The notes under the pieces: model-generated | Told to the model about the DNA's origin: nothing | The model's database searches: none | Seen by the model: the letters and a program-made list of their open reading frames with translations, nothing else | Program-made: the position numbers and the translations under genes | Part shown: positions 1 through 64,000 of the stretch, piece by piece | Layout: every line of letters starts with the position of its first letter | Position numbering within the stretch: position 1 is the stretch's first letter | Source: a virus | Lineage: Duplodnaviria; Caudoviricetes | Virus record (IMG/VR): IMGVR_UViG_3300032269_001670 | Location: 21,708 to 85,707 of that record | Direction: 5' to 3' (one strand) | Length of the DNA: 64,000 bases

Positions 1-11
1 CCACGCCTTCA

Positions 12-68
12 TTAGAAGAACGCTCCGCAGACGATAAAGAAGATGACCCAAAACCACACGCTATTCAT
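12..68 (-). CDS. 18-aa hydrophobic microprotein MNSVWFWVIFFIVCGAFF
   Basis: ATG preceded by TAGGAGGGTGT; stop overlaps the next ATG (TAATG); paralogous to 81..137. Confidence 0.55.
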   Translation of the reverse strand: MNSVWFWVIFFIVCGAFF

Positions 69-80
69 ACACCCTCCTAA

Positions 81-137
81 CTACTGCGCCAACTCGCACA
101 CAATACAAAAAATCAACCAAAACAGCACAAACTCCAA
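81..137 (-). CDS. 18-aa hydrophobic microprotein MEFVLFWLIFCIVCELAQ (TTG start)
   Basis: TTG preceded by TAGGAGGGTGC; same length and FWxIFxIVC motif as 12..68. Confidence 0.5.
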   Translation of the reverse strand: MEFVLFWLIFCIVCELAQ

Positions 138-145
138 GCACCCTC

Positions 146-466
146 CTATGGCTGCTGAATCGTAGATTCGCAGTATACCAGACCATACGATTCGGGGTCG
201 TGGCCAATGCGGGTCTCAAGCTTCAGGGCCGGCATCTCTACCTTCCTAATGCTCTCGCCACAGTCATGGCACCTGATCTCGGTAATGTCTGGGTAGCTAT
301 ACTCCTCCGGGTTTGACTGAACGGCAATCTGCGCTCGCTCACCTTCGCCGATGATAGAGCAGACAACCTCGAGCAGTCCATAGAAGTAGATGCCATCCCA
401 CCATTCATTCGACGCCCGGGACTTCCCGGAGCACCCCTTATGGAGATAGGTCTTAAACGTGCTCAT
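146..466 (-). CDS. Hypothetical protein with CxxC
   Basis: ORF track; ATGA overlap with the upstream gene; stop overlaps the SD of the next microgene. Confidence 0.6.
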   Translation of the reverse strand: MSTFKTYLHKGCSGKSRASNEWWDGIYFYGLLEVVCSIIGEGERAQIAVQSNPEEYSYPDITEIRCHDCGESIRKVEMPALKLETRIGHDPESYGLVYCESTIQQP

Positions 467-714
467 GAGGCCTTCTCAAGCTTGTGCGCCTTATCGGTCG
501 CGTCCATACCGACACCGGTAAGCCGCTGCACCTCGGGGCCATCGCCTTCTGCCTGATAGATCCTGAGCGCATCCCCATAGGCAATACACGCATCAAGGTA
601 GCTCCGCATCGCCTCTGGATTCTGGGTCTGCTGTGCCTGCATAAACGCATAGGCACCCCGAGCTGCTAAGAACCCTGTGAGCATTCCGTTCTCGTACTTT
701 TGGCCTGTCGCCAT
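463..714 (-). CDS. Hypothetical helical protein (MATGQKY...)
   Basis: Start re-assigned to ATG 714, downstream of SD GTAGGAGGT and a sigma70 promoter. Confidence 0.7.
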   Translation of the reverse strand: MATGQKYENGMLTGFLAARGAYAFMQAQQTQNPEAMRSYLDACIAYGDALRIYQAEGDGPEVQRLTGVGMDATDKAHKLEKAS

Positions 715-754
715 ACCGGTACCTCCTACTACACACCCCAAATAGGGCAGTACC

Positions 755-783
755 ACCATAGGGGATAGAGAGCCAGCCGTCAA
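755..783 (-). promoter_or_regulatory. Leftward sigma70-type promoter TTGACG-17-TATGGT
   Basis: Read directly on the minus strand; 17-nt spacer; upstream of a strong SD. Confidence 0.65.
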
Positions 784-859
784 ACCCAGCGATGGTTAAG
801 GTTTCTTTATCTTGGCTAAGGACGCTCTGCCTGGGGTGCGGGGTGCCGGATAGTAAAGA

Positions 860-914
860 TTCCTGAATAACTTCTGAATAATTCCTGAATAACCCTGGAA
901 TAACCCCGGAATAA
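860..914 (+). repeat. Five tandem 11-bp repeats with core GAATAA; further copies at 927, 952, 999, 1114
   Basis: Cores at 865, 876, 887, 898, 909 (exact 11-bp period) in the divergent intergenic region. Confidence 0.9.
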
Positions 915-1403
915 CTGGAGCTGGTGGAATAACTTGTGCGGAAAATGGCTGGAATAACCTTAGATATGGTAGTTGTGAAGAGGGGCATAAACGGCCTGGA
1001 ATAACAGCCCACCGTGGCAACCACCCAAATCCACCAGCCAAATATCATCTTCCTGTTCCAGACACCAAACCACCACCCACACGCCACAACCTCAAACAAA
1101 CGACCAACCCAGGGAATAACTGGTCATAGCGCAGACAGGAGAACACAGTCCCCAGTACAGGAAGAGTCAGCCATGAATGAAGGCGTTCTTCCCTACTACG
1201 TTCTCTTAGTCGTTCTCTATCCCTATGGAGCTTGTACGGCGCCTGCCTCACGGCACCGTGACCCTCGCCTCACGGCTCAACCGCCTTCGGCGTTTTCGGG
1301 CCGAGCCCGAGGCTCACTGGCGTAGAAGTCCTCAGTGCCAAAATGTAATAACCGCATGGTAAAGTAATCGACCGGAGGGAGACAAACAGCGCTGACCTGA
1401 AAT

Positions 1404-1433
1404 TTGACAGACAAATATCAGGCCTGCTAGGCT
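1404..1433 (+). promoter_or_regulatory. Rightward promoter TTGACA-18-TAGGCT with extended TG
   Basis: Perfect -35; TGcTAGGCT; predicted +1 near 1440 coincides with the start of a 12-bp stem. Confidence 0.65.
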
Positions 1434-1439
1434 CCTCTT

Positions 1440-1602
1440 GGCACCACCGGGGAACACCTATCAACCGGGAAAAGAAGAGTAAGCGAAAGCTTCAGTGAAT
1501 CCTTCTGCTTTCGGAAGTAAGGCGGTTCGCCATAACCCGGTGGTGTCATCTATGCCGGTTGAGGAGGGACTCCTACCCCGCCTCCCGGCACCATAGTAGG
1601 AG
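1440..1602 (+). ncRNA. Structured 5' leader RNA with anti-SD (candidate cis-regulatory RNA)
   Basis: GGCACCACCGGG(1440-51) pairs with CCCGGTGGTGTC(1536-47); internal hairpins; CTCCTAC(1570-76) is complementary to SD GTAGGAG(1596-1602). Confidence 0.6.
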
Positions 1603-1608
1603 GTTAAA

Positions 1609-1821
1609 ATGAAAACACGAAACCTTAGGAAGCAGGCACGCAAGGCCGCCAAGATGCGCGGCCACCAGCTTGGAAAGTTCACCCACCTCATCGGCACCGG
1701 GTGGAACGCGCATAGCACCGCGATCTGCACCAAGTGCGGCGTCGATGTTGCCGTCTATCCCGACCCTGCCCCAAACGGCATTGACATTGCTGGTGAGGCC
1801 GTAGCCCTAGGCTGCCGCTAA
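1609..1821 (+). CDS. Small basic protein with CxxC
   Basis: SD GTAGGAGGT; first gene of a coupled operon. Confidence 0.8.
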   Translation: MKTRNLRKQARKAAKMRGHQLGKFTHLIGTGWNAHSTAICTKCGVDVAVYPDPAPNGIDIAGEAVALGCR

Positions 1822-2000
1822 TGGAGCCGATAATCATCCGCAAGGAAGAAGCCCCAACGACGGATCTAAAGTGCCGAGACTGCGACGACAAAGCTCGTGC
1901 CGTTTGGCTTGATGGCGGCGGTGCGGTGCCACTATGCGATCCGTGCGTAGAGGCGCGACGAAAGGTATACCGCCGCAAGTATGCCGTGATGCCCGGATGA
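1821..2000 (+). CDS. 59-aa zinc-ribbon protein (CRDC...CDPC)
   Basis: Not in the ORF track; TAATG and ATGA overlaps with both neighbours. Confidence 0.75.
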   Translation: MEPIIIRKEEAPTTDLKCRDCDDKARAVWLDGGGAVPLCDPCVEARRKVYRRKYAVMPG

Positions 2001-2215
2001 GCGCGCCTATTGAGCCCTATATCATGTGGCGGCCTAGCCTGAAGTACTATGCGTGTAACGAGTGCCGAGGAAACTCCGTTGGGTATTACATCAATGAACA
2101 TCGATGGTGGAGCCGACTCTGCAAGGAGTGCATGCAAAAAGCCAAGGATAAGTATGAAACTCAGACCGGCAAGAAAGTAGGGGAAAGTCGGAAGGCATCC
2201 CTAGAGGGGTTATAA
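1997..2215 (+). CDS. Zinc-ribbon protein (CNEC...CKEC)
   Basis: Start re-assigned to ATG 1997 (ATGA coupling). Confidence 0.75.
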   Translation: MSAPIEPYIMWRPSLKYYACNECRGNSVGYYINEHRWWSRLCKECMQKAKDKYETQTGKKVGESRKASLEGL

Positions 2216-2217
2216 GT

Positions 2218-2616
2218 ATGGCTTTAAAGATTGCCGCTTTTCTTGGGCTCTGGTTTGGAGTCACCGCAGCTATCCTGATCAACACCCCTGCCAAAGGAAC
2301 GGATTCCTCTCGGTTTTCTGACCAGTTGGTAGCCCTGCATGAAGAAGTATTTTATTGGCACGAGAGTATGTACATTGGCGGAGCCGGAGCCGAGTGGAAG
2401 CCTGATTGGGACTGGTACATGGACTTGCAGGGGAAGATTGAAAGGTTCCAGGCGGAACTCGACCGTGCCCCCAATAGCTCGTGTGCAAACGAAGCTCGTG
2501 CTATCGTCATCTTGCACTGGCCATGGCTTGCCACAAGTCCTGCTGACATTGCCGGGGTTGAGCTCCGATGGAAGGAATCTATCGACAAACTGCCGTTATT
2601 GTGTGGAGAGTTTTAA
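2218..2616 (+). CDS. Secreted or membrane-anchored hypothetical protein
   Basis: N-terminal hydrophobic signal-like segment; tightly packed in the operon. Confidence 0.75.
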   Translation: MALKIAAFLGLWFGVTAAILINTPAKGTDSSRFSDQLVALHEEVFYWHESMYIGGAGAEWKPDWDWYMDLQGKIERFQAELDRAPNSSCANEARAIVILHWPWLATSPADIAGVELRWKESIDKLPLLCGEF

Positions 2617-2628
2617 GGAGGCACGAGC

Positions 2629-3030
2629 ATGACGAAGAAGAAGGTGATTACCGCCGACGACGTGCGAGAGATGAAGGCCATGCTTGACATGGTGAACTTG
2701 TCGTCTCTTGATAAACCATACGGGGAAGATAACGAAGCAACGCTAGGAGATCTAGTCGAGTCCCCGGGGCCATCCCCAGAGGAGCTTAGTCTCACGTCTG
2801 ATATGGTGCGCCTCATTCACGAGATGCTTGAAAGCCTTCCCGACCGGGATCGAGACATCCTTTGTATGCGCTACGGGATCGGCCTGAATCGCCCAATGAC
2901 GATGGAGGAGGTAGGCCAAAAGTACAACCTGAGCCGTGAGCGCGTCCGCCAGATTGAAAATGCCGCGCTGACAACGCTCCGGCACCCGAGCAGGATGCGA
3001 AAAATGCGTGCATATTCGGTGGCAGGATGA
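2629..3030 (+). CDS. Stand-alone sigma70 region 3.2-4 protein (no regions 1-2)
   Basis: SLDKP...TLGDLVE, LPDRDRDILCMRYG, TMEEVG...SRERVRQIENAAL..LRHPSR match the RpoD C-terminus; SD AAGGAGG. Confidence 0.9.
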   Translation: MTKKKVITADDVREMKAMLDMVNLSSLDKPYGEDNEATLGDLVESPGPSPEELSLTSDMVRLIHEMLESLPDRDRDILCMRYGIGLNRPMTMEEVGQKYNLSRERVRQIENAALTTLRHPSRMRKMRAYSVAG

Positions 3031-3254
3031 AAGCAAATCGACTTGAGGGAGCCCCAACCCCGGATGAAGTACTCGTTGCGATGCGTGAATACATGGACAC
3101 TTGGAACCGAGCTCCGACGTTCCGCGAGATGACCGAGATCCTTAATTGCGGTCGAAGCACTGTACAACGCGCCGTCAATAAGCTTGAACAGGACGGGTGG
3201 ATTATGCGTCGTCCGTACGGCACGCGCAGTTGGAAGATTAAGCGCATCCGATAA
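3027..3254 (+). CDS. LexA-like N-terminal winged-helix DNA-binding domain only
   Basis: APTFREMTEIL...STVQRAVNKLEQDGWI.R.PYGTRSW resembles the LexA DBD; no S24 peptidase domain. Confidence 0.8.
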   Translation: MKANRLEGAPTPDEVLVAMREYMDTWNRAPTFREMTEILNCGRSTVQRAVNKLEQDGWIMRRPYGTRSWKIKRIR

Positions 3255-3279
3255 TGAAGAAGCCGAAAAGCGCTAAGTC

Positions 3280-3837
3280 ATGAGGATTCGACTTCGCCCG
3301 GCGTACTCAGATGCCGCCTTAGCCAAGCTTTATCAGGTGCCGCACCAGCACGCCAAGTTCCCGGATCACATCCTTAGGGTAAAGATGACCATTGCGCTGG
3401 CTTCGTATTTTCCCAACGTTAAGACCATTGCCGACCTGTCTGCTGGAGACGCGACGATCATCAACGCTATCCACGCGGAAAAACGGTACATTGGGGACTT
3501 TGCCCCGGCCTATGAATTTGTAGGGCCGATTGAAAAAACCATTCACGAAATCCCTAATGTCGATCTCTTCATTTGCTCAGAGACCGTTGAGCATTTAGAC
3601 AACCCAGACGAGGTCTTGGCAATGATTAGCAAGAAAGCAAAGCACCTGATTCTTTCTACCCCGGTTGGGGAGATGAACGATCAGAACCCAGAGCATTACT
3701 GGGGCTGGGACCACGAGGGCGTGCGCGAGATGCTTTTGGCCTCTGGGTTTGCCCCCAAAGCGTTTGCCAACTTCAGGATAATGGGTATAGGCTACATGTA
3801 TCAAGCCTGGGCGTGTGACTCAAAACAAAGGATTTGA
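3280..3837 (+). CDS. Class I SAM-dependent methyltransferase-like protein
   Basis: IADLSAGDA (motif I-like), DLFICSETVEHL, LILSTP. Confidence 0.75.
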   Translation: MRIRLRPAYSDAALAKLYQVPHQHAKFPDHILRVKMTIALASYFPNVKTIADLSAGDATIINAIHAEKRYIGDFAPAYEFVGPIEKTIHEIPNVDLFICSETVEHLDNPDEVLAMISKKAKHLILSTPVGEMNDQNPEHYWGWDHEGVREMLLASGFAPKAFANFRIMGIGYMYQAWACDSKQRI

Positions 3838-3863
3838 CAGCCTAATACCCCATACCTTAGAAT
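3834..3863 (+). promoter_or_regulatory. Promoter TTGACA-18-TAGAAT
   Basis: Near-consensus hexamers upstream of SD GTAGGAGGT and ATG 3906. Confidence 0.75.
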
Positions 3864-3905
3864 GCAGAAAGCGGGGATGTCCCGCCTAGTAGTAGGAGGT
3901 AATAA

Positions 3906-4319
3906 ATGAATTGCAAGTATTGCGATCCGGCAACAAGCACGGAGATTAAGGTAACCCTCGGCGAGGGCACGATGGGCGTGTATCCCGCACGAATCCGCAC
4001 CGACTATCGTTGGAACGGCTGGCTCTGTCCGGCATTCGATTTCCAGACCGCCCTGCGCGTTGCGGCGGATACCCACCTGCTTGCAGCCGAGCACAACGAC
4101 AAGGGCGACGCGGTAGAGTTCGCCTCCTATAACGCCAGGGATGATGTGTTTATCATGAGCGGCGGTGGCCGCTCGTTCGAAGATGATCTTGTGGAAATTT
4201 CCGCAACCCCGTGCTGTGGGCGCTATGATATTGGTTCAATGAACTGGACATGGGTCGAAGATATGCCAGAGCTTGGCGACGATCCGCAGTTCACGGCAAC
4301 GCTGCCGCTTGAAGGATAA
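3906..4319 (+). CDS. Hypothetical phage protein
   Basis: Strong SD, promoter-proximal. Confidence 0.8.
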   Translation: MNCKYCDPATSTEIKVTLGEGTMGVYPARIRTDYRWNGWLCPAFDFQTALRVAADTHLLAAEHNDKGDAVEFASYNARDDVFIMSGGGRSFEDDLVEISATPCCGRYDIGSMNWTWVEDMPELGDDPQFTATLPLEG

Positions 4320-4329
4320 AGAAGGAGTA

Positions 4330-4887
4330 ATGATGGTCAAGAAGAAGTCAGAAGTTGAGTACATTGAGGTCGTTCGGTACGACGAAGAAGTGGGAGATGA
4401 GTATCTTGCCAAGGTTCCAAAGATTTCTCTGGATGCGTGCCAGCTGTGCGCGTGTGCCGGATGCCTGTCAGACAAGTGCTGCGAGCATCTTGAATACTGG
4501 AACAGTACAAACGGCAAGCCTGCGCGCTACCAGATTGATGACTTGCGCAACGAGATTGAGCAACGCAATAAGATCATCAAGGCGCTTGAGCAGCGTTTAC
4601 AAGCCATTGGGCAGTCGTGCACAGTATTCCTGCGGCGAGATCATGTCGGTGTACTGCCGGAAGACAAGGCATTTATCGAAGTGCTTGGAGCCGCTGCGTC
4701 AATGGGGGTTGCCCATTGGGATCGCCTGATCGCCAACGACGATTATTTGTGCAAGGCATGCAAGTGCAATCTCTGCTGCGAGCGCATGATGGTCGAGCTC
4801 AAAAATAAGCGGAGCATTGGAGACTTTGCAAAAGTCCCGGAGTGCTGCGGCCACAAGGTCAGCAGCTGGGCAGATCTGCCGTTTTAG
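4330..4887 (+). CDS. Cys-rich protein with DACxxCACxGCxxxxCCEH module and coiled coil
   Basis: Start re-assigned after SD AAGGAG; module shared with 5380..5670. Confidence 0.75.
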   Translation: MMVKKKSEVEYIEVVRYDEEVGDEYLAKVPKISLDACQLCACAGCLSDKCCEHLEYWNSTNGKPARYQIDDLRNEIEQRNKIIKALEQRLQAIGQSCTVFLRRDHVGVLPEDKAFIEVLGAAASMGVAHWDRLIANDDYLCKACKCNLCCERMMVELKNKRSIGDFAKVPECCGHKVSSWADLPF

Positions 4888-4902
4888 GCGGGAAGGATAA
4901 CC

Positions 4903-5229
4903 ATGTGCAACGAATACAACGGTTGGGTTAATTGGGAAACTTGGAACATGGCGCTCTGGATTGGCGAAAGCGATGACGAAAGCATTTTGAGTCAAGCAAA
5001 CCGAGAGATTGAAGATTTTACTGGAGAAACGGAAATGGACATCACCGGAGCTACCTGCTCGCTGGCAGAATGGCTACAGACATATTGCGAAGAAGTGTAT
5101 CTTGGTCATCTAAACCAGGATGACTTGCGCGGTCCGGCCGCTGATGCCATCTACAGCAGCTACCTTCCTAAGGTAGAATGGCATGATATTGCTAAACATT
5201 ACATTCAGGAGGCCTTAAATGAAGCTTGA
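4903..5229 (+). CDS. Conserved phage hypothetical protein (YNGWxNWETWxxxLW motif)
   Basis: N-terminal motif recalled as common in phage early proteins; SD present. Confidence 0.75.
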   Translation: MCNEYNGWVNWETWNMALWIGESDDESILSQANREIEDFTGETEMDITGATCSLAEWLQTYCEEVYLGHLNQDDLRGPAADAIYSSYLPKVEWHDIAKHYIQEALNEA

Positions 5230-5383
5230 GTTTGCGCAGGATCTTGTGATTATTGGTGGTGGAGCGTTGTTGATGTGGGCCGGAGTCATTGCCAAAGACC
5301 CTATTAACATCGTGCTCTCTGGGGCGTTCCTGCTCTTTGGGCTTGCCACCTTGTACGTAGACGTTCGGCGGAATATCCGGTGA
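5219..5383 (+). CDS. 54-aa two-TM membrane protein
   Basis: Not in the track; MKLEFAQDLVIIGGGALLMW...; overlaps both neighbours. Confidence 0.65.
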   Translation: MKLEFAQDLVIIGGGALLMWAGVIAKDPINIVLSGAFLLFGLATLYVDVRRNIR

Positions 5384-5670
5384 TCGGAGAAGACATTCGC
5401 TGGTCCCTCGAGCAGGCATGGAGCAGGTATCGCCTCGGGTTGCTAAGCCCTAGTAGTGCTTTATGGTTTTCGTCAAACGCTCCGTGCGAATGCGGAAATT
5501 CAGATGGGTTTAGTTGTTTTAACTCCGAGCATCACGAATGGCGAAGGGTTATGAGCTTGGCCTTCGTGGAAGAGCCGCACCCTGTTGAGCCCCCGGTATT
5601 CGATGCGTGCGATGTGTGCGCGTGCGTTGGATGCTCTGCGGGGAATTGCTGTGAGCATGAGGGAATTTGA
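5380..5670 (+). CDS. Cys-rich protein ending in the DACxxCACxGCxxxxCCEH module
   Basis: GTGA coupling; paralogous module at 4432-4488. Confidence 0.65.
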   Translation: MIGEDIRWSLEQAWSRYRLGLLSPSSALWFSSNAPCECGNSDGFSCFNSEHHEWRRVMSLAFVEEPHPVEPPVFDACDVCACVGCSAGNCCEHEGI

Positions 5671-5671
5671 T

Positions 5672-6019
5672 ATGTGGAATACGTTGGAGTATATTTCCGA
5701 ACTGCCACCGGAGGCGTTCCGGACCGTAGAATTCAATGGGGACCGTATCGTCTTGCATCAGGTTGGAAGCAAGTGCATCGGCGAGGTTGCGGTGACACAT
5801 GAACCGTATTGTCGGCTGAACGTTGAACTCGATGTACAACCGCCGCGTGGCTGGTTCTGGCTCAAGCATTGGAGCGAAAATGAGCCGCTTGTTCAGGCCC
5901 TCCTTGATCAGGGCATCCTTGAGCTTCATGAAAGCGCAATGGAGCCCACCGGGTACGTAGTTTGCCGGGCGGCCAAGCTGAAGCCAAAGACATTCACGGC
6001 GGAAATCCATGGCGCATAG
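5672..6019 (+). CDS. Hypothetical protein
   Basis: Start re-assigned to ATG 5672 just after the upstream stop. Confidence 0.7.
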   Translation: MWNTLEYISELPPEAFRTVEFNGDRIVLHQVGSKCIGEVAVTHEPYCRLNVELDVQPPRGWFWLKHWSENEPLVQALLDQGILELHESAMEPTGYVVCRAAKLKPKTFTAEIHGA

Positions 6020-6218
6020 CGGCCATATTGACGGGCATATTCACGTTGACTGCGAAGACAGCGCCCAAGCGACGCAATATTCTGCTTGCGAATGCTGCAA
6101 CGGGTTCCTTGACGAGGTTAAATCTAATGTGTATGAGCTGCAGCAATCCGCCCGAGAGCAGGGTCTTTGCCCCGGGTGTGGCAGCGACTGGTGCGCCGGA
6201 GGGTGCGATGAGGACTGA
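6009..6218 (+). CDS. His/Cys-rich small metal-binding protein
   Basis: HxxHxxxHxHxxC, CECC, CPGC...C...C. Confidence 0.65.
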   Translation: MAHSGHIDGHIHVDCEDSAQATQYSACECCNGFLDEVKSNVYELQQSAREQGLCPGCGSDWCAGGCDED

Positions 6219-6297
6219 TAGGGTGTATGATTTGATTATCACCGCATTGGTCGGTGGGTTAATCTGGTTGCTGGCCAGCGCGGTCGGCGTATTGTAG
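6208..6297 (+). CDS. 29-aa single-TM microprotein
   Basis: MRTDRVYDLIITALVGGLIWLLASAVGVL after SD GGAGGG. Confidence 0.6.
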   Translation: MRTDRVYDLIITALVGGLIWLLASAVGVL

Positions 6298-6308
6298 AAG
6301 GAGTAATC

Positions 6309-6431
6309 ATGGGTACTATTTTCTTTGGAATTGCGTTCTTGGCCATCTTGGTCACCGGGATCAGCGAGTATCGCCGGCATCTTCGTGTCATTAATGCCAC
6401 TCGTTATGCAAAGACCGGGAAGAAGAAGTGA
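6309..6431 (+). CDS. 40-aa single-TM microprotein with basic tail
   Basis: Not in the track; SD AAGGAG; GTGA overlap with the next gene. Confidence 0.65.
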   Translation: MGTIFFGIAFLAILVTGISEYRRHLRVINATRYAKTGKKK

Positions 6432-6724
6432 GCTATAGCTACACAAAGAAGGATATTCAGGACGGTATCGACGCACTAAACCGGCGCTGCGGATTTGAGC
6501 CCGGGTCTAAGCTGTGGAGCACCGTCGACGGAAAACAAGTTTCACAGGTTGGTTATTATCACTCCTGGAATAACGGTAGCGGCTTGCAACTTGTCCAGAC
6601 CGTCAATGCGCAGGGCGGCCATCGAACTGTCCTTAAGCTGATTGCGAAAAATAAGCGAGAGCTTTATAATTTGATCTGGGCGTACATTGCCGGCCTTGAT
6701 GATGGAAAGGGTACACATGTCTGA
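6428..6724 (+). CDS. Hypothetical protein
   Basis: Coupled in the operon (GTG start). Confidence 0.7.
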   Translation: MSYSYTKKDIQDGIDALNRRCGFEPGSKLWSTVDGKQVSQVGYYHSWNNGSGLQLVQTVNAQGGHRTVLKLIAKNKRELYNLIWAYIAGLDDGKGTHV

Positions 6725-7187
6725 AGAATACACGCTAGAGGTTATTGAGGCCCGAGAGCTACTCGCCGAAGAAAATGGCGAAGAGAAGCCCGCGCGGTGC
6801 CAATTTTGCGATCCGGAAAGCAGCCATGAAGCCATGCTCACGTTGCATGGAATGGATTGGGTTCCAACGTATGGGAGATACTTGAAAAATTTTGGAAGTG
6901 ATGAATGGCTAACTTGCGCATTTCCGGCATTTGAAGTCCGCACCATGAAGGCATTCCTTGATGAGCGCATCCAAAGGGATTGGCCAAACTCAACTATTGT
7001 TATCCTTGATGAGGTAGATGATTCGATTTATGTCGTTGAATCCGGGGTAAAAGACCCTAACGAAGCTGTTGAGCGCATTTACCCAACTGAATGCTGCAGT
7101 CTATACTGGATTGGAAAGCCGTCGTGGCCTTGGACTATTGTTCCCCCGGTATCGGAAGAAGAAGACCCAGACCATCCAAATGCCTAG
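6717..7187 (+). CDS. Hypothetical acidic protein
   Basis: Start re-assigned to ATG 6717 after AAAGGG. Confidence 0.7.
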   Translation: MSEEYTLEVIEARELLAEENGEEKPARCQFCDPESSHEAMLTLHGMDWVPTYGRYLKNFGSDEWLTCAFPAFEVRTMKAFLDERIQRDWPNSTIVILDEVDDSIYVVESGVKDPNEAVERIYPTECCSLYWIGKPSWPWTIVPPVSEEEDPDHPNA

Positions 7188-7395
7188 GATGTCATATGGT
7201 CGCCCAATAAATCCGCTTGGTGTGTGCAATCATTGCGCAAGAGTTGGACGTGTCTGGGAGTATGGGGCGGACGAACCTGGTCAGCAAAAAAATATCTGCC
7301 ACGAGTGCATTGGCGCCGTGATTGAGCAGCCAAGTCCGCCAAAGAAAGACCGCAAGAGACGGTCTGGGGATTTGGGCGACCGGTCAGTCGATTAG
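7180..7395 (+). CDS. Zinc-ribbon protein (CNHC...CHEC)
   Basis: Start re-assigned to ATG 7180; last + gene, convergent with 7384. Confidence 0.65.
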   Translation: MPRMSYGRPINPLGVCNHCARVGRVWEYGADEPGQQKNICHECIGAVIEQPSPPKKDRKRRSGDLGDRSVD

Positions 7396-7821
7396 CCCAA
7401 GGCTGATTGATTGCTTTTGCACCGTCTTATAAAACTTTGATGCGTGCCTAAGAGCTCGTTTAGCAACGCCAATTGGCATGTATTCAGTGGCAAGCTTAAT
7501 GTATGTCTCTGCCCACTTTTTTGTGTGGTTCTCTTTTGTAATAATGTGCGCAAGCTCGTGTACGGCCGTATCGACGTCGTTGGCACATAGAGTTACCTCG
7601 CCAAAATCCGTTTCAGCCTCACCCATGGGGTGATGGTCGCCGTAGCTTGATCGACTTTTGGGTGGGTTGTGATAGTGCAGCCGGACAACCGTTAGGTTGA
7701 TTTTTCGGGACTCTGCAATGGCCGCAACGACGGTCAACGACTTTCGCCAGCGAGTAAGATCACGCTTGGGCATCTGGACGGGGATAACCAGCTCAAAAGG
7801 GAGATCTTCGTACCACGCCAC
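7384..7821 (-). CDS. HExxH zinc metallopeptidase-like protein (SprT/YgjP-like)
   Basis: VHELAH...NHTKKW; GTG 7821 directly follows the stop of the ParB-like gene. Confidence 0.7.
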   Translation of the reverse strand: MAWYEDLPFELVIPVQMPKRDLTRWRKSLTVVAAIAESRKINLTVVRLHYHNPPKSRSSYGDHHPMGEAETDFGEVTLCANDVDTAVHELAHIITKENHTKKWAETYIKLATEYMPIGVAKRALRHASKFYKTVQKQSISLGLID

Positions 7822-7822
7822 C

Positions 7823-8281
7823 TCATCGGCCCTTCTTTCGCTTTGAACCGCAGGTTGGGCATACATCGCCATCTTCGCCTTCGGTGTTATTGAGTTTGGC
7901 CAAGAGCTTCTGAATATCGTCCTGATCGAATGCCGTGTCGAGAAGGTAGTTCCCAGCATCTGCTTCCTGGAGCAGCGCAAGCAGGGTATCATCGTTCCAG
8001 CTTGCCAGTTCTGCTGTCTTATTGTCCGCAAGAAGAATTGCCTTTGCCCGCTCATCGTCGCAGTCCGCCCAGAAGACCGGGACCTCTTTGATGCCGCAAA
8101 TCCGAGCGGCCTGTACGCGATGATTCCCAGCAAGGATGTAACCGGTCGATTTCTGAGCCACGACCGCGCCAAACCACCCGTTCTTCTTGATGCTTGTAAC
8201 AATCGCGCCAATATCCCCTTCACGAGGATTATCCGGGTGAAGGATGAGATCGTCGATATTTTCTGTGCTGACTTCTGGCAT
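7823..8281 (-). CDS. ParB/Srx-like N-terminal domain protein with C-terminal CPTCG
   Basis: LHPDNPR...IKKNGWFGAVV...ILAGNHRVQAA; SD GGGGGG before ATG 8281. Confidence 0.85.
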   Translation of the reverse strand: MPEVSTENIDDLILHPDNPREGDIGAIVTSIKKNGWFGAVVAQKSTGYILAGNHRVQAARICGIKEVPVFWADCDDERAKAILLADNKTAELASWNDDTLLALLQEADAGNYLLDTAFDQDDIQKLLAKLNNTEGEDGDVCPTCGSKRKKGR

Positions 8282-8445
8282 GGTTCCCCCCTGATATGAT
8301 ATGCTCATGGTAGGCAATGGCCTTACTTGTGAGAATAGCCTATACTCGTCTTGGAAACAAGCGCCGGCAATGCTGGCGAGGAGGTAGTTAAATGTCTAGT
8401 AGACACGTGTCTAGCTCGCTGCTACCGTACCCGGAGGAGGCTCGC

Positions 8446-9153
8446 ATGAAGCTACTGGCACGCAGAGCTCACCGACGATTGTGGACAGTGCTCGTCGCGC
8501 TGGCCGTAGCGGGAGCACTCCTCGTCGCCCCCGCGCCTAGCGTGGAGACGGCTACTGCTCCGGGTGTCCAGTACTATGATTACCCGAAAACCCCCAATGT
8601 TGACGTAGCGTTTAACCGCGCCTATTGGGCCCCTGCTCAAAAAATGATTGGCTTTGGCACAACCTACGATGCCTATCGGCACGCAAGGTCCTGGTACGAT
8701 AACCCCAAAACCTGGGTTTCTGTAGATCCCAATAACAAGCAGCTTACAAAGGCCAAGTGCCTGCAGAATCCAAGCTGGGACTGCTACTACCGCAACATGG
8801 GAAGCTGGAGCAAATTGGTTCGCCCATGGAATGGCCTTAAGTACGTTGGAAATATGTACGCTGCCATTGGCCCCGTTCTCCGAAAACGGATTGCCGAACA
8901 GATGCCCCTTTGGCATCAGATTCCCAGCAACAAGCTTTTGATCACGTCCCTAGTGACCCACAAGTCGGTTGAGGTGTGGATTGTTGACTTCTGTGACTGC
9001 CGCCAGAGCCACCCAAGTGGACCTGCGTCAGCGTGGTCTCTGGTAGACTTGTCACCGCAGGTGTGGGCAGCTTTGGGGGCCTATAAAAACGGCCACAGCG
9101 GCTCTAATATTAAAGGATGGAAAAACACAATTGAAGTACGGTTTTTGCCGTAA
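8446..9153 (+). CDS. Secreted protein with C-terminal RlpA/expansin-like double-psi beta-barrel
   Basis: Signal peptide; VEVWIVDFC...LVDLSPQVWAAL resembles the DPBB motif; SD GGAGGAGG. Confidence 0.65.
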   Translation: MKLLARRAHRRLWTVLVALAVAGALLVAPAPSVETATAPGVQYYDYPKTPNVDVAFNRAYWAPAQKMIGFGTTYDAYRHARSWYDNPKTWVSVDPNNKQLTKAKCLQNPSWDCYYRNMGSWSKLVRPWNGLKYVGNMYAAIGPVLRKRIAEQMPLWHQIPSNKLLITSLVTHKSVEVWIVDFCDCRQSHPSGPASAWSLVDLSPQVWAALGAYKNGHSGSNIKGWKNTIEVRFLP

Positions 9154-9162
9154 GGAGGAGTA

Positions 9163-9522
9163 ATGGGCCCAGAACTTGTGTACTTGCTTTCACAGATCCG
9201 CGTTGGCCGAGAAAACGCAGTTACCTACAAAGAGCTTTCCAAGAAAACTATGTGGAACAGCCGGGCTATTCAAATGGCTGTTGAGGAGCTTAGGAATGTC
9301 TGGGAACAGCCGATCTGCTCCGCGTCCGATAGCCCTGCAGGAATTTATATTGCTACCAGTTCAGAGGAGCTGGATACGTGGGCAAACATGCAGCGGGAGC
9401 GCGCCCGGAGCCTTCTTCGCTCCTCATGGGCCATCCGAAAGATTGCCAAGAAGTGGAAGGTTCAGGAAGACCAGGCCAGAAGGGACAATGCAGTACCCGG
9501 AGAGGTAACCCTCGGCCTATAA
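9163..9522 (+). CDS. Winged-helix DNA-binding protein
   Basis: GRENAVTYKEL...RAIQMAVEELR...GIYIATSSEEL; SD AAGGAGG. Confidence 0.75.
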   Translation: MGPELVYLLSQIRVGRENAVTYKELSKKTMWNSRAIQMAVEELRNVWEQPICSASDSPAGIYIATSSEELDTWANMQRERARSLLRSSWAIRKIAKKWKVQEDQARRDNAVPGEVTLGL

Positions 9523-9524
9523 TC

Positions 9525-9533
9525 TGGTATAGT
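9525..9533 (+). promoter_or_regulatory. Extended -10 promoter TGGTATAGT driving the tRNA-like RNA
   Basis: The same 9-mer occurs at 13291; G9539 lies 5 nt downstream. Confidence 0.65.
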
Positions 9534-9538
9534 CTAAC

Positions 9539-9610
9539 GGGGCCGCGTATACGCCAAAGGTCATCATGCCTGAGGGTAACGGCGGGTGAAACTCCCGCCC
9601 GGCTCCACCA
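9539..9610 (+). ncRNA. 72-nt tRNA-like RNA with tmRNA/Ala acceptor-T module and no anticodon arm
   Basis: GGGGCCG/CGGCTCC acceptor stem with G3.U70, A73 and encoded CCA; T-arm GGCGGG-TGAAACT-CCCGCC. Confidence 0.8.
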
Positions 9611-9620
9611 AAGGAGAATT

Positions 9621-9842
9621 ATGCCAACATACGACTATAAGTGCGAAAAGTGCGACATCACCCGGGAGACTGTTCGCAAGATGAGCGACGACTCTAAGGA
9701 GCTCTGCTTGGTATGCAATGGCGAGATGCGCGTTGTGTTTAACGCCCCAAAGATTACTTACAGAGGATCAGGTTGGGCATTCCAAGAAAAGATTCCCCAG
9801 GAAACGCACTTGGTTATTGGATCTGACTCAAAGAAGTCCTGA
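9621..9842 (+). CDS. FmdB-family zinc-ribbon protein
   Basis: MPTYDYKCEKC...CLVC...FNAPKITYRGSGW; SD AAGGAG. Confidence 0.9.
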   Translation: MPTYDYKCEKCDITRETVRKMSDDSKELCLVCNGEMRVVFNAPKITYRGSGWAFQEKIPQETHLVIGSDSKKS

Positions 9843-10170
9843 GCTGACGGGACATATCCCGAATTGCTTTTCCCGGAGTTTCGCCGCGTCCAACAATTGA
9901 CGCAACATCTGGGAGTAAGTCGAGCGGCATAATTTCAGCAACCCAATGTGGTTCCTTGTCGTTGCTGTAATTCCACCAAAAAATCTGCATTGACGGAAGC
10001 TCAACCCTCTTGCCAACCGATTGCTCAAAATCTCGCCATGCGCATTGCATGCAATCGTCGGGATCAACCGGAAGGCCATAAGACTTCAATCCGTCTGGTG
10101 TTTGGATGAGTGCCGATAAGTGGAGACACTCTGTCTTTTCGCTTACCAGTTTTAGCTCTTTTGAATCCAT
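9814..10170 (-). CDS. Hypothetical protein with HicB-like C-terminal segment
   Basis: WVAEI..LPDVASIVGRGETPGKAIRDM resembles the HicB RNase-H-like fold; SD GTAGGAG. Confidence 0.6.
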   Translation of the reverse strand: MDSKELKLVSEKTECLHLSALIQTPDGLKSYGLPVDPDDCMQCAWRDFEQSVGKRVELPSMQIFWWNYSNDKEPHWVAEIMPLDLLPDVASIVGRGETPGKAIRDMSRQLRTSLSQIQ

Positions 10171-10180
10171 CAAACTCCTA

Positions 10181-10227
10181 CCCCGTATACCCTGCCCCCG
10201 TCGCCCGTCATCCCCGCCATCCCCCCC
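10181..10227 (-). promoter_or_regulatory. G-quadruplex-forming tract in a 5' UTR
   Basis: Minus strand reads G7-ATGGC-G4-ATGAC-G3-CGAC-G5-CA-G3-TATAC-G4, abutting the SD. Confidence 0.6.
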
Positions 10228-10242
10228 AGGTCTGGATTGCGC

Positions 10243-10272
10243 ATCCTAGCACACCAAAATCCGAAGTGCCAA
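10243..10272 (-). promoter_or_regulatory. Promoter TTGGCA-18-TAGGAT (extended TG)
   Basis: Read on the minus strand upstream of the G-tract leader. Confidence 0.55.
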
Positions 10273-10444
10273 CTGCTTTGTGGTTCTGCGCCGCGCCCCA
10301 ATTTTAAGCACAAAATCGCCCCAATTTTCTAAACCAAAGTATTAACAACATACTCATACCCCGGAACCCTCGCCGCCCGGAGCCCTGAGTCCCCCCATCC
10401 CCCCCTCTCCTTAAAGGTTCTCCCCCCCTTCCCCCAAAAACAAG

Positions 10445-10473
10445 TTGGCACGTCAAAAGTTTTCGTGTATGAT
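10445..10473 (+). promoter_or_regulatory. Promoter TTGGCA-17-TATGAT, leaderless start at 10480
   Basis: ATG 6 nt after the -10; no SD. Confidence 0.65.
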
Positions 10474-10479
10474 CCCGGC

Positions 10480-11295
10480 ATGGCCAAAAATAAATTCCAA
10501 AAGCAGCAACCAGAGGCGAAGCCTGCCCCCCAGGGATCGCCAATTTCACTATTTTCGATCACACCCATCATTGACGGGAACGTAAATCATGGATACGTGC
10601 ATTCACTTTTAGGGATTCAGCAGGCCTGCATGTCGGTCGGCATCCCATTTTCCTGGTCGTTTGTCATCGGCAACTCGATGCTGGTTGCAGCTCGAAACCG
10701 GTGTGTGGCCCAGTTCATGAGCAGTACAAAGGCGACGCATATGCTGTTCCTTGACGCAGATATTTCCGTGCGTTGGGAAGACGTTATGGTAGCTGTCGTT
10801 GCCGACAAAGATGTTGTTGCCCTTCCCTGCCTTAAACGGGCTATCGATTGGGACCGAAGCGTCGGCATGATGAGAAAACATCCAGAAGTTCCTGGACGCG
10901 CAATTGAATCGGTGATGGGCATGCCTAATTTTATTTTGGACAAAAATGCTCCCGGCCCAAGTAAAGAAGATGAAGAATTTGGGATTATGGAAGCAACGCA
11001 TGCCGGAACCGGAGCGATGATTATTGCGCGCCGTACATTTGAGAAGTATCAGAAAGCTTACCCGGACCGCTGGTACATGGAGGATGTTGCCGGCGTGACG
11101 CATCGGACCGTTGAGTATTTCCGCTATGGGCGCAGAGACAATCATTTCATTGGGGAGGATTACACGTTCTGCGACGACGTACGAGCTATGGGCGGAAAGA
11201 TTCACGTTAAGGTTGACGGGCGATCAACTCATGTTGGGCAAGTAAACCTGCGTTATGATTTGGCTGCGCTTAAAGCGCTTGCATCGGAGGCGTAA
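10480..11295 (+). CDS. GT-A fold glycosyltransferase-like protein
   Basis: ITP...GNS.L..ARN; MLFLDADI (DxD); GEDYTFC. Confidence 0.8.
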   Translation: MAKNKFQKQQPEAKPAPQGSPISLFSITPIIDGNVNHGYVHSLLGIQQACMSVGIPFSWSFVIGNSMLVAARNRCVAQFMSSTKATHMLFLDADISVRWEDVMVAVVADKDVVALPCLKRAIDWDRSVGMMRKHPEVPGRAIESVMGMPNFILDKNAPGPSKEDEEFGIMEATHAGTGAMIIARRTFEKYQKAYPDRWYMEDVAGVTHRTVEYFRYGRRDNHFIGEDYTFCDDVRAMGGKIHVKVDGRSTHVGQVNLRYDLAALKALASEA

Positions 11296-11501
11296 TGGAA
11301 ATTATCATCGCGTTTTCAATTGGTTTATTTTTGGGGATTGGAGTTGGCGGATCGTTAATGTCTGGAAAAATTGCAGACGCCAAGCACGAGGGATGGCAAA
11401 GCGGCATGAACGACTTTGCCCAATTGCTGTCGGTCATGAAGCAGGAACAAGAAAAGATTGACGCCGAAAAGGCCCCGGTATTTGGGAAAAAGGTAAACTG
11501 A
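11295..11501 (+). CDS. Small single-TM protein
   Basis: TAATG and TGATG coupling; hydrophobic N-terminus. Confidence 0.7.
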   Translation: MEIIIAFSIGLFLGIGVGGSLMSGKIADAKHEGWQSGMNDFAQLLSVMKQEQEKIDAEKAPVFGKKVN

Positions 11502-12298
11502 TGGCAGAAAAAAAATCTCCTAAAGTTTTTCTTGTCACGCCAACACTTGATGGAAAAGTGACTGCGGAATACGCGCTGGCAGCAACGCAGCTGCAGTCTG
11601 TGTTGTATTCTCACGGCATTAACTTTCAGCTGCATCTTAACATTGGAAATTCATTGCTCGCTTCGGCAAGAAACAAACTTGCTGACGATTTTTTGTCCAG
11701 CAATGCAGACTATCTTCTGATGGTTGACTCAGACATTGCATACCGAGCTCAAGATGTAGTTGCAGCGTTGCCACACCTCGACGACGCTATTGTTGCCTTC
11801 CCTTGTTCAAAAAAGTTTACAAACTGGGATCGAGTTGCAAAAACTGTGCGCAACAACCCAGACTTTCCTGCGCAGGCAATTTCGGCAATTATGGGTGATG
11901 CAAATTTTCACTTGGGGGAAAGCGATTACCTTCGACCAAACGAGCACGGTTTAGCAAAGGTAAAGTGGATTGGTACGGGCATCATGATGACGTCGCGCAA
12001 AGCTCTGGAAAAGATTATTGCTGCCGAACCAGAGAATAAAACAATGGCCCACAACAAAGTGATTTATGAATTTTTTAGATACGACATGGAGTGGGAGGAA
12101 AAAGACGGCGTGAAGTACAAGGGGTATTCCGGAGAGGATGTTTCGTTCTGCGTGATGGCCAGAAATGCCGGGGTAGAGGTCTACGCCAAGCTCGATGCGC
12201 TTACAACGCACTCAGGATTCATGACGTATCGATTTGACGCAACAGCAGTGGCTAAAATCAAAAAGATTCCCGATGACATCAAGAGGCTAGGGACGTAA
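11501..12298 (+). CDS. GT-A fold glycosyltransferase-like protein, paralog of 10480..11295
   Basis: VTP...GNSLLASARN; LLMVDSDI; GEDVSFC. Confidence 0.8.
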   Translation: MAEKKSPKVFLVTPTLDGKVTAEYALAATQLQSVLYSHGINFQLHLNIGNSLLASARNKLADDFLSSNADYLLMVDSDIAYRAQDVVAALPHLDDAIVAFPCSKKFTNWDRVAKTVRNNPDFPAQAISAIMGDANFHLGESDYLRPNEHGLAKVKWIGTGIMMTSRKALEKIIAAEPENKTMAHNKVIYEFFRYDMEWEEKDGVKYKGYSGEDVSFCVMARNAGVEVYAKLDALTTHSGFMTYRFDATAVAKIKKIPDDIKRLGT

Positions 12299-12725
12299 GC
12301 CTAGATTCTTTTAACGGGTAGGCATACACCAACCAGTTTGATCTGATCTCTCGCCCCGGAAGATTCTCGTCCTCCACAACCGGCACGTAAGCCAAAACGT
12401 GTTCAAGCTTGGAAAATGACCGCAAAGTGCTGTGGGCGGTCTCTTTCGTGCAAGACACTACTTCATCAGGCTTGGGAATAAATCCAAGCTCAATTAGGCC
12501 ACGAAGCGTGTGAGACGCCGGGTCGCCAAAGTCAAGGACAACCACGTATGGCTCAGGAAGGATGACAGTTGTGAACTCTTCTTCAGCCCGGATGCCCAGG
12601 TTGTGCAGGATAAACGAGACGCGCTGCTTGCTGATACCGAACATGCGACCGATTTCGTTTGCCGTGTAGCCATCGAGAAACAGCTCGCCGATTTCTTGGT
12701 TCCTTTGATGTTTGACATTAGGCAC
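12279..12725 (-). CDS. HTH DNA-binding protein
   Basis: RNQEIGELFLDGYTANEIGRMFGISKQRVSFIL. Confidence 0.75.
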   Translation of the reverse strand: MPNVKHQRNQEIGELFLDGYTANEIGRMFGISKQRVSFILHNLGIRAEEEFTTVILPEPYVVVLDFGDPASHTLRGLIELGFIPKPDEVVSCTKETAHSTLRSFSKLEHVLAYVPVVEDENLPGREIRSNWLVYAYPLKESRLTSLAS

Positions 12726-12885
12726 AGTCCGAGCACTCCTCTACGCTAGATTCATGGATTTCACAGATCATGAACAAGGTAGAGCAACTGGTGCATACAG
12801 TTTCGACAAGGCTAAACGAACACTCCTCTGTACAGCCTTGTGGCTGTTCCCAGTCCAAAAACTCCAGGGGATAATCGCTCATCAT
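12718..12885 (-). CDS. 55-aa Cys-rich zinc-finger protein
   Basis: Not in the track; CxxxC, CxxC, CxxH, CxxC; ATGA overlap with the upstream gene. Confidence 0.7.
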   Translation of the reverse strand: MMSDYPLEFLDWEQPQGCTEECSFSLVETVCTSCSTLFMICEIHESSVEECSDCA

Positions 12886-13073
12886 TTCACCGGGCAAGTC
12901 TTGTGGCGGTGAGAAAATCGCTTTGCTGACGCGCCACTGTTGGCAATGGAAACCTTCAGCACAGTAGAAATTTGATCAGAACGCATCGTTTGGCCGCATG
13001 CAGTGCACTTTCGCGCAGTCATAACCGGAGCTTTTTTCTCCTTGCTAACCGCAGTTTTTCCTTTAGGTGCCAT
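12882..13073 (-). CDS. Small basic zinc-finger protein (CTAC...HKTC)
   Basis: SD GGAGGG; downstream of a structured leader. Confidence 0.75.
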   Translation of the reverse strand: MAPKGKTAVSKEKKAPVMTARKCTACGQTMRSDQISTVLKVSIANSGASAKRFSHRHKTCPVK

Positions 13074-13088
13074 GTTCCCTCCAATGTT

Positions 13089-13233
13089 GGCGGGGGGCCA
13101 CCGTTGGCCCGGCAGCTCGTCCGTCGACGTGCCTTGGCCATCCAGCGTAACCCTCCGACGGGCTCTTTACCCCCCGCCTCAGCTGCGGTATAACGCCACA
13201 GCGCGCCGCGCCACGTTCGGAAGGTGGCGCAGC
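13089..13233 (-). ncRNA. Highly structured GC-rich 5' leader RNA
   Basis: 9-bp stem 13170-78/13089-97 enclosing two helices, plus upstream hairpins; promoter TTGACC-18-TACTTT at 13237-13266. Confidence 0.55.
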
Positions 13234-13290
13234 ATTAAAGTATTAGATTGTTACCCGCAAGGTCAATCTCACACGAATCTACAAACTGTG

Positions 13291-13299
13291 TGGTATAGT
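13291..13299 (+). promoter_or_regulatory. Extended -10 TGGTATAGT, leaderless start at 13306
   Basis: ATG 6 nt downstream; no SD. Confidence 0.6.
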
Positions 13300-13305
13300 C
13301 GTTTT

Positions 13306-13527
13306 ATGGAAATGAATATTCCGCCAAGTCCGCGAGCTGCGGCAATCTGGTACCTTTGGTCTTCGTCCTTTGCGGTCTCCATTGTGTATGCTCCACGCTG
13401 GCCAGATGATGCCGTGCCATATGCGGTGCAGTTCCCAAAGAACTACGATACCGGCGATTTTGTCCGCCTGGACGAACGCGAGGCCCAATGGTTGATTGAC
13501 CAGAAAGTGAAGGTTCAACATGACTAA
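13306..13527 (+). CDS. Hypothetical protein
   Basis: Start re-assigned to ATG 13306; coupled to the GT2 gene. Confidence 0.6.
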   Translation: MEMNIPPSPRAAAIWYLWSSSFAVSIVYAPRWPDDAVPYAVQFPKNYDTGDFVRLDEREAQWLIDQKVKVQHD

Positions 13528-14191
13528 AAGGAATCTGCTTATCGTGCCTACAAGAAACCGACCGGAGAAGGCCTTGGAGCTCCTGCAAGAATTCAACAAC
13601 ACAGCGGAAGACTCCGACATTATTTTTGGTCTTGACGATGACGATACCAGTAACTACGCACCTGAGGTTCGAGAGAAAGCAGTAATCAATCCCCGGTTGC
13701 GAATGTGCGGCACGCTCAACTTGATCGCTAACCAATATGCCAATAAGTACGAGTTCCTTTCGTTTATGGGCGACGACCATCGACCGCGCACCAATGGCTG
13801 GGATAACCGGCTGATGCTTGGCATTGGATCAAATCCTGGTGTTGCTTGGGGCAACGATCTCCTGCAGGGCGAGCGCCTCCCAACGGCGGTGCTGCTCTCG
13901 TCGTCAATTGTCCGCGCAATCGGCTATATGGCTCCGCCCGAGCTTGTACACATGTACATGGACAATTTCTGGCTGACGATTGGCAAAGGGCTCGGCAACG
14001 CTTTTTACGACGGAGATTGCATCATTGAACACATGCATTTTATTAACGGGAAAGCAGAGAGGGATGCCGGATACATTGAAGTAAATGCTCCCGAGGTGTT
14101 CATGAAAGATTCAGAGGCATATGGAAGGTATTTGACGGAGAGGCTCTTCTCCGATCTCGGAAAGATTCAGAACGTCGACCTCGAAGGATGA
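13520..14191 (+). CDS. Glycosyltransferase family 2-like protein
   Basis: LIVPTRNRP, FGLDDDD, FMGDDHRP. Confidence 0.85.
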   Translation: MTKRNLLIVPTRNRPEKALELLQEFNNTAEDSDIIFGLDDDDTSNYAPEVREKAVINPRLRMCGTLNLIANQYANKYEFLSFMGDDHRPRTNGWDNRLMLGIGSNPGVAWGNDLLQGERLPTAVLLSSSIVRAIGYMAPPELVHMYMDNFWLTIGKGLGNAFYDGDCIIEHMHFINGKAERDAGYIEVNAPEVFMKDSEAYGRYLTERLFSDLGKIQNVDLEG

Positions 14192-14931
14192 AACAAGTCA
14201 TCTCGTACAGCCTGTATGGTTCAGAGCAAAAATATCTAGTTGGCGCACTTAAAAATGTAGCGTTGGCACAAAAGATTTATCCAGAATATACCGTTCGTTT
14301 TTATGTTTCAGATGATGTCCCGCAATGGCTCATTGATACCCTTGAGCAATTTCAAAACGTAGAGATTAAAAATGCCCCACAAAATAATCGATGGTTTTCA
14401 TCTGCTTGGCGTTTTTTAGCTTTTGCTGACCCAGAAGTTGATCTTGTCTTGATTCGGGACGTAGATGCACGATTAACGGTTAGAGAGCGCCGAGCACACG
14501 ATGATTGGCTTGATAGCCAGCTGGACTTTCACGTCATGAAGGATCATCCAAACCACAAGCAACCTGTTACTGCCGGGATGTGGAGCGGGTGGGCAGACAA
14601 ATTGCGCAACATGTCGACGCTTATGGGCATGTTTATCCAGGAGCGTGGGGAGCAGCCGGCATACGGTGCAGACGAGCTGTTTGTCCGAGACAAGTTGGTG
14701 GAAAAGATTTTGCGAAGCTGCATGATGCACGACAGCTATTTTGAAACCGAGTTGAATCGCCCAAGCGTTAGAAAAAAGTTCCCTACAAAGCTTCAGAACC
14801 CGGCTAATCATGTCGGGGCGGCGCTAGATGAAAATGATTTCTTTCGGTACCCGACAGACGAGGGTCTGTCGGTACTGAATGGTGGAAGTGGTCGTTTTGA
14901 ATACGACCTTGATTTGTTGGAGGAGTACTAG
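14188..14931 (+). CDS. Putative nucleotide-sugar transferase (ISYSLYG...WRFLA...RDVDAR family)
   Basis: DxD-like RDVD; family recalled from glycosylation loci; context. Confidence 0.65.
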   Translation: MKQVISYSLYGSEQKYLVGALKNVALAQKIYPEYTVRFYVSDDVPQWLIDTLEQFQNVEIKNAPQNNRWFSSAWRFLAFADPEVDLVLIRDVDARLTVRERRAHDDWLDSQLDFHVMKDHPNHKQPVTAGMWSGWADKLRNMSTLMGMFIQERGEQPAYGADELFVRDKLVEKILRSCMMHDSYFETELNRPSVRKKFPTKLQNPANHVGAALDENDFFRYPTDEGLSVLNGGSGRFEYDLDLLEEY

Positions 14932-15806
14932 TGAACATCCTGATCACCGGCCACAAGGGGTTTGTGGGGCAACATTTTCATAAGTTTTACGAACAACAGG
15001 GTCATCAGATTCTTGGCGTAGACATCGTCGACAGCATGGATGTTCGCAAGTTCTTCCAGATGGCCAATCACACACAGTTTGATCTGGTGATTCATCTTGC
15101 TGCCGTAGTGGGGGGCCGAGCAAAGATCGAGGGCAACCCGCTCTCCGTCGCCGTAGACCTGTCTATCGACGCAGAGATGTGGCAGTGGGCGATTAGGACC
15201 AAGCAGCCCCGTGTGGTGTATTTCTCCTCATCGGCGGCCTACCCAGTTCATTTACAAACAAAACAGTCGCACAAGAAGCTTACTGAGTCCGACATTAACC
15301 TGGACGACATCCGCAATCCAGACCTCACCTACGGCTGGTCAAAGCTTACAGGCGAGTACCTGGCCAAGTTTGCCGAGGCCGAGGGGGTTCGGACGCATAT
15401 CTTCCGCCCCTTCTCCGGATATGGTGAGGATCAGGCGCTGGACTATCCGTTCCCATCGTTCATCGAGCGCGGACGAAACCGTGACAATCCGTTTGTGATC
15501 TGGGGTGACGGCACGCAAACCCGTGACTTTGTGCACATCAGCGATGTCATCGGCTGCGTCGATGCCGCCGTAACTCAGGACTATCGTGGGCCGCTCAACA
15601 TTGGCACGGGTCATGCCACAAGCTTCCAGCAGCTTGGAGAGATGGTGGCCAAGGCCGAAGGATATTTTCCAAAGTTCCAGTTTTTAACCGATAAGCCCGA
15701 AGGCGTCAACTGGAGAGTGGCAGACATCTCTGCTATGCTGCAGGTATACACGCCAAAGATTGATCTTGAGACAGGAGTAAAGCGCGCGCTAAGCGCAAGG
15801 AGGTAA
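14931..15806 (+). CDS. NAD-dependent nucleotide-sugar epimerase/dehydratase
   Basis: ITGHKGFVG, HLAAVVGG, FSSSAAY, YGWSK (YxxxK). Confidence 0.93.
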   Translation: MNILITGHKGFVGQHFHKFYEQQGHQILGVDIVDSMDVRKFFQMANHTQFDLVIHLAAVVGGRAKIEGNPLSVAVDLSIDAEMWQWAIRTKQPRVVYFSSSAAYPVHLQTKQSHKKLTESDINLDDIRNPDLTYGWSKLTGEYLAKFAEAEGVRTHIFRPFSGYGEDQALDYPFPSFIERGRNRDNPFVIWGDGTQTRDFVHISDVIGCVDAAVTQDYRGPLNIGTGHATSFQQLGEMVAKAEGYFPKFQFLTDKPEGVNWRVADISAMLQVYTPKIDLETGVKRALSARR

Positions 15807-15807
15807 G

Positions 15808-16152
15808 GTGAAGGTTGTTGATTACCCCGCAGGAAGTTTTGAGGCCGAGTTTGAAAAGATTTACAACGAAGCGTTTGAGCTGTTGATCCGGAAGCAACGC
15901 CGGTACGGGAACAGCAACATTGAAAACCTTGGCGTTCATGGCGTTATTAGCAGGATTTCATTTGACAAGATTTCCCGCGCGTTAAAATTTATGCAGGGCC
16001 GCGTTGTCGATGGTAGGGTAGTTCTTGACCCAATTGACGGTGCAAGCGACGAGTCGCTGGAAGATACGCTTCTGGATATTGCAAACTACGCGCTAATTGC
16101 TGTTGCACTACGAAGAAATGTATGGGGCAAGCCACTGGCGGAGGAGCTCTAG
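15808..16152 (+). CDS. DUF1599 / nucleotide-modification-associated domain (Nmad1)-like protein
   Basis: LLIRKQRRYG...RISFDKISR...ESLEDTLLDIANYALI. Confidence 0.8.
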   Translation: MKVVDYPAGSFEAEFEKIYNEAFELLIRKQRRYGNSNIENLGVHGVISRISFDKISRALKFMQGRVVDGRVVLDPIDGASDESLEDTLLDIANYALIAVALRRNVWGKPLAEEL

Positions 16153-16156
16153 ATCA

Positions 16157-16594
16157 ATGCCAATTAGGGAAGTTGTTCTCACCAAGGAAGAGTTAAGCGA
16201 TGAGCTTGCGGTCTTGTATCCGGAGCTTACTCCTCGAGATCGAGCACAAGCGTGCGCTCAGGATCTTGGAACAATTACCGCGCGAACTATTGTTGGTTAC
16301 ATTATGGGAGAGCGCCCACCGGCCACAAAGTTTTGCAGCGACTTCCTGGTCATGCTCAACGAGCGGCACCCTGAGCGCGCATATAAGCTTTCACAATCAA
16401 CGATTCTGCAGTCTACAAATGAAGTGGTCCAGGAGCATAAGCGCGACCTCTTGATGTACGAACGTTCTATCGATAAGATGTGCGCGAGTTGTGCGGGCAA
16501 AACGGTTGAAGAGGGCGGAACATGCTGGGATAGCGTTGAATGTCCCCTTGCCGCGTTTACCAAATATCCGCCGAGAAATGGAGGATCGAAATGA
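16157..16594 (+). CDS. Hypothetical protein with C-terminal CxxC...C...CPL cluster
   Basis: Start re-assigned to ATG 16157 after GGAGGAG. Confidence 0.7.
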   Translation: MPIREVVLTKEELSDELAVLYPELTPRDRAQACAQDLGTITARTIVGYIMGERPPATKFCSDFLVMLNERHPERAYKLSQSTILQSTNEVVQEHKRDLLMYERSIDKMCASCAGKTVEEGGTCWDSVECPLAAFTKYPPRNGGSK

Positions 16595-16776
16595 ATGATC
16601 TGATTTTTCCGGAGCGATTCTTCCTGGTGCTTGAGCGAGACCGCGAGAGCAACGTGAACATCTGGTCGGTATTTGATCGTGAGAAGCGCCAGATGGTTTC
16701 AAGCGGATTTGATGAGGACTGGTTATCGGCAGTTGAGGCCGCTCGGAAGTCGATTGATGAGGTAAAGAATGGTTAG
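16591..16776 (+). CDS. Hypothetical protein
   Basis: SD GGAGG; ATGA coupling. Confidence 0.7.
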   Translation: MNDLIFPERFFLVLERDRESNVNIWSVFDREKRQMVSSGFDEDWLSAVEAARKSIDEVKNG

Positions 16777-17053
16777 CCAGCGAGAGATTCAGCAAGCAAC
16801 CAACGATCTTGACGATTTTGTTGGCCTCATGGCTAAGGTGATTGGGGCCAAGCGAAACCAAGAAAAACACAGCGGGTTTTGCGTTATTGCAAAAAACAAG
16901 AAAACCGGAAAGCTTATGATGCACGCAGGAATGATTCTTGGGGAAGATATGAAGCAGATTACAACAAGCCACACTAATATTGAGGAGTGCGAAATGCAGG
17001 CTTATGCATGGGCTAACCAGATGGTTATTGCGTATGGAGGCAAGCGTGTCTGA
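16769..17053 (+). CDS. Hypothetical protein
   Basis: Overlap-coupled in the operon. Confidence 0.7.
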   Translation: MVSQREIQQATNDLDDFVGLMAKVIGAKRNQEKHSGFCVIAKNKKTGKLMMHAGMILGEDMKQITTSHTNIEECEMQAYAWANQMVIAYGGKRV

Positions 17054-17405
17054 TCCGCAAGATAAGAAACGGCTGAAGGAGTTCCTTCTTAAACACGCCG
17101 ATACGTGGGTGAGTCAGAAGCTCCTCTCGTCCCAGCTTGGGCTTCCGCGATGGTCTGCATTAATTAACGAGTTGCGTAACGAAGGAAATGTCATTGCGCA
17201 GCGAATGAGTAACGATGCAACGCCGCTAGTGGAATACAAGCTGAGCACAGCTAAGGCGTCGACCTTAACGGGTTGGGTTTGCAGTAAATGCCAAAACGTT
17301 ATTGAAAAGGGCAGGATGGAATCAAATACCCTCTCGCCCAAGCACTCGAACAATTATTGCGTTCAGTGTCGAAAGAAAAGTTTGTTTGAATTGCGAGGGA
17401 GTTGA
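17046..17405 (+). CDS. HTH plus zinc-ribbon protein
   Basis: GTG after GGAGG; WSALINELRNEGNVI; CSKC...CVQC. Confidence 0.7.
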   Translation: MSDPQDKKRLKEFLLKHADTWVSQKLLSSQLGLPRWSALINELRNEGNVIAQRMSNDATPLVEYKLSTAKASTLTGWVCSKCQNVIEKGRMESNTLSPKHSNNYCVQCRKKSLFELRGS

Positions 17406-17746
17406 TAATGGTTGAAAAGATTGAGGAAGTCCTGTATGCAGACGGTTGGGACGACTGCTTGGTTGGTCACGGAAACATCTTTCTTGGATCTGACGGCCAG
17501 AAGGTGGTTGCAATTTACGACCGAGACAAGATGATTAGGAAGATGGCACAGGAGATTATTGAACAGGAACAGAGCCGAGATCAGGATCAGGCAGAAGACT
17601 TTGACCCTTATCTTGAGGCTGATGAGTACATTTCCTTCAATGTAGAGGGCGCGTACCTTCAACCCGGAATGCCGGTATTTGCTACCTTTGATCAGCGCGT
17701 TGATTTTTCTTCAGCAACTGTTTGCCGGTGCAATTCGTGCGTTTGA
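17402..17746 (+). CDS. Conserved phage hypothetical protein (ADGWDDCLVG...AIYD...AEEYI.FNV.GAY)
   Basis: Motif recalled from environmental phage proteins; coupled. Confidence 0.7.
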   Translation: MIMVEKIEEVLYADGWDDCLVGHGNIFLGSDGQKVVAIYDRDKMIRKMAQEIIEQEQSRDQDQAEDFDPYLEADEYISFNVEGAYLQPGMPVFATFDQRVDFSSATVCRCNSCV

Positions 17747-18711
17747 TTCTTTCTGTTATCGCCTCCGTTTCTTTGCTGTCCTTATCGCTTGGCGCAGCAA
17801 AAGACGGTTATATGGAGGCAACCGATTGGGCCTTAGATCGGCTTGTAGAGCCATCAGATGCTTGGATTGGCGGACGAATTAGTGACGGATATTCCTGGGA
17901 TGGAGAAAACGTTGGCGCCGGCTACACGGTCTACGTTGTAGATACCGGCGTGCAGGACACGGAAGAGTTCCCTGGTGGCGTCACCGGAAAGTCGTTTGTT
18001 GGCGGAACATTTGAAGACTGCGGTAGCGGCCATGGAACGCGGGTTGCTTCGTTGGTTGCCGGGGCCGGAGTTGGCATTGCGCAAAAGGCGGCCGTTGTGT
18101 CTGTCCGAGTGCTTGCTTGCAGTGGCAAAGGGACAAACTCCAAGATCATTGCTGGACTTAGCTGGATTGCCAAAAATGCCAACCCAGAAAAGAGCGTGGT
18201 GAACTTGAGCTTTGGCGGAAAGGTCTCGTTGGCAATTGATAACGCGGTGCGGTCGTTGACAGACTTGGGTATTCCGGTAGTGATTGCGGCCGGAAATGAT
18301 CGACGTGATTCTAAAAAATATTCACCGGCAAGACTAGGGTGCACCGAAGATCTTGCAATTACCGTAGCTTCCAGCACAATTTATGATTTACCGTGGACAT
18401 TTTCTAATTTTGGAGAATGCATCGCATTATACGCCCCTGGTGCTCAGGTTGAGCCGTTTGGGTTTGCCGGCCCACAGATTTCAAGTGGAACATCTTTTGC
18501 CGCCCCGTTTGTTTCTGGGGCAATTATCGCCTTTGCCGAGCACGTTGAGGGAACCACAGAAGATGGTTTTTACGAAATGATGTCTTACACTACAGACAGC
18601 ATTACAATTTCTAAAAGGCCAAAAACGACCTCATCATTGCTTCAGCTATACGAAACCGAAGATCTTGGAACTCCAGATTTTTGTGATTGGATTTTCTGCT
18701 CAGAAAATTAA
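17722..18711 (+). CDS. Secreted S8 subtilisin-like serine protease (proteinase K-like)
   Basis: VYVVDTG (Asp), GHGTRVAS (His), AAGN (oxyanion Asn), SGTSFAAP (Ser); signal peptide. Confidence 0.93.
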   Translation: MPVQFVRLILSVIASVSLLSLSLGAAKDGYMEATDWALDRLVEPSDAWIGGRISDGYSWDGENVGAGYTVYVVDTGVQDTEEFPGGVTGKSFVGGTFEDCGSGHGTRVASLVAGAGVGIAQKAAVVSVRVLACSGKGTNSKIIAGLSWIAKNANPEKSVVNLSFGGKVSLAIDNAVRSLTDLGIPVVIAAGNDRRDSKKYSPARLGCTEDLAITVASSTIYDLPWTFSNFGECIALYAPGAQVEPFGFAGPQISSGTSFAAPFVSGAIIAFAEHVEGTTEDGFYEMMSYTTDSITISKRPKTTSSLLQLYETEDLGTPDFCDWIFCSEN

Positions 18712-20138
18712 TATCGTTTTGCCGAAGTAAAGTAAAAACCAGAACCACCAAGATCAGACGCATAGACCAAGGCATCAACCATGTCGTCGTGTTGACCGTT
18801 TGGAAACGCTAACATCTCAGATTCTAGGTCGGAAATTCCTGGCGCATTATTAACGTGAAAAACTTTTCCTGCTTCGTATCGAGCAGCTAGCGCCCGGCTT
18901 CTGGACACCTTGTCTTTATCAGGACGAACGGCTCGAGCAGGCAAGCTTGTTGTGGACAGGATTTCTCGTACAAATGTGCTTTGATGCTGAACGGCTTCAA
19001 TGTTCAAAGATTCAAAGAACCGCACGTCATCAAGCTCCGGGTCTAGGCCCTTAAGCCCAACAAGCCGTTGAGGCCAAAGCATCCGTGGACCGCGCTCCTC
19101 ATTAATACTTCCATCATTATTTACGCCAGTAAGCCATGCCCGGTGACCCTCTTGGAGGCGTGCTCTCCAAGCGCCAACGATGTATAAATTGTGTTCAGAA
19201 TCTTCCAAAACCTCGACAGCGGCGGTATAGTCGCTTCGCTCGCTAGACGATGAAGCAAGGTCAACGCCTATTCTTCGGGCACCTTCTGGGACCCGGTCAA
19301 TACGTTGAAAATAATCATATCGGAAAATGTTGCCGCCCATAGACGTCACGTCGTTTTGGAACTGTAGCATGAAGATTGGCGTGCCAAGTTCCTGCTTTTT
19401 TTGCTCCATATCGGCAACCGTATACATCTCCGGCCAGAGCACTTTGTCATCCTCCAAAGCTCTTCGTTGATAGTGCTGAACGCCTTTGCTAATAAGCTCC
19501 GCGTAGAAGTCGTCTTCGTGCCATCGCGTTCCGATGTACCAGCGTTTTGCTTTTGGGACAAGCATTGGGTCCACGACTTGCCAATAGGTTTCACTTGCCT
19601 TTTGTCTTTGTCCAGATGTGGCGTTTTCTTTCAGTCCAACCATGTCGTCTGCAAAAAGAATGTCAAGACGGGCACCGGGCTTAATCGACCCAAGCCCGTC
19701 GGCAAAGCAAGTGGAGTCTTTGCCGAGATTAGCTCCCTTAACCGTCCAGACCTCATCAGTCCACTTTGAGCCAATAACGCCATCTTGCGCCCAGGGAAAC
19801 ACCTCGGCAAAAAACGGGGACTCAATAAGGGCTTTAATGGCACGAGAACGCGCAAGGGCATCAGACATGACGGCGGTAAGCACGCCAATCCTGACTTTGC
19901 CCTTAGTCAAGCCAATCATGCGAGCAGCCCGATGAATCAGTTGGGTCGTCTTGGCATGGCCACGTGGCATGAGCACAAGACCCCGGTCGTTTTTATCCAA
20001 GAACTGCTCCATCTCACGAAGATGTCTTGGAAATATCAAACCGCTAACATATTCTGCAAATGCTGCATCGGATGTCTGGGCCTTGACCCGAAGCCAATCC
20101 CGGTAGCTACTATTTACGCTCTTCTGCTGTTCCATCAA
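18708..20138 (-). CDS. terL: Terminase large subunit
   Basis: MPRGHAKTT (Walker A), ILFADD (Walker B), C-terminal AFPNGQHDDMVDAL nuclease motif. Confidence 0.95.
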   Translation of the reverse strand: MMEQQKSVNSSYRDWLRVKAQTSDAAFAEYVSGLIFPRHLREMEQFLDKNDRGLVLMPRGHAKTTQLIHRAARMIGLTKGKVRIGVLTAVMSDALARSRAIKALIESPFFAEVFPWAQDGVIGSKWTDEVWTVKGANLGKDSTCFADGLGSIKPGARLDILFADDMVGLKENATSGQRQKASETYWQVVDPMLVPKAKRWYIGTRWHEDDFYAELISKGVQHYQRRALEDDKVLWPEMYTVADMEQKKQELGTPIFMLQFQNDVTSMGGNIFRYDYFQRIDRVPEGARRIGVDLASSSSERSDYTAAVEVLEDSEHNLYIVGAWRARLQEGHRAWLTGVNNDGSINEERGPRMLWPQRLVGLKGLDPELDDVRFFESLNIEAVQHQSTFVREILSTTSLPARAVRPDKDKVSRSRALAARYEAGKVFHVNNAPGISDLESEMLAFPNGQHDDMVDALVYASDLGGSGFYFTSAKRY

Positions 20139-20628
20139 TCACCTGTAAATTCTCTGCAACCTCATCTGCCCACATCTGCAACCTCTTGGCCAACTCTTCC
20201 GGTGGAAGATTGTCAATCTCATGGGTGGCTTGATTAATTTGAATAGCCATATTTGTAGTGTTTTTAATGCTTTGGATACCTTCGCCCATGTAGGCGCCGG
20301 TTAACTTAGCAAGTCGGTCCACCACCTCAAGTTGAAGCTTAAGGAATACCGCCTCTTCCTTAGACCCACGAGCCCGAGCTGCACCAGCAGCGGCCATTTT
20401 TCCAATTAAGTTTACTCGCTGTGTAAGTTCCATTCGAGACTGAGCGGCGTCAGGGCCCTCCTCCGACCATTGTTTACGGATCACGTAAATGTGCTTGCGA
20501 ACAGTTTCCGTTGACAGCTGCAATGCAGTGGCAATTTCGGGCAGGGGGACGCCTTGAAGGTGCAGTCCCTTGATCTTTTCCCGTAGAGCAGTAAGCTGCT
20601 CGGCGCCTACGCGCCCACGCTTTGCCAT
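20110..20628 (-). CDS. terS: Terminase small subunit (HTH)
   Basis: N-terminal HTH directly upstream of terL; leaderless ATG 20628. Confidence 0.7.
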   Translation of the reverse strand: MAKRGRVGAEQLTALREKIKGLHLQGVPLPEIATALQLSTETVRKHIYVIRKQWSEEGPDAAQSRMELTQRVNLIGKMAAAGAARARGSKEEAVFLKLQLEVVDRLAKLTGAYMGEGIQSIKNTTNMAIQINQATHEIDNLPPEELAKRLQMWADEVAENLQVIDGTAEERK

Positions 20629-20634
20629 AAAGAT

Positions 20635-20642
20635 AGTATACT
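20635..20642. promoter_or_regulatory. Palindromic AGTATACT serving as -10 (TATACT) on both strands
   Basis: ATG 20628 (-) is 6 nt and ATG 20650 (+) is 7 nt from the respective -10; neither has an SD. Confidence 0.65.
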
Positions 20643-20649
20643 GGCTCAT

Positions 20650-20901
20650 ATGCTACAGAGCACCCATTGCTACTTCTGCGCACAAATAGAAAATCTGTTC
20701 TTGACACATGCGTGTGTAAAGTGCAAACAAAATCAATGGTCGTGCCCGCAGCACGCATTGGTTCGGGAAACTTGCTACAATTGCGGTCAGCAAGAAGCTC
20801 TTGTCAGGACATGCCTAAACTGTGGGCAAGAACTTTCTGATCAAAAGTGTAAACTTGTGTGCTCATGCGGCTACTTTGCCTCATGCTCAGACTACTACTG
20901 A
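20650..20901 (+). CDS. Multi-CxxC zinc-finger protein
   Basis: Repeated CxxC/CxC motifs across 83 aa. Confidence 0.7.
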   Translation: MLQSTHCYFCAQIENLFLTHACVKCKQNQWSCPQHALVRETCYNCGQQEALVRTCLNCGQELSDQKCKLVCSCGYFASCSDYY

Positions 20902-20908
20902 GGTGCAG

Positions 20909-21250
20909 ATGAACCGAACAAGAATTACTGGCGGAGATCTGCAGCGACTCCTCGCTAAAGACTACCCAGAGTATCGCAGCGTGACGGAGGCTTGCCGGGT
21001 TGCCTCGCCGGATTTTGGCCTTACACCAGAGACCATGCGATGCTATGCGGCAGCAGGGGTCCCCATGCGAAGCAGGGCATATAACAAAATTAGGTCTAGG
21101 CTGATGGCTATCGATCAAGAGGAGGCAGAAGCCATGGTCACGGTCACGGTGGCGACTAAGAAGCTTTCCGAGGCTATTGACCTTCAAGTCAGGGCCTTTG
21201 AGGCTGCGGCCGCGTCGCTTCGCAAGCTCCGAGGCGATCTTAACGGGTAG
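20909..21250 (+). CDS. Putative DNA-binding protein with C-terminal coiled coil
   Basis: SD GAGGTG; HTH-like FGLTPETMRCY. Confidence 0.7.
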   Translation: MNRTRITGGDLQRLLAKDYPEYRSVTEACRVASPDFGLTPETMRCYAAAGVPMRSRAYNKIRSRLMAIDQEEAEAMVTVTVATKKLSEAIDLQVRAFEAAAASLRKLRGDLNG

Positions 21251-21262
21251 AAGGCGGCTACC

Positions 21263-21291
21263 TTGCGGGTGGCCATGAAAAACCATAGGAT
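21263..21291 (+). promoter_or_regulatory. Promoter TTGCGG-17-TAGGAT, leaderless start at 21298
   Basis: ATG 6 nt after the -10. Confidence 0.55.
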
Positions 21292-21297
21292 TCCTTC

Positions 21298-21645
21298 ATG
21301 AGCAATTCCACTTACGACATTGTCGCGCAACAGGGTTCCGATTATTCCGTTACCTTGACGTACAACGATTCAAGCAACGTGGCGATCAATTTGACTGGCT
21401 ACACTGCTCGGATGCAGGTGCGAAAGGTGGCATCGTCGCCCTATGCGTACCTTACATTGACAAACTCTTCTGGGATGACACTTGGTGGGGCCGCCGGAAC
21501 TGTTGCGATTAATGTGCCCGCTGCGGCTTTGGCCAGCATCCCTGCCGGCTCTTACGTCTACGATGTCGAGCTCGTATCAGGCAGTGGAGCTGTTGTTAAG
21601 CCAATTGTTGGGGCGTTTATTATTTCTGCGGAGGTTACTCGATGA
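21298..21645 (+). CDS. Virion structural protein (baseplate/fibre adaptor-like beta fold)
   Basis: YDIVAQQGSDYSVTLTY...YVYDVEL; first gene of the fibre operon. Confidence 0.75.
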   Translation: MSNSTYDIVAQQGSDYSVTLTYNDSSNVAINLTGYTARMQVRKVASSPYAYLTLTNSSGMTLGGAAGTVAINVPAAALASIPAGSYVYDVELVSGSGAVVKPIVGAFIISAEVTR

Positions 21646-21959
21646 GCGACAACAATATTACAGTTACGCAAAGAAATAATACGGTTTTGGTGCAAACAGT
21701 AAGCCAACCCAATTCTGTTTCAGTGCAAACACCTGGCCCCCAGGGGCCGCCTGGAATTGGTACATTTTCAACGTACACGCACAATCAAGCGTATCCAGCC
21801 TCAGTTTGGACTATAACTCACAATTTAAACTGCAGGCCAAGCGTAACAATTGTAGATTCTGCGGGTACTGTAGTTTTTGGAGATGTCGAGTATCTTAGCG
21901 CAAACGAGATTCGCGTGACCTTTGTCGCTGCCTTTGCCGGCAAAGCATACCTAAACTAA
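21642..21959 (+). CDS. Small virion protein (fibre-associated)
   Basis: PGPQGPPG; ITHNLN-RPSVTIVDSAG motif seen at fibre C-termini. Confidence 0.7.
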   Translation: MSDNNITVTQRNNTVLVQTVSQPNSVSVQTPGPQGPPGIGTFSTYTHNQAYPASVWTITHNLNCRPSVTIVDSAGTVVFGDVEYLSANEIRVTFVAAFAGKAYLN

Positions 21960-21969
21960 GGAGAGAAAA

Positions 21970-23994
21970 GTGGCAACAAAGTTCCTAACCAGCCTTGATC
22001 TCAGCAAAAATGAGTTGCAGAATGCGGTAATCCAGAATCTCGGTACCGCGCCGTCGACGGGTCTCGTTGATGGACTCATCTACTACGACACGTTCCTTGA
22101 TGTTCTTCGCGTCTACGCAAATGGCGCATGGGCAACTCTTTCAACTAGCGCAGGCACGGTTACATCCGTTTCCGGAACAGGAGCAATTTCTTCAACTGGC
22201 GGAACCACCCCAACCATCAGCATTGCTGATGGTTCAACCACCGTTAAGGGTGCCGTACAACTAGAGGACTCCGTATCCAGCACATCAACAAGCAAGGCAG
22301 CAACGCCTGCGTCCGTCAAGTCTGCTTATGACCTTGCCAATGGTAAGGCTAACCCAGGCGATACACATTATGTTGGAACTACTGCAGTTGCTCTAAACCG
22401 AGCCTCTGCAAACCTTGCGTTAACTGGTATTTCTAGCGTTACGCTTCCAGGTTCAACTTCGGGTACTGCACAGATTATCCCAACGGCTGTTGCCGGAACC
22501 GGCACCGTCATTACGCTTCCGGCCACAACTGGTACGGTTGCGTTGACCGGAAACAAGCTCAGCGTATTTGCTGCAACATCCTCTTCTGAGCTTGCCGGGG
22601 TTATCTCTGACGAAACCGGTAGCGGCGCTCTTGTATTTGCCAACACGCCAACGCTTGTAACTCCAATTCTTGGCACGCCAACAAGCGCAACATTGACAAA
22701 CGCGACTGGCCTTCCTATCAGCACAGGCGTTTCTGGCCTTGGCACGGGCGTAGCAACGTTTCTTGCCACGCCGTCTTCGGCAAACCTAGTAGCAGCGGTA
22801 ACCGATGAGACTGGCTCTGGCGCGCTGGTATTTGCCACCAGCCCAACGTTGGTTACGCCAGTTCTCGGCACGCCAACAAGCGCTACGCTCACCAATGCAA
22901 CTGGCTTGCCAATCAGCACGGGTGTTTCTGGCCTTGGAACTGGCGTTGCCACGTTCCTTGCCACGCCGTCTTCGGCAAACCTCATCTCTGCCATTACCGA
23001 CGAGACCGGAACTGGTGCGCTGGTATTTGCTAATACCCCAACGCTTGTTACGCCAACAATTGGCGTTGCCACTGCAACATCCGTCAACAAGGTAGCCATT
23101 ACGGCTCCTGCAACAAGCGCAACTCTTGCGCTTGCTGATGGCAGCACGCTTGCAACCTCTGGCGCATATGGCGTTACGCTGACTGCAACCGGCACAACTG
23201 CGCTTACGCTCCCAATTTCAGGAACTCTTGCCACGCAGGCATATGTTGACGGCGTTGCCACCGGCCTTGACGTCAAGGCTTCGGTTCGAGCAGCAACAAC
23301 TGCGAACATCACCCTAAGCGGCGCTCAGACAATTGACGGAGTTTCCGTTGTTGCTGGCAACCGAGTCCTTGTAAAGAATCAATCTACTGCGTCGCAGAAC
23401 GGCATTTACGTTGCCGCTTCTGGCTCTTGGACCCGCGCAACTGATGCCAACGAAGATTCTGAGGTAACTGCTGGCTTGTTTACCTTCGTTGAAGAGGGTG
23501 GCACAAACGCAGACAGCGGTTGGATTCTCACGACAGACGGTGCAATTACCGTCGGCACCACCGGATTGACCTTTGTGCAGTTCTCTGGCGCTGGCCAGGT
23601 TACTGCTGGTGATGGTCTTACCAAGACCGGTAATACGCTCAATGTTGTTGGAACAGCGGATAGAATTACGGTCGCCGCTGACTCAATTGACATTGCCAGC
23701 ACCTATGCAGGTCAGTCAACCATCACCACACTTGGCACCATCGGCACCGGTACCTGGCAGGGCACGGCAATTGCCTCAACCTACGGCGGAGCGCTTCGTT
23801 ACAACACGAGCGCAACCTGGACTGCTGGGGAGGCTAAGGCAATTACGCACAGCCTTGGAACCAAAAGCGTGATCGTTGCCATCTACGACAGCTCCGACAA
23901 CGCCGTCTTTGCTGACGTCGTCACCACAAGCACAAGCGTGGTTACGATCACAATCAGCCTTGCAGGGACGTACAGAGTCGTCGTTATCGGGTAA
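21970..23994 (+). CDS. Tail fibre protein 1
   Basis: T/A/G/S-rich; tail-fibre repeat AATPASVKSAYD; internal repeats. Confidence 0.88.
   Translation: MATKFLTSLDLSKNELQNAVIQNLGTAPSTGLVDGLIYYDTFLDVLRVYANGAWATLSTSAGTVTSVSGTGAISSTGGTTPTISIADGSTTVKGAVQLEDSVSSTSTSKAATPASVKSAYDLANGKANPGDTHYVGTTAVALNRASANLALTGISSVTLPGSTSGTAQIIPTAVAGTGTVITLPATTGTVALTGNKLSVFAATSSSELAGVISDETGSGALVFANTPTLVTPILGTPTSATLTNATGLPISTGVSGLGTGVATFLATPSSANLVAAVTDETGSGALVFATSPTLVTPVLGTPTSATLTNATGLPISTGVSGLGTGVATFLATPSSANLISAITDETGTGALVFANTPTLVTPTIGVATATSVNKVAITAPATSATLALADGSTLATSGAYGVTLTATGTTALTLPISGTLATQAYVDGVATGLDVKASVRAATTANITLSGAQTIDGVSVVAGNRVLVKNQSTASQNGIYVAASGSWTRATDANEDSEVTAGLFTFVEEGGTNADSGWILTTDGAITVGTTGLTFVQFSGAGQVTAGDGLTKTGNTLNVVGTADRITVAADSIDIASTYAGQSTITTLGTIGTGTWQGTAIASTYGGALRYNTSATWTAGEAKAITHSLGTKSVIVAIYDSSDNAVFADVVTTSTSVVTITISLAGTYRVVVIG
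22609..23060 (+). repeat. 195-bp (65-aa) tandem repeat, two copies plus a partial third
   Basis: DETG(S/T)GALVFA units start at 22609, 22804 and 22999. Confidence 0.85.
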
Positions 23995-24003
23995 GATAGG
24001 CCT

Positions 24004-27000
24004 ATGACAAAGTTCGTAGGCAATACTATTACCCTTCCAACACTGGCAACGGCCCCGTCGTCCCCGGCAGCTGGAGACACTTATTACAACACCACGGACA
24101 ACACCGCCTATGTCTATAACGGCACATCTTGGGTAGACCTTGCTGCATCCGGCGGAGGCTCAGGCGATATTACCGATGTCGTCGCTGGAGCTGGCCTCAC
24201 GGGCGGTGCAAGCACTGGTTCTGCGACTCTTGATGTTGGCGCCGGCACTGGCATCATCGTCAATGCTGACGATGTGGCAATTGATACATCCGTTGTTGCG
24301 CGTAAGTCTGACAAGCTATCCGTATTTGCTGCAACTACATCTGCAGAACTTGCTGGAGTTATTTCAAACGAGACTGGTTCTGGTGCACTGGTTTTTGGGA
24401 CTGGACCAACAATTTCCCTTCCAATTATTGACAATCCAAAAATTGGATACACCACCCAGGCAACGGCTGCATCAACGCTGACGCTTACTAGCGCATCAAA
24501 CTATTATCAATACTTTACTGGAACGACTGCTTCACAAGTTGTTGTATTGCCAGTCACCAGCACACTTGCACTTGGTCAGCAATATGAGATTAATAACAAC
24601 TCAACGCAATCTATTGCAGTTCAGTCATCTGGCTTAAATGCAATAGTTACTGTTTACCGTGGAATGACTTATCGGTTTACTTGTATTCTTACATCAGGAA
24701 CAACTGCTGCCTCTTGGGAGTATGAAATTGTTGGTGTTAATACTGTTACTGGTGTTACTGGATCGCCTTCAAATTTAGTTTTTAGTTATGCTCCGAATAT
24801 TGACCAGGCATATCTAACTTCACCACAAATTTATGGCGGCTTGCAAATGGGGCAGACAACGGTTGTTACCGCAGGGGGGACAACAAACCCAGGTGGAAGT
24901 GGTTCCGTATTCTATAGGTTTACTGGCACATCAACACAAACAATGACGATGCCTGCGTCTTCTGCAAATATGGGATACGCGTGGATTATTCAAAATTTTA
25001 GCACAGGCGATGTTACCGTTAACGCGTCTGCCGGCGGAACGATTGTGGTGCTCAAAACAAATCAGCAAGTACTACTCCACGCAACAAGCACCACGCCAAC
25101 AACCCCTTCGCTGTGGGATATTATTTACCTTGGCGCACCAACTTATACTGGTACTGGTTCAAGCGTATTTGCCACCAGCCCAACGCTGGTAACTCCTAAT
25201 CTTGGGACACCAAGTGCCATTAACCTATCCAATGCAACAAGCCTTGCTGATGCTGCCCTTGCGGCAACGGGAACGGCTGGAACTTACACCAAAGTAACAA
25301 CAGACGCTAAAGGTCGCGTAAGCAGCGGTACAACGCTTTCAGAATCTGATATACCAACTCTTAGCACCGTTGGGAAGGTTTCTAACTCCGCGACTACTGC
25401 TGCGTCTGCAAATACGGCAAGCGCCATTGTTGCTCGTGATGCAAGCGGAAACTTTACGGCGGGAACTATTACCGCAACAACTGTAACCGGTCTTTCCGCG
25501 CCATCTTCAAGCACAGATGCAGTTAACAAGGCATATGTTGATTCGTTCTCTGTTGGACTCAATTGGCACGCAGCTGTTAAGGTTGTGCAAACTGGAAATA
25601 CATCAGGAGTTTATACCGCCGGGACGAGCGGATTTGATGGCGGAACAGGCGTAGGTGCATACATTGAGGCTGCCGTCAATGGGCCAATATCTTCAAGTGC
25701 CGTTGACGGATATAGTTCATGGGTTCTTGGAGACCGTTTACTATATGTTGGAAATACTAATGCCACAACTAACGGAATCTACAAGCTTACTAACTTAGGA
25801 AGCGCAAGCTCAAAATGGCGTTTCACTCGAGCAACAGATTTTGATGGAAGCAGCCCAACAGCAATCGTCATGGCCGGAGATGCCGTCTATGTTATTAACG
25901 GAACAACTTATGGAAAGAGCGCTTGGGCAGTAAACTCTATTGGAACTGGGACAGATAACAACATTATTGTCGGAACAGATACCATTGATTTTGCTCAGTT
26001 TAACGGTGCTGCAACGCTTACGGCAGGGGCAGGTCTTCTTACCACTGGTAACACCATTGATGTCGTTGCTGGAACAGGCATTACAACTTCAGGGGATCAA
26101 GTATCTATTGATAGCACAGTAGCAACGCTTGCTGGAACACAAGCCATTACCAACAAGACTTCGTACAATAAAGTTGCAATCACAGCTCCAGCAACCAGCG
26201 CCACTCTTGCGCTGGCTGATGGAAGCACCCTAGCCACGTCAGGTGCATTTTCTACAACGCTAACGGCAACGGCAACCACTAACGCCACGCTTCCTTCTGG
26301 CACCACGACGCTTGCGTCAAATGTAACGACAACAATTGGAGATGTTATTTATGCTTCGGCAACTAGTGTCCCAGGAACACTAGCCAGGCTTGCCGGAAAC
26401 ACTGCAGCTCAACCGTCATTCCTTTCATCAACTGGTAACGGCACGGCGAATACATCAACTGCATTTACTTCCAGCACCGGTAGCGGCAATGTGGTGCTTG
26501 CAAATAGCCCAACGCTAACAACGCCAAGCCTTGGAGCCGCCACAGCAACCTCAATCAACGGGACCACAATCCCGTCTTCCGCAACCCTAGTCACGAGCGT
26601 CACTGGCACTGCAAATCAGGTGGTTGCAAGTACAAGTACTGGAGCCGTAACGCTCAGCCTTCCGCAGTCCATTGGCACGACTAACAGTCCGCTATTCAAG
26701 ACCATCAAAATCACACCAGATACTGATGCTTCAATCACATCGTCTGATGGTGAGTTTGTTTATCGGAATGACGAATACTCACGGCTCACCTTCAATGTTG
26801 CAGGAACAGAGAAGCAGGTGTATCCAGTGCCAGGAGCGACATCATCAACTGCTGGCGCTGTTATACTCAGCGCTTCAACCAGCGACACTAGTTCAACTAC
26901 GGCAGCAACACCAAGTGCCGTAAAATCTGCATACGACTTGGCCGCAGCAGCCGTGCCACAAACACGCACGATCACTGGATCGTTTCCAGTGTACGCCAAC

Positions 27001-27705
27001 GGAGTGGCTGGAACCGCAATCCCATTGAGCGGAAACATCACGATCAGCGTCGCTGATGCGTCAGCAACAACTTCTGGCGTGACAAATGTGATTACCACAT
27101 TTGACACGACATCACCGTATCCACCCAGCGGGTACGCTATCAACAACTACTACAGCAGCGTGTTGGGAAGTTACGCGGTCACTTCATACTTCCAGTCAGT
27201 TTTCTATGGATCGTCATCGGTTCTTGCAACACATCCGCGCGAAGTACTCACCACGACCAATGCCAACACCAGCGGCACGCTGATCCTGACGCAGTTCCGT
27301 CCGATGAAGTCCTTCAGCGTGACGAACATTTCGGTCACATCAGGAGCAACTGCATCAGCATCGTTGACATACTGCGCCTTCGGCATCTACACGCGCAGCG
27401 GCACAACCTTCACGCGCGTACGAATCACTGCAAGCGACACCACCATCTTCAACACCGCTAACACCAAGTACACGCGAGCGCTGACCAGCACCTACTCAGT
27501 CACCGCTGGTGTCGAGTACTTTATTGGCGTGCTTCAAGTCGGAACGACAATGGCAACCACGCTTGGGGCGACGGCTCGTGCTGATACAGCAGCGAACGCC
27601 GCAACTGGGGTGCAGGTCTACACGGTCGCCAGCCAAACCACATTAGGTACCGCGCTTACGGGTACAGCCCACGCAACACGTGCAGACTTTGCGGAGGTGT
27701 CGTAA
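24004..27705 (+). CDS. Tail fibre protein 2 (receptor-binding candidate)
   Basis: 1233 aa, T/S/A/G-rich; shares modules with fibre 1. Confidence 0.88.
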   Translation: MTKFVGNTITLPTLATAPSSPAAGDTYYNTTDNTAYVYNGTSWVDLAASGGGSGDITDVVAGAGLTGGASTGSATLDVGAGTGIIVNADDVAIDTSVVARKSDKLSVFAATTSAELAGVISNETGSGALVFGTGPTISLPIIDNPKIGYTTQATAASTLTLTSASNYYQYFTGTTASQVVVLPVTSTLALGQQYEINNNSTQSIAVQSSGLNAIVTVYRGMTYRFTCILTSGTTAASWEYEIVGVNTVTGVTGSPSNLVFSYAPNIDQAYLTSPQIYGGLQMGQTTVVTAGGTTNPGGSGSVFYRFTGTSTQTMTMPASSANMGYAWIIQNFSTGDVTVNASAGGTIVVLKTNQQVLLHATSTTPTTPSLWDIIYLGAPTYTGTGSSVFATSPTLVTPNLGTPSAINLSNATSLADAALAATGTAGTYTKVTTDAKGRVSSGTTLSESDIPTLSTVGKVSNSATTAASANTASAIVARDASGNFTAGTITATTVTGLSAPSSSTDAVNKAYVDSFSVGLNWHAAVKVVQTGNTSGVYTAGTSGFDGGTGVGAYIEAAVNGPISSSAVDGYSSWVLGDRLLYVGNTNATTNGIYKLTNLGSASSKWRFTRATDFDGSSPTAIVMAGDAVYVINGTTYGKSAWAVNSIGTGTDNNIIVGTDTIDFAQFNGAATLTAGAGLLTTGNTIDVVAGTGITTSGDQVSIDSTVATLAGTQAITNKTSYNKVAITAPATSATLALADGSTLATSGAFSTTLTATATTNATLPSGTTTLASNVTTTIGDVIYASATSVPGTLARLAGNTAAQPSFLSSTGNGTANTSTAFTSSTGSGNVVLANSPTLTTPSLGAATATSINGTTIPSSATLVTSVTGTANQVVASTSTGAVTLSLPQSIGTTNSPLFKTIKITPDTDASITSSDGEFVYRNDEYSRLTFNVAGTEKQVYPVPGATSSTAGAVILSASTSDTSSTTAATPSAVKSAYDLAAAAVPQTRTITGSFPVYANGVAGTAIPLSGNITISVADASATTSGVTNVITTFDTTSPYPPSGYAINNYYSSVLGSYAVTSYFQSVFYGSSSVLATHPREVLTTTNANTSGTLILTQFRPMKSFSVTNISVTSGATASASLTYCAFGIYTRSGTTFTRVRITASDTTIFNTANTKYTRALTSTYSVTAGVEYFIGVLQVGTTMATTLGATARADTAANAATGVQVYTVASQTTLGTALTGTAHATRADFAEVS

Positions 27706-27836
27706 TGGCAGTGATCACTGAGCCAGCCTATCTAGACGAGCAAACTGGTATGCTCACCGAGATCGTCCGAGACGCAGAGACTGGCGAGATCATCGGCAAG
27801 AATGAGCGTATGCCTGAACCAGTTATCGGGAATTGA
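27705..27836 (+). CDS. 43-aa acidic protein (possible fibre chaperone)
   Basis: Not in the track; TAATG coupling after SD GGAGGTG. Confidence 0.65.
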   Translation: MAVITEPAYLDEQTGMLTEIVRDAETGEIIGKNERMPEPVIGN

Positions 27837-27972
27837 TCTCAGAGCTCTATCAAGCCATTGACGCAAAAGACGCATTCTGCTGCCACTATTCGGCAGTGGA
27901 AGAAAATGTAAAGTGTCCGCCGCTGCACAACTGTCAACTGTGCAATGACGTACATCTTGGATAGGGGGAGTT

Positions 27973-28167
27973 ATGGACCAGCAAATTAGTCCGGAAGCGA
28001 TGTTTATGAAAATTGGCGTTCTATCGATTGAGATTGATATGATGCGAGCAACAATTGTGCAGCTTAAAAACGAACTTGATGAGGCCCATGAGCGCATTAA
28101 GGAATTTGAGAAGAACACTCCAGTGAAGCCGGCAGTGACGGCTTCTTTTAAATCAATCAGCGATTAA
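27973..28167 (+). CDS. Small coiled-coil protein
   Basis: SD GGGGGAG; heptad pattern. Confidence 0.7.
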   Translation: MDQQISPEAMFMKIGVLSIEIDMMRATIVQLKNELDEAHERIKEFEKNTPVKPAVTASFKSISD

Positions 28168-28187
28168 GATAATCTTTCTGTATTAGG

Positions 28188-28220
28188 AAAGTCTGTCGGT
28201 CATAACCGGCAGACTTTTTA
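28188..28220 (+). terminator. Intrinsic terminator
   Basis: AAAGTCTGTCGG-TCATAA-CCGGCAGACTTT followed by T-run. Confidence 0.8.
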
Positions 28221-28297
28221 TTTGTTGAACGTTAAGTTTTCATCACATATATTGTACCTGTCAATTCCACTTGCGCAGAGCATGATGAGGTGCAAAT

Positions 28298-28483
28298 GTG
28301 ACTGCAAGCCAAGCCCACCAAATCCTAGATCGCCTTGAAAAAATCGAGGAAGAAATTTCTGCCATGCGTGTTGAGATGGCAGAAACTCGTGGTGCCTACC
28401 GACTTGCCAAGTTCATCATTGGCATTCTTGGCCTTACCGGCATCAGCAGCTTTGTCGCCTGGATGGCAGGGCAGGGAAAATGA
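28298..28483 (+). CDS. Small coiled-coil plus C-terminal TM protein (holin/XhlA-like)
   Basis: SD GAGGTG; [20 protein letters not shown]. Confidence 0.65.
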
Positions 28484-29958
28484 GCATCAAACTAACCTCT
28501 ATTGCTGCAATTATTTGGCTTACTCTAGCGACTCTTTTCTACGGCGCAGTAGCAAACCCGGTTTCCGGAAGTCAAAATAGCTACGTAGATCGCACACAAG
28601 ATTTTTGGATTACCGTTCCAGAGCAAAGTTTGCTGCATATTTGGACCGACCTGTGCGATAACACCAACAGTGGCTGGTGCGGCGGCATTGTTGACTCCAT
28701 GCTATGGCTGTACGACGGCCAAGGAAATTTGATTGCTGCCAATGACGATTCATATACCGACCACACCGGTGGATATTCTCTTGCATCTACTATCCGCGTT
28801 TCCGTTCCGGCAGGGGATTATCGCATTCGTGCGGGCGTATGTTGTGGCGATCCAGCGGCCGACCGTTTCTATGGCAATCATTACTACATGATCAGCAACT
28901 TTGAGGCTGAGCTTGCCCCCGGAACACCATCGGCAACGTGGACCCCAACCCTACCGCCAACGCCTACGCCAACCCCTGAGCCGACCCCAACCCCAACTCC
29001 TGAGCCAACCCCGACGCCCGTCCCAGACCCATACCTAAACGCCCCAACTGGACTGCTGATAACTGTTTATAGCGATGGCAGTGTTTCCCTCATTTGGGAT
29101 GCACCAGAGGCAAGCGGTACGAATGTCGAGAGATACGCTGTCTCCTGGACTACCGGAGACGCCCTCGGCTGGGGTGCCGCATCACTTGAAACAAACATGA
29201 CAATTTCTAACGGTGTGTTTATTCAGACCGGTGGTGTCAACGCAAATTACACATTCTGGATTAGGGCTGACAATGACACCCTTGGCGTTTATTCGCCCTC
29301 GTCAGTGCCGGTTTCTGTGTTTGTTCCTGCGCCTCCGCCACCAACCCCAAGTCCTACACCTGAGCCAACCCCAACGCCGACTCCTGAGCCCACGCCAGAG
29401 CCTACCCCCACTCCGACACCAGAACCGCCAACACCAAGCCCCAGCGTGGCTCCTACCCCCCTTCCAGAGCCTTCTGTGACGCCGTCCCCAACACCGCGTC
29501 CAAGCCATAGCCCGGAGGTAACCCATGTACCAGTTCCGTCCCCGACTCCCACACCCGAGCCGACGCCCGAGCCGACGGCCACCCCTACGGAATCTCCGAC
29601 CCCTTCTGTTGATCCCAGCCCTGTACCTACTGACACACCTGGACCCATTGATCCGGGCGCTGCTGTGGGGGCGGTAACGGAGGCCGTTGGGGAAGCTGCC
29701 GCAGCTATTGCAGACACCATCAGCAATAGTGTAGAAAATGTTGGTAAAGCTGTCACTGCAATTACCAATCTTGGCAAGGACCTCTCGCCGGAGGAGAAGA
29801 AAAAGGCCGCACCGGTTGTGGTTGCGGCTGTTGTAGTGACGCAAGTAGCCCAAGCTGCAGCAGCTGCTGCAAGCGCGGCAAGCGCTGCTCGAACGACTGG
29901 TGGAGGTGGCTCCACATCGTCTGGCGGTGGAGATAAACCAAGGAGAAACCGCAAATGA
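28480..29958 (+). CDS. Surface/exported protein: signal peptide, PPC-like domain, FN3 domain, Pro/Thr linkers, Ala-rich tail
   Basis: [19 protein letters not shown] (PPC-like); APTGL...LIWDAP...YTFWIRA (FN3); PTPTPEPT repeats. Confidence 0.8.
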
Positions 29959-30131
29959 TTAAAAACGCTGTAAATGACATTATTGCAGGTGGGTGGACAA
30001 TCTTTGGTTTGGCCATCGCCTGGGCAGTACTTCCAGAGGGTGAGACCCGCGACGTTGTGGGTTCGATCCTGCTTGCACTATCGGGTGCCTGGCTCATCAC
30101 CGGCCCCCTTCGCTGGCGCGAAGACGACTAA
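29955..30131 (+). CDS. 58-aa two-TM membrane protein
   Basis: Not in the track; ATGA coupling. Confidence 0.7.
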
Positions 30132-30146
30132 TCGCCCATAGGGCAT

Positions 30147-30183
30147 AAAAAGAGGAGGGGCCTCATAGGGCCCCTCCTCTTTT
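30147..30183. terminator. Bidirectional intrinsic terminator
   Basis: AAAAGAGGAGGGGCC / GGCCCCTCCTCTTTT inverted repeat between convergent operons. Confidence 0.9.
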
Positions 30184-30200
30184 AGTTTACCCGATTATGA

Positions 30201-30614
30201 TCAGCCCTGGTGGCCGTCATCCTCAAGGTTCTGGAGCTCAGCATGATCTTCGTTGGCAAGGGTGCCAGCAAGTTCATCTGCAATTCCGTCTCCATCGGTA
30301 TCGATTGCGCTGCCGGTAATGTGAGCCGTGCTCTCGGCAGCCGCCTTCTCTTCAGCCTTAGCAACCTTAGCCTTGCCAACGCCAAACTTGGCATCTTCAG
30401 GGTTCAAGGCGCGAACGACTACCTGCAAGCAGGCGGCCAATCCGGCTGAAACTACGGTTCGGAAGTCGTTGCCTGAAATATCAAGCAGCGGAATACCAAG
30501 ACCAAGCGCAACGGCAATTGACGTTGCAATAAAGGCGCGTGCGGCTTCCAGGAGCATCTCGTCGATACCCGTGTTGGCCGCGATCCATAGAACTGCGTTC
30601 TTAATGGCGCTCAT
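30201..30614 (-). CDS. Holin-like membrane protein with acidic C-tail
   Basis: Two hydrophobic segments; directly downstream of the peptidase. Confidence 0.65.
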   Translation of the reverse strand: MSAIKNAVLWIAANTGIDEMLLEAARAFIATSIAVALGLGIPLLDISGNDFRTVVSAGLAACLQVVVRALNPEDAKFGVGKAKVAKAEEKAAAESTAHITGSAIDTDGDGIADELAGTLANEDHAELQNLEDDGHQG

Positions 30615-30628
30615 GTTTTCTCCTTTAC

Positions 30629-31372
30629 CTACTTACCGCAAGTCGGGCAAACGGCCGGCTTGACGGGCGCTGGTGCCACTGGGGCCGCCGGCGCTGCCGC
30701 AGGCTTAGGCGCAACCCAACCCTTTGGCGCTGAGATAATAATAACATGCGCATGCGGTGGAGCCTTGTGAGATCCACTTACGCGCTTGCTGTCGGCAATG
30801 GCCTTAAGCTGAGCTTCAGTTACCTGCACGCCAAACTCTTCAGCACCCTTACCCTCTCGGGTTGGGCATGCCCACTGCCATCCATGATCTGCGCACCAGG
30901 CTGCGCTGGTCATGTGGCCGTATCCCTCCGCAAGATGCTTGGGGTCTTTCTTGTAGCCGCCGCCACCCTTACCCCACCACTTAGCCCACTTTCGATGCCA
31001 AGCGCTGATTTCTACCTCAGGTGGAAAGCCTACTGGCTGCTGCACCCAGACGCCAAGTGCCGATCCAGCCTTGGCTGAAGCAACAACGTCTTCCCAGCTG
31101 GTAGCAAATCGAGCTTCGGCGCCAAGGACGCGAGCGGTCTTGATGAGGTCACCAAGTGACGAACCGTTATCGGAAACACCCTGCTTCTCAACCCTGCCGG
31201 TTGCCTTTGCCTTAGCGGCAACCCCGTCAGAAGCACTAAAGTCGTGACCTGGGGCGTACTGAAACACCCACGACACGGCTGCGGCCATAGAAGACGGGCC
31301 ACAATCGTCCAAGATTCCCTGTTTAATTGCCTCAGCGTCAGAATAGAGCTGGGACTTTACCTTGTATCGCAT
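30629..31372 (-). CDS. Peptidase C39-like cysteine peptidase (candidate endolysin)
   Basis: KSQL...DDCGPSSMAAA (Gln/Cys), YGHM (His); A/P linker and CPTCGK tail; next to the holin. Confidence 0.7.
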   Translation of the reverse strand: MRYKVKSQLYSDAEAIKQGILDDCGPSSMAAAVSWVFQYAPGHDFSASDGVAAKAKATGRVEKQGVSDNGSSLGDLIKTARVLGAEARFATSWEDVVASAKAGSALGVWVQQPVGFPPEVEISAWHRKWAKWWGKGGGGYKKDPKHLAEGYGHMTSAAWCADHGWQWACPTREGKGAEEFGVQVTEAQLKAIADSKRVSGSHKAPPHAHVIIISAPKGWVAPKPAAAPAAPVAPAPVKPAVCPTCGK

Positions 31373-31430
31373 AAAATACCCCCTTTGTTATGCCCTTTCG
31401 GCTAGGAGATCATACGGCTCAAGGTGAAGA

Positions 31431-33728
31431 TTAGGCACCAGCCTCAAGTTCTGCGATACGAGTTTCAAGGGCTTGATTCTTGGAAGCAAGCTCCTTGATT
31501 GCCCCGATGAGGAAGACGGGAAGCTGAGAATACTGAACGCTCTCAATCTCCCCAGTCTCTTCGTTGTATCGGCAAATGCGCTTCATATCCTCACTAATTG
31601 CCTCAACTTCTTCAGCAATCAATCCAGTCATTGTTCCGGTGTCTTCTGTTTTTGCGGTTTCAGGGTTCCACTTAAACGTTACTGGTCGCAGTTTAATGAC
31701 GTCGCCTAACGAAATATTAAGGTTGTCAATATCTTTCTTATACCTTCTGGCGGAACTAAACCTTGCAAGTGTTCCATATGCACTTGTAGAGTTGATATAG
31801 AGGTCAGAACTTGATGAGGTTGCGGTAACATTAACACGTAAGTCATCGTTAACAACAAAATAACCTGCTGATGTGCTGTAGTAGATATTTGGTGTTGAGC
31901 CAAAATAAACACCACTTGTTGCGCCAACATAAACAGCTCCGGTAGCAGTAACACTGCTAGTGGCACTAATTGATCCGGTGACTGCCAAAGTGTCACTCAT
32001 AGTAAAGTTTGCGCCGTTATGGCTAAGATTTCCAAGGTCGGTATTTGCAGAGTTTCGGAAATAAACTGTTGGGCTTACAGTCCCTCCGCGCAAATATATG
32101 GCACCGTGATATGTGTAGAAATATCCATTAGCAATCAGTCGATCACCGGTGACGTTTGACCCTGCAGTAAATGCGCCACTCGTGTTTAGGGTTCCAGTTC
32201 CATCAGATGAGTAAAGGTTTGCACCACCAAGAAATACTGGAGTAGTTGCGGTAAGAAACCCAAGTTCTCCATCAGCCAAAACGTCAAGGCCAGAAGTTCC
32301 ATATGCGTTAGCGTTGGCAGTCGCTCCAAGAGCCAAAGATCCGGCCAGCACTGCACCAGGAGAACCGGTGCTTGCGCCAGAAGATCCCGTAAGGGTTTCA
32401 CCGTAAAACTGATGGATTCCACCGGCATAGTATTGAATATTCGCGTACTTCCTCCAGTAAATAGTCGTACCGGCAGAAACTGCAGTTGTGTTGTTTGGCT
32501 TTGTAATAGTAAATGTGTTTGTTGCAACAGTTTTTACTCGGGCAGTTCCAACAACCAAGTTGGTGTTTGAGCTATACGTTGAAACGTACGTGCCGACAGA
32601 GAGTCCATGTGCGTTGCTTGTTACGGTGATAGTTGTGCTTGATTTTGCTGCAGTTGCAGTTACCGGTGGTTCATTAAGACCAACCGGAAGAGCAACGATG
32701 CTGGCACCAGTTTGCGAGGGTGTTGAGTCAAGGGCAATTCGAGCATTCGTTGAGCTATCACCACCAGTGATTGACGTTGATCCACCAAGGGTCACATTTC
32801 GGGCAAAAACAGAACCATCGGCATTTTGCGTATACGTTTTAACCACCGGAATTACAACTGGAGCATAGAGAGATGGAAGCGCTGCGCCCAATGTTCCATC
32901 AAATTCTAGGTCTTCTCCAAAACGTTGTTTGAAAGTAAACGTTGTGGTGTCAGGAACAGTAGCAACGTACCAGACACCGTCAAGTGTTTCTGCCGACCCA
33001 GCAATCTCTACGTAATTACCGACAACAAGACCATGTGCTGCGGACGTGACTACGGTAACTGTACTTAGATCTGCGGTGCCAACCGTTGCGTCAAATACGC
33101 GGGAAATGCTAGAAATTGCAATGACTTTTGCAACATACACAGTGCTTGCTGGATCATACAACAGTCCAGAGGTAATGTCTGATTTGCTGTAGGTAAGGTT
33201 ATTTCCCAAAACTGTTGCCGATGCATAATCCACCGGGCCGTTTGTTGGGAGATTAAGGCCAACGCCACCAAGCAGTGCCGAGCCATTAAAATACAGTCCG
33301 GAGACTCGGATATAATCACTAGTCACAATCCCATGTCCAGATGGAAGGGCAAGGGTAATAGTTCCGGATGAGGTAGAAACGCCGGTTGCCGCAACGTTTC
33401 CTCCAGCAAATCCCATTTGAACTGCGGCGTGATCCTCTGGGGCCCCGGACCATTTAGTATTCCAAGAAGGAACGGTTTGCAGCAAACCAGTGCGCATCAA
33501 GCTTGCGTCAATAACGCCGGCTTTTAGGTAGCTTGCGTTAATAACGCTGCCCGTATCATGCCTAACGCTAACAACCGGCTCCGTTCCGGCAGGGACAATT
33601 TCTCCATCTGATCGACGCTCATCAGCAGCATTGAGAATGGTAATTCCCGTGCTATTCACTTGAACAGCAGAAAACGTAGAGCCGTCACCGGCAATTGTTG
33701 GTGGTGTCTGAATATTCTCAATAGGCAT
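31431..33728 (-). CDS. Tail spike/fibre with C-terminal S74 intramolecular chaperone
   Basis: SSARRYKKDI...LRPVTFKW...GLIAEEV...AIKEL coiled coil. Confidence 0.9.
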   Translation of the reverse strand: MPIENIQTPPTIAGDGSTFSAVQVNSTGITILNAADERRSDGEIVPAGTEPVVSVRHDTGSVINASYLKAGVIDASLMRTGLLQTVPSWNTKWSGAPEDHAAVQMGFAGGNVAATGVSTSSGTITLALPSGHGIVTSDYIRVSGLYFNGSALLGGVGLNLPTNGPVDYASATVLGNNLTYSKSDITSGLLYDPASTVYVAKVIAISSISRVFDATVGTADLSTVTVVTSAAHGLVVGNYVEIAGSAETLDGVWYVATVPDTTTFTFKQRFGEDLEFDGTLGAALPSLYAPVVIPVVKTYTQNADGSVFARNVTLGGSTSITGGDSSTNARIALDSTPSQTGASIVALPVGLNEPPVTATAAKSSTTITVTSNAHGLSVGTYVSTYSSNTNLVVGTARVKTVATNTFTITKPNNTTAVSAGTTIYWRKYANIQYYAGGIHQFYGETLTGSSGASTGSPGAVLAGSLALGATANANAYGTSGLDVLADGELGFLTATTPVFLGGANLYSSDGTGTLNTSGAFTAGSNVTGDRLIANGYFYTYHGAIYLRGGTVSPTVYFRNSANTDLGNLSHNGANFTMSDTLAVTGSISATSSVTATGAVYVGATSGVYFGSTPNIYYSTSAGYFVVNDDLRVNVTATSSSSDLYINSTSAYGTLARFSSARRYKKDIDNLNISLGDVIKLRPVTFKWNPETAKTEDTGTMTGLIAEEVEAISEDMKRICRYNEETGEIESVQYSQLPVFLIGAIKELASKNQALETRIAELEAGA

Positions 33729-36700
33729 CAGGTTGTCTCCAGTGAAGCATCATTAATGGAGGTTCCACCATCAGATGCCAACGATAGGTCTCTTGTAATA
33801 TATAGCCACGCATCGTCGCCAATGCTGCTCAAGGCAGACTGTGGAATATATGACCAGTCGCCATACAGCTTACCACCGTCTGTGGTTTCCGCAACAGCAC
33901 GAATTCTATATTGATAGCGATGAGTATAATCACTGCTTGTATCGGTGTAAGTTGAACCGCCAAATGTCACAGTACCAAGGCTGCCCCACTTGTTTTGCGC
34001 CTGTCCGGCCTTTACTGTCTCATACCAACTGACGGTAAACTTAGTGGAAATTGTTGACTTTGCAGCACTATATGCGGCGATTTCGGCATTTTCTGGGGCG
34101 TACATATTAAAGTACACAATTTGCCCGTTTCTGCTCACATGATCAACCGTCCAGTAGCCATTAAAAGACGGGTTACTTAGCAGGTTTTTCTTTGCCGGAT
34201 TGACCCAACCAGCAATTTGGATAATGTCCCCAGCAGAGATATTAGTGGACTGATTGAAATATACATAGCAGCTGGACACCCCGCCAGCAACCGCAGAACC
34301 GCGATAAATTGCCCTTCCGCTTTTTCGAAGCGCAGCCTGCCCAAGAACATTTTTCTTGAGCTCCTGTGATCGTCGTTCAATCTCAAAACGCTTTACCAAC
34401 TTGTTCCTAGGATTATTTTGATCAAACGTCCAGTTGATGACCGCAGCAAGATCTACCGTTGTTGCCTTTCCGTCCTGATCCTTACTATTGACCACGATAT
34501 TTGACACCCGTGTTGGTCGGGTCAGCGCAAGTTGTCCTGGGCCAAGGTTTACAGTAAGCTGCTCTCGTTGCACCAACACGATTGCGTTGCTTTCAAGGGC
34601 CGGCTCACCAGAAAGCTGCACAGAATAGTATGCTTCTCCACCGATAAACTTTGTTGTTTGAGATTTTACAACCACTGGCTCAACAACATCAACCTCTGTC
34701 CAAAAGAATGGGATCACTGAACCAACAGTTAGGCGACCATCTGATGCTGCAGTCGGGTGATCAATCTCATACGATTCAATTGTTTTGCCCGAATCGGCAA
34801 AAATTGCCTGCGCAGCTAGGGAGGCATCTTCTGGGGTCTCAATTTCTTTGTTAACAGTGGCCGATTCAATGATCTTTCCGTGGGTATTCCAAACGCCCTG
34901 AACGTGGTCAAAGGTATATCGCAATACCTGACCTGTAACTACGTTTGCAGTAGTCAAATCTCCGGTTGGGTTTATTGCAAAGGGTTTTGCATAAATATAG
35001 ACACGGTTTGCAGTACTACCATGCTGCGAGATATTTTGCGGAGTTTCAAATGTTTTCATTGGAATGACTGCATTTAGCGCTGGGTCAAATAGCATTTCGA
35101 CCGTTCCGCCATGCCTAATGCCGTAATCGGCAAAACCAAACTCGCCATCAAGAAGCACAGCTTTTGGATCGGCAAAATATGCAGCGTAGGATTGACTATG
35201 GGTCTCATGATCAAAGTACACTGCACCATACGCAATCTGTGCGTCTGTGGCCTTTACAACGCCCCACACTTTTTCCCAAACATCTGCCTGCGTTGGGGTA
35301 CCACCGATGTCGTCCGCAGTGTGCTCGCTACCGTTAGACTTATACCACTGGATTTTTACATGTGTTTTTGTTGGATATCCACTTTTTACCATGGCGGAGA
35401 CAAAGAAAACTTGTCCAGTGGTTACTGGGAACTTCTTTGATACCACATGAGCTCCCGTCGTTGCGCTGCAGACTGCCGCATACCCGTATCCGTATGGCCC
35501 ACCGGTTCGTGCAGTTGTTGTCCACGGGCTTTCAAACGTCCAGTCGCGCAAACTTGCATTACCAAACTCGTCTTCTAGCACAGGATTTTCTACAAGGTTC
35601 TTAACGTCGCGTTTTACGTAGTGGAGATATTTGTTTGCATCCACCCAATATTGGCAACCAGTTTTTTTTGAGATGTAATCCATTGCTTGGCGAAGTGTCA
35701 TGCCATTAAATGGCTCTTTGACTTTGCTCACCTCTGATCGTCCTGGGTTATCAGAAAGAAGCTTATAAGTAGACGCTGTTGAAAGAAGCGATCCAGCAAT
35801 GGCAAAATAATGAGCCATCCAGGCAATAAACCAATTTCTTTCTTCGACAGGAAGCACTCGGTCAATAACAATAATGTCGCCAATCCAGCCATCGTAAAAC
35901 CTTGAGGCAGCAGTAGAGCTATCCCATCCGTATCCAACAGTAAAGCTTGCTGCCGGCCCACCAATGGCATTCGTGGTACCGCTGTAGTTTGTCGCATTTG
36001 TAACGTACGGTGTTCCATCGTTTTTGCAAATTGTCAGGTTGTTTGTTCCTGTTGATGAATCAAGAGATATGTAGATAATAGAAGGAACATTCACGGTCAG
36101 TGTGAGCCCAGTATTATAGTAAGTACCGTACACCGTGCTAAAAACAACGTTTCCGCTTGAGTTAATCAAAAGCTCTCGGCGCTGCCCTGCATCCCGCGAT
36201 CCATGGTGCCAGATAGTTTTATAGCCAGATGCAGGAAAAGAAGTTGGCTGAACAACCGTAATAGCGCTAAATGATTTTGACAACGAAGCAAAGCCGGTAT
36301 CCATAACGTCTGCGTAGCCGGTATCGGAAGTTTTTGTATAGTTAGCAGTTGTAAGGGCATAGGTAAAGCTTGTTGAGTCTGGAACAGTATCAATCTCATA
36401 ATAGCCATTGACTGCTGTTTTAGTTACTGCGCGGACATTGACAACTTGGCCCTCGCGGAATCGATGCGGGGCCTTTGTATAAATGGTAACAACATTGGAT
36501 GCGACTTGAACATAGGCAATCTCGGTGCTGAACCGCGAGGAGAGTCCCTGGTAGCCGGTGGAAGTAAATTTAATTGCCTGCCTACCTCCAATGTAAGTCA
36601 GGGAATCTTCTGGGGCAGTAATGAAAGATGCACTTGGCACAGCTGCTCCTCCGCGTCCAGTGCTTGTTGTCCACGGGTAATTAAATTGCATAAGCGCAGC

Positions 36701-38809
36701 AGTCGCAGCAAACTCACCTGGCGCAGCGTCGGCAGCCGATCTGGTATCGGAAAATTTAATCCAGGCAACGCCACCAGAATTGTATGTTACCGATGAAGCA
36801 AGTCGCGCGCTTTTACTTGTAATGCTGTTAATGTAGTTTGTTGACGAACCAGTATTTGACCCGCTGTTGGTAAAGAAAATGAGATTGCCCTTAACCCTTT
36901 TAATTGTTTGCGATCCGTTAAGGCCAGAGGCGGCACCAGTTAGCCCGGAAATAGTAATTGCAGAACCAACTTCAAATGGGTGGCCAGAGCTTTTCCCAGA
37001 TTTTGGCGCATACGGGGATACGTTTGCAGCAATTCCAATGACACCAGTATTTTTATAGCGACCATATCGGTATACGCGCCACGGATTTGTTGAGTAGGCA
37101 TCTGAAACTGCCCCAGAAACAGCAGAAATGACGGCCCTACAAGCAAAATCTGCTAACCCCTCAACAACGATTACTTCGTTTTGATTAAACCATTGCGTTG
37201 TTGAATTATACCAAATCTGCGTGACGTTATCTTGACGACGAGCTGCAACAATTCGGAAGCGCTTGCTGTCCGCGTACAAGTTTTGAACTTTATCTTGAGC
37301 AAGTTGAATATACGTAGCATAAACGTAGGCACTTGCAAAATTTGTTCCATTCATCGTGCTGGAGTTCTTAACTTTAAATGTTGTTGGGGTTGCCTCCTCA
37401 ACAACGGAAGCAGCAATGTTTAGAGATCCAACGCCACCGCTTTCTGTGATCCCACTGATGCCAATCACATCACCAACAACCAATGTGTTTGCGCAGGTAT
37501 ATGTGACATATGCACCGTCGGTGCTGGATGCCGTAATAGGAAACTTCTTCACTGTCATGCCGGGATCGGTTGCGGAGGTAAATCGGATGACTGTCGAGCT
37601 TTGTCGGTCGCATCGGAATGTCTGAGTGAATGACGTCTTTCCTGAGTCCATAAGCATGTTTTGAACATTGACATACTCTCCGGTTACCAAAGAGTGGTTT
37701 CCAAGTGTTGTGAATTCAACGTAATTATCTGTTGTGTTGTAGGAGCCAATAGAAGAAATTACATACCGCTCGTTAAGTGCACTTGTCAGGGCAACGCATC
37801 GCATGTCTGTTGTGATGTCTGCGGCGACCGGATCAAGAGAAAACCTATTGGAGCTAGTTTTATACTCGGACAATGGCATCCAAAGCTTTGCCCCAAGGGC
37901 GGCCGGGTAGGCCGGGTCTGGGAGGTAGGAAACAGGGCTAAATCGCGTATCATTGAGCTCTTCCTGGACATAGCTACCATTGTAAGTAATCCCAAGGCTC
38001 ACGGAATTTCCGCTATACGGGTCAGTAGTTCGAACGTCGCTAAAAAGCGAAGCAGTACTTGGCGTTGCCCTTCCGGATGTTTCGCTACTCGCGGTATACG
38101 GAGCAGTTCCAGAGGCTGTCGCCTTAATCGAAACCTCAGAAAGAATCGAAGAGACAGTCCACGTCCCGTTATAATTTGTTGTTCGGTCGACAATGAAGGA
38201 TTGACCAACAATCATGTCGTGGGCATCTTCCAGCGAAACAGTAATTTCTCTAGTCGAACCAGACCCGCCATCGTTAAGCTTCAAGATCTTTAGGCCGTTT
38301 TTTGCCTTGTCAGTGACCGCTCCACCCTTAATAATCTGATAGTCTTTTACATCATACGGAGCTTTGTATCGGTCAATGACTACCTCGTCAAGTAGTGCTG
38401 TATAGTCCTGGCAAGTAATCTTTGTGGTAATGGCACCGCCACTGCGTTCCCGGGCAACCTGCGTAATAATGCCACCAAAAATTAACGTGCCACTTTCATA
38501 GATTTGCACTTCAGACCGTGCGGGGATCTCAAAATCAAACGTTGGGTCAGCTAGAGCGGCGGTTGCTTTGGCGATATTTGTGGCCCCGGTATACGATGAC
38601 CATCGGGTATTAGAGATTGGGAACATTGTGTAAATGGAAAAATTTGCGGTCGCCTGCGAGCCATCAGAGCTTTGGGTAAATGTGAACGACTCGCTCCCGC
38701 CATCCAGGAACATGACTCGATTTGTTACGTCAACAAAATCTGACAGCGTTGGATAGTCAAGAAGCTTAGGCTGAATTTTGACTGTAATTGTCCCAGTAAC
38801 TTGGGCCAT
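33728..38809 (-). CDS. Large tail-tip/baseplate hub protein with LamG-like and carbohydrate-binding-like inserts
   Basis: Follows the tape measure; LIFGGIITQV...CQDYTALLD hub motif; DGWIGDIIVIDRVL LamG-like. Confidence 0.8.
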   Translation of the reverse strand: MAQVTGTITVKIQPKLLDYPTLSDFVDVTNRVMFLDGGSESFTFTQSSDGSQATANFSIYTMFPISNTRWSSYTGATNIAKATAALADPTFDFEIPARSEVQIYESGTLIFGGIITQVARERSGGAITTKITCQDYTALLDEVVIDRYKAPYDVKDYQIIKGGAVTDKAKNGLKILKLNDGGSGSTREITVSLEDAHDMIVGQSFIVDRTTNYNGTWTVSSILSEVSIKATASGTAPYTASSETSGRATPSTASLFSDVRTTDPYSGNSVSLGITYNGSYVQEELNDTRFSPVSYLPDPAYPAALGAKLWMPLSEYKTSSNRFSLDPVAADITTDMRCVALTSALNERYVISSIGSYNTTDNYVEFTTLGNHSLVTGEYVNVQNMLMDSGKTSFTQTFRCDRQSSTVIRFTSATDPGMTVKKFPITASSTDGAYVTYTCANTLVVGDVIGISGITESGGVGSLNIAASVVEEATPTTFKVKNSSTMNGTNFASAYVYATYIQLAQDKVQNLYADSKRFRIVAARRQDNVTQIWYNSTTQWFNQNEVIVVEGLADFACRAVISAVSGAVSDAYSTNPWRVYRYGRYKNTGVIGIAANVSPYAPKSGKSSGHPFEVGSAITISGLTGAASGLNGSQTIKRVKGNLIFFTNSGSNTGSSTNYINSITSKSARLASSVTYNSGGVAWIKFSDTRSAADAAPGEFAATAALMQFNYPWTTSTGRGGAAVPSASFITAPEDSLTYIGGRQAIKFTSTGYQGLSSRFSTEIAYVQVASNVVTIYTKAPHRFREGQVVNVRAVTKTAVNGYYEIDTVPDSTSFTYALTTANYTKTSDTGYADVMDTGFASLSKSFSAITVVQPTSFPASGYKTIWHHGSRDAGQRRELLINSSGNVVFSTVYGTYYNTGLTLTVNVPSIIYISLDSSTGTNNLTICKNDGTPYVTNATNYSGTTNAIGGPAASFTVGYGWDSSTAASRFYDGWIGDIIVIDRVLPVEERNWFIAWMAHYFAIAGSLLSTASTYKLLSDNPGRSEVSKVKEPFNGMTLRQAMDYISKKTGCQYWVDANKYLHYVKRDVKNLVENPVLEDEFGNASLRDWTFESPWTTTARTGGPYGYGYAAVCSATTGAHVVSKKFPVTTGQVFFVSAMVKSGYPTKTHVKIQWYKSNGSEHTADDIGGTPTQADVWEKVWGVVKATDAQIAYGAVYFDHETHSQSYAAYFADPKAVLLDGEFGFADYGIRHGGTVEMLFDPALNAVIPMKTFETPQNISQHGSTANRVYIYAKPFAINPTGDLTTANVVTGQVLRYTFDHVQGVWNTHGKIIESATVNKEIETPEDASLAAQAIFADSGKTIESYEIDHPTAASDGRLTVGSVIPFFWTEVDVVEPVVVKSQTTKFIGGEAYYSVQLSGEPALESNAIVLVQREQLTVNLGPGQLALTRPTRVSNIVVNSKDQDGKATTVDLAAVINWTFDQNNPRNKLVKRFEIERRSQELKKNVLGQAALRKSGRAIYRGSAVAGGVSSCYVYFNQSTNISAGDIIQIAGWVNPAKKNLLSNPSFNGYWTVDHVSRNGQIVYFNMYAPENAEIAAYSAAKSTISTKFTVSWYETVKAGQAQNKWGSLGTVTFGGSTYTDTSSDYTHRYQYRIRAVAETTDGGKLYGDWSYIPQSALSSIGDDAWLYITRDLSLASDGGTSINDASLETT

Positions 38810-38812
38810 AAA

Positions 38813-41800
38813 TTACCTCTTTACGTATCCGGTTGAGCGGAGCGCTCGAGCCTGTGCCGCCGCCACCCTCTCAGCCAATCGATCAATATCTGCAGCAGAG
38901 TTGAGCTGCGGATTATGGATGTTCACTGTACCACTAATTGGTGATCGAGATGGGTGTGCATGCACGTTCGGTGGGGTCATAGATCGTGGGCCACCAGTGA
39001 GGAGGTCCATAAGGAATCCAGGAGCAGACATTTCTGCCATTGTGCCGCCAATAGTTGCCCCAGTAATTCCCATAGTTTTTAAGAAATCTTTTGACAAATA
39101 ATTACTAAATCCGTTGTTATCTAATGCTTTCAGGCCCCAATTTTGTAAGAAAGTAAGTTTTGACGCCATTTGCACAAACTTACCTGGCTCATAACCTGGT
39201 TGCCCAAGATTTTCCCATGATTGACCAAGTTTATATGACCATGATCCTTCCTTCATGCCATTTTCTACGTATCGCTCAAGTAGACCTCCCGCTTTTCCCG
39301 CAAGAGCCCCCAATGGTGCTCCGGCGCGCATCAAAAGCATCCCAAGAGCAGACTTCCAGTCTCCGCCCATTTGCCCATTTCTGCCAAAACGCGCTACGGT
39401 CTTTTGCCAATCTTGCATATTGTTTAGGTTATGCATTCCGGAATCACCCGACCCAGTGCCAAAGGCATACCCACCCAGGCCCATATTGACAGCGCCAAGA
39501 GCTCCCGCAGACGAGCGCAACCAGGACGGAAGCTTGTGGTTCGGGACGACACGAATACCGTTTTGCCCAACTTCGATCATCTCCGGTCCGCGTTCGCCAA
39601 CCATGAACTGGCCGGCGCTGGAAATCATGCCGCCAGCTGCGCCTCCAGGAAGGATATACGATGGCAGGAATAACTGCGCATTTGCCTGACCAAGACTCGT
39701 TGGGCCACCAGTTCCGCCGCCATAAAGGGCGTTAGTGAGCGCCTCAATCAGGGATTGGTTGTTTGGCAGCAAGATGCCCTGCAGTGCCGTTCGGAAAGCG
39801 GAATCTTGACTCTTTACTTCAGATGCAAAGATCTCTGCGGTATCAGAGATATTGGCCATTTGATTGTTCAAACCAGTAATTGTCTTGACAAGCAGCGCCC
39901 GGATCTCGTCTTGCTTGTCTTGAGCAATATTTTTTCCTCCTCCGGTAGTAAAGTATCCTGGATCAACCTTTCCATTGGCGTACTTTTTGCCAAGGGCGGC
40001 AAGAACGCGCTGGACTGATTTCTTTTGATCAGCAAGATATTTTTCCTTGTACGTCTTTCCGGTAACCTTGGTCTGGCCTCCAGTGTTAAAGATGTCAAGG
40101 GCATCTTGCGCGGCCTTGTAAAGCTTGTCCTGTCGAGCGGCCTCGGCCGCTTTGGCAATTAACCCAGGAAGAGCTTTGAAGACCTTGGTTACGCTATTCT
40201 GCATGGCCTTCATAAAGCCATCGCCAAAGGACGACATAAACGAGTACCCCTGGCTTTGCGCAACGTCAAGATCAAGGCCGGCAGATGCAAAGATGTCTTT
40301 AAACTTCTGCTTGGCAGCAGCCGTTCCAATCCTTCCTTCTTGAATTTGCTTCATCAAATCGTCCATCTGCTCTTGGATGGATCGAGCCCGTTCTGCCTGA
40401 TCCTTTTGTAGGGCCTTTGCCTTGTCTTCGTAGTAGGTCGTTGTTTCCGTATAAGAAACACTACCCTTGCCGGCTTCAATCGCCTTGGACATTTGATCCA
40501 ACTTATTTGTGCCCATCTGGTTGAATAGGTCTCGAGCAGCTTCTCGAGCCTTGCGGGCGCGCTCCAACGGGGCAACAGATGCATCAAAGACATCAAGAGC
40601 AGCCTCAGCCGCAGCAGTACGCTGCTTCTCCAGCTCTGCCATCTTGTCCATCTCTTCGCGCTGCTGCTTCATGGCACCGTACTGCTCCTCAAGGACGCCA
40701 AGCCGAACCATTTCGCCGTTATACATAACCATAGTGTTCTCAAGGGCATGTGCCTTTTCATCCTCAAGCGCCTTCTTTTCGGCATCAAACATCTCTTGGA
40801 TAATTTCCTGAGTTCGTGACGTAAGTCGAGCAAGGTCAGTTTGGAATGGCTCTAACGCTTTCTGGTAAGCGTCCTGAGCTTCTTTTAGCGCTGCGCCAGT
40901 GGCGTCTAGGTTGTCGGAAAGCACCTTTGCAATGGCGTCCTGAGCCTCCTTGCTTCCGCCAGCAAGGTCCTTAAACATGGCTTTAACTTGATCAACCGTT
41001 TTTCCTGTTGCCTTGGCAATTTGCTCAAAGCTGGCCCCCTCAAGGAACATCTTCCCAGCAAGCTTATCGGGGCTTTGAAGAATAAGCGCCTGAGCATTTT
41101 GACGAAGAAGATCTTCCGGGCTGACTTTATCAAGATATTCTTTTTGCCAAGCAGCAAGCTTTTTGACCCACTCATCAAGCTGGTCTTTTATTTCGCCTTC
41201 ATTTGGCTGGTAGGCAAGTGCCTGCTCGGGGCTATAGCCATTCTCTATAAGGGTTTTATACAGGGTACTTCCCACTTGCACCTTGCCCGCCGTGGGCTTT
41301 TCTGGTGGAGCAGGAAGGTTGGTCGGAATATTCGGGAAAAGCTTTTGATATTCAGTTTTTCCATAGTAGTCAAGAAGTGTCTGCTGCGACGAGTATGCGC
41401 CTTGATAGTCAGCTGCTGCTTTTCGTTGCTCATCAGTTACTTGTTGATCCATCCACCATCCGACCAAAGCAGAAATTGCTATAAGAACACCAGCAATGGC
41501 GAGACCCATTGTTCCAAAAGCAACTTTAAGAGCATTTCCTGCCATGGCAAGACCGGAAATTCCAAAACCAACCTGTGTCAAACCATCGCCAATTGCTGTA
41601 AGGGTTTTGCTGTTAAGTGCTGAGCCCATCAGACTTGTAAACATGCCAATTCCCATCATGGCAGTACCAACCATCTGCGCCCTTGCGGCAATAGCCTTTA
41701 TGACTGTTTTCAAACTTTCAAGGCTAAGCCCAGTGGTCTTAAGTTTCATCACAAATTGGCCAAGTTGCGCAATTGAGCTCTGATTGGCTTCTTTGTAGGC

Positions 41801-44800
41801 ATTGGAAAGAGCGCGCATTCCGGAGGTGCCCATATCCTTCTTTAGAGCTGCCCACTCCACCTTTCCTTCAGCCGTGTTTCTATTGTTGTAAAGTTCCCTG
41901 TAGCGGCCCATAACAAGGTTGGCAGTTTCTGGATTTAGGGCATTATTCCGAACAAAAGCATTCTGGGTTGCCCCAGGAACTAGCGCACCGGCCGGGATAC
42001 CAGTAAGTTCCATACCATTTGCTGCGGCAAATTTAGGAAGAATATGCATTGCTGCTCGCATAAGCGCAGGGCTTCCGTACCCCATTCCAGCAACCCCAGT
42101 TTGCCCAAGCGCCATTGTCGGAGAGGCGCCCATCATTGCCGCCAGCCCCTGTGGTTCATTTACAGAAAGACCATACAGCTTATTTCCGGCATACATGCGC
42201 TTGCTGGCGCCAAATGCTCCACCCGCGCCCATAAAGCCACCCATGGCTCGGCTGTTTTGCATGCGTTCAAGTGCCTGGGCGGCAGCCATGGTCGCATTCC
42301 CGAACTTTCCCATTGCGGCGGCCATGCCGTCCACAAGAACCTTTTTGCCGATAAACGCAGCAAGGGCCATACCAATGATGCTGGCAAATGGTTTAACTGC
42401 CGCGCCAATCTTGCTAAATACGTCAAGTAGGGTTATAAGAATTGGAGACAATGATCGAACAAGGGCCCCCATGGTGGCAAGGAATGTTTCAATTCCCGCA
42501 GAAAGACCCTCAGTTACTCCTGGAACAAAGTTATCACTAATTCTTGCAAGAATCTTGTCAAACTGTGGTTTCACCCGATCAAATAGATCGCCAAAGCCAA
42601 ATGAGTTATTTTTTACTGCGGTCGAGATTGCACCGATTGCGGTGGTTACCAAGCCAATAGTTGCCAACAGGGGGTTAGATGCAAGGGTGGACATTAGCAA
42701 CTTTGCGGCAATTGCAGCTACGCCAAGATTACGAATCACATCGTTTTCAAGAAGTTTTCCAATAGTGCCAATCCCGGCGCTGAAGTTTTGAACTAGACCA
42801 CCAAGTGTTGATTTGGTGCTGCCAAGGGCTGATCCAAGTTTTCCAAACGTTGAAACAAAGCTACTACCAAGTTTCATGATGGCAGAAGCAAATCCTGGAA
42901 TGAATTGACGCAGTGCCATTGCAATCTTGGAGATTATATCGCCAAATGCCTTAGACTTGTTAATCCATTTTTCTGTTTGGAACAAGTCTGCTAGCTGCAC
43001 CGTAAAGTCTCGAACAACATCGAACAACGGCTTAAAGCTTGTTGCAATCAAAGATTGTGAGGTATCCGCAAGCGTGGTCATCGCTCCCGAGAACGTTCGG
43101 GAGTACGCCATCATTCCTCCGCCATAGCGCTCCCCAAGGCCCTGGAGAATGGCCTGCACGGACTCCGGTCCGGATAGTCTGCCGACTCGAGCGAGCTTGC
43201 GGATTGTCTCGACGGCGGTCTTTGGGTCAAGCAGCTTTTTATAAATCTCCATGTTAGCTTTCTTGAGCGCTGGATCTGCCTCAATCTGCTTGATAACCGC
43301 CTGTGACAAGATTTCATACCCGGCAATACCAGCGTTCGCCAGCTGCATCATGTCGTTTTGGTAGACGCGACCAGCGGAGTTCATCTGACCAAGGGCATAC
43401 GTGACGCGGCGGAGCTTGTCGTCTTCTGCACCAAGTGCAGCTACGGCGTCGCCAATGTTAACAAGAGCTCCACGGAACTGCTTTGCCTCTCCGGTGAGCT
43501 TGCGCCATGGGTTTGGAATCTCCTCCAAAATAGCCATTTGCCCCTTGGCCTTTGCCTTCACGGAATCGATCTCAAAACCGAATGCCTTCATGCGGAGGGC
43601 TGCGGTCTCAAGATCACCGAATCGGAAGTTTGTAACGTTGGCAAAGTCACGCAAGACAACGATGAAGTCATCCGTCTTTTTCTTGGCATCCTCTAAGCTA
43701 TACCCGGCATTGTGGAACAGGGTGGTAAATCCAACCGAAGCGGCCTCAATCTTTGCGTTGAACTCAATAATACCGCCACGCAGGTGGTTAATCATTCCTA
43801 CGAAGGCGAATACTGCTTGCTGACCAATGGCAAGGTTTGCGGCAAACCTCAAGGATGACATCGCACCAGCAGTGAAGCCAGTACCAACCTCAGTCATCAC
43901 CTTTCCAAGCTGGTTGAAGTTGATATTTCCCGATCCCATAACTCGATTGAGTCGCGTCTGTGCGTTGGCCATTGCCTCGGTTTCCATGACCTGCTTTTGA
44001 TAGGCAACCTTTGCTCCACTCTTAAGTTCCGCAGATTGCAACCCGCGAGTAGAATAGGCCTCCCTAGCCTGTCGGAAGGCAGAGAGTGGCGCCCCAAGCG
44101 GTGAGTTATAAAGCGCTGATCCGGCAAGGCCGCGAGCATTCGCAAGGCTTTCTTGAATTTGCGCCTGCGGCATCATGAGGCGCTCCATGCCAACGCCACG
44201 GAAGAATCTTCCGCTTAGACCGCCGCCGGATACAAGCGCCTGTCCGTAATAGCGACGGATTGACTCAGCTGCGGTTTCTGGATTGTATGGAACGAGTGCG
44301 CCACCGCCAGTGAATGAGCCCGGTTGTCCTGGGGCGCCTGGTCGCGCCCCCTGCAAGACAACTCCTCCAGGGATTCCCGTATGCGGAACGTTCTCGAGAA
44401 GCATTGGCAGCTCCCTCGTTCCTCGACCGGCGCCTCGACTTGCTCGTCCGCCCGTAACAAGCCGCTCTGCGGCGGGAATTTCTGCCTTAGAAACTTCTTG
44501 GAACGAACGAACAAGCTGCCGAACCATTTGATTGGCTTTTTCCACGTGTTCCACATTCTTTGGATCAAAGAACGGCTTTGCGCCAGGAGCTTTAACAAAA
44601 GATTCTGGGTTCATGCCGAGTGCGAGCATGCCTTTCTCCAGCGGAGACAGGCCCACAAGATATTTTGCTACCTCTGATCGGGCACCGGAAATTTCTTGCA
44701 TTGGGCGAGAAAGTTGGCTTTCTGGGCCAATAAGCGCTGTTGTTCCTTGCGCGGCAGCAGAAAGCAGTCCCATGCGTGTAGCCTGAAGGTTCTTGCCCTT

Positions 44801-47800
44801 AAAGCTTTCTGGCGTCAGGCCAGATAGGTAATTGCCAATGTGCGATGCGGCCTGCAAGCCTCCCGACTCTGGGAGAAGTCCCAGGCCAATGGCAGATCCA
44901 AATGATCGCTGGGCATAACGCTGTAGGCTTCCAAGCCCCTTACCAGTAGTTGATCCAAGTTTGTTGTAAATGTTTTTAATTGTTTCAAGATAATTATTAA
45001 CAAGTTTAGTCTGCGCTGGGCTGGCAAGCTTTTGTAGTTCTGGTAGCAATCGGGCCGCCTCTTTGCCAACGCCAAACTCTGACATTGCTTTTTGGTTACC
45101 AAAACCGCCCGGAACAGCCTCGCCCATAAGTCGATGGAATGCCAGCTGTGCCGGAAGAGCTCCAGAAGACTTGGAAGTTGCTGCTTGCAGTCGATAAAAC
45201 TCTGGGTCAAGGTGTCCAGCAGACATCGGCTCTCCGTACCGAGCGGCAGCGAGGGCATGGGGCATGTATTGAATATTCCCCTGAGCATTGCGAACAATTT
45301 GACCTTGATTGTTAATTTGCGGAACTTCTGCTGGGTTTCTATAGCCCTGGCGCATGCGCTCTTGGAATTGTCCATGCGACAACTCATGAATCATAGTGCG
45401 CAAAACTGACCCGCTTGATCGTTGTCGCAGGCCAGTAAGCAGCATGGAATTCTCCGCCGTGTTGTACATTCCCTGCAGTCCGCCCATTCCGCTTTCTGCA
45501 AGATTAAGGCTGGTCATTCTTCGAGCAGGTAGATATGTTTCAAGGAATGGTCGAAGCAAAGTTGAGAACCGTTGCATACCTTCAGGGCCGCCTTCGGTTT
45601 GGGCGTTTACTTGGGTAGATGCCAACTTTTCACCTTGGAGTGATCGAAGCGGGCCAAACTTTTCTGACAAAATGCTGATCTGTCGTGCCTGCTCTCGGCT
45701 CGAAAGGCCTTTGAACTCTGTTCCAGACATGAGCGCGCGCATCTGTTGGCGCAACTCATTGGCCTTCTGTGTATTTAGGACAGATTCATTTGGGTCAACA
45801 AGGTACTTACCGGTCTTTGCATTAAGGCCAGCAAGAGACATGTTGTAGTTTGATCGCAACCTAGCCAGGGTTGCGCGCCCTCCAGCCGCAGCATAGAGCG
45901 GGTTGGTTGGGTCTCCTCCGCCGGCTCCAGACAGTGCTGTTGGGCGGCCGCGACCGCCACCACCGGCTCCGCCGGTAAGCACCTTTTCGGCCTCCTTAAC
46001 GACTTTCTCCTCTTCCTTTGCAACTTTCTCTTTTGCCTTGGAAGTTTTTGTGCCAGCCTCGGCCGCTTTTGTAGTCGCTACTGCTTCCTTCTGTTGAGTC
46101 TTTAGGGCGGTTCCAAACATTGCCGTAACAGACGCGGCAAGTTCTTCGTGACCATTTAGGGGATCAAGTGAAACGCCACGCTCTTTTGCAAGAGCTCGAA
46201 GATTGTTGGCCATTTGCAGTTGACCCATAGCAACTTCTGGAACTGCGCTGCGCGGTTGAGCAACGTAGTTTTGCAAATTTTCCATAAGCTTCATGTATCC
46301 GGTGGCAAGGCGGGTATTGAACACGCCTTGTCGCTTTGGGTCGGATTCTGCGTATGGGATATACCCACCGGCTCGCGCCTTGACGCTTCCCTGGGCAATA
46401 CCAAGCTCACGAGGAGAGATGCCATATCCACCCTCGGGGGTTGCACGATACGCATTTGGTCGTCGGAATCCAGGGTTTGCCTTGGCAACCGTTTCAACAA
46501 TCGCTTCAGATGCCGTAGTCGCTACTGCCTCACTTGCGGCTTTAACGGCAGGCTTTGCGGCAATGGCTGCAGCTGTTGGAACAGCCTGTGGCATGCCAGA
46601 GAAGACTTCATTCAAAACCGTCTCAAACAACGCAGCTTTTTGGGCGGAAGATCCCTTGCCCCTCATCCCCTTTGACCCCTGCACATATCGATTAGATGCC
46701 TCAATAGCCATCCGTACGGCCTGGCGAGGATCAGCCTTCATCGACCCGCCTTCTTCGCCAAAGAGGCTTGCCTGGGCTCCTTCTGCCTTTGCCCCATAAG
46801 AAGTCATTGTGCTTAGGAATGCGCCAAGACCACCAGATGGAACGGAAAGCATTGCAGAAGCTAGGCGCACATGCTCGCGTGGGATTTTTCCTCCAAACAT
46901 AGTCTTTTGTGAAAGAAGCGCGCGCGCTGCGCCAAGTTGATTTCCAACAAGGCCCTCTCGTTGAGCGCCGCTAATCCATGCCTGAGGTCCAGTGGTGGCC
47001 TCTTGCATCAGCTTTAGGGCCCCAGGGAGGTTGTTAAAGATTGGGTCCATGGCAGCTGGCAGTTCACCACTCTCAATGCGGCCGCGCAGGCGCAGTTGTG
47101 GTCCAAGGTTGCGTTCAAGGGCCGCACGAGTAGTTGATCCAAGAGCGCTTGGCTCTTTGCTATACGCGGAGGTCAACATCTCGGCGGTGGCGGTGTTATT
47201 GCCGTATGCCTTGGCAACAAGCGTCTGCATCATCAGGTTGGTCATCTCGGTGCCAGTCCCAAAACGCTTCGATGCAAGTGTTGAGCCAAGCGCCTCTTCA
47301 ACTAGTTGGCCCCTAAATGCCGAGAATGCTTCGCCCTTACCGGCAGCAATTGACTTTCGTGGATCTCCGGCAAGGAGTGACTGTGGGAGCGGGCCAATCA
47401 TGCGAGACGCTGCGTGCGCGATCTCCTCAGTGGTCAAACCAGTTCTAGCGTTGAGCTGAAGACCAAGTTGACCTTGCTGACGTGGGCCAAGCTGCTCCAT
47501 AGAGGAAGTAAGACGCCGAACAAGCATAGGGGTTTCTCCGGCAGCAATAATTGCCTTCGCCTCTTTTGCCAATGCAGCAGTTTCGCCCTTGCCAAACTCT
47601 CCCGGGTTTTTCTTCATGAACTCAGCAACAGAACCTCGAATAACTTCTTTTCCAGTTTCCCCAAGGTTTTTTACAATTTGTCGCATGCCCAACGTTCGTC
47701 CGTTTCCAGAAAGAACAAACTCTTGCCCAGCTTGGTTTACTACTGTGGCAATAAGTCCTTCTTCAAGGTTAGTTGTTGGGGTAAAAATTTTCTCACGTTG

Positions 47801-49006
47801 AAACTTAGTTGACATGTTGTGAATTTCTTCTCGAGTTTTTTGAGAGAGTTGGGCTTGTGATCCTCGTGGTCGAGGCTGCATAACTGTTGGATAGCCACGC
47901 TCTGATTCAGTGGAGGCAATCATGCGCTCCAGAGAGGTCATGCCATATTTTGCGCCAAGCGTAAATGCGCCGGTACGCGGATCTTCATACATTCCTGGCT
48001 TACGAGGGCCAAATCCTGCCTCATCTCGGTACCCGCGACCATTGATAACCCCGCCAGCCTTTCGGGCAAGAGAAATGAAATTCTGCAAGGCGCGTGCGTC
48101 CGACGGTGTTCCTGGGAACGTAATCGGTTTGAACTCCCTATTTACCGGCTTTGCTACGGGATGCCCACTTGGCCGGCCCTCAATCCTCCAGCCCTGTTGC
48201 TCCAGTTGCATGAGGACATTACGCCAATCCTTTGGAATGCCCTTTAGGTCAGAAACGTCACCCCATCGGCCCTCTCGACTTCCGCCGCCCCTGCCACCTC
48301 CGGCGTAACGAGTTTGCGTTGGGGTTGGGTTTGCCTCAACGTAGCGCTTCTGCTCTGCAAGCTGACGGCGCATCTCAATTGCAGCTCGGAGCTGTCGGGA
48401 GCCCTGAGTATTTGGATCTGTGGCGCGAATATTTTCCGATTGAGCAGCCTGGACCATACGTGACCGCTCGCGCTCTAGGCGCTTAGTGGTTCCCCTGGCA
48501 ATTTCCTGTGTAATTCTTGACTCGCGCTCCAACATCGTTCGATGCGCGCGTTCCCTGGCAGCCCGCCCAGCCTCAAACTCTTTCATGAAATCAGAAGAGT
48601 CACGGAGGCCACTCATTGTTCGGCTGAGCCGCTGCATGGCCGGGATAGTCTGGCGGTTGATTGCCGTTGCCATGGCAACTGGATCAAACCCGGCATTGCG
48701 CGCCATTCTTCCGCCAAGAAGTGGGGAGGCGGCAGCAGTTCGATCAAGCTGACGAAGTGCGGGGATGGCTAAGCGCTGAATATCGCGCGCAAATCCTGCA
48801 GGGGTAAATGCTCCAGAGGCACCACCAGCGCGACCGCCAACGCCGAGTTGGCCAAGGTTGGTTTTCTGGCTGGCAGCCTGAAGCTCGCGCAGTCCGGTGA
48901 GGAGTCGGGAGATGTCGGCAAGAGCTCGGGCTACGCCAGAATTAAACGCAGACGAGTCTAGAGATAGACCTACGCTTGCGACATTCCCGCCCTTACCCTC
49001 AGCCAC
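38813..49006 (-). CDS. Tape measure protein fused to HicA-like, ddrB-ParB-like and HExxH domains
   Basis: Tape-measure core (RDFANVTNF...ALGQMNSAGRV...QLANAGI) from about aa 1750; GERGPEM; follows the chaperones. Confidence 0.92.
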   Translation of the reverse strand: MAEGKGGNVASVGLSLDSSAFNSGVARALADISRLLTGLRELQAASQKTNLGQLGVGGRAGGASGAFTPAGFARDIQRLAIPALRQLDRTAAASPLLGGRMARNAGFDPVAMATAINRQTIPAMQRLSRTMSGLRDSSDFMKEFEAGRAARERAHRTMLERESRITQEIARGTTKRLERERSRMVQAAQSENIRATDPNTQGSRQLRAAIEMRRQLAEQKRYVEANPTPTQTRYAGGGRGGGSREGRWGDVSDLKGIPKDWRNVLMQLEQQGWRIEGRPSGHPVAKPVNREFKPITFPGTPSDARALQNFISLARKAGGVINGRGYRDEAGFGPRKPGMYEDPRTGAFTLGAKYGMTSLERMIASTESERGYPTVMQPRPRGSQAQLSQKTREEIHNMSTKFQREKIFTPTTNLEEGLIATVVNQAGQEFVLSGNGRTLGMRQIVKNLGETGKEVIRGSVAEFMKKNPGEFGKGETAALAKEAKAIIAAGETPMLVRRLTSSMEQLGPRQQGQLGLQLNARTGLTTEEIAHAASRMIGPLPQSLLAGDPRKSIAAGKGEAFSAFRGQLVEEALGSTLASKRFGTGTEMTNLMMQTLVAKAYGNNTATAEMLTSAYSKEPSALGSTTRAALERNLGPQLRLRGRIESGELPAAMDPIFNNLPGALKLMQEATTGPQAWISGAQREGLVGNQLGAARALLSQKTMFGGKIPREHVRLASAMLSVPSGGLGAFLSTMTSYGAKAEGAQASLFGEEGGSMKADPRQAVRMAIEASNRYVQGSKGMRGKGSSAQKAALFETVLNEVFSGMPQAVPTAAAIAAKPAVKAASEAVATTASEAIVETVAKANPGFRRPNAYRATPEGGYGISPRELGIAQGSVKARAGGYIPYAESDPKRQGVFNTRLATGYMKLMENLQNYVAQPRSAVPEVAMGQLQMANNLRALAKERGVSLDPLNGHEELAASVTAMFGTALKTQQKEAVATTKAAEAGTKTSKAKEKVAKEEEKVVKEAEKVLTGGAGGGGRGRPTALSGAGGGDPTNPLYAAAGGRATLARLRSNYNMSLAGLNAKTGKYLVDPNESVLNTQKANELRQQMRALMSGTEFKGLSSREQARQISILSEKFGPLRSLQGEKLASTQVNAQTEGGPEGMQRFSTLLRPFLETYLPARRMTSLNLAESGMGGLQGMYNTAENSMLLTGLRQRSSGSVLRTMIHELSHGQFQERMRQGYRNPAEVPQINNQGQIVRNAQGNIQYMPHALAAARYGEPMSAGHLDPEFYRLQAATSKSSGALPAQLAFHRLMGEAVPGGFGNQKAMSEFGVGKEAARLLPELQKLASPAQTKLVNNYLETIKNIYNKLGSTTGKGLGSLQRYAQRSFGSAIGLGLLPESGGLQAASHIGNYLSGLTPESFKGKNLQATRMGLLSAAAQGTTALIGPESQLSRPMQEISGARSEVAKYLVGLSPLEKGMLALGMNPESFVKAPGAKPFFDPKNVEHVEKANQMVRQLVRSFQEVSKAEIPAAERLVTGGRASRGAGRGTRELPMLLENVPHTGIPGGVVLQGARPGAPGQPGSFTGGGALVPYNPETAAESIRRYYGQALVSGGGLSGRFFRGVGMERLMMPQAQIQESLANARGLAGSALYNSPLGAPLSAFRQAREAYSTRGLQSAELKSGAKVAYQKQVMETEAMANAQTRLNRVMGSGNINFNQLGKVMTEVGTGFTAGAMSSLRFAANLAIGQQAVFAFVGMINHLRGGIIEFNAKIEAASVGFTTLFHNAGYSLEDAKKKTDDFIVVLRDFANVTNFRFGDLETAALRMKAFGFEIDSVKAKAKGQMAILEEIPNPWRKLTGEAKQFRGALVNIGDAVAALGAEDDKLRRVTYALGQMNSAGRVYQNDMMQLANAGIAGYEILSQAVIKQIEADPALKKANMEIYKKLLDPKTAVETIRKLARVGRLSGPESVQAILQGLGERYGGGMMAYSRTFSGAMTTLADTSQSLIATSFKPLFDVVRDFTVQLADLFQTEKWINKSKAFGDIISKIAMALRQFIPGFASAIMKLGSSFVSTFGKLGSALGSTKSTLGGLVQNFSAGIGTIGKLLENDVIRNLGVAAIAAKLLMSTLASNPLLATIGLVTTAIGAISTAVKNNSFGFGDLFDRVKPQFDKILARISDNFVPGVTEGLSAGIETFLATMGALVRSLSPILITLLDVFSKIGAAVKPFASIIGMALAAFIGKKVLVDGMAAAMGKFGNATMAAAQALERMQNSRAMGGFMGAGGAFGASKRMYAGNKLYGLSVNEPQGLAAMMGASPTMALGQTGVAGMGYGSPALMRAAMHILPKFAAANGMELTGIPAGALVPGATQNAFVRNNALNPETANLVMGRYRELYNNRNTAEGKVEWAALKKDMGTSGMRALSNAYKEANQSSIAQLGQFVMKLKTTGLSLESLKTVIKAIAARAQMVGTAMMGIGMFTSLMGSALNSKTLTAIGDGLTQVGFGISGLAMAGNALKVAFGTMGLAIAGVLIAISALVGWWMDQQVTDEQRKAAADYQGAYSSQQTLLDYYGKTEYQKLFPNIPTNLPAPPEKPTAGKVQVGSTLYKTLIENGYSPEQALAYQPNEGEIKDQLDEWVKKLAAWQKEYLDKVSPEDLLRQNAQALILQSPDKLAGKMFLEGASFEQIAKATGKTVDQVKAMFKDLAGGSKEAQDAIAKVLSDNLDATGAALKEAQDAYQKALEPFQTDLARLTSRTQEIIQEMFDAEKKALEDEKAHALENTMVMYNGEMVRLGVLEEQYGAMKQQREEMDKMAELEKQRTAAAEAALDVFDASVAPLERARKAREAARDLFNQMGTNKLDQMSKAIEAGKGSVSYTETTTYYEDKAKALQKDQAERARSIQEQMDDLMKQIQEGRIGTAAAKQKFKDIFASAGLDLDVAQSQGYSFMSSFGDGFMKAMQNSVTKVFKALPGLIAKAAEAARQDKLYKAAQDALDIFNTGGQTKVTGKTYKEKYLADQKKSVQRVLAALGKKYANGKVDPGYFTTGGGKNIAQDKQDEIRALLVKTITGLNNQMANISDTAEIFASEVKSQDSAFRTALQGILLPNNQSLIEALTNALYGGGTGGPTSLGQANAQLFLPSYILPGGAAGGMISSAGQFMVGERGPEMIEVGQNGIRVVPNHKLPSWLRSSAGALGAVNMGLGGYAFGTGSGDSGMHNLNNMQDWQKTVARFGRNGQMGGDWKSALGMLLMRAGAPLGALAGKAGGLLERYVENGMKEGSWSYKLGQSWENLGQPGYEPGKFVQMASKLTFLQNWGLKALDNNGFSNYLSKDFLKTMGITGATIGGTMAEMSAPGFLMDLLTGGPRSMTPPNVHAHPSRSPISGTVNIHNPQLNSAADIDRLAERVAAAQARALRSTGYVKR

Positions 49007-49019
49007 TCAAAACCCCCAC

Positions 49020-49271
49020 TCATCCGCCGGACTGCCCACCGGGCTTGCCGAACACGGAAATCATCTGCTCAAGTGAGCCGATGTTGCTCATTCCCTTGCT
49101 ACCTTCGGCAAACTTCGCTCGGTTCTTAGAGCTCTTCGAAGACGAGGATGAATTATCCTTCATCTCTTTATCACGCTGTTCGATATATTTTGCGAATGCG
49201 TTTAGCTGGGGTAGCGTGAGTTGCATGAAATCGTTTGGGGTATAACCAAAGGCATCTGCGTAAGACGCCAT
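49020..49271 (-). CDS. Tail assembly chaperone, T part (reached by -1 frameshift)
   Basis: In frame with the -1 frame from the slippery site; precedes the tape measure. Confidence 0.8.
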   Translation of the reverse strand: MASYADAFGYTPNDFMQLTLPQLNAFAKYIEQRDKEMKDNSSSSSKSSKNRAKFAEGSKGMSNIGSLEQMISVFGKPGGQSGG

Positions 49272-49300
49272 GATCGATCCCCAGTCGATCTCAGACCAGC

Positions 49301-49588
49301 TTACGCCTCCGCTTTTCCCTCGATGCCCTCTTCACCGCTGCCAATCAGGCCGCTTGAACGGAGCACCTTGTCGATCTCGTCACGCATAGTGTCAAGCGAG
49401 AATCGCTCGCCAACGCCGCGCTCGTCGATCTTGGGATCATCCTTGCGAAGGACAAGCCAAAGAATGTAGCGAAGAACAGTGAAACGTGTCAGGTCAACCT
49501 TGTCAAGGCCACCAAACTTCTCCTCAATGTCAGCGAGATCATTGAGGTTGAGTACGCGCGCAGCGCGCACCTCATTAAGGTTCGCCAT
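49301..49588 (-). CDS. Tail assembly chaperone G
   Basis: Between tail tube and tape measure; SD AAGGAG. Confidence 0.8.
   Translation of the reverse strand: MANLNEVRAARVLNLNDLADIEEKFGGLDKVDLTRFTVLRYILWLVLRKDDPKIDERGVGERFSLDTMRDEIDKVLRSSGLIGSGEEGIEGKAEA
49313..49319 (-). promoter_or_regulatory. -1 ribosomal frameshift heptamer G GGA AAA
   Basis: The -1 frame is open (SGGVSWSEIDWGSI) into ATG 49271, 42 nt away. Confidence 0.85.
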
Positions 49589-49633
49589 GTGAACTCCTTG
49601 CCCCTGCGGGGCCTACCAGCTGCTAACGCTTAA

Positions 49634-50497
49634 TTAAGCGTTGATCGACACAATCTGCGCCGTGCTGGAATCATACTGTAGGTTGAGCTCAAGATCAACC
49701 TTGATGATGTCCTCGCGCGTGAAAGGGATATTGTGCTGGTAAATGCATGCCTTGTAGGCCGTGATCTCTACCGTCTTTGATGGGTCGTCAGAGCGGGTGT
49801 GGGTGAACACGGCGCGAACCGGTCGGTTTCGAAGCATTGACAGGTCAAGAGGATTGACAGCAGCAGTGCCAAAACTAATGGTTTCCTTGTAGTTTAGGCT
49901 GCCTGGGTAGATGCTTGTGCTTGCATTGCTCCCACCGGTGACGCTAAAGATTTTCTGGAAACGCATTGGGTCAAGCTCAATGCCACGAACGCGAATGTTT
50001 GACTTACCACCGAAGTGGGCCTTGGCAATAGGGAAGTTGTACTGACCAAAGAATTCGCGCTCCTGGAATGTAATATCAAACTCGACATCGCCGCCGATTT
50101 CGCCAATGTCTTGGAGGCCCTTGTATTTTGCAAGATCCGCGCCAGCTGGGTCAGCAAGTGCGGTAACGCTAAACGTTGTAGTTCCAGAGCTTACTGAGCC
50201 CTGCTTCCAATCATATCCATTAACGTTGCCAACATAAATGTCATAGCCGGAGCTTGCGCCAGAAAGGGCAGTCCAGGAGACATCAAGCTTGCCGGTTGCG
50301 CTAAGGACAACGATAAACGTTGCAGATGGGGTTGCGACACCAGCAGAGTTCTTTCCGGCGACACGTACGTAGTACGTGCCAGCCGGAACGGAACCGCTAA
50401 CAATAGAGGGGGTCACGGACACGCCGGACACCTGTGTGTACAAGCCGCCGTTAAGCCATGTTCCAAGCTTGAGACGACCACTTCCGAGAGTGAACAT
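49634..50497 (-). CDS. Tail tube protein paralog 2 with Ig/FN3-like insertion
   Basis: Shares GEIGGDVEFDI.FQEREF.GQ.NFPIAKA and RSDDPSK...PFTREDI with paralog 1. Confidence 0.8.
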   Translation of the reverse strand: MFTLGSGRLKLGTWLNGGLYTQVSGVSVTPSIVSGSVPAGTYYVRVAGKNSAGVATPSATFIVVLSATGKLDVSWTALSGASSGYDIYVGNVNGYDWKQGSVSSGTTTFSVTALADPAGADLAKYKGLQDIGEIGGDVEFDITFQEREFFGQYNFPIAKAHFGGKSNIRVRGIELDPMRFQKIFSVTGGSNASTSIYPGSLNYKETISFGTAAVNPLDLSMLRNRPVRAVFTHTRSDDPSKTVEITAYKACIYQHNIPFTREDIIKVDLELNLQYDSSTAQIVSINA

Positions 50498-50520
50498 GTT
50501 CGTGACCCCCTAATCTACTA

Positions 50521-51210
50521 TTACGCCTCGATGAGAACGACCGAAGGGGTCGCGCTCGACGAGCTGACTGTTTGCTTGCAATCGCGGTCCACAACGGCCG
50601 AGAAGTCAAGGTCCTGACGGGCAATGTCTTCACGGGTGAACGGCATCATGAGCTGCATGCTATATGCCTTCGGAAGGTGAATAATCACCGACTTCGAAGG
50701 ATCGTCCGAGCGAATGTGCTCAAACTTCACATACAGCGGGCGTGGAAGCCCCATCAACGCCGTAACGTTAGTGAGGGTTGTGTTACCAGTTGGTCGACCG
50801 CCGTCTGGGTCAAAGTTGACCGAATAGCTGCCACCGCTGAAGTTGTTATGCGCGTAGCCGTATGCCGATGCGGTATCCAGAAGATTCGTGTCCGAAGTGG
50901 TCTTTGACTCACCAAGCGAAACGTGGAAGAGGTTCTTCACGTTGTCCCAGTTGATCTCGACGCCACGAGCGCGGATATCGGCCTTGCCGCCGAAGAACGC
51001 CTTGGCAATCGGGAAGTTTGACTGACCGTAGAACTCGCGCTCCTGGAAGTTGATGTCAAACTCAACATCGCCACCGATTTCACCAACGGTCACGAGCTCG
51101 CCCGTGTTACCGTAGCCGTCGCTGGTAGTAAAGTAAGGTGCAGCAGCGTTGATGACGGCTCCGGACTTCCAGAACGCCACCTTGACTACACCGGATCCAA
51201 GTGTAAGCAT
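50521..51210 (-). CDS. Major tail tube protein paralog 1
   Basis: Position after the tail terminator; beta-rich; SD AGGAG. Confidence 0.82.
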   Translation of the reverse strand: MLTLGSGVVKVAFWKSGAVINAAAPYFTTSDGYGNTGELVTVGEIGGDVEFDINFQEREFYGQSNFPIAKAFFGGKADIRARGVEINWDNVKNLFHVSLGESKTTSDTNLLDTASAYGYAHNNFSGGSYSVNFDPDGGRPTGNTTLTNVTALMGLPRPLYVKFEHIRSDDPSKSVIIHLPKAYSMQLMMPFTREDIARQDLDFSAVVDRDCKQTVSSSSATPSVVLIEA

Positions 51211-51220
51211 GTGTTTTCTC

Positions 51221-51652
51221 CTATGTCTTGATGACGCTATACCGGATCACTCGCCGGTATTCCAGACTCGTGTCGTCGTAGATGTCCTGCTCTGTCACTT
51301 TATGCGACAAATGCAAAACAGTCCCGTTCGGCCCCGAGAGGCGCTTCCTATTAAGCACCACATCCACGCGGTTGCCAATAGTATTCATCTCTGCGGCCCC
51401 GTTTTTACTCACGATTAGGACATCCACAATAGGGCGATCAACACCCAAGGCTACGTCGCTCCCGCCGCCATAAATGGCCACGCGAATAGACGGCAAATTG
51501 GACTTCCCTGGGTTATAAACGGGATAGACCTTTTTATCCGTGGCAGTACCACCCAGCAACGTTTGAAGCTGGGCATCAGAGCTCAGTGCGGTAAAAAAGG
51601 CTTCGTAGATGCCATACATGCCCGGGATTGTACTTCTTGACATGCTCATCAT
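51221..51652 (-). CDS. Tail terminator / completion protein
   Basis: Size, position and ALSSDAQLQTLLG...KVYP motif typical of gpU/gp17-like proteins. Confidence 0.75.
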   Translation of the reverse strand: MMSMSRSTIPGMYGIYEAFFTALSSDAQLQTLLGGTATDKKVYPVYNPGKSNLPSIRVAIYGGGSDVALGVDRPIVDVLIVSKNGAAEMNTIGNRVDVVLNRKRLSGPNGTVLHLSHKVTEQDIYDDTSLEYRRVIRYSVIKT

Positions 51653-51706
51653 CTACCATAAATTCTTCTGCGCCTACACGATTTTGTGGATATGTGGTTC
51701 AAAGTG

Positions 51707-51715
51707 TGATATAGT
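51707..51715 (+). promoter_or_regulatory. Extended -10 TGATATAGT with 5' hairpin TCTGGCC/GGCCAGA (51719-51738)
   Basis: Drives the inverted two-gene cassette; SD AAGGAG follows. Confidence 0.6.
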
Positions 51716-51750
51716 CCCTCTGGCCGAAAATGGCCAGAAGGAGTTGTAAC

Positions 51751-51891
51751 ATGGGTTTTAGGGATTTGTTCTCCAAGAAGACAACCAAGCCGTCGAAGGC
51801 GCAGAAGGCTGCCCCTAAGAAGGCTACAAAGCCAGCCGCAAAGCCTGCCGCAAAGCCGGCAGCTAAGAAGCCTGCTTCTGGCAAGAAGTAG
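51751..51891 (+). CDS. 46-aa Lys/Ala/Pro-rich histone H1-like protein
   Basis: Not in the track; ...KAAPKKATKPAAKPAAKPAAKKPASGKK; SD AAGGAG. Confidence 0.8.
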   Translation: MGFRDLFSKKTTKPSKAQKAAPKKATKPAAKPAAKPAAKKPASGKK

Positions 51892-51913
51892 GGATAATCT
51901 CCCCGGAGGTTTC

Positions 51914-53191
51914 ATGACAGAAAATTATCGGTATCTGAGGCCGTGGTCGGCTGCAGAAAAGCAGGATGCTTTAAAGATGGATTTTAGCGAGTTTGGCAAA
52001 ACGTACCCAGATCGTTCGATTCACGGGTACAAGATCATGCGAAACAAGCTGCTCCGGGGAGAGAAGTCTTTTATTGATCGGCGGGCCTTCAATGGTCGCT
52101 CGCCGGAGATTATCCCCGGCACGTTGCGGGAGGCCATTGCGTCTGCTCGCGGAAAGGTGGAACTTGTGAAGGAAGTTGCCGAAAAAGAAGTTGCTTCGTA
52201 TGAGGCAATCGGCGAGGTTGAGCGGCTCAAGTCCGCTCACCGCAAGGCACTGAAGAAGTTGGAAGACAAAGAACGCGACCGAAACGAGCTTGTTGAGGCT
52301 GTTTACCAGGCAGCCCGAGAAGCTTCTGCGGCAATGAATATTGCCCCGGTTGCTCAACCGAAGGCAGATAAGCGCAAGGCCGATGATGAAACAGCTATTT
52401 TGCTGCTTTCAGACTGGCAGCTTGGAAAAATTACACCGACGTACAATTCCGATGTCGCCGCAGAGCGCATTAAGTCGCTCTCTGACAAGGTGGAGCGCCT
52501 TGTCGAGATTCAGCGTGCAGCACATCCAGTCAAGGAGCTCCGCGTGTATCTGCTTGGCGACTTGGTTGAGGGGGAAGACATTTTCCCCGGTCAGGCACAC
52601 CTTATTGATGCCTCACTGTACAATCAGATTTTTCACGGTGGCGAGATCCTTGCCAATCTTGTTCGCCGACTGGCATCGGTTTTTGAGAAGGTGCGCGTTG
52701 TTGGCGTCATTGGCAATCACGGCCGTCTTGGCCGTCGCGGCACGTTCCACCCGGAATCCAATGCCGACGCCATGATGTACCGCATTGCTTCGATGACGTT
52801 GAAGGAGCAGAAGAACGTTGAGTGGGTGGAGACCATCTCCGCCGGCGAACGTGCTTGGTTTGCGACCGATGAGGTTAAGGGTAAGACATGGTTCCTGTTC
52901 CATGGCGATCAGGTATCAGGTGGCTTTGCTGGGTTCCCTTGGTATGGGTTTGGCAAGAAGCTGCAGGGCTGGAACATGACTGTTGCGCGGTTTGATTACA
53001 GCGCAGCCGGCCACTTCCACACCCCAACGCGAATGTACCTGAACGGTATTACGCACTGGAGCGGCGGCTCTACGGAAAGCTCAAATACCTATGCCCAGGA
53101 GCAGCTTGCCTCTGCTGGCGAACCATGCCAGTGGTTGCTGTTTCAGCATGAGAGTGGTGTGACGGCGGAGTATTTGATCCGCTTAAGCTAA
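51914..53191 (+). CDS. Calcineurin-like metallophosphoesterase with N-terminal coiled coil
   Basis: SDWQLG, LGDLVEG, GNHG, FHGD, GHFH motifs. Confidence 0.9.
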   Translation: MTENYRYLRPWSAAEKQDALKMDFSEFGKTYPDRSIHGYKIMRNKLLRGEKSFIDRRAFNGRSPEIIPGTLREAIASARGKVELVKEVAEKEVASYEAIGEVERLKSAHRKALKKLEDKERDRNELVEAVYQAAREASAAMNIAPVAQPKADKRKADDETAILLLSDWQLGKITPTYNSDVAAERIKSLSDKVERLVEIQRAAHPVKELRVYLLGDLVEGEDIFPGQAHLIDASLYNQIFHGGEILANLVRRLASVFEKVRVVGVIGNHGRLGRRGTFHPESNADAMMYRIASMTLKEQKNVEWVETISAGERAWFATDEVKGKTWFLFHGDQVSGGFAGFPWYGFGKKLQGWNMTVARFDYSAAGHFHTPTRMYLNGITHWSGGSTESSNTYAQEQLASAGEPCQWLLFQHESGVTAEYLIRLS

Positions 53192-53893
53192 CCCGGCCTT
53201 GCGAAGCTTGTATCGACGCTGGCGCATAATCTTTTTGTAATGCGACGAGCTAAGCGATGCAAGCTTTCGCGCCTTAAATCCACGGCCACTTGAGGTTCCA
53301 ACCGGCGACGCCCCAAACTTAGCGGCAAGAGCAGCAATTGACTTGGCGCTAAGTTTTAGCTTTCCAGCACCGTATCCAGCGGCCCCCTGCGCGGCAACGC
53401 GAATGGCCTGAGTAACCTCGTAGGCAACTGCCTGAGATAAAGCATTTCCAATAAGTCCAAGGCGAGATTGAAATGCGCGCATGGCGGCGCCAAGAAAGTC
53501 TTGCTTAACGTACCCTACGTATGGGTGCTCCCCGCCAGAGGAGCTTCCTTGCTGGGGGTCCGTGCCGTAGGTTACCATCACGGCTGCAACCTTACCTTTA
53601 CCGGCTGGGGTTACAGAAAAGACGCTTTGCGAGCGACGCTTTTTAGGGAATGCTTCGCTATTGTATGGTCCTTGAAGACCATCAGCCAACGCTCCGGTAT
53701 CAACAGGGGCAGCCTGTGCGGCCATCCCCGCAAGGCTTTGTGCGCCACCGTACACTTCGGCTTGGATGATCTCTGTGGCAGCTTGAACAAATGTTGGGTC
53801 AATCTGCTGCTGCGCCTGCTTAAGAGTATTTTCAACGGCCTTCAGCTGCTGTTGGGCAACGGAAATGTTAAAGCCTACCGATCCGCGAGCCAT
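53183..53893 (-). CDS. Neck/tail-completion protein (HK97 gp10-like) with basic C-terminal extension
   Basis: AAQAAPVDTGALAD...YVGYV; position. Confidence 0.7.
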   Translation of the reverse strand: MARGSVGFNISVAQQQLKAVENTLKQAQQQIDPTFVQAATEIIQAEVYGGAQSLAGMAAQAAPVDTGALADGLQGPYNSEAFPKKRRSQSVFSVTPAGKGKVAAVMVTYGTDPQQGSSSGGEHPYVGYVKQDFLGAAMRAFQSRLGLIGNALSQAVAYEVTQAIRVAAQGAAGYGAGKLKLSAKSIAALAAKFGASPVGTSSGRGFKARKLASLSSSHYKKIMRQRRYKLRKAGLA

Positions 53894-54223
53894 TTACCGC
53901 TCGACAATCCAAGCCTCCACCAAAAGGTGGTGCTTGAGGGATTCCTCGTTAATCGATGCAACGGTAAACTCTTTGCCGCCGGTAATCAACGTGTCGTTGA
54001 TTGCTGGCCGGTCGCTATCGTCAAGATATGGCAACCAAAACTTAAACATGCTCTTAGAGCTTCGGCCGGTCTGGTTCGGTTGATCATTTCCGTAGACCTG
54101 CTGATAGTGCCCACGCTTAGTCCAGACCTCAGCCTCGACAATAACCGGAGCTCCGATAGCATCCTGGGACACCGACCCCTGGCGCTTAAGCGTGATTGTG
54201 CTGATAAAACCCGGCAAACTCAT
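53894..54223 (-). CDS. Head closure / head-tail adaptor
   Basis: TITLKR...DAIG...WT; size and position. Confidence 0.8.
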   Translation of the reverse strand: MSLPGFISTITLKRQGSVSQDAIGAPVIVEAEVWTKRGHYQQVYGNDQPNQTGRSSKSMFKFWLPYLDDSDRPAINDTLITGGKEFTVASINEESLKHHLLVEAWIVER

Positions 54224-55152
54224 CGAATGGATGTCCTAATGTAAGCATCAAGCATAAGCGTTGCGGCAAGCGGTATCGATGCCAATGGATCTCGCTTAAC
54301 CCTTGAGCCACCGGAACCGGCCTGATCAGCATAGATCTCCATCTCCCCGACGCGCAGGCGGCTGATACCCTGGAGGCCCTGCTTAGTAACGTTGTCTTTT
54401 GCCAACAGGTCAACGGTAATGAGTGCCGTTGCGTCTTTGATGTCCTGTGGGATATTTGTCTTTCCGTGGGTATAAGTAATCTCCGCCACCGGCTCAATCA
54501 TGCCAAGGGCGACAATTGCTGGGAAAAGAGAATAGGTAACGTTGGCCAGGCTAGTAATTTCAATATAGCCACGGTCGTCATTGATAAAAATGTCGTTAAC
54601 GGTAAACGCAGCAGATTGCTGCGCGCTAACGTAGATCCTAACAGCCTCCACAGAAATAACATTCTTATGGCGCGGATAGATACGACGAGTATGCTGATCC
54701 CACTTATGGCGTTCTACGGATCGCCTATGGTCAAAAGAGTACCCAACGTACGAATCAACCATGGAGCTGGCCATCTTGACCATCGAGCGGATCTTTTGAT
54801 CGCTTACCTCGGTGCCGTCTGGCAAACTGAGGTCACCGATCTCGTACTCTCGAAACTCTGAGACATTTAGATATCCTTCCACCCGCCCAACGATGTTGAT
54901 ACTCCATGATCCTGTTGCGTTTGTGCCGGAGTGGTTAAGACGGTAGGAGTAAAAATGTGTTGCATCCCCCTCTACGTCTGTATAGGTATACGAAGAGACG
55001 TTGGCCACGAGGGGGGTGTATCCGAGCAGTTCCCACGTTCCAGACTTTGCCGTTGCGTCATCTTCTGTATCGGCTCGCCCAACCTGAATACGGTTGTACG
55101 TGGCGATATCAGAGATAATTCCCGGTACAGAGAGCGTCACGAGGCTGGCCAT
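54220..55152 (-). CDS. Head-tail connector with N-terminal FN3/Ig-like domain
   Basis: ASSMVDSYVG...ITYTHG...IPQDIKDATAL; N-terminal YTYTD...YSYRL. Confidence 0.78.
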   Translation of the reverse strand: MASLVTLSVPGIISDIATYNRIQVGRADTEDDATAKSGTWELLGYTPLVANVSSYTYTDVEGDATHFYSYRLNHSGTNATGSWSINIVGRVEGYLNVSEFREYEIGDLSLPDGTEVSDQKIRSMVKMASSMVDSYVGYSFDHRRSVERHKWDQHTRRIYPRHKNVISVEAVRIYVSAQQSAAFTVNDIFINDDRGYIEITSLANVTYSLFPAIVALGMIEPVAEITYTHGKTNIPQDIKDATALITVDLLAKDNVTKQGLQGISRLRVGEMEIYADQAGSGGSRVKRDPLASIPLAATLMLDAYIRTSIR

Positions 55153-55200
55153 TTATCTGCCCTTTGCTATTCCCGGCAGTGCCGGTAAATGATTCAACGT

Positions 55201-55506
55201 TTAGAGCGCACGAACCCATTCAACCCATTCAGCGGGAACGGCAGCCCGAGTGGCGCCATTGAGCTGAACTGGGCGAACCCAGGTTCCATCTGGGAGGGTG
55301 AACGACTGTGTTACCCGGACGTTGATTTGCCATACGCCTGGAAGAACCTCAAACTCGTCTGCCTGGGCAGTGACTTTGACCGGCTCAACAGCTGCAGTTG
55401 GGGAAACCGGCTCAACAACCGGCTCAGGAACAACAACCGGCTCAGCCTCAACGACCGGCTCCGGCTTATCGTCCTCAATGCCCAAGATATCCTTGATGTC
55501 AACCAT
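55201..55506 (-). CDS. Small acidic Pro/Glu/Val-rich virion-associated protein
   Basis: Start re-assigned to ATG 55506 after TAAGGAG. Confidence 0.65.
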   Translation of the reverse strand: MVDIKDILGIEDDKPEPVVEAEPVVVPEPVVEPVSPTAAVEPVKVTAQADEFEVLPGVWQINVRVTQSFTLPDGTWVRPVQLNGATRAAVPAEWVEWVRAL

Positions 55507-55522
55507 GAGAGTACTCCTTATC

Positions 55523-55753
55523 TCAGATGCGTTTGCATCCGTGTTGCTCGACCTCTGGAAGGAGGCGAAGCGGGATTTTGGCCTTTCCATTGACGAATCG
55601 GATTACCAAGTCGTCTGAAAGCATAATTGTTTTTCCGCCGTCCCAGGTAATTTCTACCAGGTATTCGGGGTTTCGTGCAATAGCATGAGCAATTGCTTTC
55701 TTGGCCATGATTTCGTGATGCGGGATTTTCCTGTTTTTTCGTCTTTTTGCCAT
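55523..55753 (-). CDS. Small basic protein
   Basis: SD GAGGT; follows the capsid terminator. Confidence 0.7.
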   Translation of the reverse strand: MAKRRKNRKIPHHEIMAKKAIAHAIARNPEYLVEITWDGGKTIMLSDDLVIRFVNGKAKIPLRLLPEVEQHGCKRI

Positions 55754-55767
55754 AGTTACCTCAAAGC

Positions 55768-55798
55768 AAAGGGGGCGGGGTCACTCACCCCGCCCCCC
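55768..55798 (-). terminator. Hairpin terminator after the capsid gene
   Basis: GGGGGCGGGGT / ACCCCGCCCCC stem followed by a short T-run on the minus strand. Confidence 0.7.
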
Positions 55799-55822
55799 AG
55801 GCATTTCAGAGACCGATGCCTC

Positions 55823-57052
55823 TTAGATCGAAACGCGGATCTTCCCGTTGAACTGCGGGGTCTTGTTGGCAAGACCGTACATGCAGTACATGATGTAGAG
55901 GCGCGAAAGGGCGCCGTTCACACCAACTGGAATCTCGAGCGTCGTGATCGAGTCCGAACCAAGGTACGGCATCGACCAGACCGACTCGTCCACGACATAC
56001 ATGTCGCGGTAAGCCGTCGAGCTATAGGTGTACGTCCCGATTGCATCGCCAGGAACGGCCAGGAGCGGAAGCTCGCCGGCAGCCGTGACAACGGAACCAA
56101 GACCAAGGCCCATCTGCTCGCCCGCTCGGCTTGCGCCGGTATAGCGAACAAGGTTCGTGACCTCGTTGACCAAGCCGGCGTAGTCGGCTGGGTTCACAAG
56201 GATTGCCGATGGGTTGCCACCAGCGCTGAGGATGTCAGCAACGTTGTTGTTGATGACGCTCAGGTAAGCAGCGGTACCCTTGTTTGCGATCTGGGCAGTA
56301 CCGGCCGCAGCTCCGAGGAGCTTGCGGAGGCCGTCAAAGCCGTTTGCATCGTAGGCACCGAGCTCGGTAGCCGCGCCCGCACCGGAAGTGGTGTTGGCGT
56401 TACCCTGGAAGAGGGTCTTCTGAAGCTTGTGGGCGATGGCAGTGACGCCACCCTCAAGCTCGGTCGAAAGGCCCTGCTGCCCCGGGGCGCCGCCCTGGGT
56501 AATCGCAAACTGCGACTTCAGGGTGATACCACGGCGGGTTGCCAAAACGGCCACGTTGGTCGTCTGGCGGGCGTAGGTGTTCACGTCGTCCGTGACCGTG
56601 CCGGTCTCAGTCTGGAACACCGCATCGCCGTAAGCAGTCTGCTGATTGAACGCATGCACAAGGCCGTTTGCCGGCTCCTTGCGAAGGCGCTCAAAGAACG
56701 GGAACTTCTTAACAAAGATCGCGTAAAGGATTGGCTCGAGATCCTGGCGGATAAGCGCCGCGCCGCCGCTGGCATCGAGCAGCTTGGCAATGTTCGGGTT
56801 CGCAACCGCAAGGCGGTTAAGAACATCGGACGAAGCCTGCTTGCCCGCTTCGCGGGTGGCCTGGATGTCGAGCGCCTCGCCAAGTTCCATGCGGCTCATC
56901 TTCGAGAACTTCTTGCGAAGCTCGCGCTGAGTAGCATAGGCCTCGGCGACATCAATGGACTCGTCGGCAACACGGCCGACAAGGTGCGGAGCATTGCCAA
57001 GGGTTTCAAGACCCTTCGCAACTTCCTGCAACTTCTCGTTGAGTTCGCTCAT
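55823..57052 (-). CDS. Major capsid protein (HK97 fold)
   Basis: Follows the protease; strong C-ending codon bias; GAALIRQDLE..., AIAHKLQKTLFQG, GFDGL. Confidence 0.9.
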   Translation of the reverse strand: MSELNEKLQEVAKGLETLGNAPHLVGRVADESIDVAEAYATQRELRKKFSKMSRMELGEALDIQATREAGKQASSDVLNRLAVANPNIAKLLDASGGAALIRQDLEPILYAIFVKKFPFFERLRKEPANGLVHAFNQQTAYGDAVFQTETGTVTDDVNTYARQTTNVAVLATRRGITLKSQFAITQGGAPGQQGLSTELEGGVTAIAHKLQKTLFQGNANTTSGAGAATELGAYDANGFDGLRKLLGAAAGTAQIANKGTAAYLSVINNNVADILSAGGNPSAILVNPADYAGLVNEVTNLVRYTGASRAGEQMGLGLGSVVTAAGELPLLAVPGDAIGTYTYSSTAYRDMYVVDESVWSMPYLGSDSITTLEIPVGVNGALSRLYIMYCMYGLANKTPQFNGKIRVSI

Positions 57053-57056
57053 GATT

Positions 57057-59168
57057 TTACTCCTCGCTGTCCAGCATGCGCTGGATGACGGGCGAAAGCC
57101 AAGGGGCCTTCGTCCCGGAATTGTTTGTAGGAACTGAATACGACTTGCGACCCGATGGGAGATCCATCAGTCGCCCGACGACATCAAGTGCCTTTGCAAG
57201 ATCAGCCTCGACCGTGGCCTTCTGGCTAAGTAGTTCGGTCAGCTGAGCCTTGACGGCTGCGACCTCCTGCTGAGCGGCAAAGGCTGCATCCAGCGCAGAC
57301 TTGGCGATAGCGGTTACCTCGTCGACAGCCGGAGCCTCGACAGCAACCTCAGCCTCAGGCTCTACAGGTGCCACAACTGGCTCCTCTACAACCTCAGGCG
57401 CAACTTCAGGCTTTGGCTCTTCGGCCTCCACCGCAGCCTCCGGCTCGCCATCAGCGGCAAGCTCAGCGACCTTAGAAATGATTCGCGCGCGCTCACCAGC
57501 GCTGGCGCGAACAAGGACGGCCCCAAGATCCTGCAGAACCTGGACAGCCGGATCAACGGCTTCCTCGGCAGCAGGCTCATCAGCGGCGGGCTCTTCAGCG
57601 GCAGGCTCAACGGCCGGCGCTTCAACCACGGGCTCCGCTACGGGCTCGGTGTCAGACTTGGCAATGTCAGCTGGGGCCTCTACGGCCTCGGCATCAATGG
57701 CCTGGTTTTCTTCTGCGGGCTTAACCTTTTCCTTGTCATCGCTTTGCGTGACAGTGACGGTGACCCGCGTGGCCTTTTCAGTATCCACGATAGTGTCTCC
57801 TTCAGTACCGCCCTCTTCTGGGGCCTCTGGTGTCTCAGCCGGTTCTGGCTGAGACTCTTCAGGGGCCAAAGAAGCACGAAGCTGCCATGACCACTTTTGA
57901 TGCATATCCTGGCGCTCTGCCAGGAAGTTAAGAATACCCTGCATGTTGAGGCGGGTAGCCTCACCAATGGCATGGGCGATGCAATCAAGAACCATCTCGT
58001 TAGCGGCGTAGACCGCCTCAGCAAGGCTCTCTTCGTCGTTGTCGTCTGCAACTGGCTCACCTTCGGCTCGAGAGGCAATCTCGCGGATATCGCCAAGGGC
58101 AGGAGCATTTAGTTTACGCAAGAGCTCAGCCGTTGGATCAATGGCCTCTTGAGCGTCTTCGTAGATCTCCCCAAACAGCTCGTGATACTCGCTAAAATCT
58201 TCACCAACAACGTTCCAATGGGCGCCATGCGCCTTAAGATAGAACGAAACCGTATCAGCAAGAAGGTCCTGCAACGCATTAACAAGAGCGGCGCGCTCAG
58301 GGGCTGGCTGACCTTCAACTTCAACAGCCTTCGTGTCAAATTCAAAAATACCCTTCAGGGAGTCAATCTTGCGCAAGGTGGAGCACTTATGCCCAACTAG
58401 CGTGTCGGTCTCCGCCCATCCATCGGCAGCCTCGCGCCAAATGCGGATAAGGGCAGCCGGATCTTCTGGCGTAGCCTCAATCTTGAAGTCAGAGTCCGGA
58501 ACACCAAGGGTGCCCTCGCGCATTACATGCTCAATGCGCCCTCGCGCGGTTCCGCCACTGGAGCCCCAGGAGACAAAATCTCCCTCAACCAAATCGGTTG
58601 CTGCTTTCTCATCAACGACAAGCTCGCCGGACTTCTCTGCAGCCTTGAGACTCTTGATAGCGTTCTGAAGGTATGAGCGCTGGTTGGCAGGAATGCCGAC
58701 GACAGATGCCTCCATCAGCTTGACTGAGTCGATAACATAGCTATCTTCACCAGTCTTTGCGTCCTTCTTCTTGGAGACGCGATCAACACGGGCACCGATG
58801 GATAGGCCAAGTTTGACGCCGCGCTTAATAGCCTTGTAGGCGCGCATAGCCTCTGGGTTCTCGTCCTCTTTGCAAACAAGGACATCAATGTCGAGGTCAT
58901 AGACCTCGGAGTTTGTCTCAGCATCAAAACGCTTGACAACGCGGGCATCGGTAACAGAGCCAAAAAGGTCCTCTGGCACATTGTAGTTATGGTTAAGAAA
59001 GATCGTCATATTCTGCTTGGCGGTGTCTGCCATCGTTCGGATAGCATTCAGCGTCATCTCGTCGCCATGCAGATCTCGGATCGTTGATGAGGTCGTCCCG
59101 GTGACATAGAGCTCGCCGTCTGACGCCTCATATGCCTTTAGGGCATTGGTGTACACCTTGAAATCCAC
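57057..59168 (-). CDS. HK97-type prohead protease fused to TUDOR-like, Dps/ferritin and acidic scaffold domains
   Basis: FLNHN...GLSIGA...LMEASVVGIPAN protease; HWNVVG..F..YHELF..IY......D...E Dps motif. Confidence 0.9.
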   Translation of the reverse strand: MDFKVYTNALKAYEASDGELYVTGTTSSTIRDLHGDEMTLNAIRTMADTAKQNMTIFLNHNYNVPEDLFGSVTDARVVKRFDAETNSEVYDLDIDVLVCKEDENPEAMRAYKAIKRGVKLGLSIGARVDRVSKKKDAKTGEDSYVIDSVKLMEASVVGIPANQRSYLQNAIKSLKAAEKSGELVVDEKAATDLVEGDFVSWGSSGGTARGRIEHVMREGTLGVPDSDFKIEATPEDPAALIRIWREAADGWAETDTLVGHKCSTLRKIDSLKGIFEFDTKAVEVEGQPAPERAALVNALQDLLADTVSFYLKAHGAHWNVVGEDFSEYHELFGEIYEDAQEAIDPTAELLRKLNAPALGDIREIASRAEGEPVADDNDEESLAEAVYAANEMVLDCIAHAIGEATRLNMQGILNFLAERQDMHQKWSWQLRASLAPEESQPEPAETPEAPEEGGTEGDTIVDTEKATRVTVTVTQSDDKEKVKPAEENQAIDAEAVEAPADIAKSDTEPVAEPVVEAPAVEPAAEEPAADEPAAEEAVDPAVQVLQDLGAVLVRASAGERARIISKVAELAADGEPEAAVEAEEPKPEVAPEVVEEPVVAPVEPEAEVAVEAPAVDEVTAIAKSALDAAFAAQQEVAAVKAQLTELLSQKATVEADLAKALDVVGRLMDLPSGRKSYSVPTNNSGTKAPWLSPVIQRMLDSEE

Positions 59169-59189
59169 AGTTACCTCCAGTGGTATTGA

Positions 59190-59284
59190 GAGATCTTGCG
59201 CGCAATCACTGATCTCGTCAATGAGACGATTATCTCATCTGTTTTTGCAGTTTACACAAACTGCTGGGATTTTGAAAGAAATCC
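59190..59284 (-). ncRNA. Four consecutive hairpins in the leader of the head operon
   Basis: GGATTT/AAATCC, GCAGTTT/AAACTGC, ATGAGA/TCTCAT, GAGATC/GATCTC around TTGCGCGCAA. Confidence 0.45.
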
Positions 59285-59387
59285 TTACCCAAGTTTTTAA
59301 CAAACAAGCTGCCTAGACGACAATACATGGATGTTCTGCGGCACGTACCACAGTAGATGACTGCTGTCAGCCTTTATAGTATTGACT

Positions 59388-59804
59388 ATGGAACATGACA
59401 AGCACCATCGACCCCGGGACCTAGAGGAGCATGGCCTGTGCGTGCTTTGTGCCGAGATCCGAGAGCGCGGACGCGAGGTCCGGGAGCTTGCCTCGGCGCT
59501 TATCCGTTTGCAGAAGACGATTGCCCCAGTTCTTGAAGAATATCAGAAAGTCAAGCGCTCCCACCCCAAGTGTTCCTGCTGCGGGATTATGACCGGCCCG
59601 CACCACTGGATTTCCAACACCGTCCCAGAACCCATGGTCCCACGGGCCAAGGGTCAAAAGCGCTACTCAGTGTGTGAGTTCTGCTACAGCGACCTCAAAG
59701 CCGCTCGACGAAGCGTCCCCCAGCAGCGAAAGCACGACATTGACATCGATCAGGCGTTCCGCGAGCTGGACAAACTTGACGGCATTGAAGAGGACGAAAT
59801 TTGA
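59388..59804 (+). CDS. Zinc-finger plus coiled-coil protein
   Basis: CVLC, CSCC, CEFC; TATAGT(59375-80) 7 nt upstream suggests a leaderless start. Confidence 0.75.
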   Translation: MEHDKHHRPRDLEEHGLCVLCAEIRERGREVRELASALIRLQKTIAPVLEEYQKVKRSHPKCSCCGIMTGPHHWISNTVPEPMVPRAKGQKRYSVCEFCYSDLKAARRSVPQQRKHDIDIDQAFRELDKLDGIEEDEI

Positions 59805-60022
59805 CACCCCCCATCCATACGACCATCGAGGTCGATTTTACAGACGGCCGGCAGGTAGTCCCTGACTGGTGGGGGAAATATCTGCTACCATATACAGATG
59901 GCTACCGAGGCGGTAGACGGGTCGTCTCTTGCACAAAAGCAGAGATGCAAGACATTATAAACCGACGTATGACCGACGACATCTTCTGGTCGGCAGTTCG
60001 GCGTAGCAAGAACGGACGGTAG
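59801..60022 (+). CDS. Hypothetical protein
   Basis: TTGA overlap after GAGG; directly upstream of the portal. Confidence 0.65.
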   Translation: MTPPIHTTIEVDFTDGRQVVPDWWGKYLLPYTDGYRGGRRVVSCTKAEMQDIINRRMTDDIFWSAVRRSKNGR

Positions 60023-60024
60023 GC

Positions 60025-62199
60025 ATGGCGGAAAACCGCTCACTCTTTGGCCGCATCCTTGGCGGCGTTGGCATTTCCTTTGGCGGCTCAGAGAAGGCGC
60101 TTAGTACGGTGCCGGACTATGACTCGTCTCCATATGCCCGTGGCGTTGCCGGTGTTGCACACGCCCAAAAACGCAGCACCCAACAGCTCCGACGATGGTC
60201 GCGCACCAATCCATGGATTCGTGCTGCCATTAACCTTCGCCGCACTCAAGTTAGCCGCGCAAAGTGGGATATTGTTTCCGTTGACTCAGACAGCCCGGTT
60301 AATGCAGCAAAAGTTGATCAGATCAAAAAGCTTCTGCGCATGCCAAATGATCGCATGGATTCATGGCGCTCACTCATGGAGCCGATCATCGAGGACATTC
60401 TTGTCCTTGATCAAGGCGTCATTGAGGTTGAGACAACCAAGGGCGGACGCATTGGCCTGAAGAGCAACCCAGTTGCTGGCCTGTATGCCAAGGATGGCGC
60501 AAAGATTGTGTTTGACTCGGCCTGGGATGGCAGCGACCCGAAGAAGCCACGCTATTACGAAATGGCAGAGGATGGCCGAGAGGTCGAGGCATACCTGAAC
60601 CATGAGTTGATTGTTATTATTTCTAACCCGGTGACGTACACCCCGCTTGGGCTTTCGCCGCTGGAGGTTCTCGCCGACACTATTGAGTCCGATCTTGCCG
60701 CAGCTGCCTACAACGCAAAGGCCGTGATGGCTGCCGCGCCTCCTGGGGTTCTGCACCTTGGAGAGGGCGTTCGTCCGGATCAAGTTGATGCATTCCGTGC
60801 CTACTGGGACGCCGAGATTGCCGGTCGCAGCCAGATTGCCATTACGGGCGGCGGTAAGGGGATTCAGTGGATGCCACTTGCTTCGTCAAACCGCGACATG
60901 CAGTTCATGGAATGGCAAGTCTATCTTGCCCGAAAGATCTGCGCTGTCTTTGGCGTGCAGCCACAGGACATTGGCATCGGCTTTGACGTCAACCGAGCTT
61001 CGGCAGACGTTGGCGCGGCCTTTACCCAGGATGTCGGCATCGCTCCGTTGCTTGACCTTATTGCCGAGTACATGACGCGCGAGATTGTCTGGCGCTATGA
61101 CGAGAATCTACGTTTTGCCTACACCGAAATGGGCAAGCAAAGCCAGGCTGAGATGTCTGCATATTACAAGCAGGCATTAGCCGGCCTTCCATGGCTTCGC
61201 CTTAATGACGCCCTCCGAGAGCGTGGACAGGATGGCGTTGGCGAGCAGGGTGAGCAGATTTGGCTACCAAGTCCTCAGGGCTACATGCCAATGGATGTCT
61301 ATATGAAGTATCTGGACAATCTTGTATCTGGCGGAGCTCAGCCGTCACCTGATGGCAATACCCCTCCAACAGCAAACAATCCGCAGGGCGTTCCCTCACC
61401 AGACCAGGGTCAGAACATGGTTCCGGACAACACGCCGTCCAACAGCCCGCAGTCGCAGACGTCAAAGGCTGATGGCGACCCAATCATTGTTTGCGATATT
61501 GATGGCACGCTGACCGTTCATGACGGAAGCAACGAGCCTAACGAGGCTGTGGTTGGGTATCTGCAGCGGCAGGCAGACAATCATCGTATCTTTATCGTCA
61601 GCGCACGATCTTCCAAGCGCCTGGATGAGACACGCCAGTGGCTTGAGGACAATGACGTTCCGCACGATGCCATCTATCTCTCTGACTTCCCGACTGGAGC
61701 TGGCCTGCAGTTCAAGAAGTACAAGATCTCCAAGATTCTCAAGGAAAGCGGCAATGTGACCGAGGCAATCGAAAACGATGCTGAGGTGCGCGCAGCCTAC
61801 AAGGCAGCCGGCGTTCAAAACGTTCACGGTCCAGATGAGGTTGCCAGCAAGTTTGCTGCAGCTGATTACTCTGGGATCAATCTGAACGTTCCGTCCGCAG
61901 TTCAAGCTGAGGCGAAGCGTGGTTTGAAGTGGCGCGAGGAGTTTGGTCGCGGTGGCATTGGGCCTGGTCAGACCACGGCTCATATGCTTATCGGCAACAA
62001 GATGACCATTGCTCGCGTACGCAAGATGCGCGCCTTCCTGGCGCGACATGAAGTTGATAAGCAGGGCGAGGGATTCAATCCTGGAGAGAAGGGCTACCCT
62101 TCTGCCGGTCGTATTGCCTGGGCGCTATGGGGCGGCAACCCTGGCCAGTCGTGGGCTAACAAAGTAATGCGACAGGTCGAAGCCCGCGAAAAGCGCTAA
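60025..62199 (+). CDS. Portal protein fused to a HAD phosphatase-like domain and an unnamed C-terminal domain
   Basis: Portal motifs (GLSPLE, PPGVL, ICAVFGVQP); VCDIDGTL...VSAR...FKK...IEND HAD motifs. Confidence 0.9.
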   Translation: MAENRSLFGRILGGVGISFGGSEKALSTVPDYDSSPYARGVAGVAHAQKRSTQQLRRWSRTNPWIRAAINLRRTQVSRAKWDIVSVDSDSPVNAAKVDQIKKLLRMPNDRMDSWRSLMEPIIEDILVLDQGVIEVETTKGGRIGLKSNPVAGLYAKDGAKIVFDSAWDGSDPKKPRYYEMAEDGREVEAYLNHELIVIISNPVTYTPLGLSPLEVLADTIESDLAAAAYNAKAVMAAAPPGVLHLGEGVRPDQVDAFRAYWDAEIAGRSQIAITGGGKGIQWMPLASSNRDMQFMEWQVYLARKICAVFGVQPQDIGIGFDVNRASADVGAAFTQDVGIAPLLDLIAEYMTREIVWRYDENLRFAYTEMGKQSQAEMSAYYKQALAGLPWLRLNDALRERGQDGVGEQGEQIWLPSPQGYMPMDVYMKYLDNLVSGGAQPSPDGNTPPTANNPQGVPSPDQGQNMVPDNTPSNSPQSQTSKADGDPIIVCDIDGTLTVHDGSNEPNEAVVGYLQRQADNHRIFIVSARSSKRLDETRQWLEDNDVPHDAIYLSDFPTGAGLQFKKYKISKILKESGNVTEAIENDAEVRAAYKAAGVQNVHGPDEVASKFAAADYSGINLNVPSAVQAEAKRGLKWREEFGRGGIGPGQTTAHMLIGNKMTIARVRKMRAFLARHEVDKQGEGFNPGEKGYPSAGRIAWALWGGNPGQSWANKVMRQVEAREKR

Positions 62200-62348
62200 T
62201 GGCCGACAAGTTTTATCATCAACAGCCATGCTTCTGCATCCCATGTCGCGTGCTGAAAAAGTCGGGTGAAAAGCTGCCACAGGCTGCTATACTCCCTGAC
62301 GATGAAAAGCCCAAGAAAGCAAAGCCCAAGCGCGGCAAAAAGGCTTAG
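62199..62348 (+). CDS. 49-aa basic protein with CxCxxC
   Basis: Not in the track; TAATG coupling to the portal gene. Confidence 0.6.
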   Translation: MADKFYHQQPCFCIPCRVLKKSGEKLPQAAILPDDEKPKKAKPKRGKKA

Positions 62349-63438
62349 CCACTTCTCCACATTTAGCGGCGTCGGTGGATTAGACCTTGGCCTTGAGTCT
62401 GCAGGATGGCATACTGTCGCGCAAAGCGAAATTGCACCATATCAGTGTGAGGTGTTGCGCCAGCGCTGGCCGGACATTCCGAACCTTGGCGACATCGCGG
62501 CGATCAGCACGGAAAAGACAAGTGCAGCATGGCAATCGGCAACACTTTGGTCTGCGGGTTTTCCGTGCCAAGACCTCAGTAGCGCAGGAAAGCGGAGAGG
62601 GTTTACCGGTGAGCGATCAGTCCTTGCGTTCTCGTTCCTCAACCTTGTCGAAGCGTTCGGCCCGGAATGGATCCTCCTTGAAAATGTCCCCGGCCTCCTC
62701 ACATCCAGCGACGGAAGAGACATGGGGCGACTCCTCCAGGAAATGGACGAACTCGGGTATGGCGTGGCGTGGAGAACTATTGATGCGTCGAGCGTCGGAA
62801 GCTGTGAACTGCATGGGGGACGGCGCCCAGTGCCGCAGCCGCGCCGTCGGGTCTTCCTACTTGGACATCGTGGAACCGGTCGTGCCGGCGAGGTACTTCT
62901 TGACAGTCGCGGAGGCCAAGAACTACCTTGGGCGCTCGGTCGTGACTACGGAGAATGGGATCAAGAACGGTTTTACGCCGGACCTCCACCAGTTGATTCT
63001 GCAAACTATCGACCAGCAGCTTTTGAGCTTGCGGCAATTGACTACGCTGGAGATGGAGCGGCTGATGGGATGGCCCGACGGGCACACGCTCGTCCGAGGA
63101 TTCCGACGTCTGCACGCCAAGAGCACAACGTAGAGGCGTTGCCAAACTCATATACTGGACATCTTCGGATGTATCGGAAGACCGAACGCAATCAGCGCAG
63201 TGGGTTCTTTGAAAGATGGACGGAGGACGGCACCTTTTCGACCCTGACAAGCTTTTCGTCTTCTGGCGTTTTTGGTCAACACTTGCTTCAGTCTGCCGCC
63301 TGCATTGAGCATCCGCTTTTGGACCGAGTGAATGAAGCGTCTCGGGCAGAGGCCTGTGGCAACGGCGTGGTCAGTCTGGCGGCAGAGTGGATCGGCTTAC
63401 GTGTCGTAGAAAATATGCGCCTACACGGCGAACTTTAA
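62302..63438 (+). CDS. DNA (cytosine-5) methyltransferase, alpha chain (motifs I-VIII, X)
   Basis: FSGVGG, GFPCQDLS, ENVPGL, QPRRRVF, CGNGVV..AAEWIG; motif IX absent from this frame. Confidence 0.9.
   Translation: MKSPRKQSPSAAKRLSHFSTFSGVGGLDLGLESAGWHTVAQSEIAPYQCEVLRQRWPDIPNLGDIAAISTEKTSAAWQSATLWSAGFPCQDLSSAGKRRGFTGERSVLAFSFLNLVEAFGPEWILLENVPGLLTSSDGRDMGRLLQEMDELGYGVAWRTIDASSVGSCELHGGRRPVPQPRRRVFLLGHRGTGRAGEVLLDSRGGQELPWALGRDYGEWDQERFYAGPPPVDSANYRPAAFELAAIDYAGDGAADGMARRAHARPRIPTSARQEHNVEALPNSYTGHLRMYRKTERNQRSGFFERWTEDGTFSTLTSFSSSGVFGQHLLQSAACIEHPLLDRVNEASRAEACGNGVVSLAAEWIGLRVVENMRLHGEL
62609..63133 (+). CDS. C5 methyltransferase beta chain in an overlapping +1 frame (motif IX)
   Basis: RQLTTLEMERLMGWPDGHT at 63032-63088; GTG 62609 after GGAGAGG; nested in the alpha gene. 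Confidence 0.75.
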   Translation: MSDQSLRSRSSTLSKRSARNGSSLKMSPASSHPATEETWGDSSRKWTNSGMAWRGELLMRRASEAVNCMGDGAQCRSRAVGSSYLDIVEPVVPARYFLTVAEAKNYLGRSVVTTENGIKNGFTPDLHQLILQTIDQQLLSLRQLTTLEMERLMGWPDGHTLVRGFRRLHAKSTT

Positions 63439-63455
63439 TGTGATACACTCCTGGT

Positions 63456-63764
63456 ATGCCACATAAAGACCCTGTTACCCCAGAACTTCGTTATGCCGTC
63501 ATTCGGCGCGATCACGCCTGCGTGGGCGCAAAGATTGGTATGGGCGGTGCATGCGGCAGCCAGTTTGGCTCCGGCACTGACATTGTTTGGGAGCTTGATC
63601 ATATCGATAATGCCGGCATGGGGAAGCGCGGACCAAGCACCATGGAGAATCTCGTGCTGATGTGCGGGTATCACCATCGGGTCAAGACTGAGGCGACACG
63701 AATGTGGCGCCCAAAGCTGAGGGAGTACATTCATGAGAAATCCGGCCCTACAGTATCCAGGTGA
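63456..63764 (+). CDS. HNH endonuclease
   Basis: RRDHAC...ELDHI...NLVLMCGYHHRVKT; TGaTACACT 6 nt upstream (leaderless). Confidence 0.9.
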   Translation: MPHKDPVTPELRYAVIRRDHACVGAKIGMGGACGSQFGSGTDIVWELDHIDNAGMGKRGPSTMENLVLMCGYHHRVKTEATRMWRPKLREYIHEKSGPTVSR

Positions 63765-63981
63765 CGGTGGCTGTTCCTGGGATTTCTGTCCTAATCGTCG
63801 TGACGCTCGTGTCAAGCGCGGTAGGATGATTCCCCTGGGGGAGCTGCGCCCTTTTGCCGCCGATCAAAGCGTTCACGAAGACTGCCTGCGTCGCATTCTC
63901 GTGGGGAAATCGGCCCTTGACGGCGCAGCAGATGGGCCATATACTACTGATGTGGTAGCTGAAGGAGGTTCCGATGAATAG
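63733..63981 (+). CDS. Hypothetical protein with Cys/His motif
   Basis: SD GGGAG; overlaps the next ATG at 63974, which runs off the window. Confidence 0.6.
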   Translation: MRNPALQYPGDGGCSWDFCPNRRDARVKRGRMIPLGELRPFAADQSVHEDCLRRILVGKSALDGAADGPYTTDVVAEGGSDE

Positions 63982-64000
63982 CGATTTGCCACTGAATATT

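Follow-up and report, generated by a model that had tools for sequence, protein, structure and literature searches.

Some phages bring whole replacement sigma factors. In T4, the small protein gp33 is a late co-activator that takes the place of sigma70 region 4 on the beta-flap tip; it does not read DNA and works together with gp55 and the gp45 clamp. Two further T4 proteins, Srd and Srh, have been considered sigma decoys, an idea that the original work reportedly based on short, weak similarity. Both are early and non-essential, and they are listed as proposed decoys, acting at the RNA polymerase core, of sigma70/sigma38 (Srd) and sigma32 (Srh) (PMC3594737, PMC6070864). T4 AsiA, gp39 of Thermus phage P23-45, P7 of Xp10 and Scc4 of Chlamydia, the last a bacterial protein, inhibit promoters of the -10/-35 type but not extended -10 promoters (PMC7403470). 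The sigma-like domain of bacterial PhyR mimics sigma toward the anti-sigma factor NepR (PMC4551977). A truncated or region-4-only phage sigma, or a free-standing region 3.2-4 protein, is not described in the open-access literature searched.

Such a protein is encoded in the 64,000-nucleotide stretch of DNA analysed here (the window; positions 21,708 to 85,707 of IMGVR_UViG_3300032269_001670). The source is a complete virus record of 85,707 bp from an uncultured freshwater phage, which encodes a large terminase subunit, a portal, a prohead protease, a tape measure of 3397 residues and tail fibres. The gene is an open reading frame of 133 codons that ends with the stop codon at 3028–3030, and its parts are as follows.

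2615–2621, plus strand: Shine-Dalgarno sequence AAGGAGG, seen in the sequence, with the ATG 7 nt further; it overlaps the stop codon of the preceding gene
2629–3030, plus strand: gene for the 133-aa free-standing protein of sigma region 3.1 (last helix), 3.2 and 4, from profiles, homologues, selection, model and alignment
2629–2700, plus strand: aa 1–24, basic N-terminus and the equivalent of the last region 3.1 helix (sigma70 about 483–504), from alignment and model
2701–2775, plus strand: aa 25–49, region 3.2 finger and linker, with the S-x-D-x-P motif and acidic tip kept
2776–3027, plus strand: aa 50–133, sigma domain 4 with five helices, from Pfam, model and alignment
2935–2979, plus strand: aa 103–117, the -35 recognition helix, from the family alignment, with residue roles after PMC4943231 and PMC2988021

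The functionally closest systems are gp33, which occupies the flap, and the group of AsiA, gp39, P7 and Scc4, which disturb the sigma-4/flap contact, and the protein is related to none of them. Like gp33 it is a small phage protein for which we propose the flap site of sigma domain 4, but there is no sequence relationship between the two (PHROGs returned sigma and transcriptional-regulator families only), and no gp55-like or region-2-like partner was detected in this phage. AsiA, gp39, P7 and Scc4 act at the same sigma-4/flap interface, and this phage carries both predicted classes of promoter that they discriminate; however, these factors have no relationship to sigma and act by binding sigma-4 or the flap, whereas the phage protein is itself a sigma-4 with intact DNA-reading residues. 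No membership of the AsiA, gp39 or P7 families was found: Pfam, PHROGs, NCBIfam and the best 50 Foldseek matches listed gave sigma, plus a generic regulator PHROG. Unlike Srd and Srh, the protein is an unambiguous full-length homologue of regions 3.2-4. PhyR would be a parallel if the phage protein were a decoy, a sigma-derived domain used as a binding mimic rather than as a sigma, but PhyR carries ECF-type sigma-2 and sigma-4 fused to a receiver domain and does not bind RNA polymerase.

Assignment to sigma-70 rests on several comparisons. Pfam recognized Sigma70_r4 (E 8e-19, aa 67–119) and, below the cut-off, the C-terminal part of Sigma70_r3 (model positions 32–76 of 78, aa 7–52), while r2 and r1.2 were not found in the 133-aa protein; these two families were the only ones that Pfam reported at E<=0.01, so that a GerE/LuxR-type helix-turn-helix was not among the matches. 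PHROGs matched the C-terminal parts of "RNA polymerase sigma factor" families as well as the generic "transcriptional regulator" family, and the best NCBIfam models were RpoD and RpoD_Cterm, again over C-terminal model positions only. Primary sigmas, matched at their C-termini with E 7e-23 to 1e-19, came out best among all solved structures; examples are C. difficile SigA 263–388 and E. coli RpoD 503–610. Aligned to RpoD of E. coli MG1655, M1 of the phage protein corresponds to L483 and the match extends over sigma70 residues 483–613: the final helix of region 3.1, then the finger and linker of region 3.2, and the entire region 4, with the RpoD-type LRHPSR tail at L117–R122. The region 3.0 helix that reads the TG of extended -10 promoters is absent, as the protein begins downstream of it at the L483 equivalent. 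An AlphaFold2 model (pLDDT 79) consists of one N-terminal helix, the finger hairpin and five helices, and Foldseek superposes it on the sigma chains of holoenzyme structures with a TM of about 0.6; the best 50 matches listed were all sigma chains. Judged by homology, the protein is a member of the sigma-70 family by descent, a group 1-like C-terminal half. Judged by its domain content it is not a sigma factor: it has no region 2, the defining part, and therefore should neither bind the beta-prime clamp helices nor open DNA. The preliminary description, which had read the gene from the letters alone as a free-standing sigma finger and region 4 with an LRHPSR tail, a good Shine-Dalgarno sequence and no region 2, was correct in every particular, and the HMM check that it suggested, for Sigma70_r3/r4 without r2, gave the result reported above.

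A search of 5.8 billion proteins placed the protein in a family of at least 26 clusters (116–138 aa, 56–95% identity). With the exception of one 116-aa form, all clusters are full length at 133–138 aa and have the same N-terminus, the start MT(K/R)KK being common to every member. In a library of 1.84 billion representatives the family amounts to one cluster and one genuine, divergent free-standing member, P0319 (138 aa, 40% identical), which lies among small overlapping genes on a 1.3-kb contig. Within the family, pairwise dN/dS is 0.02–0.2, which indicates strong purifying selection; against the closest relative 74 of 402 bases differ, 62 of them at third codon positions, and only 7 residues change. 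On these substitution patterns the open reading frame is a real gene under strong selection.

The preliminary description had also named what would overturn its reading, a 5' part encoding region 2 upstream or reached by frameshift, or relatives with the full-length sigma. Neither was found. Sigma70_r2 gave no match anywhere in the 85.7-kb genome at E<=10, a search that in controls gave matches in 11 of 14 genomes, and none in the records of five relatives, two of which are at least 90% complete. A custom HMM of regions 1.2-3.1, built from 116 full-length sigmas and run on every stop-to-stop frame, matched nothing in three phage genomes except the fragment's own N-terminus. The gene that precedes the sigma piece (2218–2616) encodes a membrane-type protein without a family match, and in more distant relatives an unrelated zinc-ribbon gene takes its place. 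The best longer proteins are ordinary full-length sigmas with 39–49% identity and at most 90 bits, compared with 153–265 bits within the family.

Compared with the primary sigmas RpoD and SigA, the phage protein has clear homology (E 1e-19 to 1e-29), the same predicted fold and in common with them the finger motif, the -35 recognition residues, the core-binding residues and the LRHPSR tail. It differs in being a separate gene and in having no regions 1.1-3.0, and with them no binding of the clamp helices, no reading of -10 or extended -10 elements and no melting; K593 and K597 are replaced, several conserved leucines have become methionine and there is a two-residue insertion, located in the N-terminal helix. 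In the N-terminal part M1, T2, K4, T8, A9, D11, V12, R13 and E14 are invariant in the family. The finger motif (S26, D28 and P30, equivalent to sigma70 S506, E508 and P510) and the acidic tip are invariant or nearly so across members 40–95% identical, the 40%-identical one included. The same is true of R103, E104, R105, R107 and Q108 in the recognition helix, which are sigma70 R584, E585, R586, R588 and Q589.

In sigma70 region 4, 16 residues interact with the -35 box and six are needed for core binding (PMC4943231). Eleven of the 16 are kept (R554, R562, E574, E575, G577, R584, E585, R586, R588 and Q589, with R596 counted, which is Lys in most members); two changes are conservative (L573M, T583S) and three are not (D570P, Y571M, K593A). 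In the window's clade R596 has also changed (R596T), and K593 and R596 are both listed as DNA contacts (PMC4943231). The core-binding residues are kept in six of six cases (E555, R562, F563, I565, G577 and L598), counting E555D as conservative and the Tyr that the family, like most sigmas, has at the F563 position. The family-specific changes form a cluster of A592N, K593A and K597T, with R596T in the window's clade, so that A112 and T116 stand where sigma70 has K593 and K597. Residues 593–603 are a patch targeted by transcription activators (PMC2988021), and K593A and K597T lie within it. Since core-contact and -35-contact residues are conserved, competition for the flap or for -35 boxes, as the preliminary description had suggested, is plausible on this residue-level evidence. 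Its term "host-sigma mimic" claims too much: identity to full-length sigmas does not exceed 49%, the family sits on a long branch and K593 and K597 are replaced, so close mimicry is not borne out.

The sigma piece is the fifth gene of a plus-strand operon, for which the following features were recorded.

1404–1433, plus strand: predicted host-type promoter of the operon, TTGACA (1404–1409), an 18-nt spacer and TAGGCT (1428–1433), from the sequence
1434–1608, plus strand: conserved structured 5' leader of about 175 nt ahead of the first gene of the operon, from alignment and consensus fold
3027–3254, plus strand: 75-aa winged-helix gene, translationally coupled (ATGA) to the sigma piece, a neighbor in the window's clade only

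The TTGACA is invariant in the relatives L018, L005, L011 and L023 while its flanks vary. In the consensus fold the outer helix of the leader covers the ribosome-binding site of the first gene, and no Rfam family matches the leader. Relatives keep the order of two small genes upstream (70 and 59 aa) and of a series of genes downstream, but what lies directly beside the sigma piece varies. Other relatives have a zinc-ribbon gene in the position of the winged-helix gene, or a winged-helix gene without the sigma piece; in particular, a slot between two homologous zinc-ribbon genes holds the sigma piece in some relatives and a homologue of the 3027–3254 gene in others. In the window's clade the two genes occur together and there are no zinc-ribbon genes. 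A conserved coupled pair of sigma piece and winged-helix gene was therefore rejected, as the slot content varies and the coupling is confined to the closest clade.

Relatives were collected through the conserved neighbor at 3906–4319 and the sigma piece was scored within 2.5–3.5 kb upstream of it. Among the ten informative relatives it is present in five and absent in five, and one of those without it, G009 (82.5 kb), is 94%-complete. The gene is thus accessory. As G009 has the same promoter motifs, the gene is not needed for the basic transcription program. No phage RNA polymerase was found, and the sizes and annotations of the large open reading frames leave no obvious candidate; a search of the phage for a T7-type enzyme gave no match, and neither did its control. 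With neither a phage polymerase nor a full sigma found, the host RNA polymerase is presumably used throughout.

The promoters predicted for this phage fall into two classes, one with an extended -10 and no -35 box, the other with a -35 box of the TTGAC(A/G) type.

9525–9534, plus strand: TGGTATAGTC, an extended -10 and no -35 box, upstream of the mini-tmRNA gene, from sequence and conservation
13291–13300, plus strand: TGGTATAGTC, an extended -10 and no -35 box, heading a glycosyltransferase/epimerase operon, from sequence and conservation
51707–51716, plus strand: TGATATAGTC, an extended -10 and no -35 box, upstream of an exonuclease operon, from sequence and conservation
3834–3863, plus strand: predicted near-consensus promoter of the next operon, TTGACA, an 18-nt spacer and TAGAAT, conserved in the relative G002
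59193–59221, minus strand: predicted -35-type promoter, TTGACG, a 17-nt spacer and CAAGAT, 53 nt before the prohead protease/scaffold gene, from the sequence
28264, minus strand: predicted conserved TTGAC(A/G)-type promoter with a weak -10, from sequence conservation

The preliminary description had linked the protein to four TGnTAnnnT promoters that may not need a -35. Three of these are exact matches to TGRTATAGTC, all on the plus strand and without a -35 box, where about 0.3 exact matches would be expected (an estimate from genome length; the shuffle allowed up to one mismatch). In a relative of 65–77% local identity each of the three is conserved at the orthologous position, while the flanks diverge. 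At 13291 the ATG lies 6 nt past the TATAGT hexamer and the mRNA, by this spacing, is probably leaderless. The motifs are thus real, conserved and free of -35 boxes, but the fourth site, at 63441, is weaker, and the TGRTATAGTC motif is also present in G009, from which the sigma piece is missing, so that co-occurrence of the gene with extended -10 promoters breaks down.

Nearly all predicted phage promoters combine a consensus -35 box with a poor -10. The early cassettes have predicted conserved TTGAC(A/G)-type promoters with weak -10 boxes, and one such promoter precedes the head operon, where the TTGACG at 59193–59221 is conserved in G002 with diverging flanks. A global and lasting blockade of -35 use in the manner of AsiA or gp39 would cut the phage's own late expression, as far as these predicted promoters can tell. 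An AsiA-like role therefore fits poorly, with conserved predicted -35-type promoters before the head protease/scaffold and other operons, and a simple -35 shut-off is not supported, given these promoters and the motif in a relative that has no copy of the gene.

We tentatively favor, as possible rather than probable, docking on the host RNA polymerase: the protein would work in trans as a sigma region 3.2-4 module that competes with the host's own region 3.2-4 or replaces it. Expressed early from its host-type promoter, the protein would dock on the host core enzyme at the usual site of sigma's C-terminal half, so that the active-site and RNA-exit channel would take up the region 3.2 finger and linker, and the beta-flap tip would carry domain 4. 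Docked in this way, the protein would read TTGAC(A/G) -35 boxes through the unchanged recognition helix, and it would act in trans, either competing with region 3.2-4 of the host sigma or standing in for it. In the substitution version, -35 reading at phage promoters would go on through a module that has no K593/K597 regulator patch; the -35-dominated promoters, including that of the head operon, together with the loss of this patch make substitution somewhat more coherent than blockade.

Docking is favored mainly because it is hard to see what the conserved finger motif and core-binding residues would do away from the polymerase. Neither a pure DNA binder nor a sigma-4 decoy would need the finger, so its conservation argues against both. 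Domain 4 of E. coli sigma is disordered when isolated (PMC4236625), which argues for a scaffold such as the flap, and the invariant DNA-reading residues suggest that -35 DNA is still read. Several points weigh on the other side. Host region 4 is tethered, so a free copy should lose out to it unless better binding or very high abundance favors the phage protein; the sharing of its slot with a winged-helix gene is at least as compatible with a plain DNA-binding regulator; two listed DNA contacts, K593 and R596, are changed in the window's clade; and the gene is accessory, missing from half of the informative relatives.

A more specific form of docking, to which we give a low probability, is a hybrid holoenzyme with the host sigma's N-terminal half on the clamp and with the RNA-exit channel and the flap occupied by the phage piece; the hybrid would be able to read TTGAC(A/G) and blind to region-4 regulators and anti-sigmas. 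If it exists, it would be a natural sigma "domain swap in trans" and a new form of viral takeover of RNA polymerase. If docking holds in general, the protein would be the first factor derived from sigma itself to compete with region 4 or replace it, a phage product made from a piece of sigma that would reprogram the host polymerase through the sigma-4/flap site. What sets the case apart is a cleanly cut and strongly selected region 3.2-4 module on its own, with no region-2 partner and no polymerase found in the phage. A docking module would offer a tool for three long-standing questions, whether sigma halves can work as separate polypeptides, how stable region 4 is on the flap and what the finger does once uncoupled from region 2, and the interface is conserved enough for E. 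coli polymerase to serve as a first surrogate.

Among the alternatives, a free DNA-binding regulator that occludes TTGAC(A/G) off the polymerase and represses -35-dependent early phage and host promoters, like a Cro-type early shut-off, is possible but unlikely. The -35 recognition residues are invariant, early promoters with a perfect -35 and a weak -10 would be its best targets, a winged-helix DNA-binding gene occupies the same zinc-ribbon-flanked slot in relatives, and the protein would be made from an early promoter open to its own feedback. However, such a role leaves the conserved region 3.2 finger and the core-binding residues unexplained. A free domain 4 binds DNA weakly as a monomer, which speaks against repression by an unanchored copy, as do the changes of K593 and R596 and the predicted -35-type promoter before the late head operon. 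The disorder of isolated sigma domain 4 (PMC4236625) counts against it too.

Distinctly unlikely is a decoy for proteins that bind sigma region 4 (host or rival-phage anti-sigmas of the Rsd/AsiA kind, or host activators), which would free or protect the host primary sigma; the preliminary description had included anti-sigma factors among the possible targets. An accessory early gene in a plastic region would suit this role, PMC3594737 lists T4 Srd and Srh as sigma decoys, and sigma mimicry toward an anti-sigma exists in PhyR/NepR (PMC4551977). Yet the surface most used by regulators (593–597) is exactly the part that is altered (PMC2988021), identity to any full-length sigma is at most 49%, and neither the invariant DNA-reading residues nor the finger would be needed.

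An elongation factor on the flap tip that competes with NusA and suppresses hairpin-dependent pausing and termination, giving read-through of early terminators, is improbable. Sigma region 3.2-4 is pushed out of the exit channel and off the flap by nascent RNA, which would work against such a factor, and the invariant -35-reading residues would be superfluous, although the flap-binding determinants are kept and gp39, a phage protein that binds the flap, also antiterminates (PMC7403470).

We give very little weight to one half of a two-piece sigma, in which an unrecognized region-2-like phage partner (compare T4 gp55) would provide core binding and -10 melting and the 133-aa protein the reading of the -35. 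A two-piece arrangement is known from T4 gp55 and gp33, but neither Pfam at E<=10 nor, in three genomes, the custom HMM returned a region 2, a sequence-level search that may miss a very diverged gp55-like partner. Moreover, the gene is missing from the 94%-complete relative with the same promoter motifs, and the neighboring genes vary. A functionless, decaying remnant of a once full-length phage sigma would explain why the protein is shorter than every cellular sigma but is contradicted by the selection data (dN/dS 0.02–0.2, and at least 26 clusters that keep the start codon, the length and the ribosome-binding site) and has next to no probability.

The family has been seen on uncultured phage contigs only, with no members among 185,579 species genomes or among deposited phage genomes. 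Its members group in a tree as one long-stemmed clade outside Planctomycetota RpoD. The apparent sister, P0186, is a sigma encoded on a bacterial chromosome, and long-branch attraction probably explains the pairing. The expectation in the preliminary description that the taxonomy of the best RpoD matches would point to the host was disappointed: these matches are mostly Planctomycetota, but at 39–49% identity and with no nesting in the tree. No tRNA genes were found in the phage genome.

Further candidates for membership were rejected. Other short or very high-scoring matches in the library were assembly duplications or frameshifted pieces of rpoD. "Bacteriophage sp." faecal contigs and a Rickettsiales MAG, considered as additional truncated forms, carry full-length bacterial rpoD- or rpoH-type genes, and Synechococcus phage S-B68 and related cyanophages have longer proteins (254 aa in S-B68) or annotated sigma factors that are 29–31% identical. 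The NCBIfam match to MzaA of the MZA anti-phage system proved non-specific; the PADLOC MzaA model gave 57–64 bits for the fragment, 97 bits for the C-terminus of E. coli RpoD and 229 bits for a planctomycete RpoD.

The sigma fragment and the winged-helix gene translationally coupled to it are a clear-cut example of alternative cassettes occupying one position. A pair of small zinc-ribbon genes, homologous to each other, flanks one gene slot; some related phages carry the sigma fragment there and others a winged-helix gene, and in the window's clade both are present and both zinc-ribbon genes are absent. The slot and the other features are as follows (window coordinates unless marked otherwise).

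2629-3254: cassette slot (related contigs: L005, 5798-6647; L054/L056, 2185-2879; L053, 2721-3433)
L046, 454-870: P0319, a divergent free-standing family member of 138 aa
12282-12725, minus strand: 148-aa protein with an N-terminal helix-turn-helix
C1:17550-18071, minus strand, outside the window: 173-aa protein with an N-terminal helix-turn-helix
1434-1608, plus strand: 5' leader of the operon, ~175 nt, from alignment with relatives and a consensus fold
13291-13312, plus strand: extended -10 promoter TGGTATAGTC, then ATG
28150-28264: bidirectional terminator hairpin and minus-strand promoter, within the tail-fibre region

P0319, encoded on a 1.3-kb lake contig where small genes overlap it at either side, shares 40% identity with the family and retains K593 and R596 (E. 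coli sigma70 numbering), which are changed in the window's clade. Methionine makes up 11 of the 133 residues of the sigma fragment (2629-3027), and L540, L573 and L607, among several leucines conserved in cellular sigmas, are methionine in the whole family. The 173- and 148-aa proteins were rejected as further sigma pieces and are generic HTH proteins, their helix-turn-helix matching only positions 17-42 of Sigma70_r4.

Across five relatives, the leader of the operon carrying the sigma fragment is more conserved than the adjoining coding DNA. Its consensus fold, with compensatory changes at four pairs, includes a hairpin of variable length and an outer helix formed between CUCUUG and the first gene's ribosome-binding site (start codon ATG at 1609). 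The leader matched no Rfam family and is a possible translational riboregulator.

Transcription of the glycosyltransferase/epimerase operon probably yields a leaderless mRNA, because the ATG begins 6 nt past the TATAGT hexamer of the extended -10 promoter and this distance is identical in the orthologue from G002, a distant relative. In the tail-fibre region, the conserved bidirectional terminator hairpin (GTCTGTCGG...CCGGCAGAC, with T/A runs at its flanks) is adjoined by a conserved predicted minus-strand promoter, TTGAC(A/G)-N17-GAAAAC.

Follow-up and report, generated by a model that had tools for sequence, protein, structure and literature searches.

A 72-nt phage RNA that resembles a tmRNA reduced to its tRNA-like domain, and the phage RNA family to which it appears to belong

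A phage genome in the IMG/VR collection carries, between two protein-coding genes, a 72-nt gene (9539-9610, + strand) for a tRNA-like RNA that resembles the tRNA-like domain (TLD) of tmRNA standing alone. Direct reading of the sequence, its fold, its conservation and its covariation leave little doubt that this is a real structured RNA gene and one member of a much larger family. Judged from sequence, that family appears to be a distinct lineage, and it is matched by no Rfam family. Unless a contig or accession is named, coordinates refer to the window, that is, the whole stretch of 64,000 nt that was analyzed, which corresponds to bases 21708-85707 of a phage genome. That genome measures 85.7 kb, has direct terminal repeats and is rated complete. 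The terminase, portal and tail genes of this phage have only distant kin among cultured phages, and even the closest of these show less than 30% terminase identity. A BLAST search of 50,697 deposited phage records found no similar DNA, and by BLAST the signature described below is absent from them as well. The portal protein (60025-62199, +; 724 aa) has an extra C-terminal region, of which residues ~473-600 match polynucleotide kinase/phosphatase-type and phosphoheptose isomerase PHROGs.

The element occupies a 98-nt gap between a gene of unknown function (phrog_2113; 9163-9522) and a 73-aa FmdB-type zinc-ribbon gene (9621-9842, +; Pfam Zn_ribbon_8, 1.6e-10). The preliminary description had placed its start at 9525, which is the first base of an extended -10 element, TGGTATAGT (9525-9533, +), with 5 nt separating it from G1, at which the acceptor stem begins. 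The motif TGnTATAGT is kept 5-6 nt ahead of G1 in all relatives of the window's subgroup and the adjoining bases vary; this constant spacing fits a start of transcription at the first acceptor-stem base. A simple sigma-70 scan made no promoter call at this site, since there is no -35 element. On the strength of the conserved motif, TGGTATAGT is presumably used as a promoter, with transcription probably beginning at G1.

The CCA end of the RNA is followed immediately by a Shine-Dalgarno (SD) sequence, AAGGAGA (9611-9617, +), and then by the ATG at 9621, and these are the true start of the FmdB gene. The FmdB frame (9378-9842, +) happens to be open upstream across the entire RNA element in the window phage; ORF finders may over-extend the gene to a GTG at 9378, and one relative has an in-frame TGA there. 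Beyond the gene lies a terminator-like hairpin with a T-rich tail (9848-9871, +), the likely end of the transcription unit. Two paralogues of unknown function (phrog_1574; 10465-11295 and 11501-12298, +) are found closely downstream, and after both of them a glycosyltransferase-like gene (13520-14191). The tie to FmdB that had been proposed from the sequence is positional only and otherwise not supported. The gene is a probably co-transcribed neighbour with its SD right after the CCA, but it is not a conserved partner, because downstream genes differ between lineages: elsewhere the element precedes unrelated genes, tRNA genes or a separate promoter. It is also absent upstream of distant FmdB homologues (51 loci).

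The RNA, all of it on the + strand, begins with the 5' strand of the acceptor stem, GGGGCCG (9539-9545, with G3 at 9541), which pairs with CGGCUCC (9600-9606, with the U of G3.U at 9604). The seven pairs are, in order, G-C, G-C, G.U, G-C, C-G, C-G and G-C. The 8-nt joining strand that follows, J1 (CGUAUACG; 9546-9553), is the analogue of a D-loop; its A11 (9549) is invariant, and its position 12 (9550) is a candidate partner of T-loop position 3. Next comes a central irregular hairpin (9554-9575; positions 16-22 with 31-37) that is not an anticodon arm. Its loop, UCAUCAUG, is invariant and its terminal G-C pairs are constant, and its inner 3x3 loop is Watson-Crick paired in one relative (L324). 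A 5-nt linker, J2 (GUAAC; 9576-9580), whose final A-C is invariant across the family, leads into the T arm (9581-9599), with a 6-bp stem (9581-9586 with 9594-9599) and a 7-nt loop, UGAAACU (9587-9593). The discriminator A and encoded CCA (9607-9610) complete the RNA and are read directly from the sequence. There is no D arm and no anticodon arm: 35 nt separate the acceptor and T arms, whose joint helix has 13 bp (7+6). The minimum-free-energy (MFE) fold is exactly this structure (-32.9 kcal/mol, z -2.15). Reading and folding thus confirm the sequence and structure of the preliminary description (7-bp acceptor stem, G3.U70, A73, CCA and 6-bp T stem), and its statement that canonical D and anticodon arms and a tag ORF are missing is borne out as well, with only one irregular hairpin lying between the ends.

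An ordinary tRNA or tmRNA was rejected as an explanation of the element. ARAGORN at default settings called no tRNA or tmRNA anywhere in the window, and no tag; at forced low thresholds it produced only pseudo-cloverleaves with mismatched stems. At gathering scores Rfam returned nothing for the 72-nt RNA; relaxing the threshold to E 10 yielded only noise, and even then the RNA was unmatched by the tmRNA (RF00023), mt-tmRNA and tRNA models. When run over the genome of the window phage, RF00023 found no match, and the tRNA model RF00005 recovered the two genuine tRNAs, Ile-UAU and Asn-GUU, but missed the 72-nt RNA. The model check proposed at the outset therefore places the RNA with neither class. 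Because the real tRNAs of the phage are canonical, with GG D-loops, UUCGAGU T loops and 5-bp T stems, the odd features are specific to the 72-nt RNA and are not a habit of this phage. A protein-coding element was also rejected: the variable positions lack codon periodicity, and one relative (L018/L202) has a TGA in the only open frame.

In 14 related contigs of IMG/VR the element occupies the corresponding position. Among the eight distinct versions of the region its mean pairwise identity is 93%, compared to 55% and 61% for the third codon positions of the two flanking genes and 94-95% for their second codon positions. By this measure, the element appears to be under purifying selection as strong as that on second codon positions. 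The T-stem pairs of the subgroup show compensatory changes, and the subgroup pair counts agree with those of the family alignment. These relatives were found through their neighbouring genes, and the discriminator A and CCA are invariant among them; in the wider family the ACCA end was prescribed by the search pattern.

A degenerate scan of IMG/VR, based on the T loop and 3' end, returned 79 contigs, of which 65 are unrelated to the window phage group; all but two or three of these fold alike. The same scan of metagenome contigs yielded about 20 further variants, and members of the family range from 52 to 143 nt. In the search pattern, the prescribed parts were the T loop, the two inner pairs of the T stem, a single C and the final seven bases. 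The covarying pairs are not among them, and they were read from an alignment of 34 distinct sequences fitted to a covariance model. In that alignment 99.6% of cells are standard pairs, versus 50-63% when the partners are slid. Both partners have changed in seven of the pairs. For each of acceptor pairs 4-6 and T-stem pairs 2-4, between two and four pair types occur, and never a mismatch. A covariance model built from the window subgroup alone finds about 45 other lineages at full length (E 1e-12 to 1e-6), with scores of 34-52 bits as compared to 104.8 bits for the window RNA. The covariation in related phages that had been suggested as a check is thus present both in the subgroup, as compensatory changes, and across the wider family.

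The single-stranded parts of the RNA are also conserved. The T loop is U-G-N-A-A-C-U in all members of the family, J1 follows the consensus N-G-Y-A-G-N-N-G with A11 invariant, and the linker always ends in A-C. The elbow bases are non-canonical across the family, with A in place of G18 and G in place of U55. J1 position 12 and T-loop position 3 form G-C in 22 sequences, U-A in 3 and A-U in 2, with 2 other combinations, one of which is an alignment slip; in the window subgroup the pair is Watson-Crick in 6 of 9. These counts are suggestive of two bases that behave like G19-C56 of tRNA. The central arm, on the other hand, differs in both length and sequence among family members. The 52-nt member in contig L333 (3046-3097, +) consists of acceptor stem, J1, a short linker, T arm and ACCA, with the central hairpin missing altogether. 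Because this RNA has no central hairpin, the conserved core of the family is the acceptor/T helix together with J1 and the linker. Of natural alanine-type tRNA mimics with an elbow, the L333 RNA may be one of the smallest.

Two other lineages show unusual arrangements. A 97-nt lineage (L228, 700-796, -; L235, 2950-3046, +) shares its acceptor and T stems with the window RNA and has a pyrimidine-rich central loop with UCACCUC/CCUCC, similar to the anti-Shine-Dalgarno end of 16S rRNA; this element lies directly upstream of a terminase-like gene. In 29 contigs of one high-GC lineage, the tRNA-like element is in frame within an open frame of 375-390 aa. Examples are the 81-nt element at L219:4298-4378 (-), inside the ORF at L219:3909-5081 (-), and the 78-nt element at L263:6209-6286 (-), inside the ORF at L263:5823-6947 (-); both lengths are divisible by three. 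The element falls in a Pro/Ala-rich linker, with an N-terminal domain before it and a C-terminal part with a membrane-like segment after it, and may be a dual-use sequence or a signal that splits the mRNA. Pfam searches with the neighbour genes of other lineages gave nothing informative.

The acceptor end carries the determinants of alanine identity. G3.U70 is the major determinant for alanyl-tRNA synthetase (AlaRS), with A73 and G2-C71 as minor ones, and minihelices are substrates of the enzyme. G3.U is found in 34/34 aligned sequences and in every family member, though A3 could also pair, and a scan that allowed any non-T base at position 70 found no matches, versus about 63 with T. The adjoining pairs 4-6 vary freely and none is unpaired. 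A wobble that is kept amid varying neighbours matches the prediction of selection for recognition by AlaRS, and on this sequence evidence the RNA is probably charged with alanine.

A kinship with tmRNA emerged from those metagenome scan matches that lacked a nearby 5' strand. Five of these proved to be the 3' ends of full-length tmRNAs by Rfam (194, 166, 116, 72 and 60 bits), which terminate in a UGCAACU loop, a 6-bp T stem and a ..UCCACCA end, and one permuted tmRNA (RF04321) in metagenome contigs has the same T arm. The full-length and permuted RNAs are located at L294:7962-8317 (-), L364:134-488 (-), L307:11993-12393 (-), L384:81-467 (-), L368:911-1311 (-) and L296:2102-2325 (+). In two of them ARAGORN finds tags, ANDNYALAA and ANNDYALAA. 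Their D-loops start with AGUUAG, UGUAG or CGUAG and go on to the usual UUCGAC. Several of these tmRNAs adjoin arrays of 9-13 tRNA genes, which suggests that they are of phage origin, and the T-arm signature is absent from 406 sampled bacterial genomes (5 + 401, of one phylum). The tmRNAs with UGCAACU and a 6-bp T stem may represent a tmRNA lineage specific to phages. The UGCAACU T loop is also present in two or more ordinary tRNAs of a 13-gene array (L291:1112-1190, -, and neighbouring tRNA genes), so the G55 variant is not confined to tmRNA-type RNAs. In the simplest reading, the mini RNAs would be tag-less, TLD-only derivatives of the UGCAACU tmRNA lineage. The initial proposal of an alanine-type mimic of the tmRNA TLD, lacking both anticodon and tag, is thereby supported, in that G3.U is invariant and the T-arm signature recurs in tmRNAs.

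A precedent for such an RNA exists. Mycobacteriophage DS6A is listed with a "TLD only" tmRNA (Hudson et al., PMC4131195; tmRNA Website tmID 11587), and the passage of that paper which cites Mao et al. 2009 states that a DS6A-like TLD molecule strongly inhibits tmRNA, perhaps by SmpB titration (PMC4131195). We tentatively favour a similar reading of the window RNA, as a tag-less mini-tmRNA that consists of the tRNA-like domain only, is charged with alanine and competes with host tmRNA, and we place this reading just short of probable. Transcription would proceed from the extended -10, starting at or next to G1 and running on into the FmdB gene. The transcript would fold into a coaxial 7+6-bp acceptor/T helix with an elbow formed from the 8-nt J1 and the T loop, the short central hairpin taking the place of tmRNA helix 2, and host RNases would free the encoded CCA end. 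Host AlaRS would then charge the RNA through G3.U70, A73, G1-C72, G2-C71 and G4-C69. The charged RNA would compete with host tmRNA for SmpB, EF-Tu and stalled ribosomes, as proposed for the TLD-only RNA of DS6A, either blocking the tagging of stalled products during infection or substituting a tag-less rescue. An action on trans-translation is possible rather than probable.

Several features weigh against this mechanism. SmpB binding is uncertain, because the tmRNA D-loop motif GG..UUCGAC is missing. The 6-bp T stem gives a 13-bp helix, and release of a free 3' end would require cleavage, because the SD follows the CCA directly and there is no terminator. SmpB, AlaRS, an RF-1/ArfB domain and Pth were all searched for in the window phage, and none was found to be encoded. 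The lack of any match to the Rfam tmRNA, mt-tmRNA and tRNA models, the weakness of the match to DS6A and the fact that the search pattern set part of the family signature also count against it.

A broader version of the mini-tmRNA reading can be formulated for the whole family. A tmRNA-type lineage belonging to the phages themselves, with its G55 T loop and 13-bp helix, would have been shrunk repeatedly to alanine-charged half tRNAs of 52-143 nt, which together with host SmpB would end stalled translation without a tag and so replace host tagging. This version is rather unlikely as it stands. The variable central arm may serve to aim the RNA at particular ribosome-mRNA complexes: the window loop UCAUCAUG is complementary to AUG-AUG, and the loop of another lineage is CCUCC-rich and anti-Shine-Dalgarno-like. 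The gene that contains the element in frame in one lineage is of a lysis type. A 9-mer of the central loop, GGTCATCAT, has four more copies on the minus strand of the phage's own genome (7720-8544, outside the window), compared to 0.33 expected. They lie in TCATCA-rich low-complexity stretches of an early gene array, in the same sense as the loop, and the repeats could represent a shared protein-binding motif.

The principal alternative is that the element acts in cis, as a 5' leader or processing signal of the "tRNA punctuation" kind. Its fold would be recognized by RNase P and 3'-end tRNA nucleases or would protect the 5' end, thereby setting the stability or translation of the following gene, and the free RNA would be a by-product. 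This arrangement agrees with the -10-like hexamer that about half of the lineages have 3-7 nt ahead of G1, with the SD and start codon that follow within 5-25 nt in most, and with the one lineage in which 29/29 copies lie within a continuous reading frame, between two domains. An encoded CCA and G1-C72 also match the preference of bacterial RNase P, and the C4 RNA of phages P1/P7 and the CI RNA of P4 are precedents: small RNAs embedded in an operon leader and cut from it, with tRNA-like ends that RNase P sees. However, the downstream genes are unrelated among lineages, a tRNA gene or a separate promoter comes after some copies, and compact phage genomes place an SD close after any intergenic element. 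Neither RNase P nor a protective 5' hairpin requires an invariant G3.U or discriminator A, and the unpaired bases of J1, J2 and the T loop that never vary point to a partner acting in trans. A cis-acting role is thus unlikely, though it deserves to be kept in mind.

The C4 and CI RNAs also pair antisense with downstream sites; for the window RNA, in contrast, Rfam gave no match to C4, and a search for an antisense partner or complementary target found none. The complement of the loop 9-mer is confined to the element. Outside it, the best duplex (-36.7 kcal/mol) is in a coding region and rests on an 8-mer expected by chance. A scan of the genome collection with the 3' 17-mer gave only chance matches inside high-GC coding sequence.

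The RNA might instead work off the ribosome, either as an alanine donor for a tRNA-dependent transferase or as bait for a defence enzyme that attacks the acceptor end, such as CCA-modifying or acceptor-cleaving toxins. The conserved part is indeed confined to the acceptor/T half and the elbow, with a dispensable central arm, and the elbow bases are non-canonical (A for G18, G for U55). The non-proteinogenic tRNA-Gly species used in Staphylococcus cell-wall synthesis likewise lack G18, G19, U55 and C56 (PMC4574755). Against such a role, full-length tmRNAs with tag frames, which necessarily work on ribosomes, share this elbow variant and the 6-bp T stem; no transferase or defence gene is consistently nearby; and bait for an enzyme of the CCA end would not require G3.U. 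We regard an off-ribosome function as improbable. The suggestion in the preliminary description that the RNA might decoy anticodon nucleases is unlikely too, since the family has no anticodon-like loop and its 52-nt member has no central arm at all.

Finally, a decayed tRNA-Ala or tmRNA fragment, or a host-derived attP core without RNA function, is extremely improbable even though the ends resemble those of tRNA-Ala and tmRNA, given purifying selection at the level of second codon positions, compensatory changes in both helices over dozens of lineages, direct terminal repeats with no integrase found in the window phage, and a T loop and 6-bp T stem not seen in any of the bacterial genomes sampled. 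The attP remnant that the preliminary description had named as its refutation is accordingly ruled out, as both acceptor strands covary, the T loop is non-canonical and an integrase is absent; a pseudogene is excluded on the same grounds.

TLD-only tmRNA has hitherto been reported as a curiosity, from the phage DS6A alone and from a few organelles. What emerges here is a large and diverse phage family built on the same idea, represented in more than 70 viral contigs and many metagenomes and reduced to as little as 52 nt, which keeps a strict alanine identity and yet is missed by ARAGORN and Rfam. Should its members prove to be charged and to bind SmpB, then phages would commonly manipulate ribosome rescue. 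As a resource, the family would supply natural minimal substrates for AlaRS, EF-Tu and SmpB, and it offers a ready test of a tRNA-like domain acting alone. It is also a reason to build an Rfam model, because such genes are now read as empty intergenic DNA. The interest of the finding thus rests more on the family that it revealed than on the single copy in the window.

The relationship of the window RNA to known systems can be summarized from its parts. With tRNA-Ala and alanine minihelices it shares G1-C72, G2-C71, G3.U70, G4-C69, A73 and CCA on a coaxial helix, but it lacks a D stem and an anticodon arm, and its helix has 13 bp rather than 12. The tRNA cloverleaf of RF00005, with a D arm, a 5-bp anticodon stem and a 7-nt U33 loop, is not found in it. 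Of the features of tmRNA (RF00023), the 7-bp acceptor stem with G3.U70, the discriminator A and the CCA are all present. The T loop keeps U54, A57, A58 and the closing G-C, and differs in G55 and in the 6-bp stem. The tmRNA D-loop GG..UUCGAC leading into helix 2 is missing, as J1 is just 8 nt and has only the NGUAG-type start and an A-C-like end in common with tmRNA D-loops. The mRNA-like domain, with its resume codon, tag frame and pseudoknots, is absent. The closest likeness is to the UGCAACU tmRNAs, which have in common with the window RNA family the 6-bp T stem, the A-C before it, a G3.U acceptor stem with ACCA and the NGUAG start of the D-loop. With their pseudoknots and tag frames these tmRNAs reach 355-401 nt, whereas the window RNA has 35 nt where these parts lie.

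Reduced tmRNAs without a coding sequence (CDS) occur in jakobid mitochondria and in some plastids, those of the Mallomonadaceae (Nawrocki et al., PMC11915505). They are likewise cut down to a tRNA-like domain of about 65 nt, but they are organellar and paired with imported SmpB, and no relevant Rfam model matches the window RNA at E 10. The RNA of DS6A is the nearer parallel. Its gene is unannotated and was located in an intergenic gap at JN698994 28478-28556; it is a weak match to the subgroup model (17.1 bits, E 0.12), and the sole match in the DS6A genome. Its acceptor stem is identical to that of the window RNA (GGGGCCG/CGGCUCC, with G3.U), and both have a discriminator A. Unlike the window RNA, with its 8-nt J1, UGAAACU loop, 6-bp T stem and encoded CCA, the DS6A RNA has a canonical tmRNA D-loop (GG..UCGAC) and a canonical T loop (UUCGAUU), its T stem has 5 bp, and its gene does not encode the CCA. 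A phage-encoded tmRNA TLD with no coding domain attached, the defining trait of the DS6A type, is found in the window RNA. By these comparisons, the window RNA appears to be the same kind of molecule as the DS6A RNA, from a different and far more widespread lineage in which the D-loop has been reduced further.

Follow-up and report, generated by a model that had tools for sequence, protein, structure and literature searches.

A ddrB-like ParB domain and a probable zincin in the N-terminal half of a phage tail tape measure protein

Tape measure proteins with enzymatic domains are known from mycobacteriophage TM4, which has an Rpf-like motif, and from T5, whose tape measure pb2 carries a C-terminal peptidase. 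Ejection of tape measures precedes that of the DNA, and they may form a membrane conduit (PMC8718954, PMC13190303). Polyvalent proteins are thought to use the capsid route, via MuF or portal anchors. An MPTase together with a ddrB-ParB domain is a hallmark of phage-type polyvalent proteins that are predicted to be injected; in P1 DdrB the ddrB-ParB domain is N-terminal and the MPTase C-terminal (PMC5512222). Here we describe a giant phage gene in which a ddrB-like ParB domain and a probable zincin precede a tape measure core within one open frame.

The window, i.e. the whole stretch of 64,000 nucleotides that was analyzed, comprises bases 21708-85707 of an 85,707-bp IMG/VR virus record that has direct terminal repeats and is rated a complete genome. 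The phage is uncultured and known from metagenomes only. The giant gene and its immediate surroundings are as follows:

38813..49006, minus strand: tape measure gene P0001, a single open frame of 3397 aa
38813..44119, minus strand: core of the tape measure together with its C-terminal part, aa ~1630-3397, from homology across IMG/VR loci
49020..49588, minus strand: a pair of small ORFs (95 and 83 aa) directly upstream of P0001, at the place usual for tail assembly chaperones

The core had been expected to start late, near aa 1750, in an earlier reading of the sequence alone (the sequence-only reading), and the tape measure matches agree with this. When IMG/VR was scanned with one relative as query, 76 loci were obtained, and at most of them homology to P0001 begins only at aa ~1630-1740. 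The Pfam family TMP_3 matches aa 1836-1988 (E 9.1e-10, 39.0 bits; cut-off 41), the same stretch is matched by phrog_1686 (E 3.9e-6) and TIGR02675 (E 0.0035), and a weak PhageMin_Tail match covers about aa 1670-1790. With aa 1690-2260, tblastn matched 87 cultured-phage records at ~23% identity and E down to 2e-11; the annotated ones among those listed are tape measure genes. In gene order, P0001 comes after ORFs of 287, 95 and 83 aa and is followed by one of 1693 aa and then by a 765 aa fibre with Peptidase_S74. In the relatives the giant gene is flanked by the identical gene order and preceded by an equivalent pair of small ORFs (97 aa and 77-79 aa). The 95-aa and 83-aa ORFs gave no match in the family search and are chaperone-like by position only, and no sheath protein was found by family searches among nine neighbouring ORFs. 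Family homology and a position between chaperone-like small ORFs and the distal tail genes both place P0001 among the tape measures, and we conclude that it is the tail tape measure protein of a phage whose tail is probably non-contractile.

Complete relatives of 1537-1926 aa lack the whole N-terminal half. Their core begins at residues 69-540, HExxH is absent from them and His makes up just 0.07-0.37% of their residues. Because these short but complete proteins start the core so early, the N-terminal ~1630 aa of P0001 are an addition outside the minimal tape measure. The ParB-bearing form was found in eleven distinct contigs of uncultured viruses, of which the largest measure 78-91 kb, and seven of the eleven carry full-length uninterrupted ORFs; full-length orthologues in IMG/VR contigs have 3534-4469 aa and 31-56% identity to P0001. 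Pfam searches of the pre-core stretches of 24 other family members (up to about 1000 aa each) returned nothing at E 0.001, which confines the ParB module to a single subgroup. The N-terminal half had no match in 50,697 cultured-phage records (megablast, tblastn). A search for an internal start near the beginning of the core revealed no convincing in-frame start with a preceding SD at aa 1540-1960.

Additional HExxH motifs were observed elsewhere in the family. Two other giant lineages carry one about 560-600 aa upstream of the core, and many relatives have a second motif, HE[IT]GH, near the C-terminus, which is absent from P0001; this C-terminal region gave no Pfam match. The tape measures of this family appear to gather modules at both ends.

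The N-terminal half of P0001 is composed of the following regions and motifs, all on the minus strand. The motif sites named in the sequence-only reading were all found again, with HELSH shifted by one base (45374-45388 instead of 45373-87):

48332..49006, minus strand: N-terminal helical region, aa 1-225 (BLAST, HMM, AF2 at low confidence)
Minus strand: Gly-rich linker, aa ~225-250 (sequence)
48026..48241, minus strand: small alpha/beta HicA-like domain, aa 256-327 (phrog_2089, AF2)
47516..47950, minus strand: ddrB-like ParB domain, aa 353-497 (Pfam PF18763 and orthologue matches)
47870-47893, minus strand: YPTVMQPR, aa 372-379 (motif search)
47696-47716, minus strand: VLSGNGR, aa 431-437 (motif search)
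47510-47530, minus strand: PMLVRRL, aa 493-499 (motif search)
45983..47449, minus strand: all-alpha region of no known family, aa 520-1008, which holds QASLF (AF2)
46757-46774, minus strand: QASLFG, aa 745-750 (motif search)
45902..45982, minus strand: Gly-rich linker, aa 1009-1035 (sequence; disordered in AF2)
45119..45586, minus strand: probable minimal zincin metallopeptidase domain, aa ~1141-1296 (alignment A2, AF2, structure searches)
45374..45388, minus strand: HELSH (HExxH), aa 1207-1211 (motif position, A2 alignment)
45197-45217, minus strand: GHLDPEF, aa 1264-1270 (motif search)
45194..45214, minus strand: HLDPEFY, aa 1265-1271, invariant in A2, with H1265 or D1267 as candidate third metal ligand
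44717..45022, minus strand: four-helix bundle after the zincin, aa ~1329-1430 (AF2 pLDDT 73-89)
44207..44509, minus strand: Gly/Pro-rich linker before the core, aa ~1500-1600, 29% G+P (composition)

Judged by its sequence, the region aa 353-497 is a real ddrB-ParB domain, as had been proposed, and belongs in diverged form to the family typical of phage polyvalent proteins. In the window protein PF18763 matches with E 4.5e-5 and 24.0 bits (curated cut-off 27.6) over profile positions 9-118 of 121. We aligned seven sequences with 33-52% identity to the window protein (alignment A1), and all seven orthologues match PF18763, the best with E 2.3e-11. Invariant in A1 are Y372, P373, Q377, P378, R379 and R381, E416 and G417, as well as S433, G434, N435 and R437. 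The stretch S433-G434-N435-x-R437 fits the conserved arginine of the ParB/Srx superfamily, with R437 placed by motif position only; this arginine is described in PMC5512222. Searched exhaustively with phmmer, a set of 1.84 billion representatives yielded few proteins related to the N-terminal half, and one of them, P0006 (3824 aa), carries ddrB-ParB at 40.9 bits, exceeding the curated cut-off. A pattern scan of IMG/VR with A1 revealed more distant ParB relatives inside ORFs of 645 to >3200 aa. Four of these ORFs were scanned and contain ddrB-ParB at 55.7-114 bits (E 7e-15 to 4.4e-33), and BLAST and tblastn tie the ParB region to ORFs with such scores at E 2e-9 to 8e-4; one of the four adds LPD1, LPD5 and LPD38 and another AAA_34, which links P0001 to classical polyvalent proteins. 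Profile search also identified a 1506-aa protein with RelA_SpoT, ddrB-ParB and SLT. Prophage copies of the ParB region were absent from a scan of bacterial and archaeal genomes. The 322-aa P0005, considered as a stand-alone gene with HicA-like and ParB domains, turned out to be a piece of a tape measure that a +1 frame change splits on a 3.3-kb contig. In the AF2 model of aa 1-1150, the sole model that covers the ParB domain, pLDDT is <50 over most of aa 323-506.

A peptidase domain had also been predicted around the HExxH motif, and this is borne out as probable. HExxH occurs once in P0001, where His accounts for 0.7% of residues, and a chance occurrence is excluded since only 0.009 would be expected from composition. 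In alignment A2, which holds nine sequences, most of them 31-35% identical to the window protein, the residues R1203, T1204, H1207, E1208, H1211, G1212 and F1214 are invariant, and so are H1265, D1267, P1268, F1270, Y1271 and Q1274; the motifs RT..HE..HG.F, GY and H.DP.FY..QA are kept. A sister group (L004, L014 and L011) that was missed by the A2 HMM aligns to A2 with an hhalign probability of 92.7% and E 4.4e-7. In this group E replaces H1265, and D, P, F and Q are retained; such a His/Glu swap at 1265 would suit a metal-ligand role. An invariant Glu that could serve as third ligand is absent in A2, and H1265-x-D1267 opens helix 139-151 of the model. AF2 on A2 (pLDDT 69.5, pTM 0.73) predicts a helix, three strands (37-40, 49-53 and 58-62), the HExxH-bearing helix 69-90, a later helix and a four-helix bundle. 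The invariant HELSH is thus predicted to lie on a helix that follows a small sheet, as in zincins.

Zincin-type proteins also lead the lists of structure searches with this model. Foldseek against the PDB was led by the Zn peptidase 3c37 (probability 0.97) and Wss1 (~0.9), with no row below E 0.1, and against BFVD by IrrE-like, SprT-like and M48 phage proteins with probabilities up to 1.00 and E from 0.015; over both databases every E-value was at least 0.015 and none reached 0.001. VIA-align superimposed Wss1 on model residues 1-152 with Z 7.4 and rmsd 2.7 over 99 of 113 residues, a Z that the tool rates as common. The nearest ESM Atlas clusters were LPD23, M91, SprT, M78 and M85 at 0.84-0.87, all <0.9 and hence leads only. 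No curated peptidase family in Pfam matched, and the hits were limited to DUF6782 (E 0.05) and WLM (E 0.083, in one orthologue). P0018 (854 aa), a candidate relative of the HExxH region, is an insect-allergen repeat protein and its match is spurious. Based on the alignment and the predicted fold, aa ~1141-1296 are a probable minimal zincin outside any curated family.

The remaining regions are less readily assigned. The stretch aa 8-91 is conserved in all ParB-bearing relatives (51-55% identity in BLAST), with HMM matches confined to the subgroup. The HicA-like domain is matched by phrog_2089 (E 8.3e-9) and by ~20 stand-alone proteins of 67-110 aa in phmmer (E 3.5e-7 to 9e-4), HicA_toxin gives a weak match in one relative, and AF2 predicts a helix, strands and a helix at pLDDT 62-77. 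Pfam and PDB searches with aa 520-1008 found no match. The four-helix bundle at aa ~1329-1430 retrieved generic helical-bundle matches only in a structure search, Foldseek with the AF2 model of aa 1-1150 returned noise only, and PDB sequence and profile searches with aa 240-1400, A1 and A2 gave nothing meaningful. The all-alpha region also holds the QxxLF sequence, for which binding to the beta-clamp had been suggested. We rejected this idea: one Q..LF compares with 0.63 expected by chance and is present in the window sequence alone. At this site the 50%-identical orthologue has Q..MF and the other five have no Q (T..TL, T..GM, M..TM), and QL[SD]LF does not occur in P0001.

Taken together, disparate effector-type domains, namely HicA-like, ddrB-ParB and probable zincin, lie in one ORF within a late-gene context, the tail module. 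The co-occurrence of these three domains and the LPD-bearing kin of the ParB domain mean that the polyvalent-protein concept (PMC5512222) fits, and the label given in the sequence-only reading is reasonable for P0001 as a tape-measure-anchored variant. The identities of the domains, their order and conservation, and the absence of the module from the short relatives are seen directly in the comparisons described above.

We consider it moderately likely that the virion carries and ejects the N-terminal half as an effector module. The protein would then consist of a ~1630-residue multi-domain module joined to the N-terminus of an ordinary tape measure, in the order helical leader, HicA-like, ddrB-ParB, all-alpha, zincin and four-helix bundle with Gly-rich linkers between, and the tape measure would both anchor a polyvalent-type effector set in the virion and deliver it. 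We infer packaging into the virion, ejection, self-processing and biochemical activities of the module. As the N-terminus of a tape measure faces the head, the effector domains would enter last, beside the leading DNA end; the zincin may cut the Gly-rich linkers and so free the modules, and the ParB domain may act on DNA or nucleotides in early infection. A more specific version is rather doubtful: here the modules would arrive last at the leading genome end, the ParB domain would hold or protect the DNA end where it enters through the membrane, for instance from injection-time nucleases, the zincin would release the modules and only ~1770 residues would set the tail length, so that a tape measure could bear a large payload outside its measuring function. 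Tape measures are usually present in three copies, and the tail tube has a lumen about 4 nm wide. By our estimate, such a lumen would have little room for three copies of domains this large lying folded next to each other, which speaks against an ejected module.

Alternatively, the whole protein could be the ruler of a ~500 nm tail, with the small domains as inserts that aid envelope penetration or channel formation, like the peptidoglycan-hydrolase motifs in other tape measures. We regard this as unlikely, although several observations speak for it. In the AF2 model aa 1-1150 are ~64% helix (mean pLDDT 53.8, low confidence), with longer helices in aa 1-225 and 800-1150, again at low confidence, the long ones spanning 33-58 residues. 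The ESM Atlas, with low recognition, lists a PhageMin_Tail cluster third for aa 520-800 (0.83, lead only). The 24 other members have long pre-core stretches without a Pfam domain, and tape measures in the family reach 4469 aa; in Thermus phages, tape measures of about 5000 aa go with tails of about 800 nm. Because of the helix content and the domain-free pre-core stretches of other giant relatives (1000 aa or more), part of the N-terminal half could act as ruler, unlike in the sequence-only reading, where this half would be cargo and tail length would follow the C-terminal half alone. However, the many short helices predicted for aa 520-800 (pLDDT 70-84) suggest a compact domain rather than a rod, and the half is interrupted by three domains that are non-helical or mixed and by three Gly-rich linkers. 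It is also less hydrophobic (0.19-0.29) than the core (up to 0.40), and ParB and HicA-like domains are not known to act in envelope penetration.

It is improbable that the protein's own zincin removes the N-terminal half before or during tail assembly, so that this half acts in the producing cell only, as an assembly chaperone or as an enzyme acting on DNA or nucleotides late in infection, and does not reach the next host. The zincin is suitably placed for such a cut, ~430 aa upstream of the core and followed by the Gly/Pro-rich linker, and lambda gpH is trimmed in tail assembly. The self-cleaving Peptidase_S74 chaperone of the tail fibre shows that self-processing parts occur in the tail, and P1 DdrB is processed before packaging (PMC5512222). 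However, a function in the producing cell would make fusion to a virion protein needless, and the fusion is retained in all eleven distinct relatives; furthermore, within the half conservation is highest in the N-terminal 90 aa, and this suggests that they make a structural contact in the particle. Finally, it is very improbable that the long ORF is an artefact of chimeric assembly or of a lost stop codon that fused a polyvalent and a tape measure gene: the gene is split in two in one short contig (L081), but this apparent two-gene form is a frameshift artefact, a single +1 frame change in a sequence otherwise collinear with L010, one frame is kept by seven independent full-length orthologues, and the record that contains the window has terminal repeats and is a complete genome.

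If the reading as an ejected module is correct, the conserved fusion would point to a second route for polyvalent proteins, via the tail's lumen and immediately in front of the DNA. The rise of a tape measure is 1.5 Å per residue. A ruler model therefore predicts a tail of about 265 nm if only aa 1630-3397 measure and of about 510 nm if all residues do, and the family offers natural controls, with proteins of 1537-1926 aa without the module and of 3400-4470 aa with it.

P0001 resembles the phage-type polyvalent proteins (PMC5512222) in the combination of ddrB-ParB and a zincin-like peptidase in one late-gene polypeptide with linkers and small domains. It differs from them in its anchor: theirs is MuF, a portal or none and they are packaged in the head, whereas the P0001 module sits on the N-terminus of a tape measure. 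The main text of PMC5512222 describes no such anchor for a polyvalent module, and the phrase 'tape measure' is absent from it. Also, the P0001 zincin fits no curated family, and no LPD family was detected in the window protein. With the minimal zincins of Wss1/SprT type and IrrE type the modelled P0001 domain shares a compact arrangement of a helix, three strands and the HExxH helix. Identity to Wss1 is 17%, with no significant sequence-profile match, and the third ligand of Wss1 is a His just after the motif, whereas the P0001 candidates lie ~55 residues downstream (H/E-x-D-P-x-F).

The tape measures of TM4 and T5 likewise bear extra catalytic domains on a protein that is ejected into the cell envelope. 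Their domains are peptidoglycan-degrading and located internally or at the C-terminal tip end, whereas P0001 has nucleic-acid- or nucleotide-type domains plus a protease at the head-proximal N-terminus, with ~1630 aa added. In AFP a toxin replaces the tape measure (PMC8718954). The AFP and PVC contractile injection systems are comparable to P0001 in that proteins inside the tail tube are delivered upon firing; their cargo, however, consists of separate proteins in contractile particles, whereas the would-be cargo of P0001 is covalently joined to the tape measure of a DNA phage.

In many relatives of the 3397-aa window tape measure protein, the tape measure has a C-terminal insert with a second HExxH (the zinc-peptidase motif), of the form HE[IT]GH. 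This second motif is absent from the window protein and from its relative at locus L003, and the C-terminal region bearing it in the relatives gave no family match in Pfam. An HExxH was also observed ~560–600 aa upstream of the core, the part common to the wider family, in two further lineages of giant tape measures. The sequences there are KTMLHEIEH and ATTAHEITH, and comparison of these regions with the HExxH domain of the window protein via hhalign yielded weak matches (probability 10–38%).

HExxH positions in IMG/VR loci (L) with relatives of the giant tape measure gene
C-terminal insert (giant-ORF positions): L004, aa 3463; L005, aa 2895; L006, aa 2918; L008, aa 3858; L010, aa 3901; L015, aa 2488; L021–L023, aa ~3020; L058, aa 2665
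Upstream of the core, other lineages: L016, L017 and L036, aa 442; L020–L024, L077 and L078, aa ~404–418

Within the window protein, a GTG codon at aa 1009 marks the beginning of the Gly-rich linker preceding the zincin region:
~45980–46000, minus strand: strong AAGGAGG, 6 nt upstream of this in-frame GTG

The pair could represent an internal start or merely coding sequence (KEAEK). At a related locus (L081:1030-3352, on a 3.3-kb metagenome contig) a +1 frame change downstream of the ParB region splits the tape measure gene, most likely through a sequencing or assembly error; the 322-aa protein P0005 is the gene-caller product from a piece of this split gene.

Further genes of the phage were noted in the window:
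51914–53191, plus strand: 425-aa ORF inside the tail gene block, on the opposite strand
31431–33728, minus strand: tail fibre, 765 aa
57057–59168, minus strand: prohead protease-like ORF, 703 aa

The 425-aa ORF has no match in Pfam; an ORF of 422–426 aa occupies the same location in L002, L003, L004 and the related contig that carries protein P0007. The C-terminal domain of the tail fibre is an intramolecular chaperone, Peptidase_S74 (E 1.2e-8). In the prohead protease-like ORF, aa 295–434 match phrog_3636, ‘DNA binding protein’ (E 1.6e-22); it is a further structural gene of the same phage bearing an extra domain.

Follow-up and report, generated by a model that had tools for sequence, protein, structure and literature searches.

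A divergent HicA-like domain in the tape measure protein of an uncultured phage

Introduction

Why would a phage tape measure protein (TMP) carry, close to its N-terminus, a segment that resembles a bacterial toxin? TMPs are usually viewed as rulers and channel formers, and Thermus phage P23-45 provides the published case of an enzyme carried into the cell by such a protein. The question comes from a sequence-only reading of a large minus-strand ORF, in which a HicA-like mRNA interferase domain was recognised within a putative TMP and was proposed to act as an injected RNase, for immediate shut-off of host translation. The ORF belongs to a complete, uncultured 85.7-kb metagenomic phage; the window, that is the whole stretch of DNA analysed, covers 64,000 nucleotides of it. 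Coordinates below are those of the window, and all features are listed in Table 1.

Results

The ORF encodes a tape measure protein with several putative cargo modules

The 3,397-aa ORF is a phage tape measure protein, as judged from its core HMM, its membrane-type segments and the gene order. Its TMP_3 score of 35.8 bits is under the Pfam cut-off of 41 bits, and the 3,534-aa orthologue P0002 scores 42.3 bits; matches of the ORF to the PHROG 1686 TMP profile and to TIGR02675 are weak. Head, adaptor and tail genes are found upstream of the TMP gene, and a gene for a 1,693-aa protein and a tail fibre gene downstream. From its position, the product of the small tail gene at 49301..49588 would be the tail assembly chaperone. 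TMP_3, PHROG 1686, the hydrophobic segments and the gene order all bear out the initial identification of the protein. Comparison of the whole TMP with PDB sequences by phmmer gave no match at E≤1.

Table 1. Features of the tape measure locus (window coordinates)
Feature	Position	Strand	Residues	Basis or remark
Tape measure protein (P0001)	38813..49006	-	3,397 aa	Single unbroken ORF, GTG start; TMP_3 and PHROG 1686 matches; syntenic 3,534-aa orthologue in L004/L005
N-terminal segment	48317..49006	-	1-230	Best conserved part between orthologues: 78-98% identity, dN 0.07
Glycine-rich linker	48260..48316	-	231-249	Separates the HicA-like domain from the conserved N-terminal segment
HicA-like (dsRBD-like alpha-beta-beta-beta-alpha) domain	48026..48241	-	256-327	PHROG 2089, AF2, fold searches, hhalign; net charge +7
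His282 codon	48161..48163	-	282	Paired by hhalign with catalytic His23 of E. coli HicA
TPSD-x-R-xxx-N motif	48080..48109	-	300-309	Caps the N-terminus of helix 2 (60-72 in the AF2 model)
ddrB-like ParB, weak match, unconfirmed	47591..47947	-	354-472	Pfam PF18763, E 0.0013, 19.3 bits (cut-off 27.6 bits)
HELSH, sole HExxH motif of the TMP	45374..45388	-	1207-1211	HELAH in the orthologue
Tape-measure core match, TMP_3	43043..43501	-	1836-1988	Pfam; above Pfam cut-off in orthologue P0002
Hydrophobic, membrane-type segments	region 41447..42670	-	2113-2225 and 2491-2520	Sequence features of the TMP
Small tail gene upstream of the TMP, tail assembly chaperone slot	49301..49588	-		PHROG 2115 'tail protein', E 3.9e-5

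The HicA-like module, of about 70 residues, is flanked by glycine-rich linkers, and the tape-measure core begins near aa 1700. Between the two lie the sub-threshold ddrB-ParB match and the HExxH motif. The AF2 model of aa 335-520, made to check the former, had a pLDDT of 42.6 and was unusable, and a search with this region returned P0003 as its sole match. One HExxH motif is expected by chance at 0.009 per protein; its surroundings matched no peptidase family, and ESM Atlas gave nothing (score 0.76). The conserved motif might mean that the cargo is processed before assembly, which would count against its delivery into the host. The best explanation of this layout is that several cargo modules, the HicA-like domain among them, lie between the conserved N-terminal segment and the tape-measure core.

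The segment belongs to a family of small phage proteins

The peptide first noticed at aa 256-320 (48050-48240) is present in the minus-strand ORF, its exact position being 48047-48241. It matched PHROG 2089 with E-values of 8.3e-9 (whole protein) and 2.7e-10 (excised segment), over profile positions 27-99 of 107, and an exhaustive phmmer search of 1.84 billion representatives returned at least 100 matches at E≤1e-3, mostly proteins of 60-90 aa. With these two results, a chance resemblance is very improbable. Relatives of the PHROG 2089 type form at least 100 clusters at 50% identity and are mostly stand-alone phage proteins; some database clusters of such proteins, of about 70 aa, carry the automatic name 'HicA family toxin'. 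The stand-alone proteins constitute the direct sequence family of the domain (E 1e-8 to 1e-10) and have the same motifs, but they are free proteins, whereas in the TMP the domain is built into a structural protein as one of its modules. Fusions of the same domain to a cold-shock domain and to RadC occur in other proteins. Longer fused forms, sought with a word-based search, were limited to P0003 and one 336-aa protein, and tblastn with the N-terminal 435 aa, the domain or a stand-alone relative found no match in 50,697 phage records.

The Pfam HicA_toxin model (PF07927), named as a check in the sequence-only reading, gave no match: neither the whole TMP nor the excised segment matched at E≤1, so that the 27-bit cut-off was not reached, and a six-frame scan of the whole phage genome gave nothing at E≤10. 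Searches with the segment alone in Pfam, in NCBIfam and, by phmmer, against PDB did not find HicA either. The domain is thus a divergent relative, and not a member of HicA_toxin by the curated test. Below threshold, 24 of 51 family members match the model (best E 3.9e-5), and one of them, P0092, reaches 26.2 bits over the full model, for a cut-off of 27. Aligned by hhalign to an alignment of E. coli HicA, the family gave a probability of 72%, where 90-95% is the usual comfort level, with an E-value of 3.3e-5 over 54 of 58 columns. The pattern originally taken as that of HicA (GW...GH...P...TPSD.R...N) turned out to be the consensus of the phage family, canonical HicA having PRHP..E at the place of TPSD.R...N.

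The family profile also aligned, co-linearly over positions 4-70, with PDB chains of bacterial RyR (ryanodine-receptor repeat) domains, at E-values of 0.02-0.07 (6e-5 for a tandem chimera) that are slightly better than those of its sequence matches to HicA chains (0.4-0.8). The likeness could then be to RyR domains and not to HicA. However, no family member matched Pfam RyR among the families listed, as opposed to the 24 that matched HicA_toxin, the RyR model (PF02026) has no match in the phage at E≤10, and the fold search of the full PDB described below is led by HicA, with no RyR chain in the top 50. A RyR relationship is therefore very improbable.

The predicted fold is of the HicA type

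The AF2 model of the domain (pLDDT 81, pTM 0.70) has the order H-E-E-E-H, and predicts the alpha1-beta1-beta2-beta3-alpha2, dsRBD-like fold of HicA. In a VIA search of the full PDB (48,161), HicA-family chains came at ranks 1, 2, 3, 5 and 18, with Z scores of 5.3 (1whz), 5.2 (5yrz), 4.9 (6g26), 4.7 (4p78) and 3.7 (6hpb), values around 5 being ones that, VIA warns, can reflect a common arrangement; dsRBDs came below, at Z 3.2. The HicA matches aligned 48-62 residues with rmsd of 2.1-3.2 A, scores that are modest, the domain being small. Foldseek on PDB also placed 6g26 and 4p78 first, at non-significant E-values (0.24-1.7). HicA structures thus lead two independent PDB fold searches, albeit with modest scores, and the viral library (BFVD) is headed by actinophage 'HicA-like toxin' models, with a probability of 1.00, TM of 0.7-0.79 and rmsd of about 2 A. 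For the domain, ESM Atlas gave only leads scoring below 0.9, which were named HicA.

The catalytic-type histidine is present, and is not invariant in the family

The histidine of the GH pair initially proposed as catalytic, at 48161-63, is that of 'SGHP', residue 282. The equivalent residue is catalytic in the characterised HicA proteins (H23 of EcHicA, H24 of BpsHicA, H28 of YpHicA3; PMC11594946). In the TMP the histidine sits at the start of strand 2; it is kept in all TMP orthologues found and in 86 of 102 family domains (84%), being replaced in the other 16. The loop reads S-G-H, so Gly281 adjoins His282, instead of standing at -2 as does G22 of BpsHicA; this Gly is found in 77 of the 102 domains. 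Among the polar residues of the family, conservation is highest in the TPSD-x-R-xxx-N motif (T in 93, P in 90, S in 84, D in 86, R in 98 and N in 94 of the 102 domains). Of the proposal of a HicA-like domain in the TMP, a discrete fold of the HicA-superfamily type with its histidine in place stands; the HicA_toxin HMM does not match, the histidine varies within the family and, as reported below, there is no HicB.

The N-terminal region is the best conserved part of the TMP

A protein-based search for related loci found orthologous TMPs only in L004 and L005 among viral contigs, and none in contigs of genomes or metagenomes. Every orthologous TMP found, from three or four records, retains the domain together with its His and TPSD.R...N. 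For the domain, dN is 0.18, compared to 0.48-0.65 across aa 335-1700, i.e. about 3 times lower than that of the neighbouring cargo, and purifying selection is stronger on the HicA-like domain than on the adjacent cargo region.

The best conserved part of the TMP is the whole of its N-terminal 350 residues, and not the domain alone. This fits an assembly interface, and the domain could be a protein-binding module devoid of nucleic-acid chemistry, used for docking of the TMP N-terminus to the chaperone, the tail terminator or the connector, or a decoy for a host HicB-like or defence protein. A non-invariant His agrees with such a role, and HicA surfaces are known for tight HicB binding. We nevertheless regard this explanation as unlikely. 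Most relatives are stand-alone proteins whose genes belong to early, replication or immunity modules and not to tail modules; the cold-shock and RadC fusions suggest nucleic acids; the domain is strongly basic; and its conserved polar residues are predicted to map to the face with which dsRBD-type folds bind RNA.

No HicB partner accompanies the domain

HicB models (PF15919, PF05534) found nothing at E≤1 in the complete phage genome. Since it has no HicB partner, the domain is not a toxin-antitoxin toxin. Among the gene contexts of stand-alone relatives that were examined, no conserved neighbour or partner gene was detected: the genes downstream of two relatives are mutually unrelated, so no conserved partner or antitoxin emerged, two further contexts being on contigs too short to inform.

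Actinobacteriophages encode HicA-fold proteins of their own, Adephagia gp91 and Amelie gp73, and it is this annotation that tops the viral fold matches. Both are toxic on overexpression, and the adjacent HicB-like gp90 neutralises gp91. We considered gp91 toxicity as a proxy for the PHROG 2089 family and rejected it: gp91 differs in falling outside the PHROG 2089-type profile (E 0.13, no match), so its toxicity is not transferable to the family.

Discussion

We propose, with a probability just above one half (about 0.55), that aa 256-327 form a basic, independently folding domain from a divergent HicA-superfamily branch carried by phages (PHROG 2089), that this domain is TMP cargo and that it binds RNA or DNA at entry. 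The parts of this proposal that are shown here are the homology family, the fold, the correspondence between His282 and the catalytic His of HicA, purifying selection stronger than on the neighbouring cargo, and the tape-measure context.

Because the domain is near the front of the TMP, it may accompany the DNA into the host cell. By analogy with P23-45, expulsion of the tape measure from the tail at infection would bring a few copies of the domain to the inner face of the envelope, together with the leading DNA. There, the domain may bind RNA or the incoming nucleic acid with two of its surfaces, the beta1-beta2 loop (Gly281-His282) and the helix cap formed by TPSD-x-R-xxx-N. The loop and the cap are the surfaces used by dsRBD-type folds. 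Cutting of RNA might come in addition to binding; the odds are against the domain being catalytically active as an RNase, by roughly two to one in our judgement.

Still less probable is that the domain works as an mRNA interferase of the HicA type, injected along with the tape measure so as to stop host translation instantly. This explanation is consistent with the HicA-type fold and the alignment of His282 with the catalytic His, with the retention of the domain in all orthologous TMPs found, and with the precedent of an N-terminal TMP cargo working in the cytoplasm; moreover, the shut-off nuclease of a lytic phage requires no antitoxin. It faces, on the other hand, the failure of the curated HicA_toxin test, an 84% conserved His and the lack of HicB. 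Late in infection, bulk synthesis would put the same domain in the cytoplasm, beside the phage mRNAs. Tails of the lambda and T5 types contain only a few TMP copies per virion. Tethering of these copies to the membrane channel is probable, and growth arrest by HicA was demonstrated on overexpression. It is accordingly doubtful, on quantitative grounds, that the few TMP copies brought by one virion could shut off host translation at once; so small a number of probably tethered copies would more plausibly act on a local or specific target than arrest host translation globally. An active, virion-delivered endoribonuclease cutting a specific host RNA at the entry site within the first seconds (for instance tmRNA, or an RNA on which a defence system depends) would be such a case, which we also hold to be unlikely. 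If true, it would be the first HicA-type RNase that a phage injects as an effector, in place of a role as toxin in a toxin-antitoxin pair, and PHROG 2089 would be a new, antitoxin-free family of phage RNases.

Compared to the HicA toxins of type II HicAB systems (PF07927; 6hpb, 6g26, 4p78, 5yrz, 1whz), which have about 60-70 aa, the domain is similar in size and in its basic character, and its predicted fold is likewise alpha-beta-beta-beta-alpha and dsRBD-like. In both, helix 1 is followed by a GW/G turn, and strand 2 of the domain opens with a His that aligns with the catalytic one. The domain differs from these toxins by a score below the Pfam threshold, by TPSD-x-R-xxx-N in place of PRHP..E, by a His that is not invariant in its family, and by its location inside a 3,397-aa virion protein, with no HicB partner.

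In P23-45, the TMP gp96 has as its N-terminal part a virion RNA polymerase, by which the pre-early genes are transcribed (Chaban et al. 2024, PMC10770324). Like gp96, the present protein is a giant TMP with a non-structural N-terminal module, a metallopeptidase motif and membrane segments. The phages are unrelated, and the cargo of gp96 is an RNA polymerase of about 1,100 aa whose activity was demonstrated, whereas here it is a HicA-like module of about 70 aa whose activity is putative. In the literature, P23-45 was the sole TMP cargo found with a demonstrated action inside the host. The idea of delivery leans on this one precedent, in an unrelated phage.

The sequence-only reading knew of no described TMP-HicA fusion, and our literature search likewise found none. 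A HicA-fold module at the same TMP position as the P23-45 polymerase would widen the cargo idea from transcription to RNA targeting, and would show that a toxin fold can be reused without its antitoxin. It would also offer a first functional handle on PHROG 2089, a sizeable family of small phage proteins. Were the activity limited to nucleic-acid binding, the domain would still mark the end of the TMP that meets DNA or RNA at entry.

Our verdict is that a divergent HicA-superfamily cargo domain in a TMP is a variation on a known theme, that of enzyme-carrying TMPs and polyvalent proteins. The latter, found in phages and conjugative elements, join unrelated small domains, proposed to travel along with the DNA, in one long polypeptide (Iyer et al. 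2017, PMC5512222, a text with 0 occurrences each of HicA and of tape measures). Compared to them, the ddrB-ParB match of the TMP is sub-threshold and its peptidase is a conserved motif only. Hub domains of the polyvalent proteins (zincin peptidase, ddrB-ParB, RadC) recur in this TMP, or fused to the HicA-like domain elsewhere.

The tape measure protein and its setting

The virus record containing the window is complete, with a length of 85,707 bp and direct terminal repeats. The features discussed are collected in the table below. The product of the 3,397-residue ORF is a tape measure protein (TMP), as the sequence-only reading had proposed. This identity is supported by a TMP_3 match, which falls below the Pfam cut-off in this protein and clears it in the 3,534-aa orthologue P0002 (42.3 bits versus 41), by weak matches to PHROG 1686 (TMP) and TIGR02675 at the same place, by membrane-type hydrophobic segments, and by gene order. 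The latter runs from the protease to the major head protein, the head-tail adaptor, the small tail genes and the ORF itself, followed by a 1,693-aa protein and a tail fibre with a Peptidase_S74 chaperone. About half of the TMP is extra, since its tape-measure core begins only near aa 1700. It contains no cysteine and only 23 histidines, a composition which, we infer, would fit unfolded passage through the tail and periplasm.

Additional domains are also present in the prohead protease and the portal protein. The PHROG 284 gene lies antisense inside the otherwise minus-strand head-tail block, and the same inversion is found in the related viral contigs L004 and L005.

Coordinates of the features of the TMP and of neighbouring genes
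Feature	Residues	Window (strand)	Remarks
TMP ORF		38813-49006 (-)	single unbroken frame, 3,397 residues
Conserved bin	1-50	48857-49006 (-)	98% identical between orthologues
Conserved bin	201-250	48257-48406 (-)	98% identical between orthologues
Glycine-rich linker	231-249
HicA-like domain	256-327	48026-48241 (-)	net charge +7
GH histidine	282	48161-48163 (-)	in SGHP
ddrB-like ParB match	354-472		weak, E 0.0013, below cut-off
HExxH motif (HELSH)	1207-1211	45374-45388 (-)	sole copy; kept in 3,534-aa orthologue
TMP_3 match	1836-1988		Pfam, 35.8 bits, below 41-bit cut-off
Hydrophobic segments	2113-2225; 2491-2520		membrane-type
Prohead protease		57057-59168 (-)	703 aa
Extra domain of protease	295-434		PHROG 3636 'DNA binding protein', E 1.6e-22
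Portal protein		60025-62199 (+)	724 aa
Post-portal region	473-600		resembles polynucleotide-kinase/phosphatase-type PHROGs
Additional portal domain	619-722		PHROG 2859
Exonuclease/phosphoesterase-type gene		51914-53191 (+)	425 aa; PHROG 284, E 2e-48

A small domain of a phage protein family

Residues 256-327 make up a true domain, and the family to which it belongs is likewise real. The match to PHROG 2089 (function unknown) has an E-value of 8.3e-9 in the whole TMP, and 2.7e-10 when the segment is excised. An exhaustive phmmer search of 1.84 billion representatives yielded 100 proteins at E<=1e-3. Apart from two giant orthologues, P0002 and the truncated P0003, almost all of these are stand-alone proteins of 60-90 residues. 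In the TMP, the domain is flanked by the glycine-rich linker and by a Gly-rich stretch beyond aa 320. The peptide in which the sequence-only reading saw a HicA-like mRNA interferase is indeed aa 256-320 (48047-48241), with its histidine correctly placed. The 'HicA' pattern given there equals the family consensus, K..R.....L..QGWR......GH....PPD....P...P.TPSD.R...N....LRR.G, but canonical E. coli-type HicA carries PRHP..E at the position of TPSD.R...N.

Stand-alone members were found in early, replication or immunity modules. An HTH_17 gene on one side and RecT/D5 primase genes on the other flank one of them, and a second has a serine recombinase, a NikA-like gene and an M78 peptidase in its vicinity. 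Their neighbourhoods revealed no recognisable HicB and no common neighbour. Likewise, neither a HicB of either Pfam family nor a second copy of the HicA-like domain was found in the phage genome.

A divergent HicA-type fold

The Pfam HicA_toxin model gave nothing for the segment at E<=1, nor did a six-frame search of the entire phage with it yield anything at E<=10. Below-threshold matches were obtained for 24 of 51 family members (best E 3.9e-5), and the fused member P0092 reached 26.2 bits over the full model length, for a cut-off of 27. With hhalign, the family aligned to E. coli HicA relatives with a probability of 72% (E 3.3e-5, 54 of 58 columns), and His282 was paired with E. coli HicA His23. 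According to a review (PMC11594946), mutagenesis of several HicAs has shown that their activity or toxicity depends on this histidine.

A confident AlphaFold2 model (pLDDT 81, pTM 0.70), built from the family alignment, has the order helix-strand-strand-strand-helix. In a comparison independent of Foldseek, against 48,161 PDB representatives, HicA-family chains took ranks 1, 2, 3, 5 and 18, with Z-scores of 5.3 (1whz), 5.2 (5yrz), 4.9 (6g26), 4.7 (4p78) and 3.7 (6hpb); a Z near 5 is attainable by a 60-residue domain, yet lies inside the range for which the tool warns of generic likeness. Classical dsRBDs scored 3.2. Foldseek also put 6g26 and 4p78 at the top of its PDB list, but with non-significant E-values (0.24-0.67). 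Among its top matches in a viral model library were several actinophage 'HicA-like toxin' proteins (probability 1.00, TM 0.7-0.79, rmsd around 2 Å).

The family also resembles bacterial ryanodine-receptor (RyR) repeats, whose proteins its profile matched co-linearly in the PDB, weakly (E 0.02-0.07; 6e-5 for a tandem chimera). This might reflect a distant link between two small-domain families, and stands as an unexplained side observation. However, RyR chains were absent from the top 50 matches of the structure comparison, Pfam RyR was not among the families listed for family members, and it found nothing in the phage genome.

In short, the curated test says no and every more sensitive test leans towards HicA. 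By its curated definition, PF07927 does not include the segment; a HicA-type fold in the TMP is nevertheless well supported, and we put the probability that this is a divergent HicA-superfamily fold at roughly 85%.

Conservation of the domain

Both L004 and L005 encode a syntenic 3,534-aa orthologous TMP. In 50-residue bins, identity was 70-98% over aa 1-350 and 24-70% over most of aa 350-1700. As dS was saturated, only dN was compared: the HicA-like domain had a value of 0.18, aa 2-250 one of 0.07 and the TMP core one of 0.12, and the remaining cargo region ranged from 0.48 to 0.65. The two most conserved N-terminal bins may form an assembly or chaperone-binding interface.

His282, the TPSD motif, Arg305 and Asn309 are retained in all orthologous TMPs found. 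Over the 102 family domains, conservation is 98/95 for GW, 93/90/84/86 for T/P/S/D, 98 for R and 94 for N. The histidine occurs in just 86, with Tyr taking its place in 7 and Ala in 3. With 16% of members lacking it, this residue is less well conserved than would be expected of an indispensable catalytic one, and the invariant polar residues capping helix 2 may be more important.

Proposed delivery and function

Tape measures exit the tail at infection, forming or lining a channel across the envelope, and a virion contains only few copies. The 5,002-residue TMP of the Thermus phage P23-45 has as its N-terminal part a virion RNA polymerase, which transcribes pre-early genes, and also possesses metallopeptidase and membrane domains; its authors propose that the polymerase remains associated with the TMP pore (PMC10770324). 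The present TMP carries a conserved, basic HicA-fold module near its N-terminus. By analogy with P23-45, this cargo would arrive at the cytoplasmic face, where the module may bind RNA or entering nucleic acid via the Gly281-His282 loop and the helix-2 cap. Cleavage of the bound RNA is possible, with a probability of about one in three.

The immediate shut-off of host translation suggested by the sequence-only reading seems unlikely on a global scale, because few, probably tethered, copies arrive while HicA growth arrest was shown on overexpression, and because the domain is made in bulk late, beside phage mRNAs and without antitoxin. Adephagia gp91 is toxic, but gives no match to the family profile (E 0.13), so that its toxicity is not transferable to the family.

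Relation to polyvalent proteins

The weak ddrB-like ParB match, the HExxH motif and the lack of cysteine together fit the idea of a polyvalent protein (Iyer et al. 2017, PMC5512222), a study mentioning neither HicA nor tape measures. The surroundings of HExxH, which matched no peptidase family, are kept in the orthologue (RSSG..RT..HEL.HG.F.E.MR.GY, then GHLDP.FY) within a region of around 36-48% identity; with only 23 histidines, the motif is very unlikely by chance (expectation 0.009).

The sequence-only reading knew of no described TMP-HicA fusion, and our literature search turned up no account of a HicA-type domain within a tape measure. The TMP-embedded form seems restricted to one small phage lineage (this phage, L004/L005 and P0003), and extends the known theme of polyvalent proteins and of tape measures carrying modules or enzymes. 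Elsewhere, the domain is fused to a cold-shock domain (P0064), RadC (P0023) or DUF5661 (P0091), or occurs in tandem (P0009); these fusions hint at a role with nucleic acids and at a link to polyvalent proteins. In P0023 (980 aa, on an 82-kb contig) it is followed, at the C-terminus, by a RadC/JAB domain (E 2.8e-32), P0009 (1,009 aa) has it twice, and both look like polyvalent proteins.
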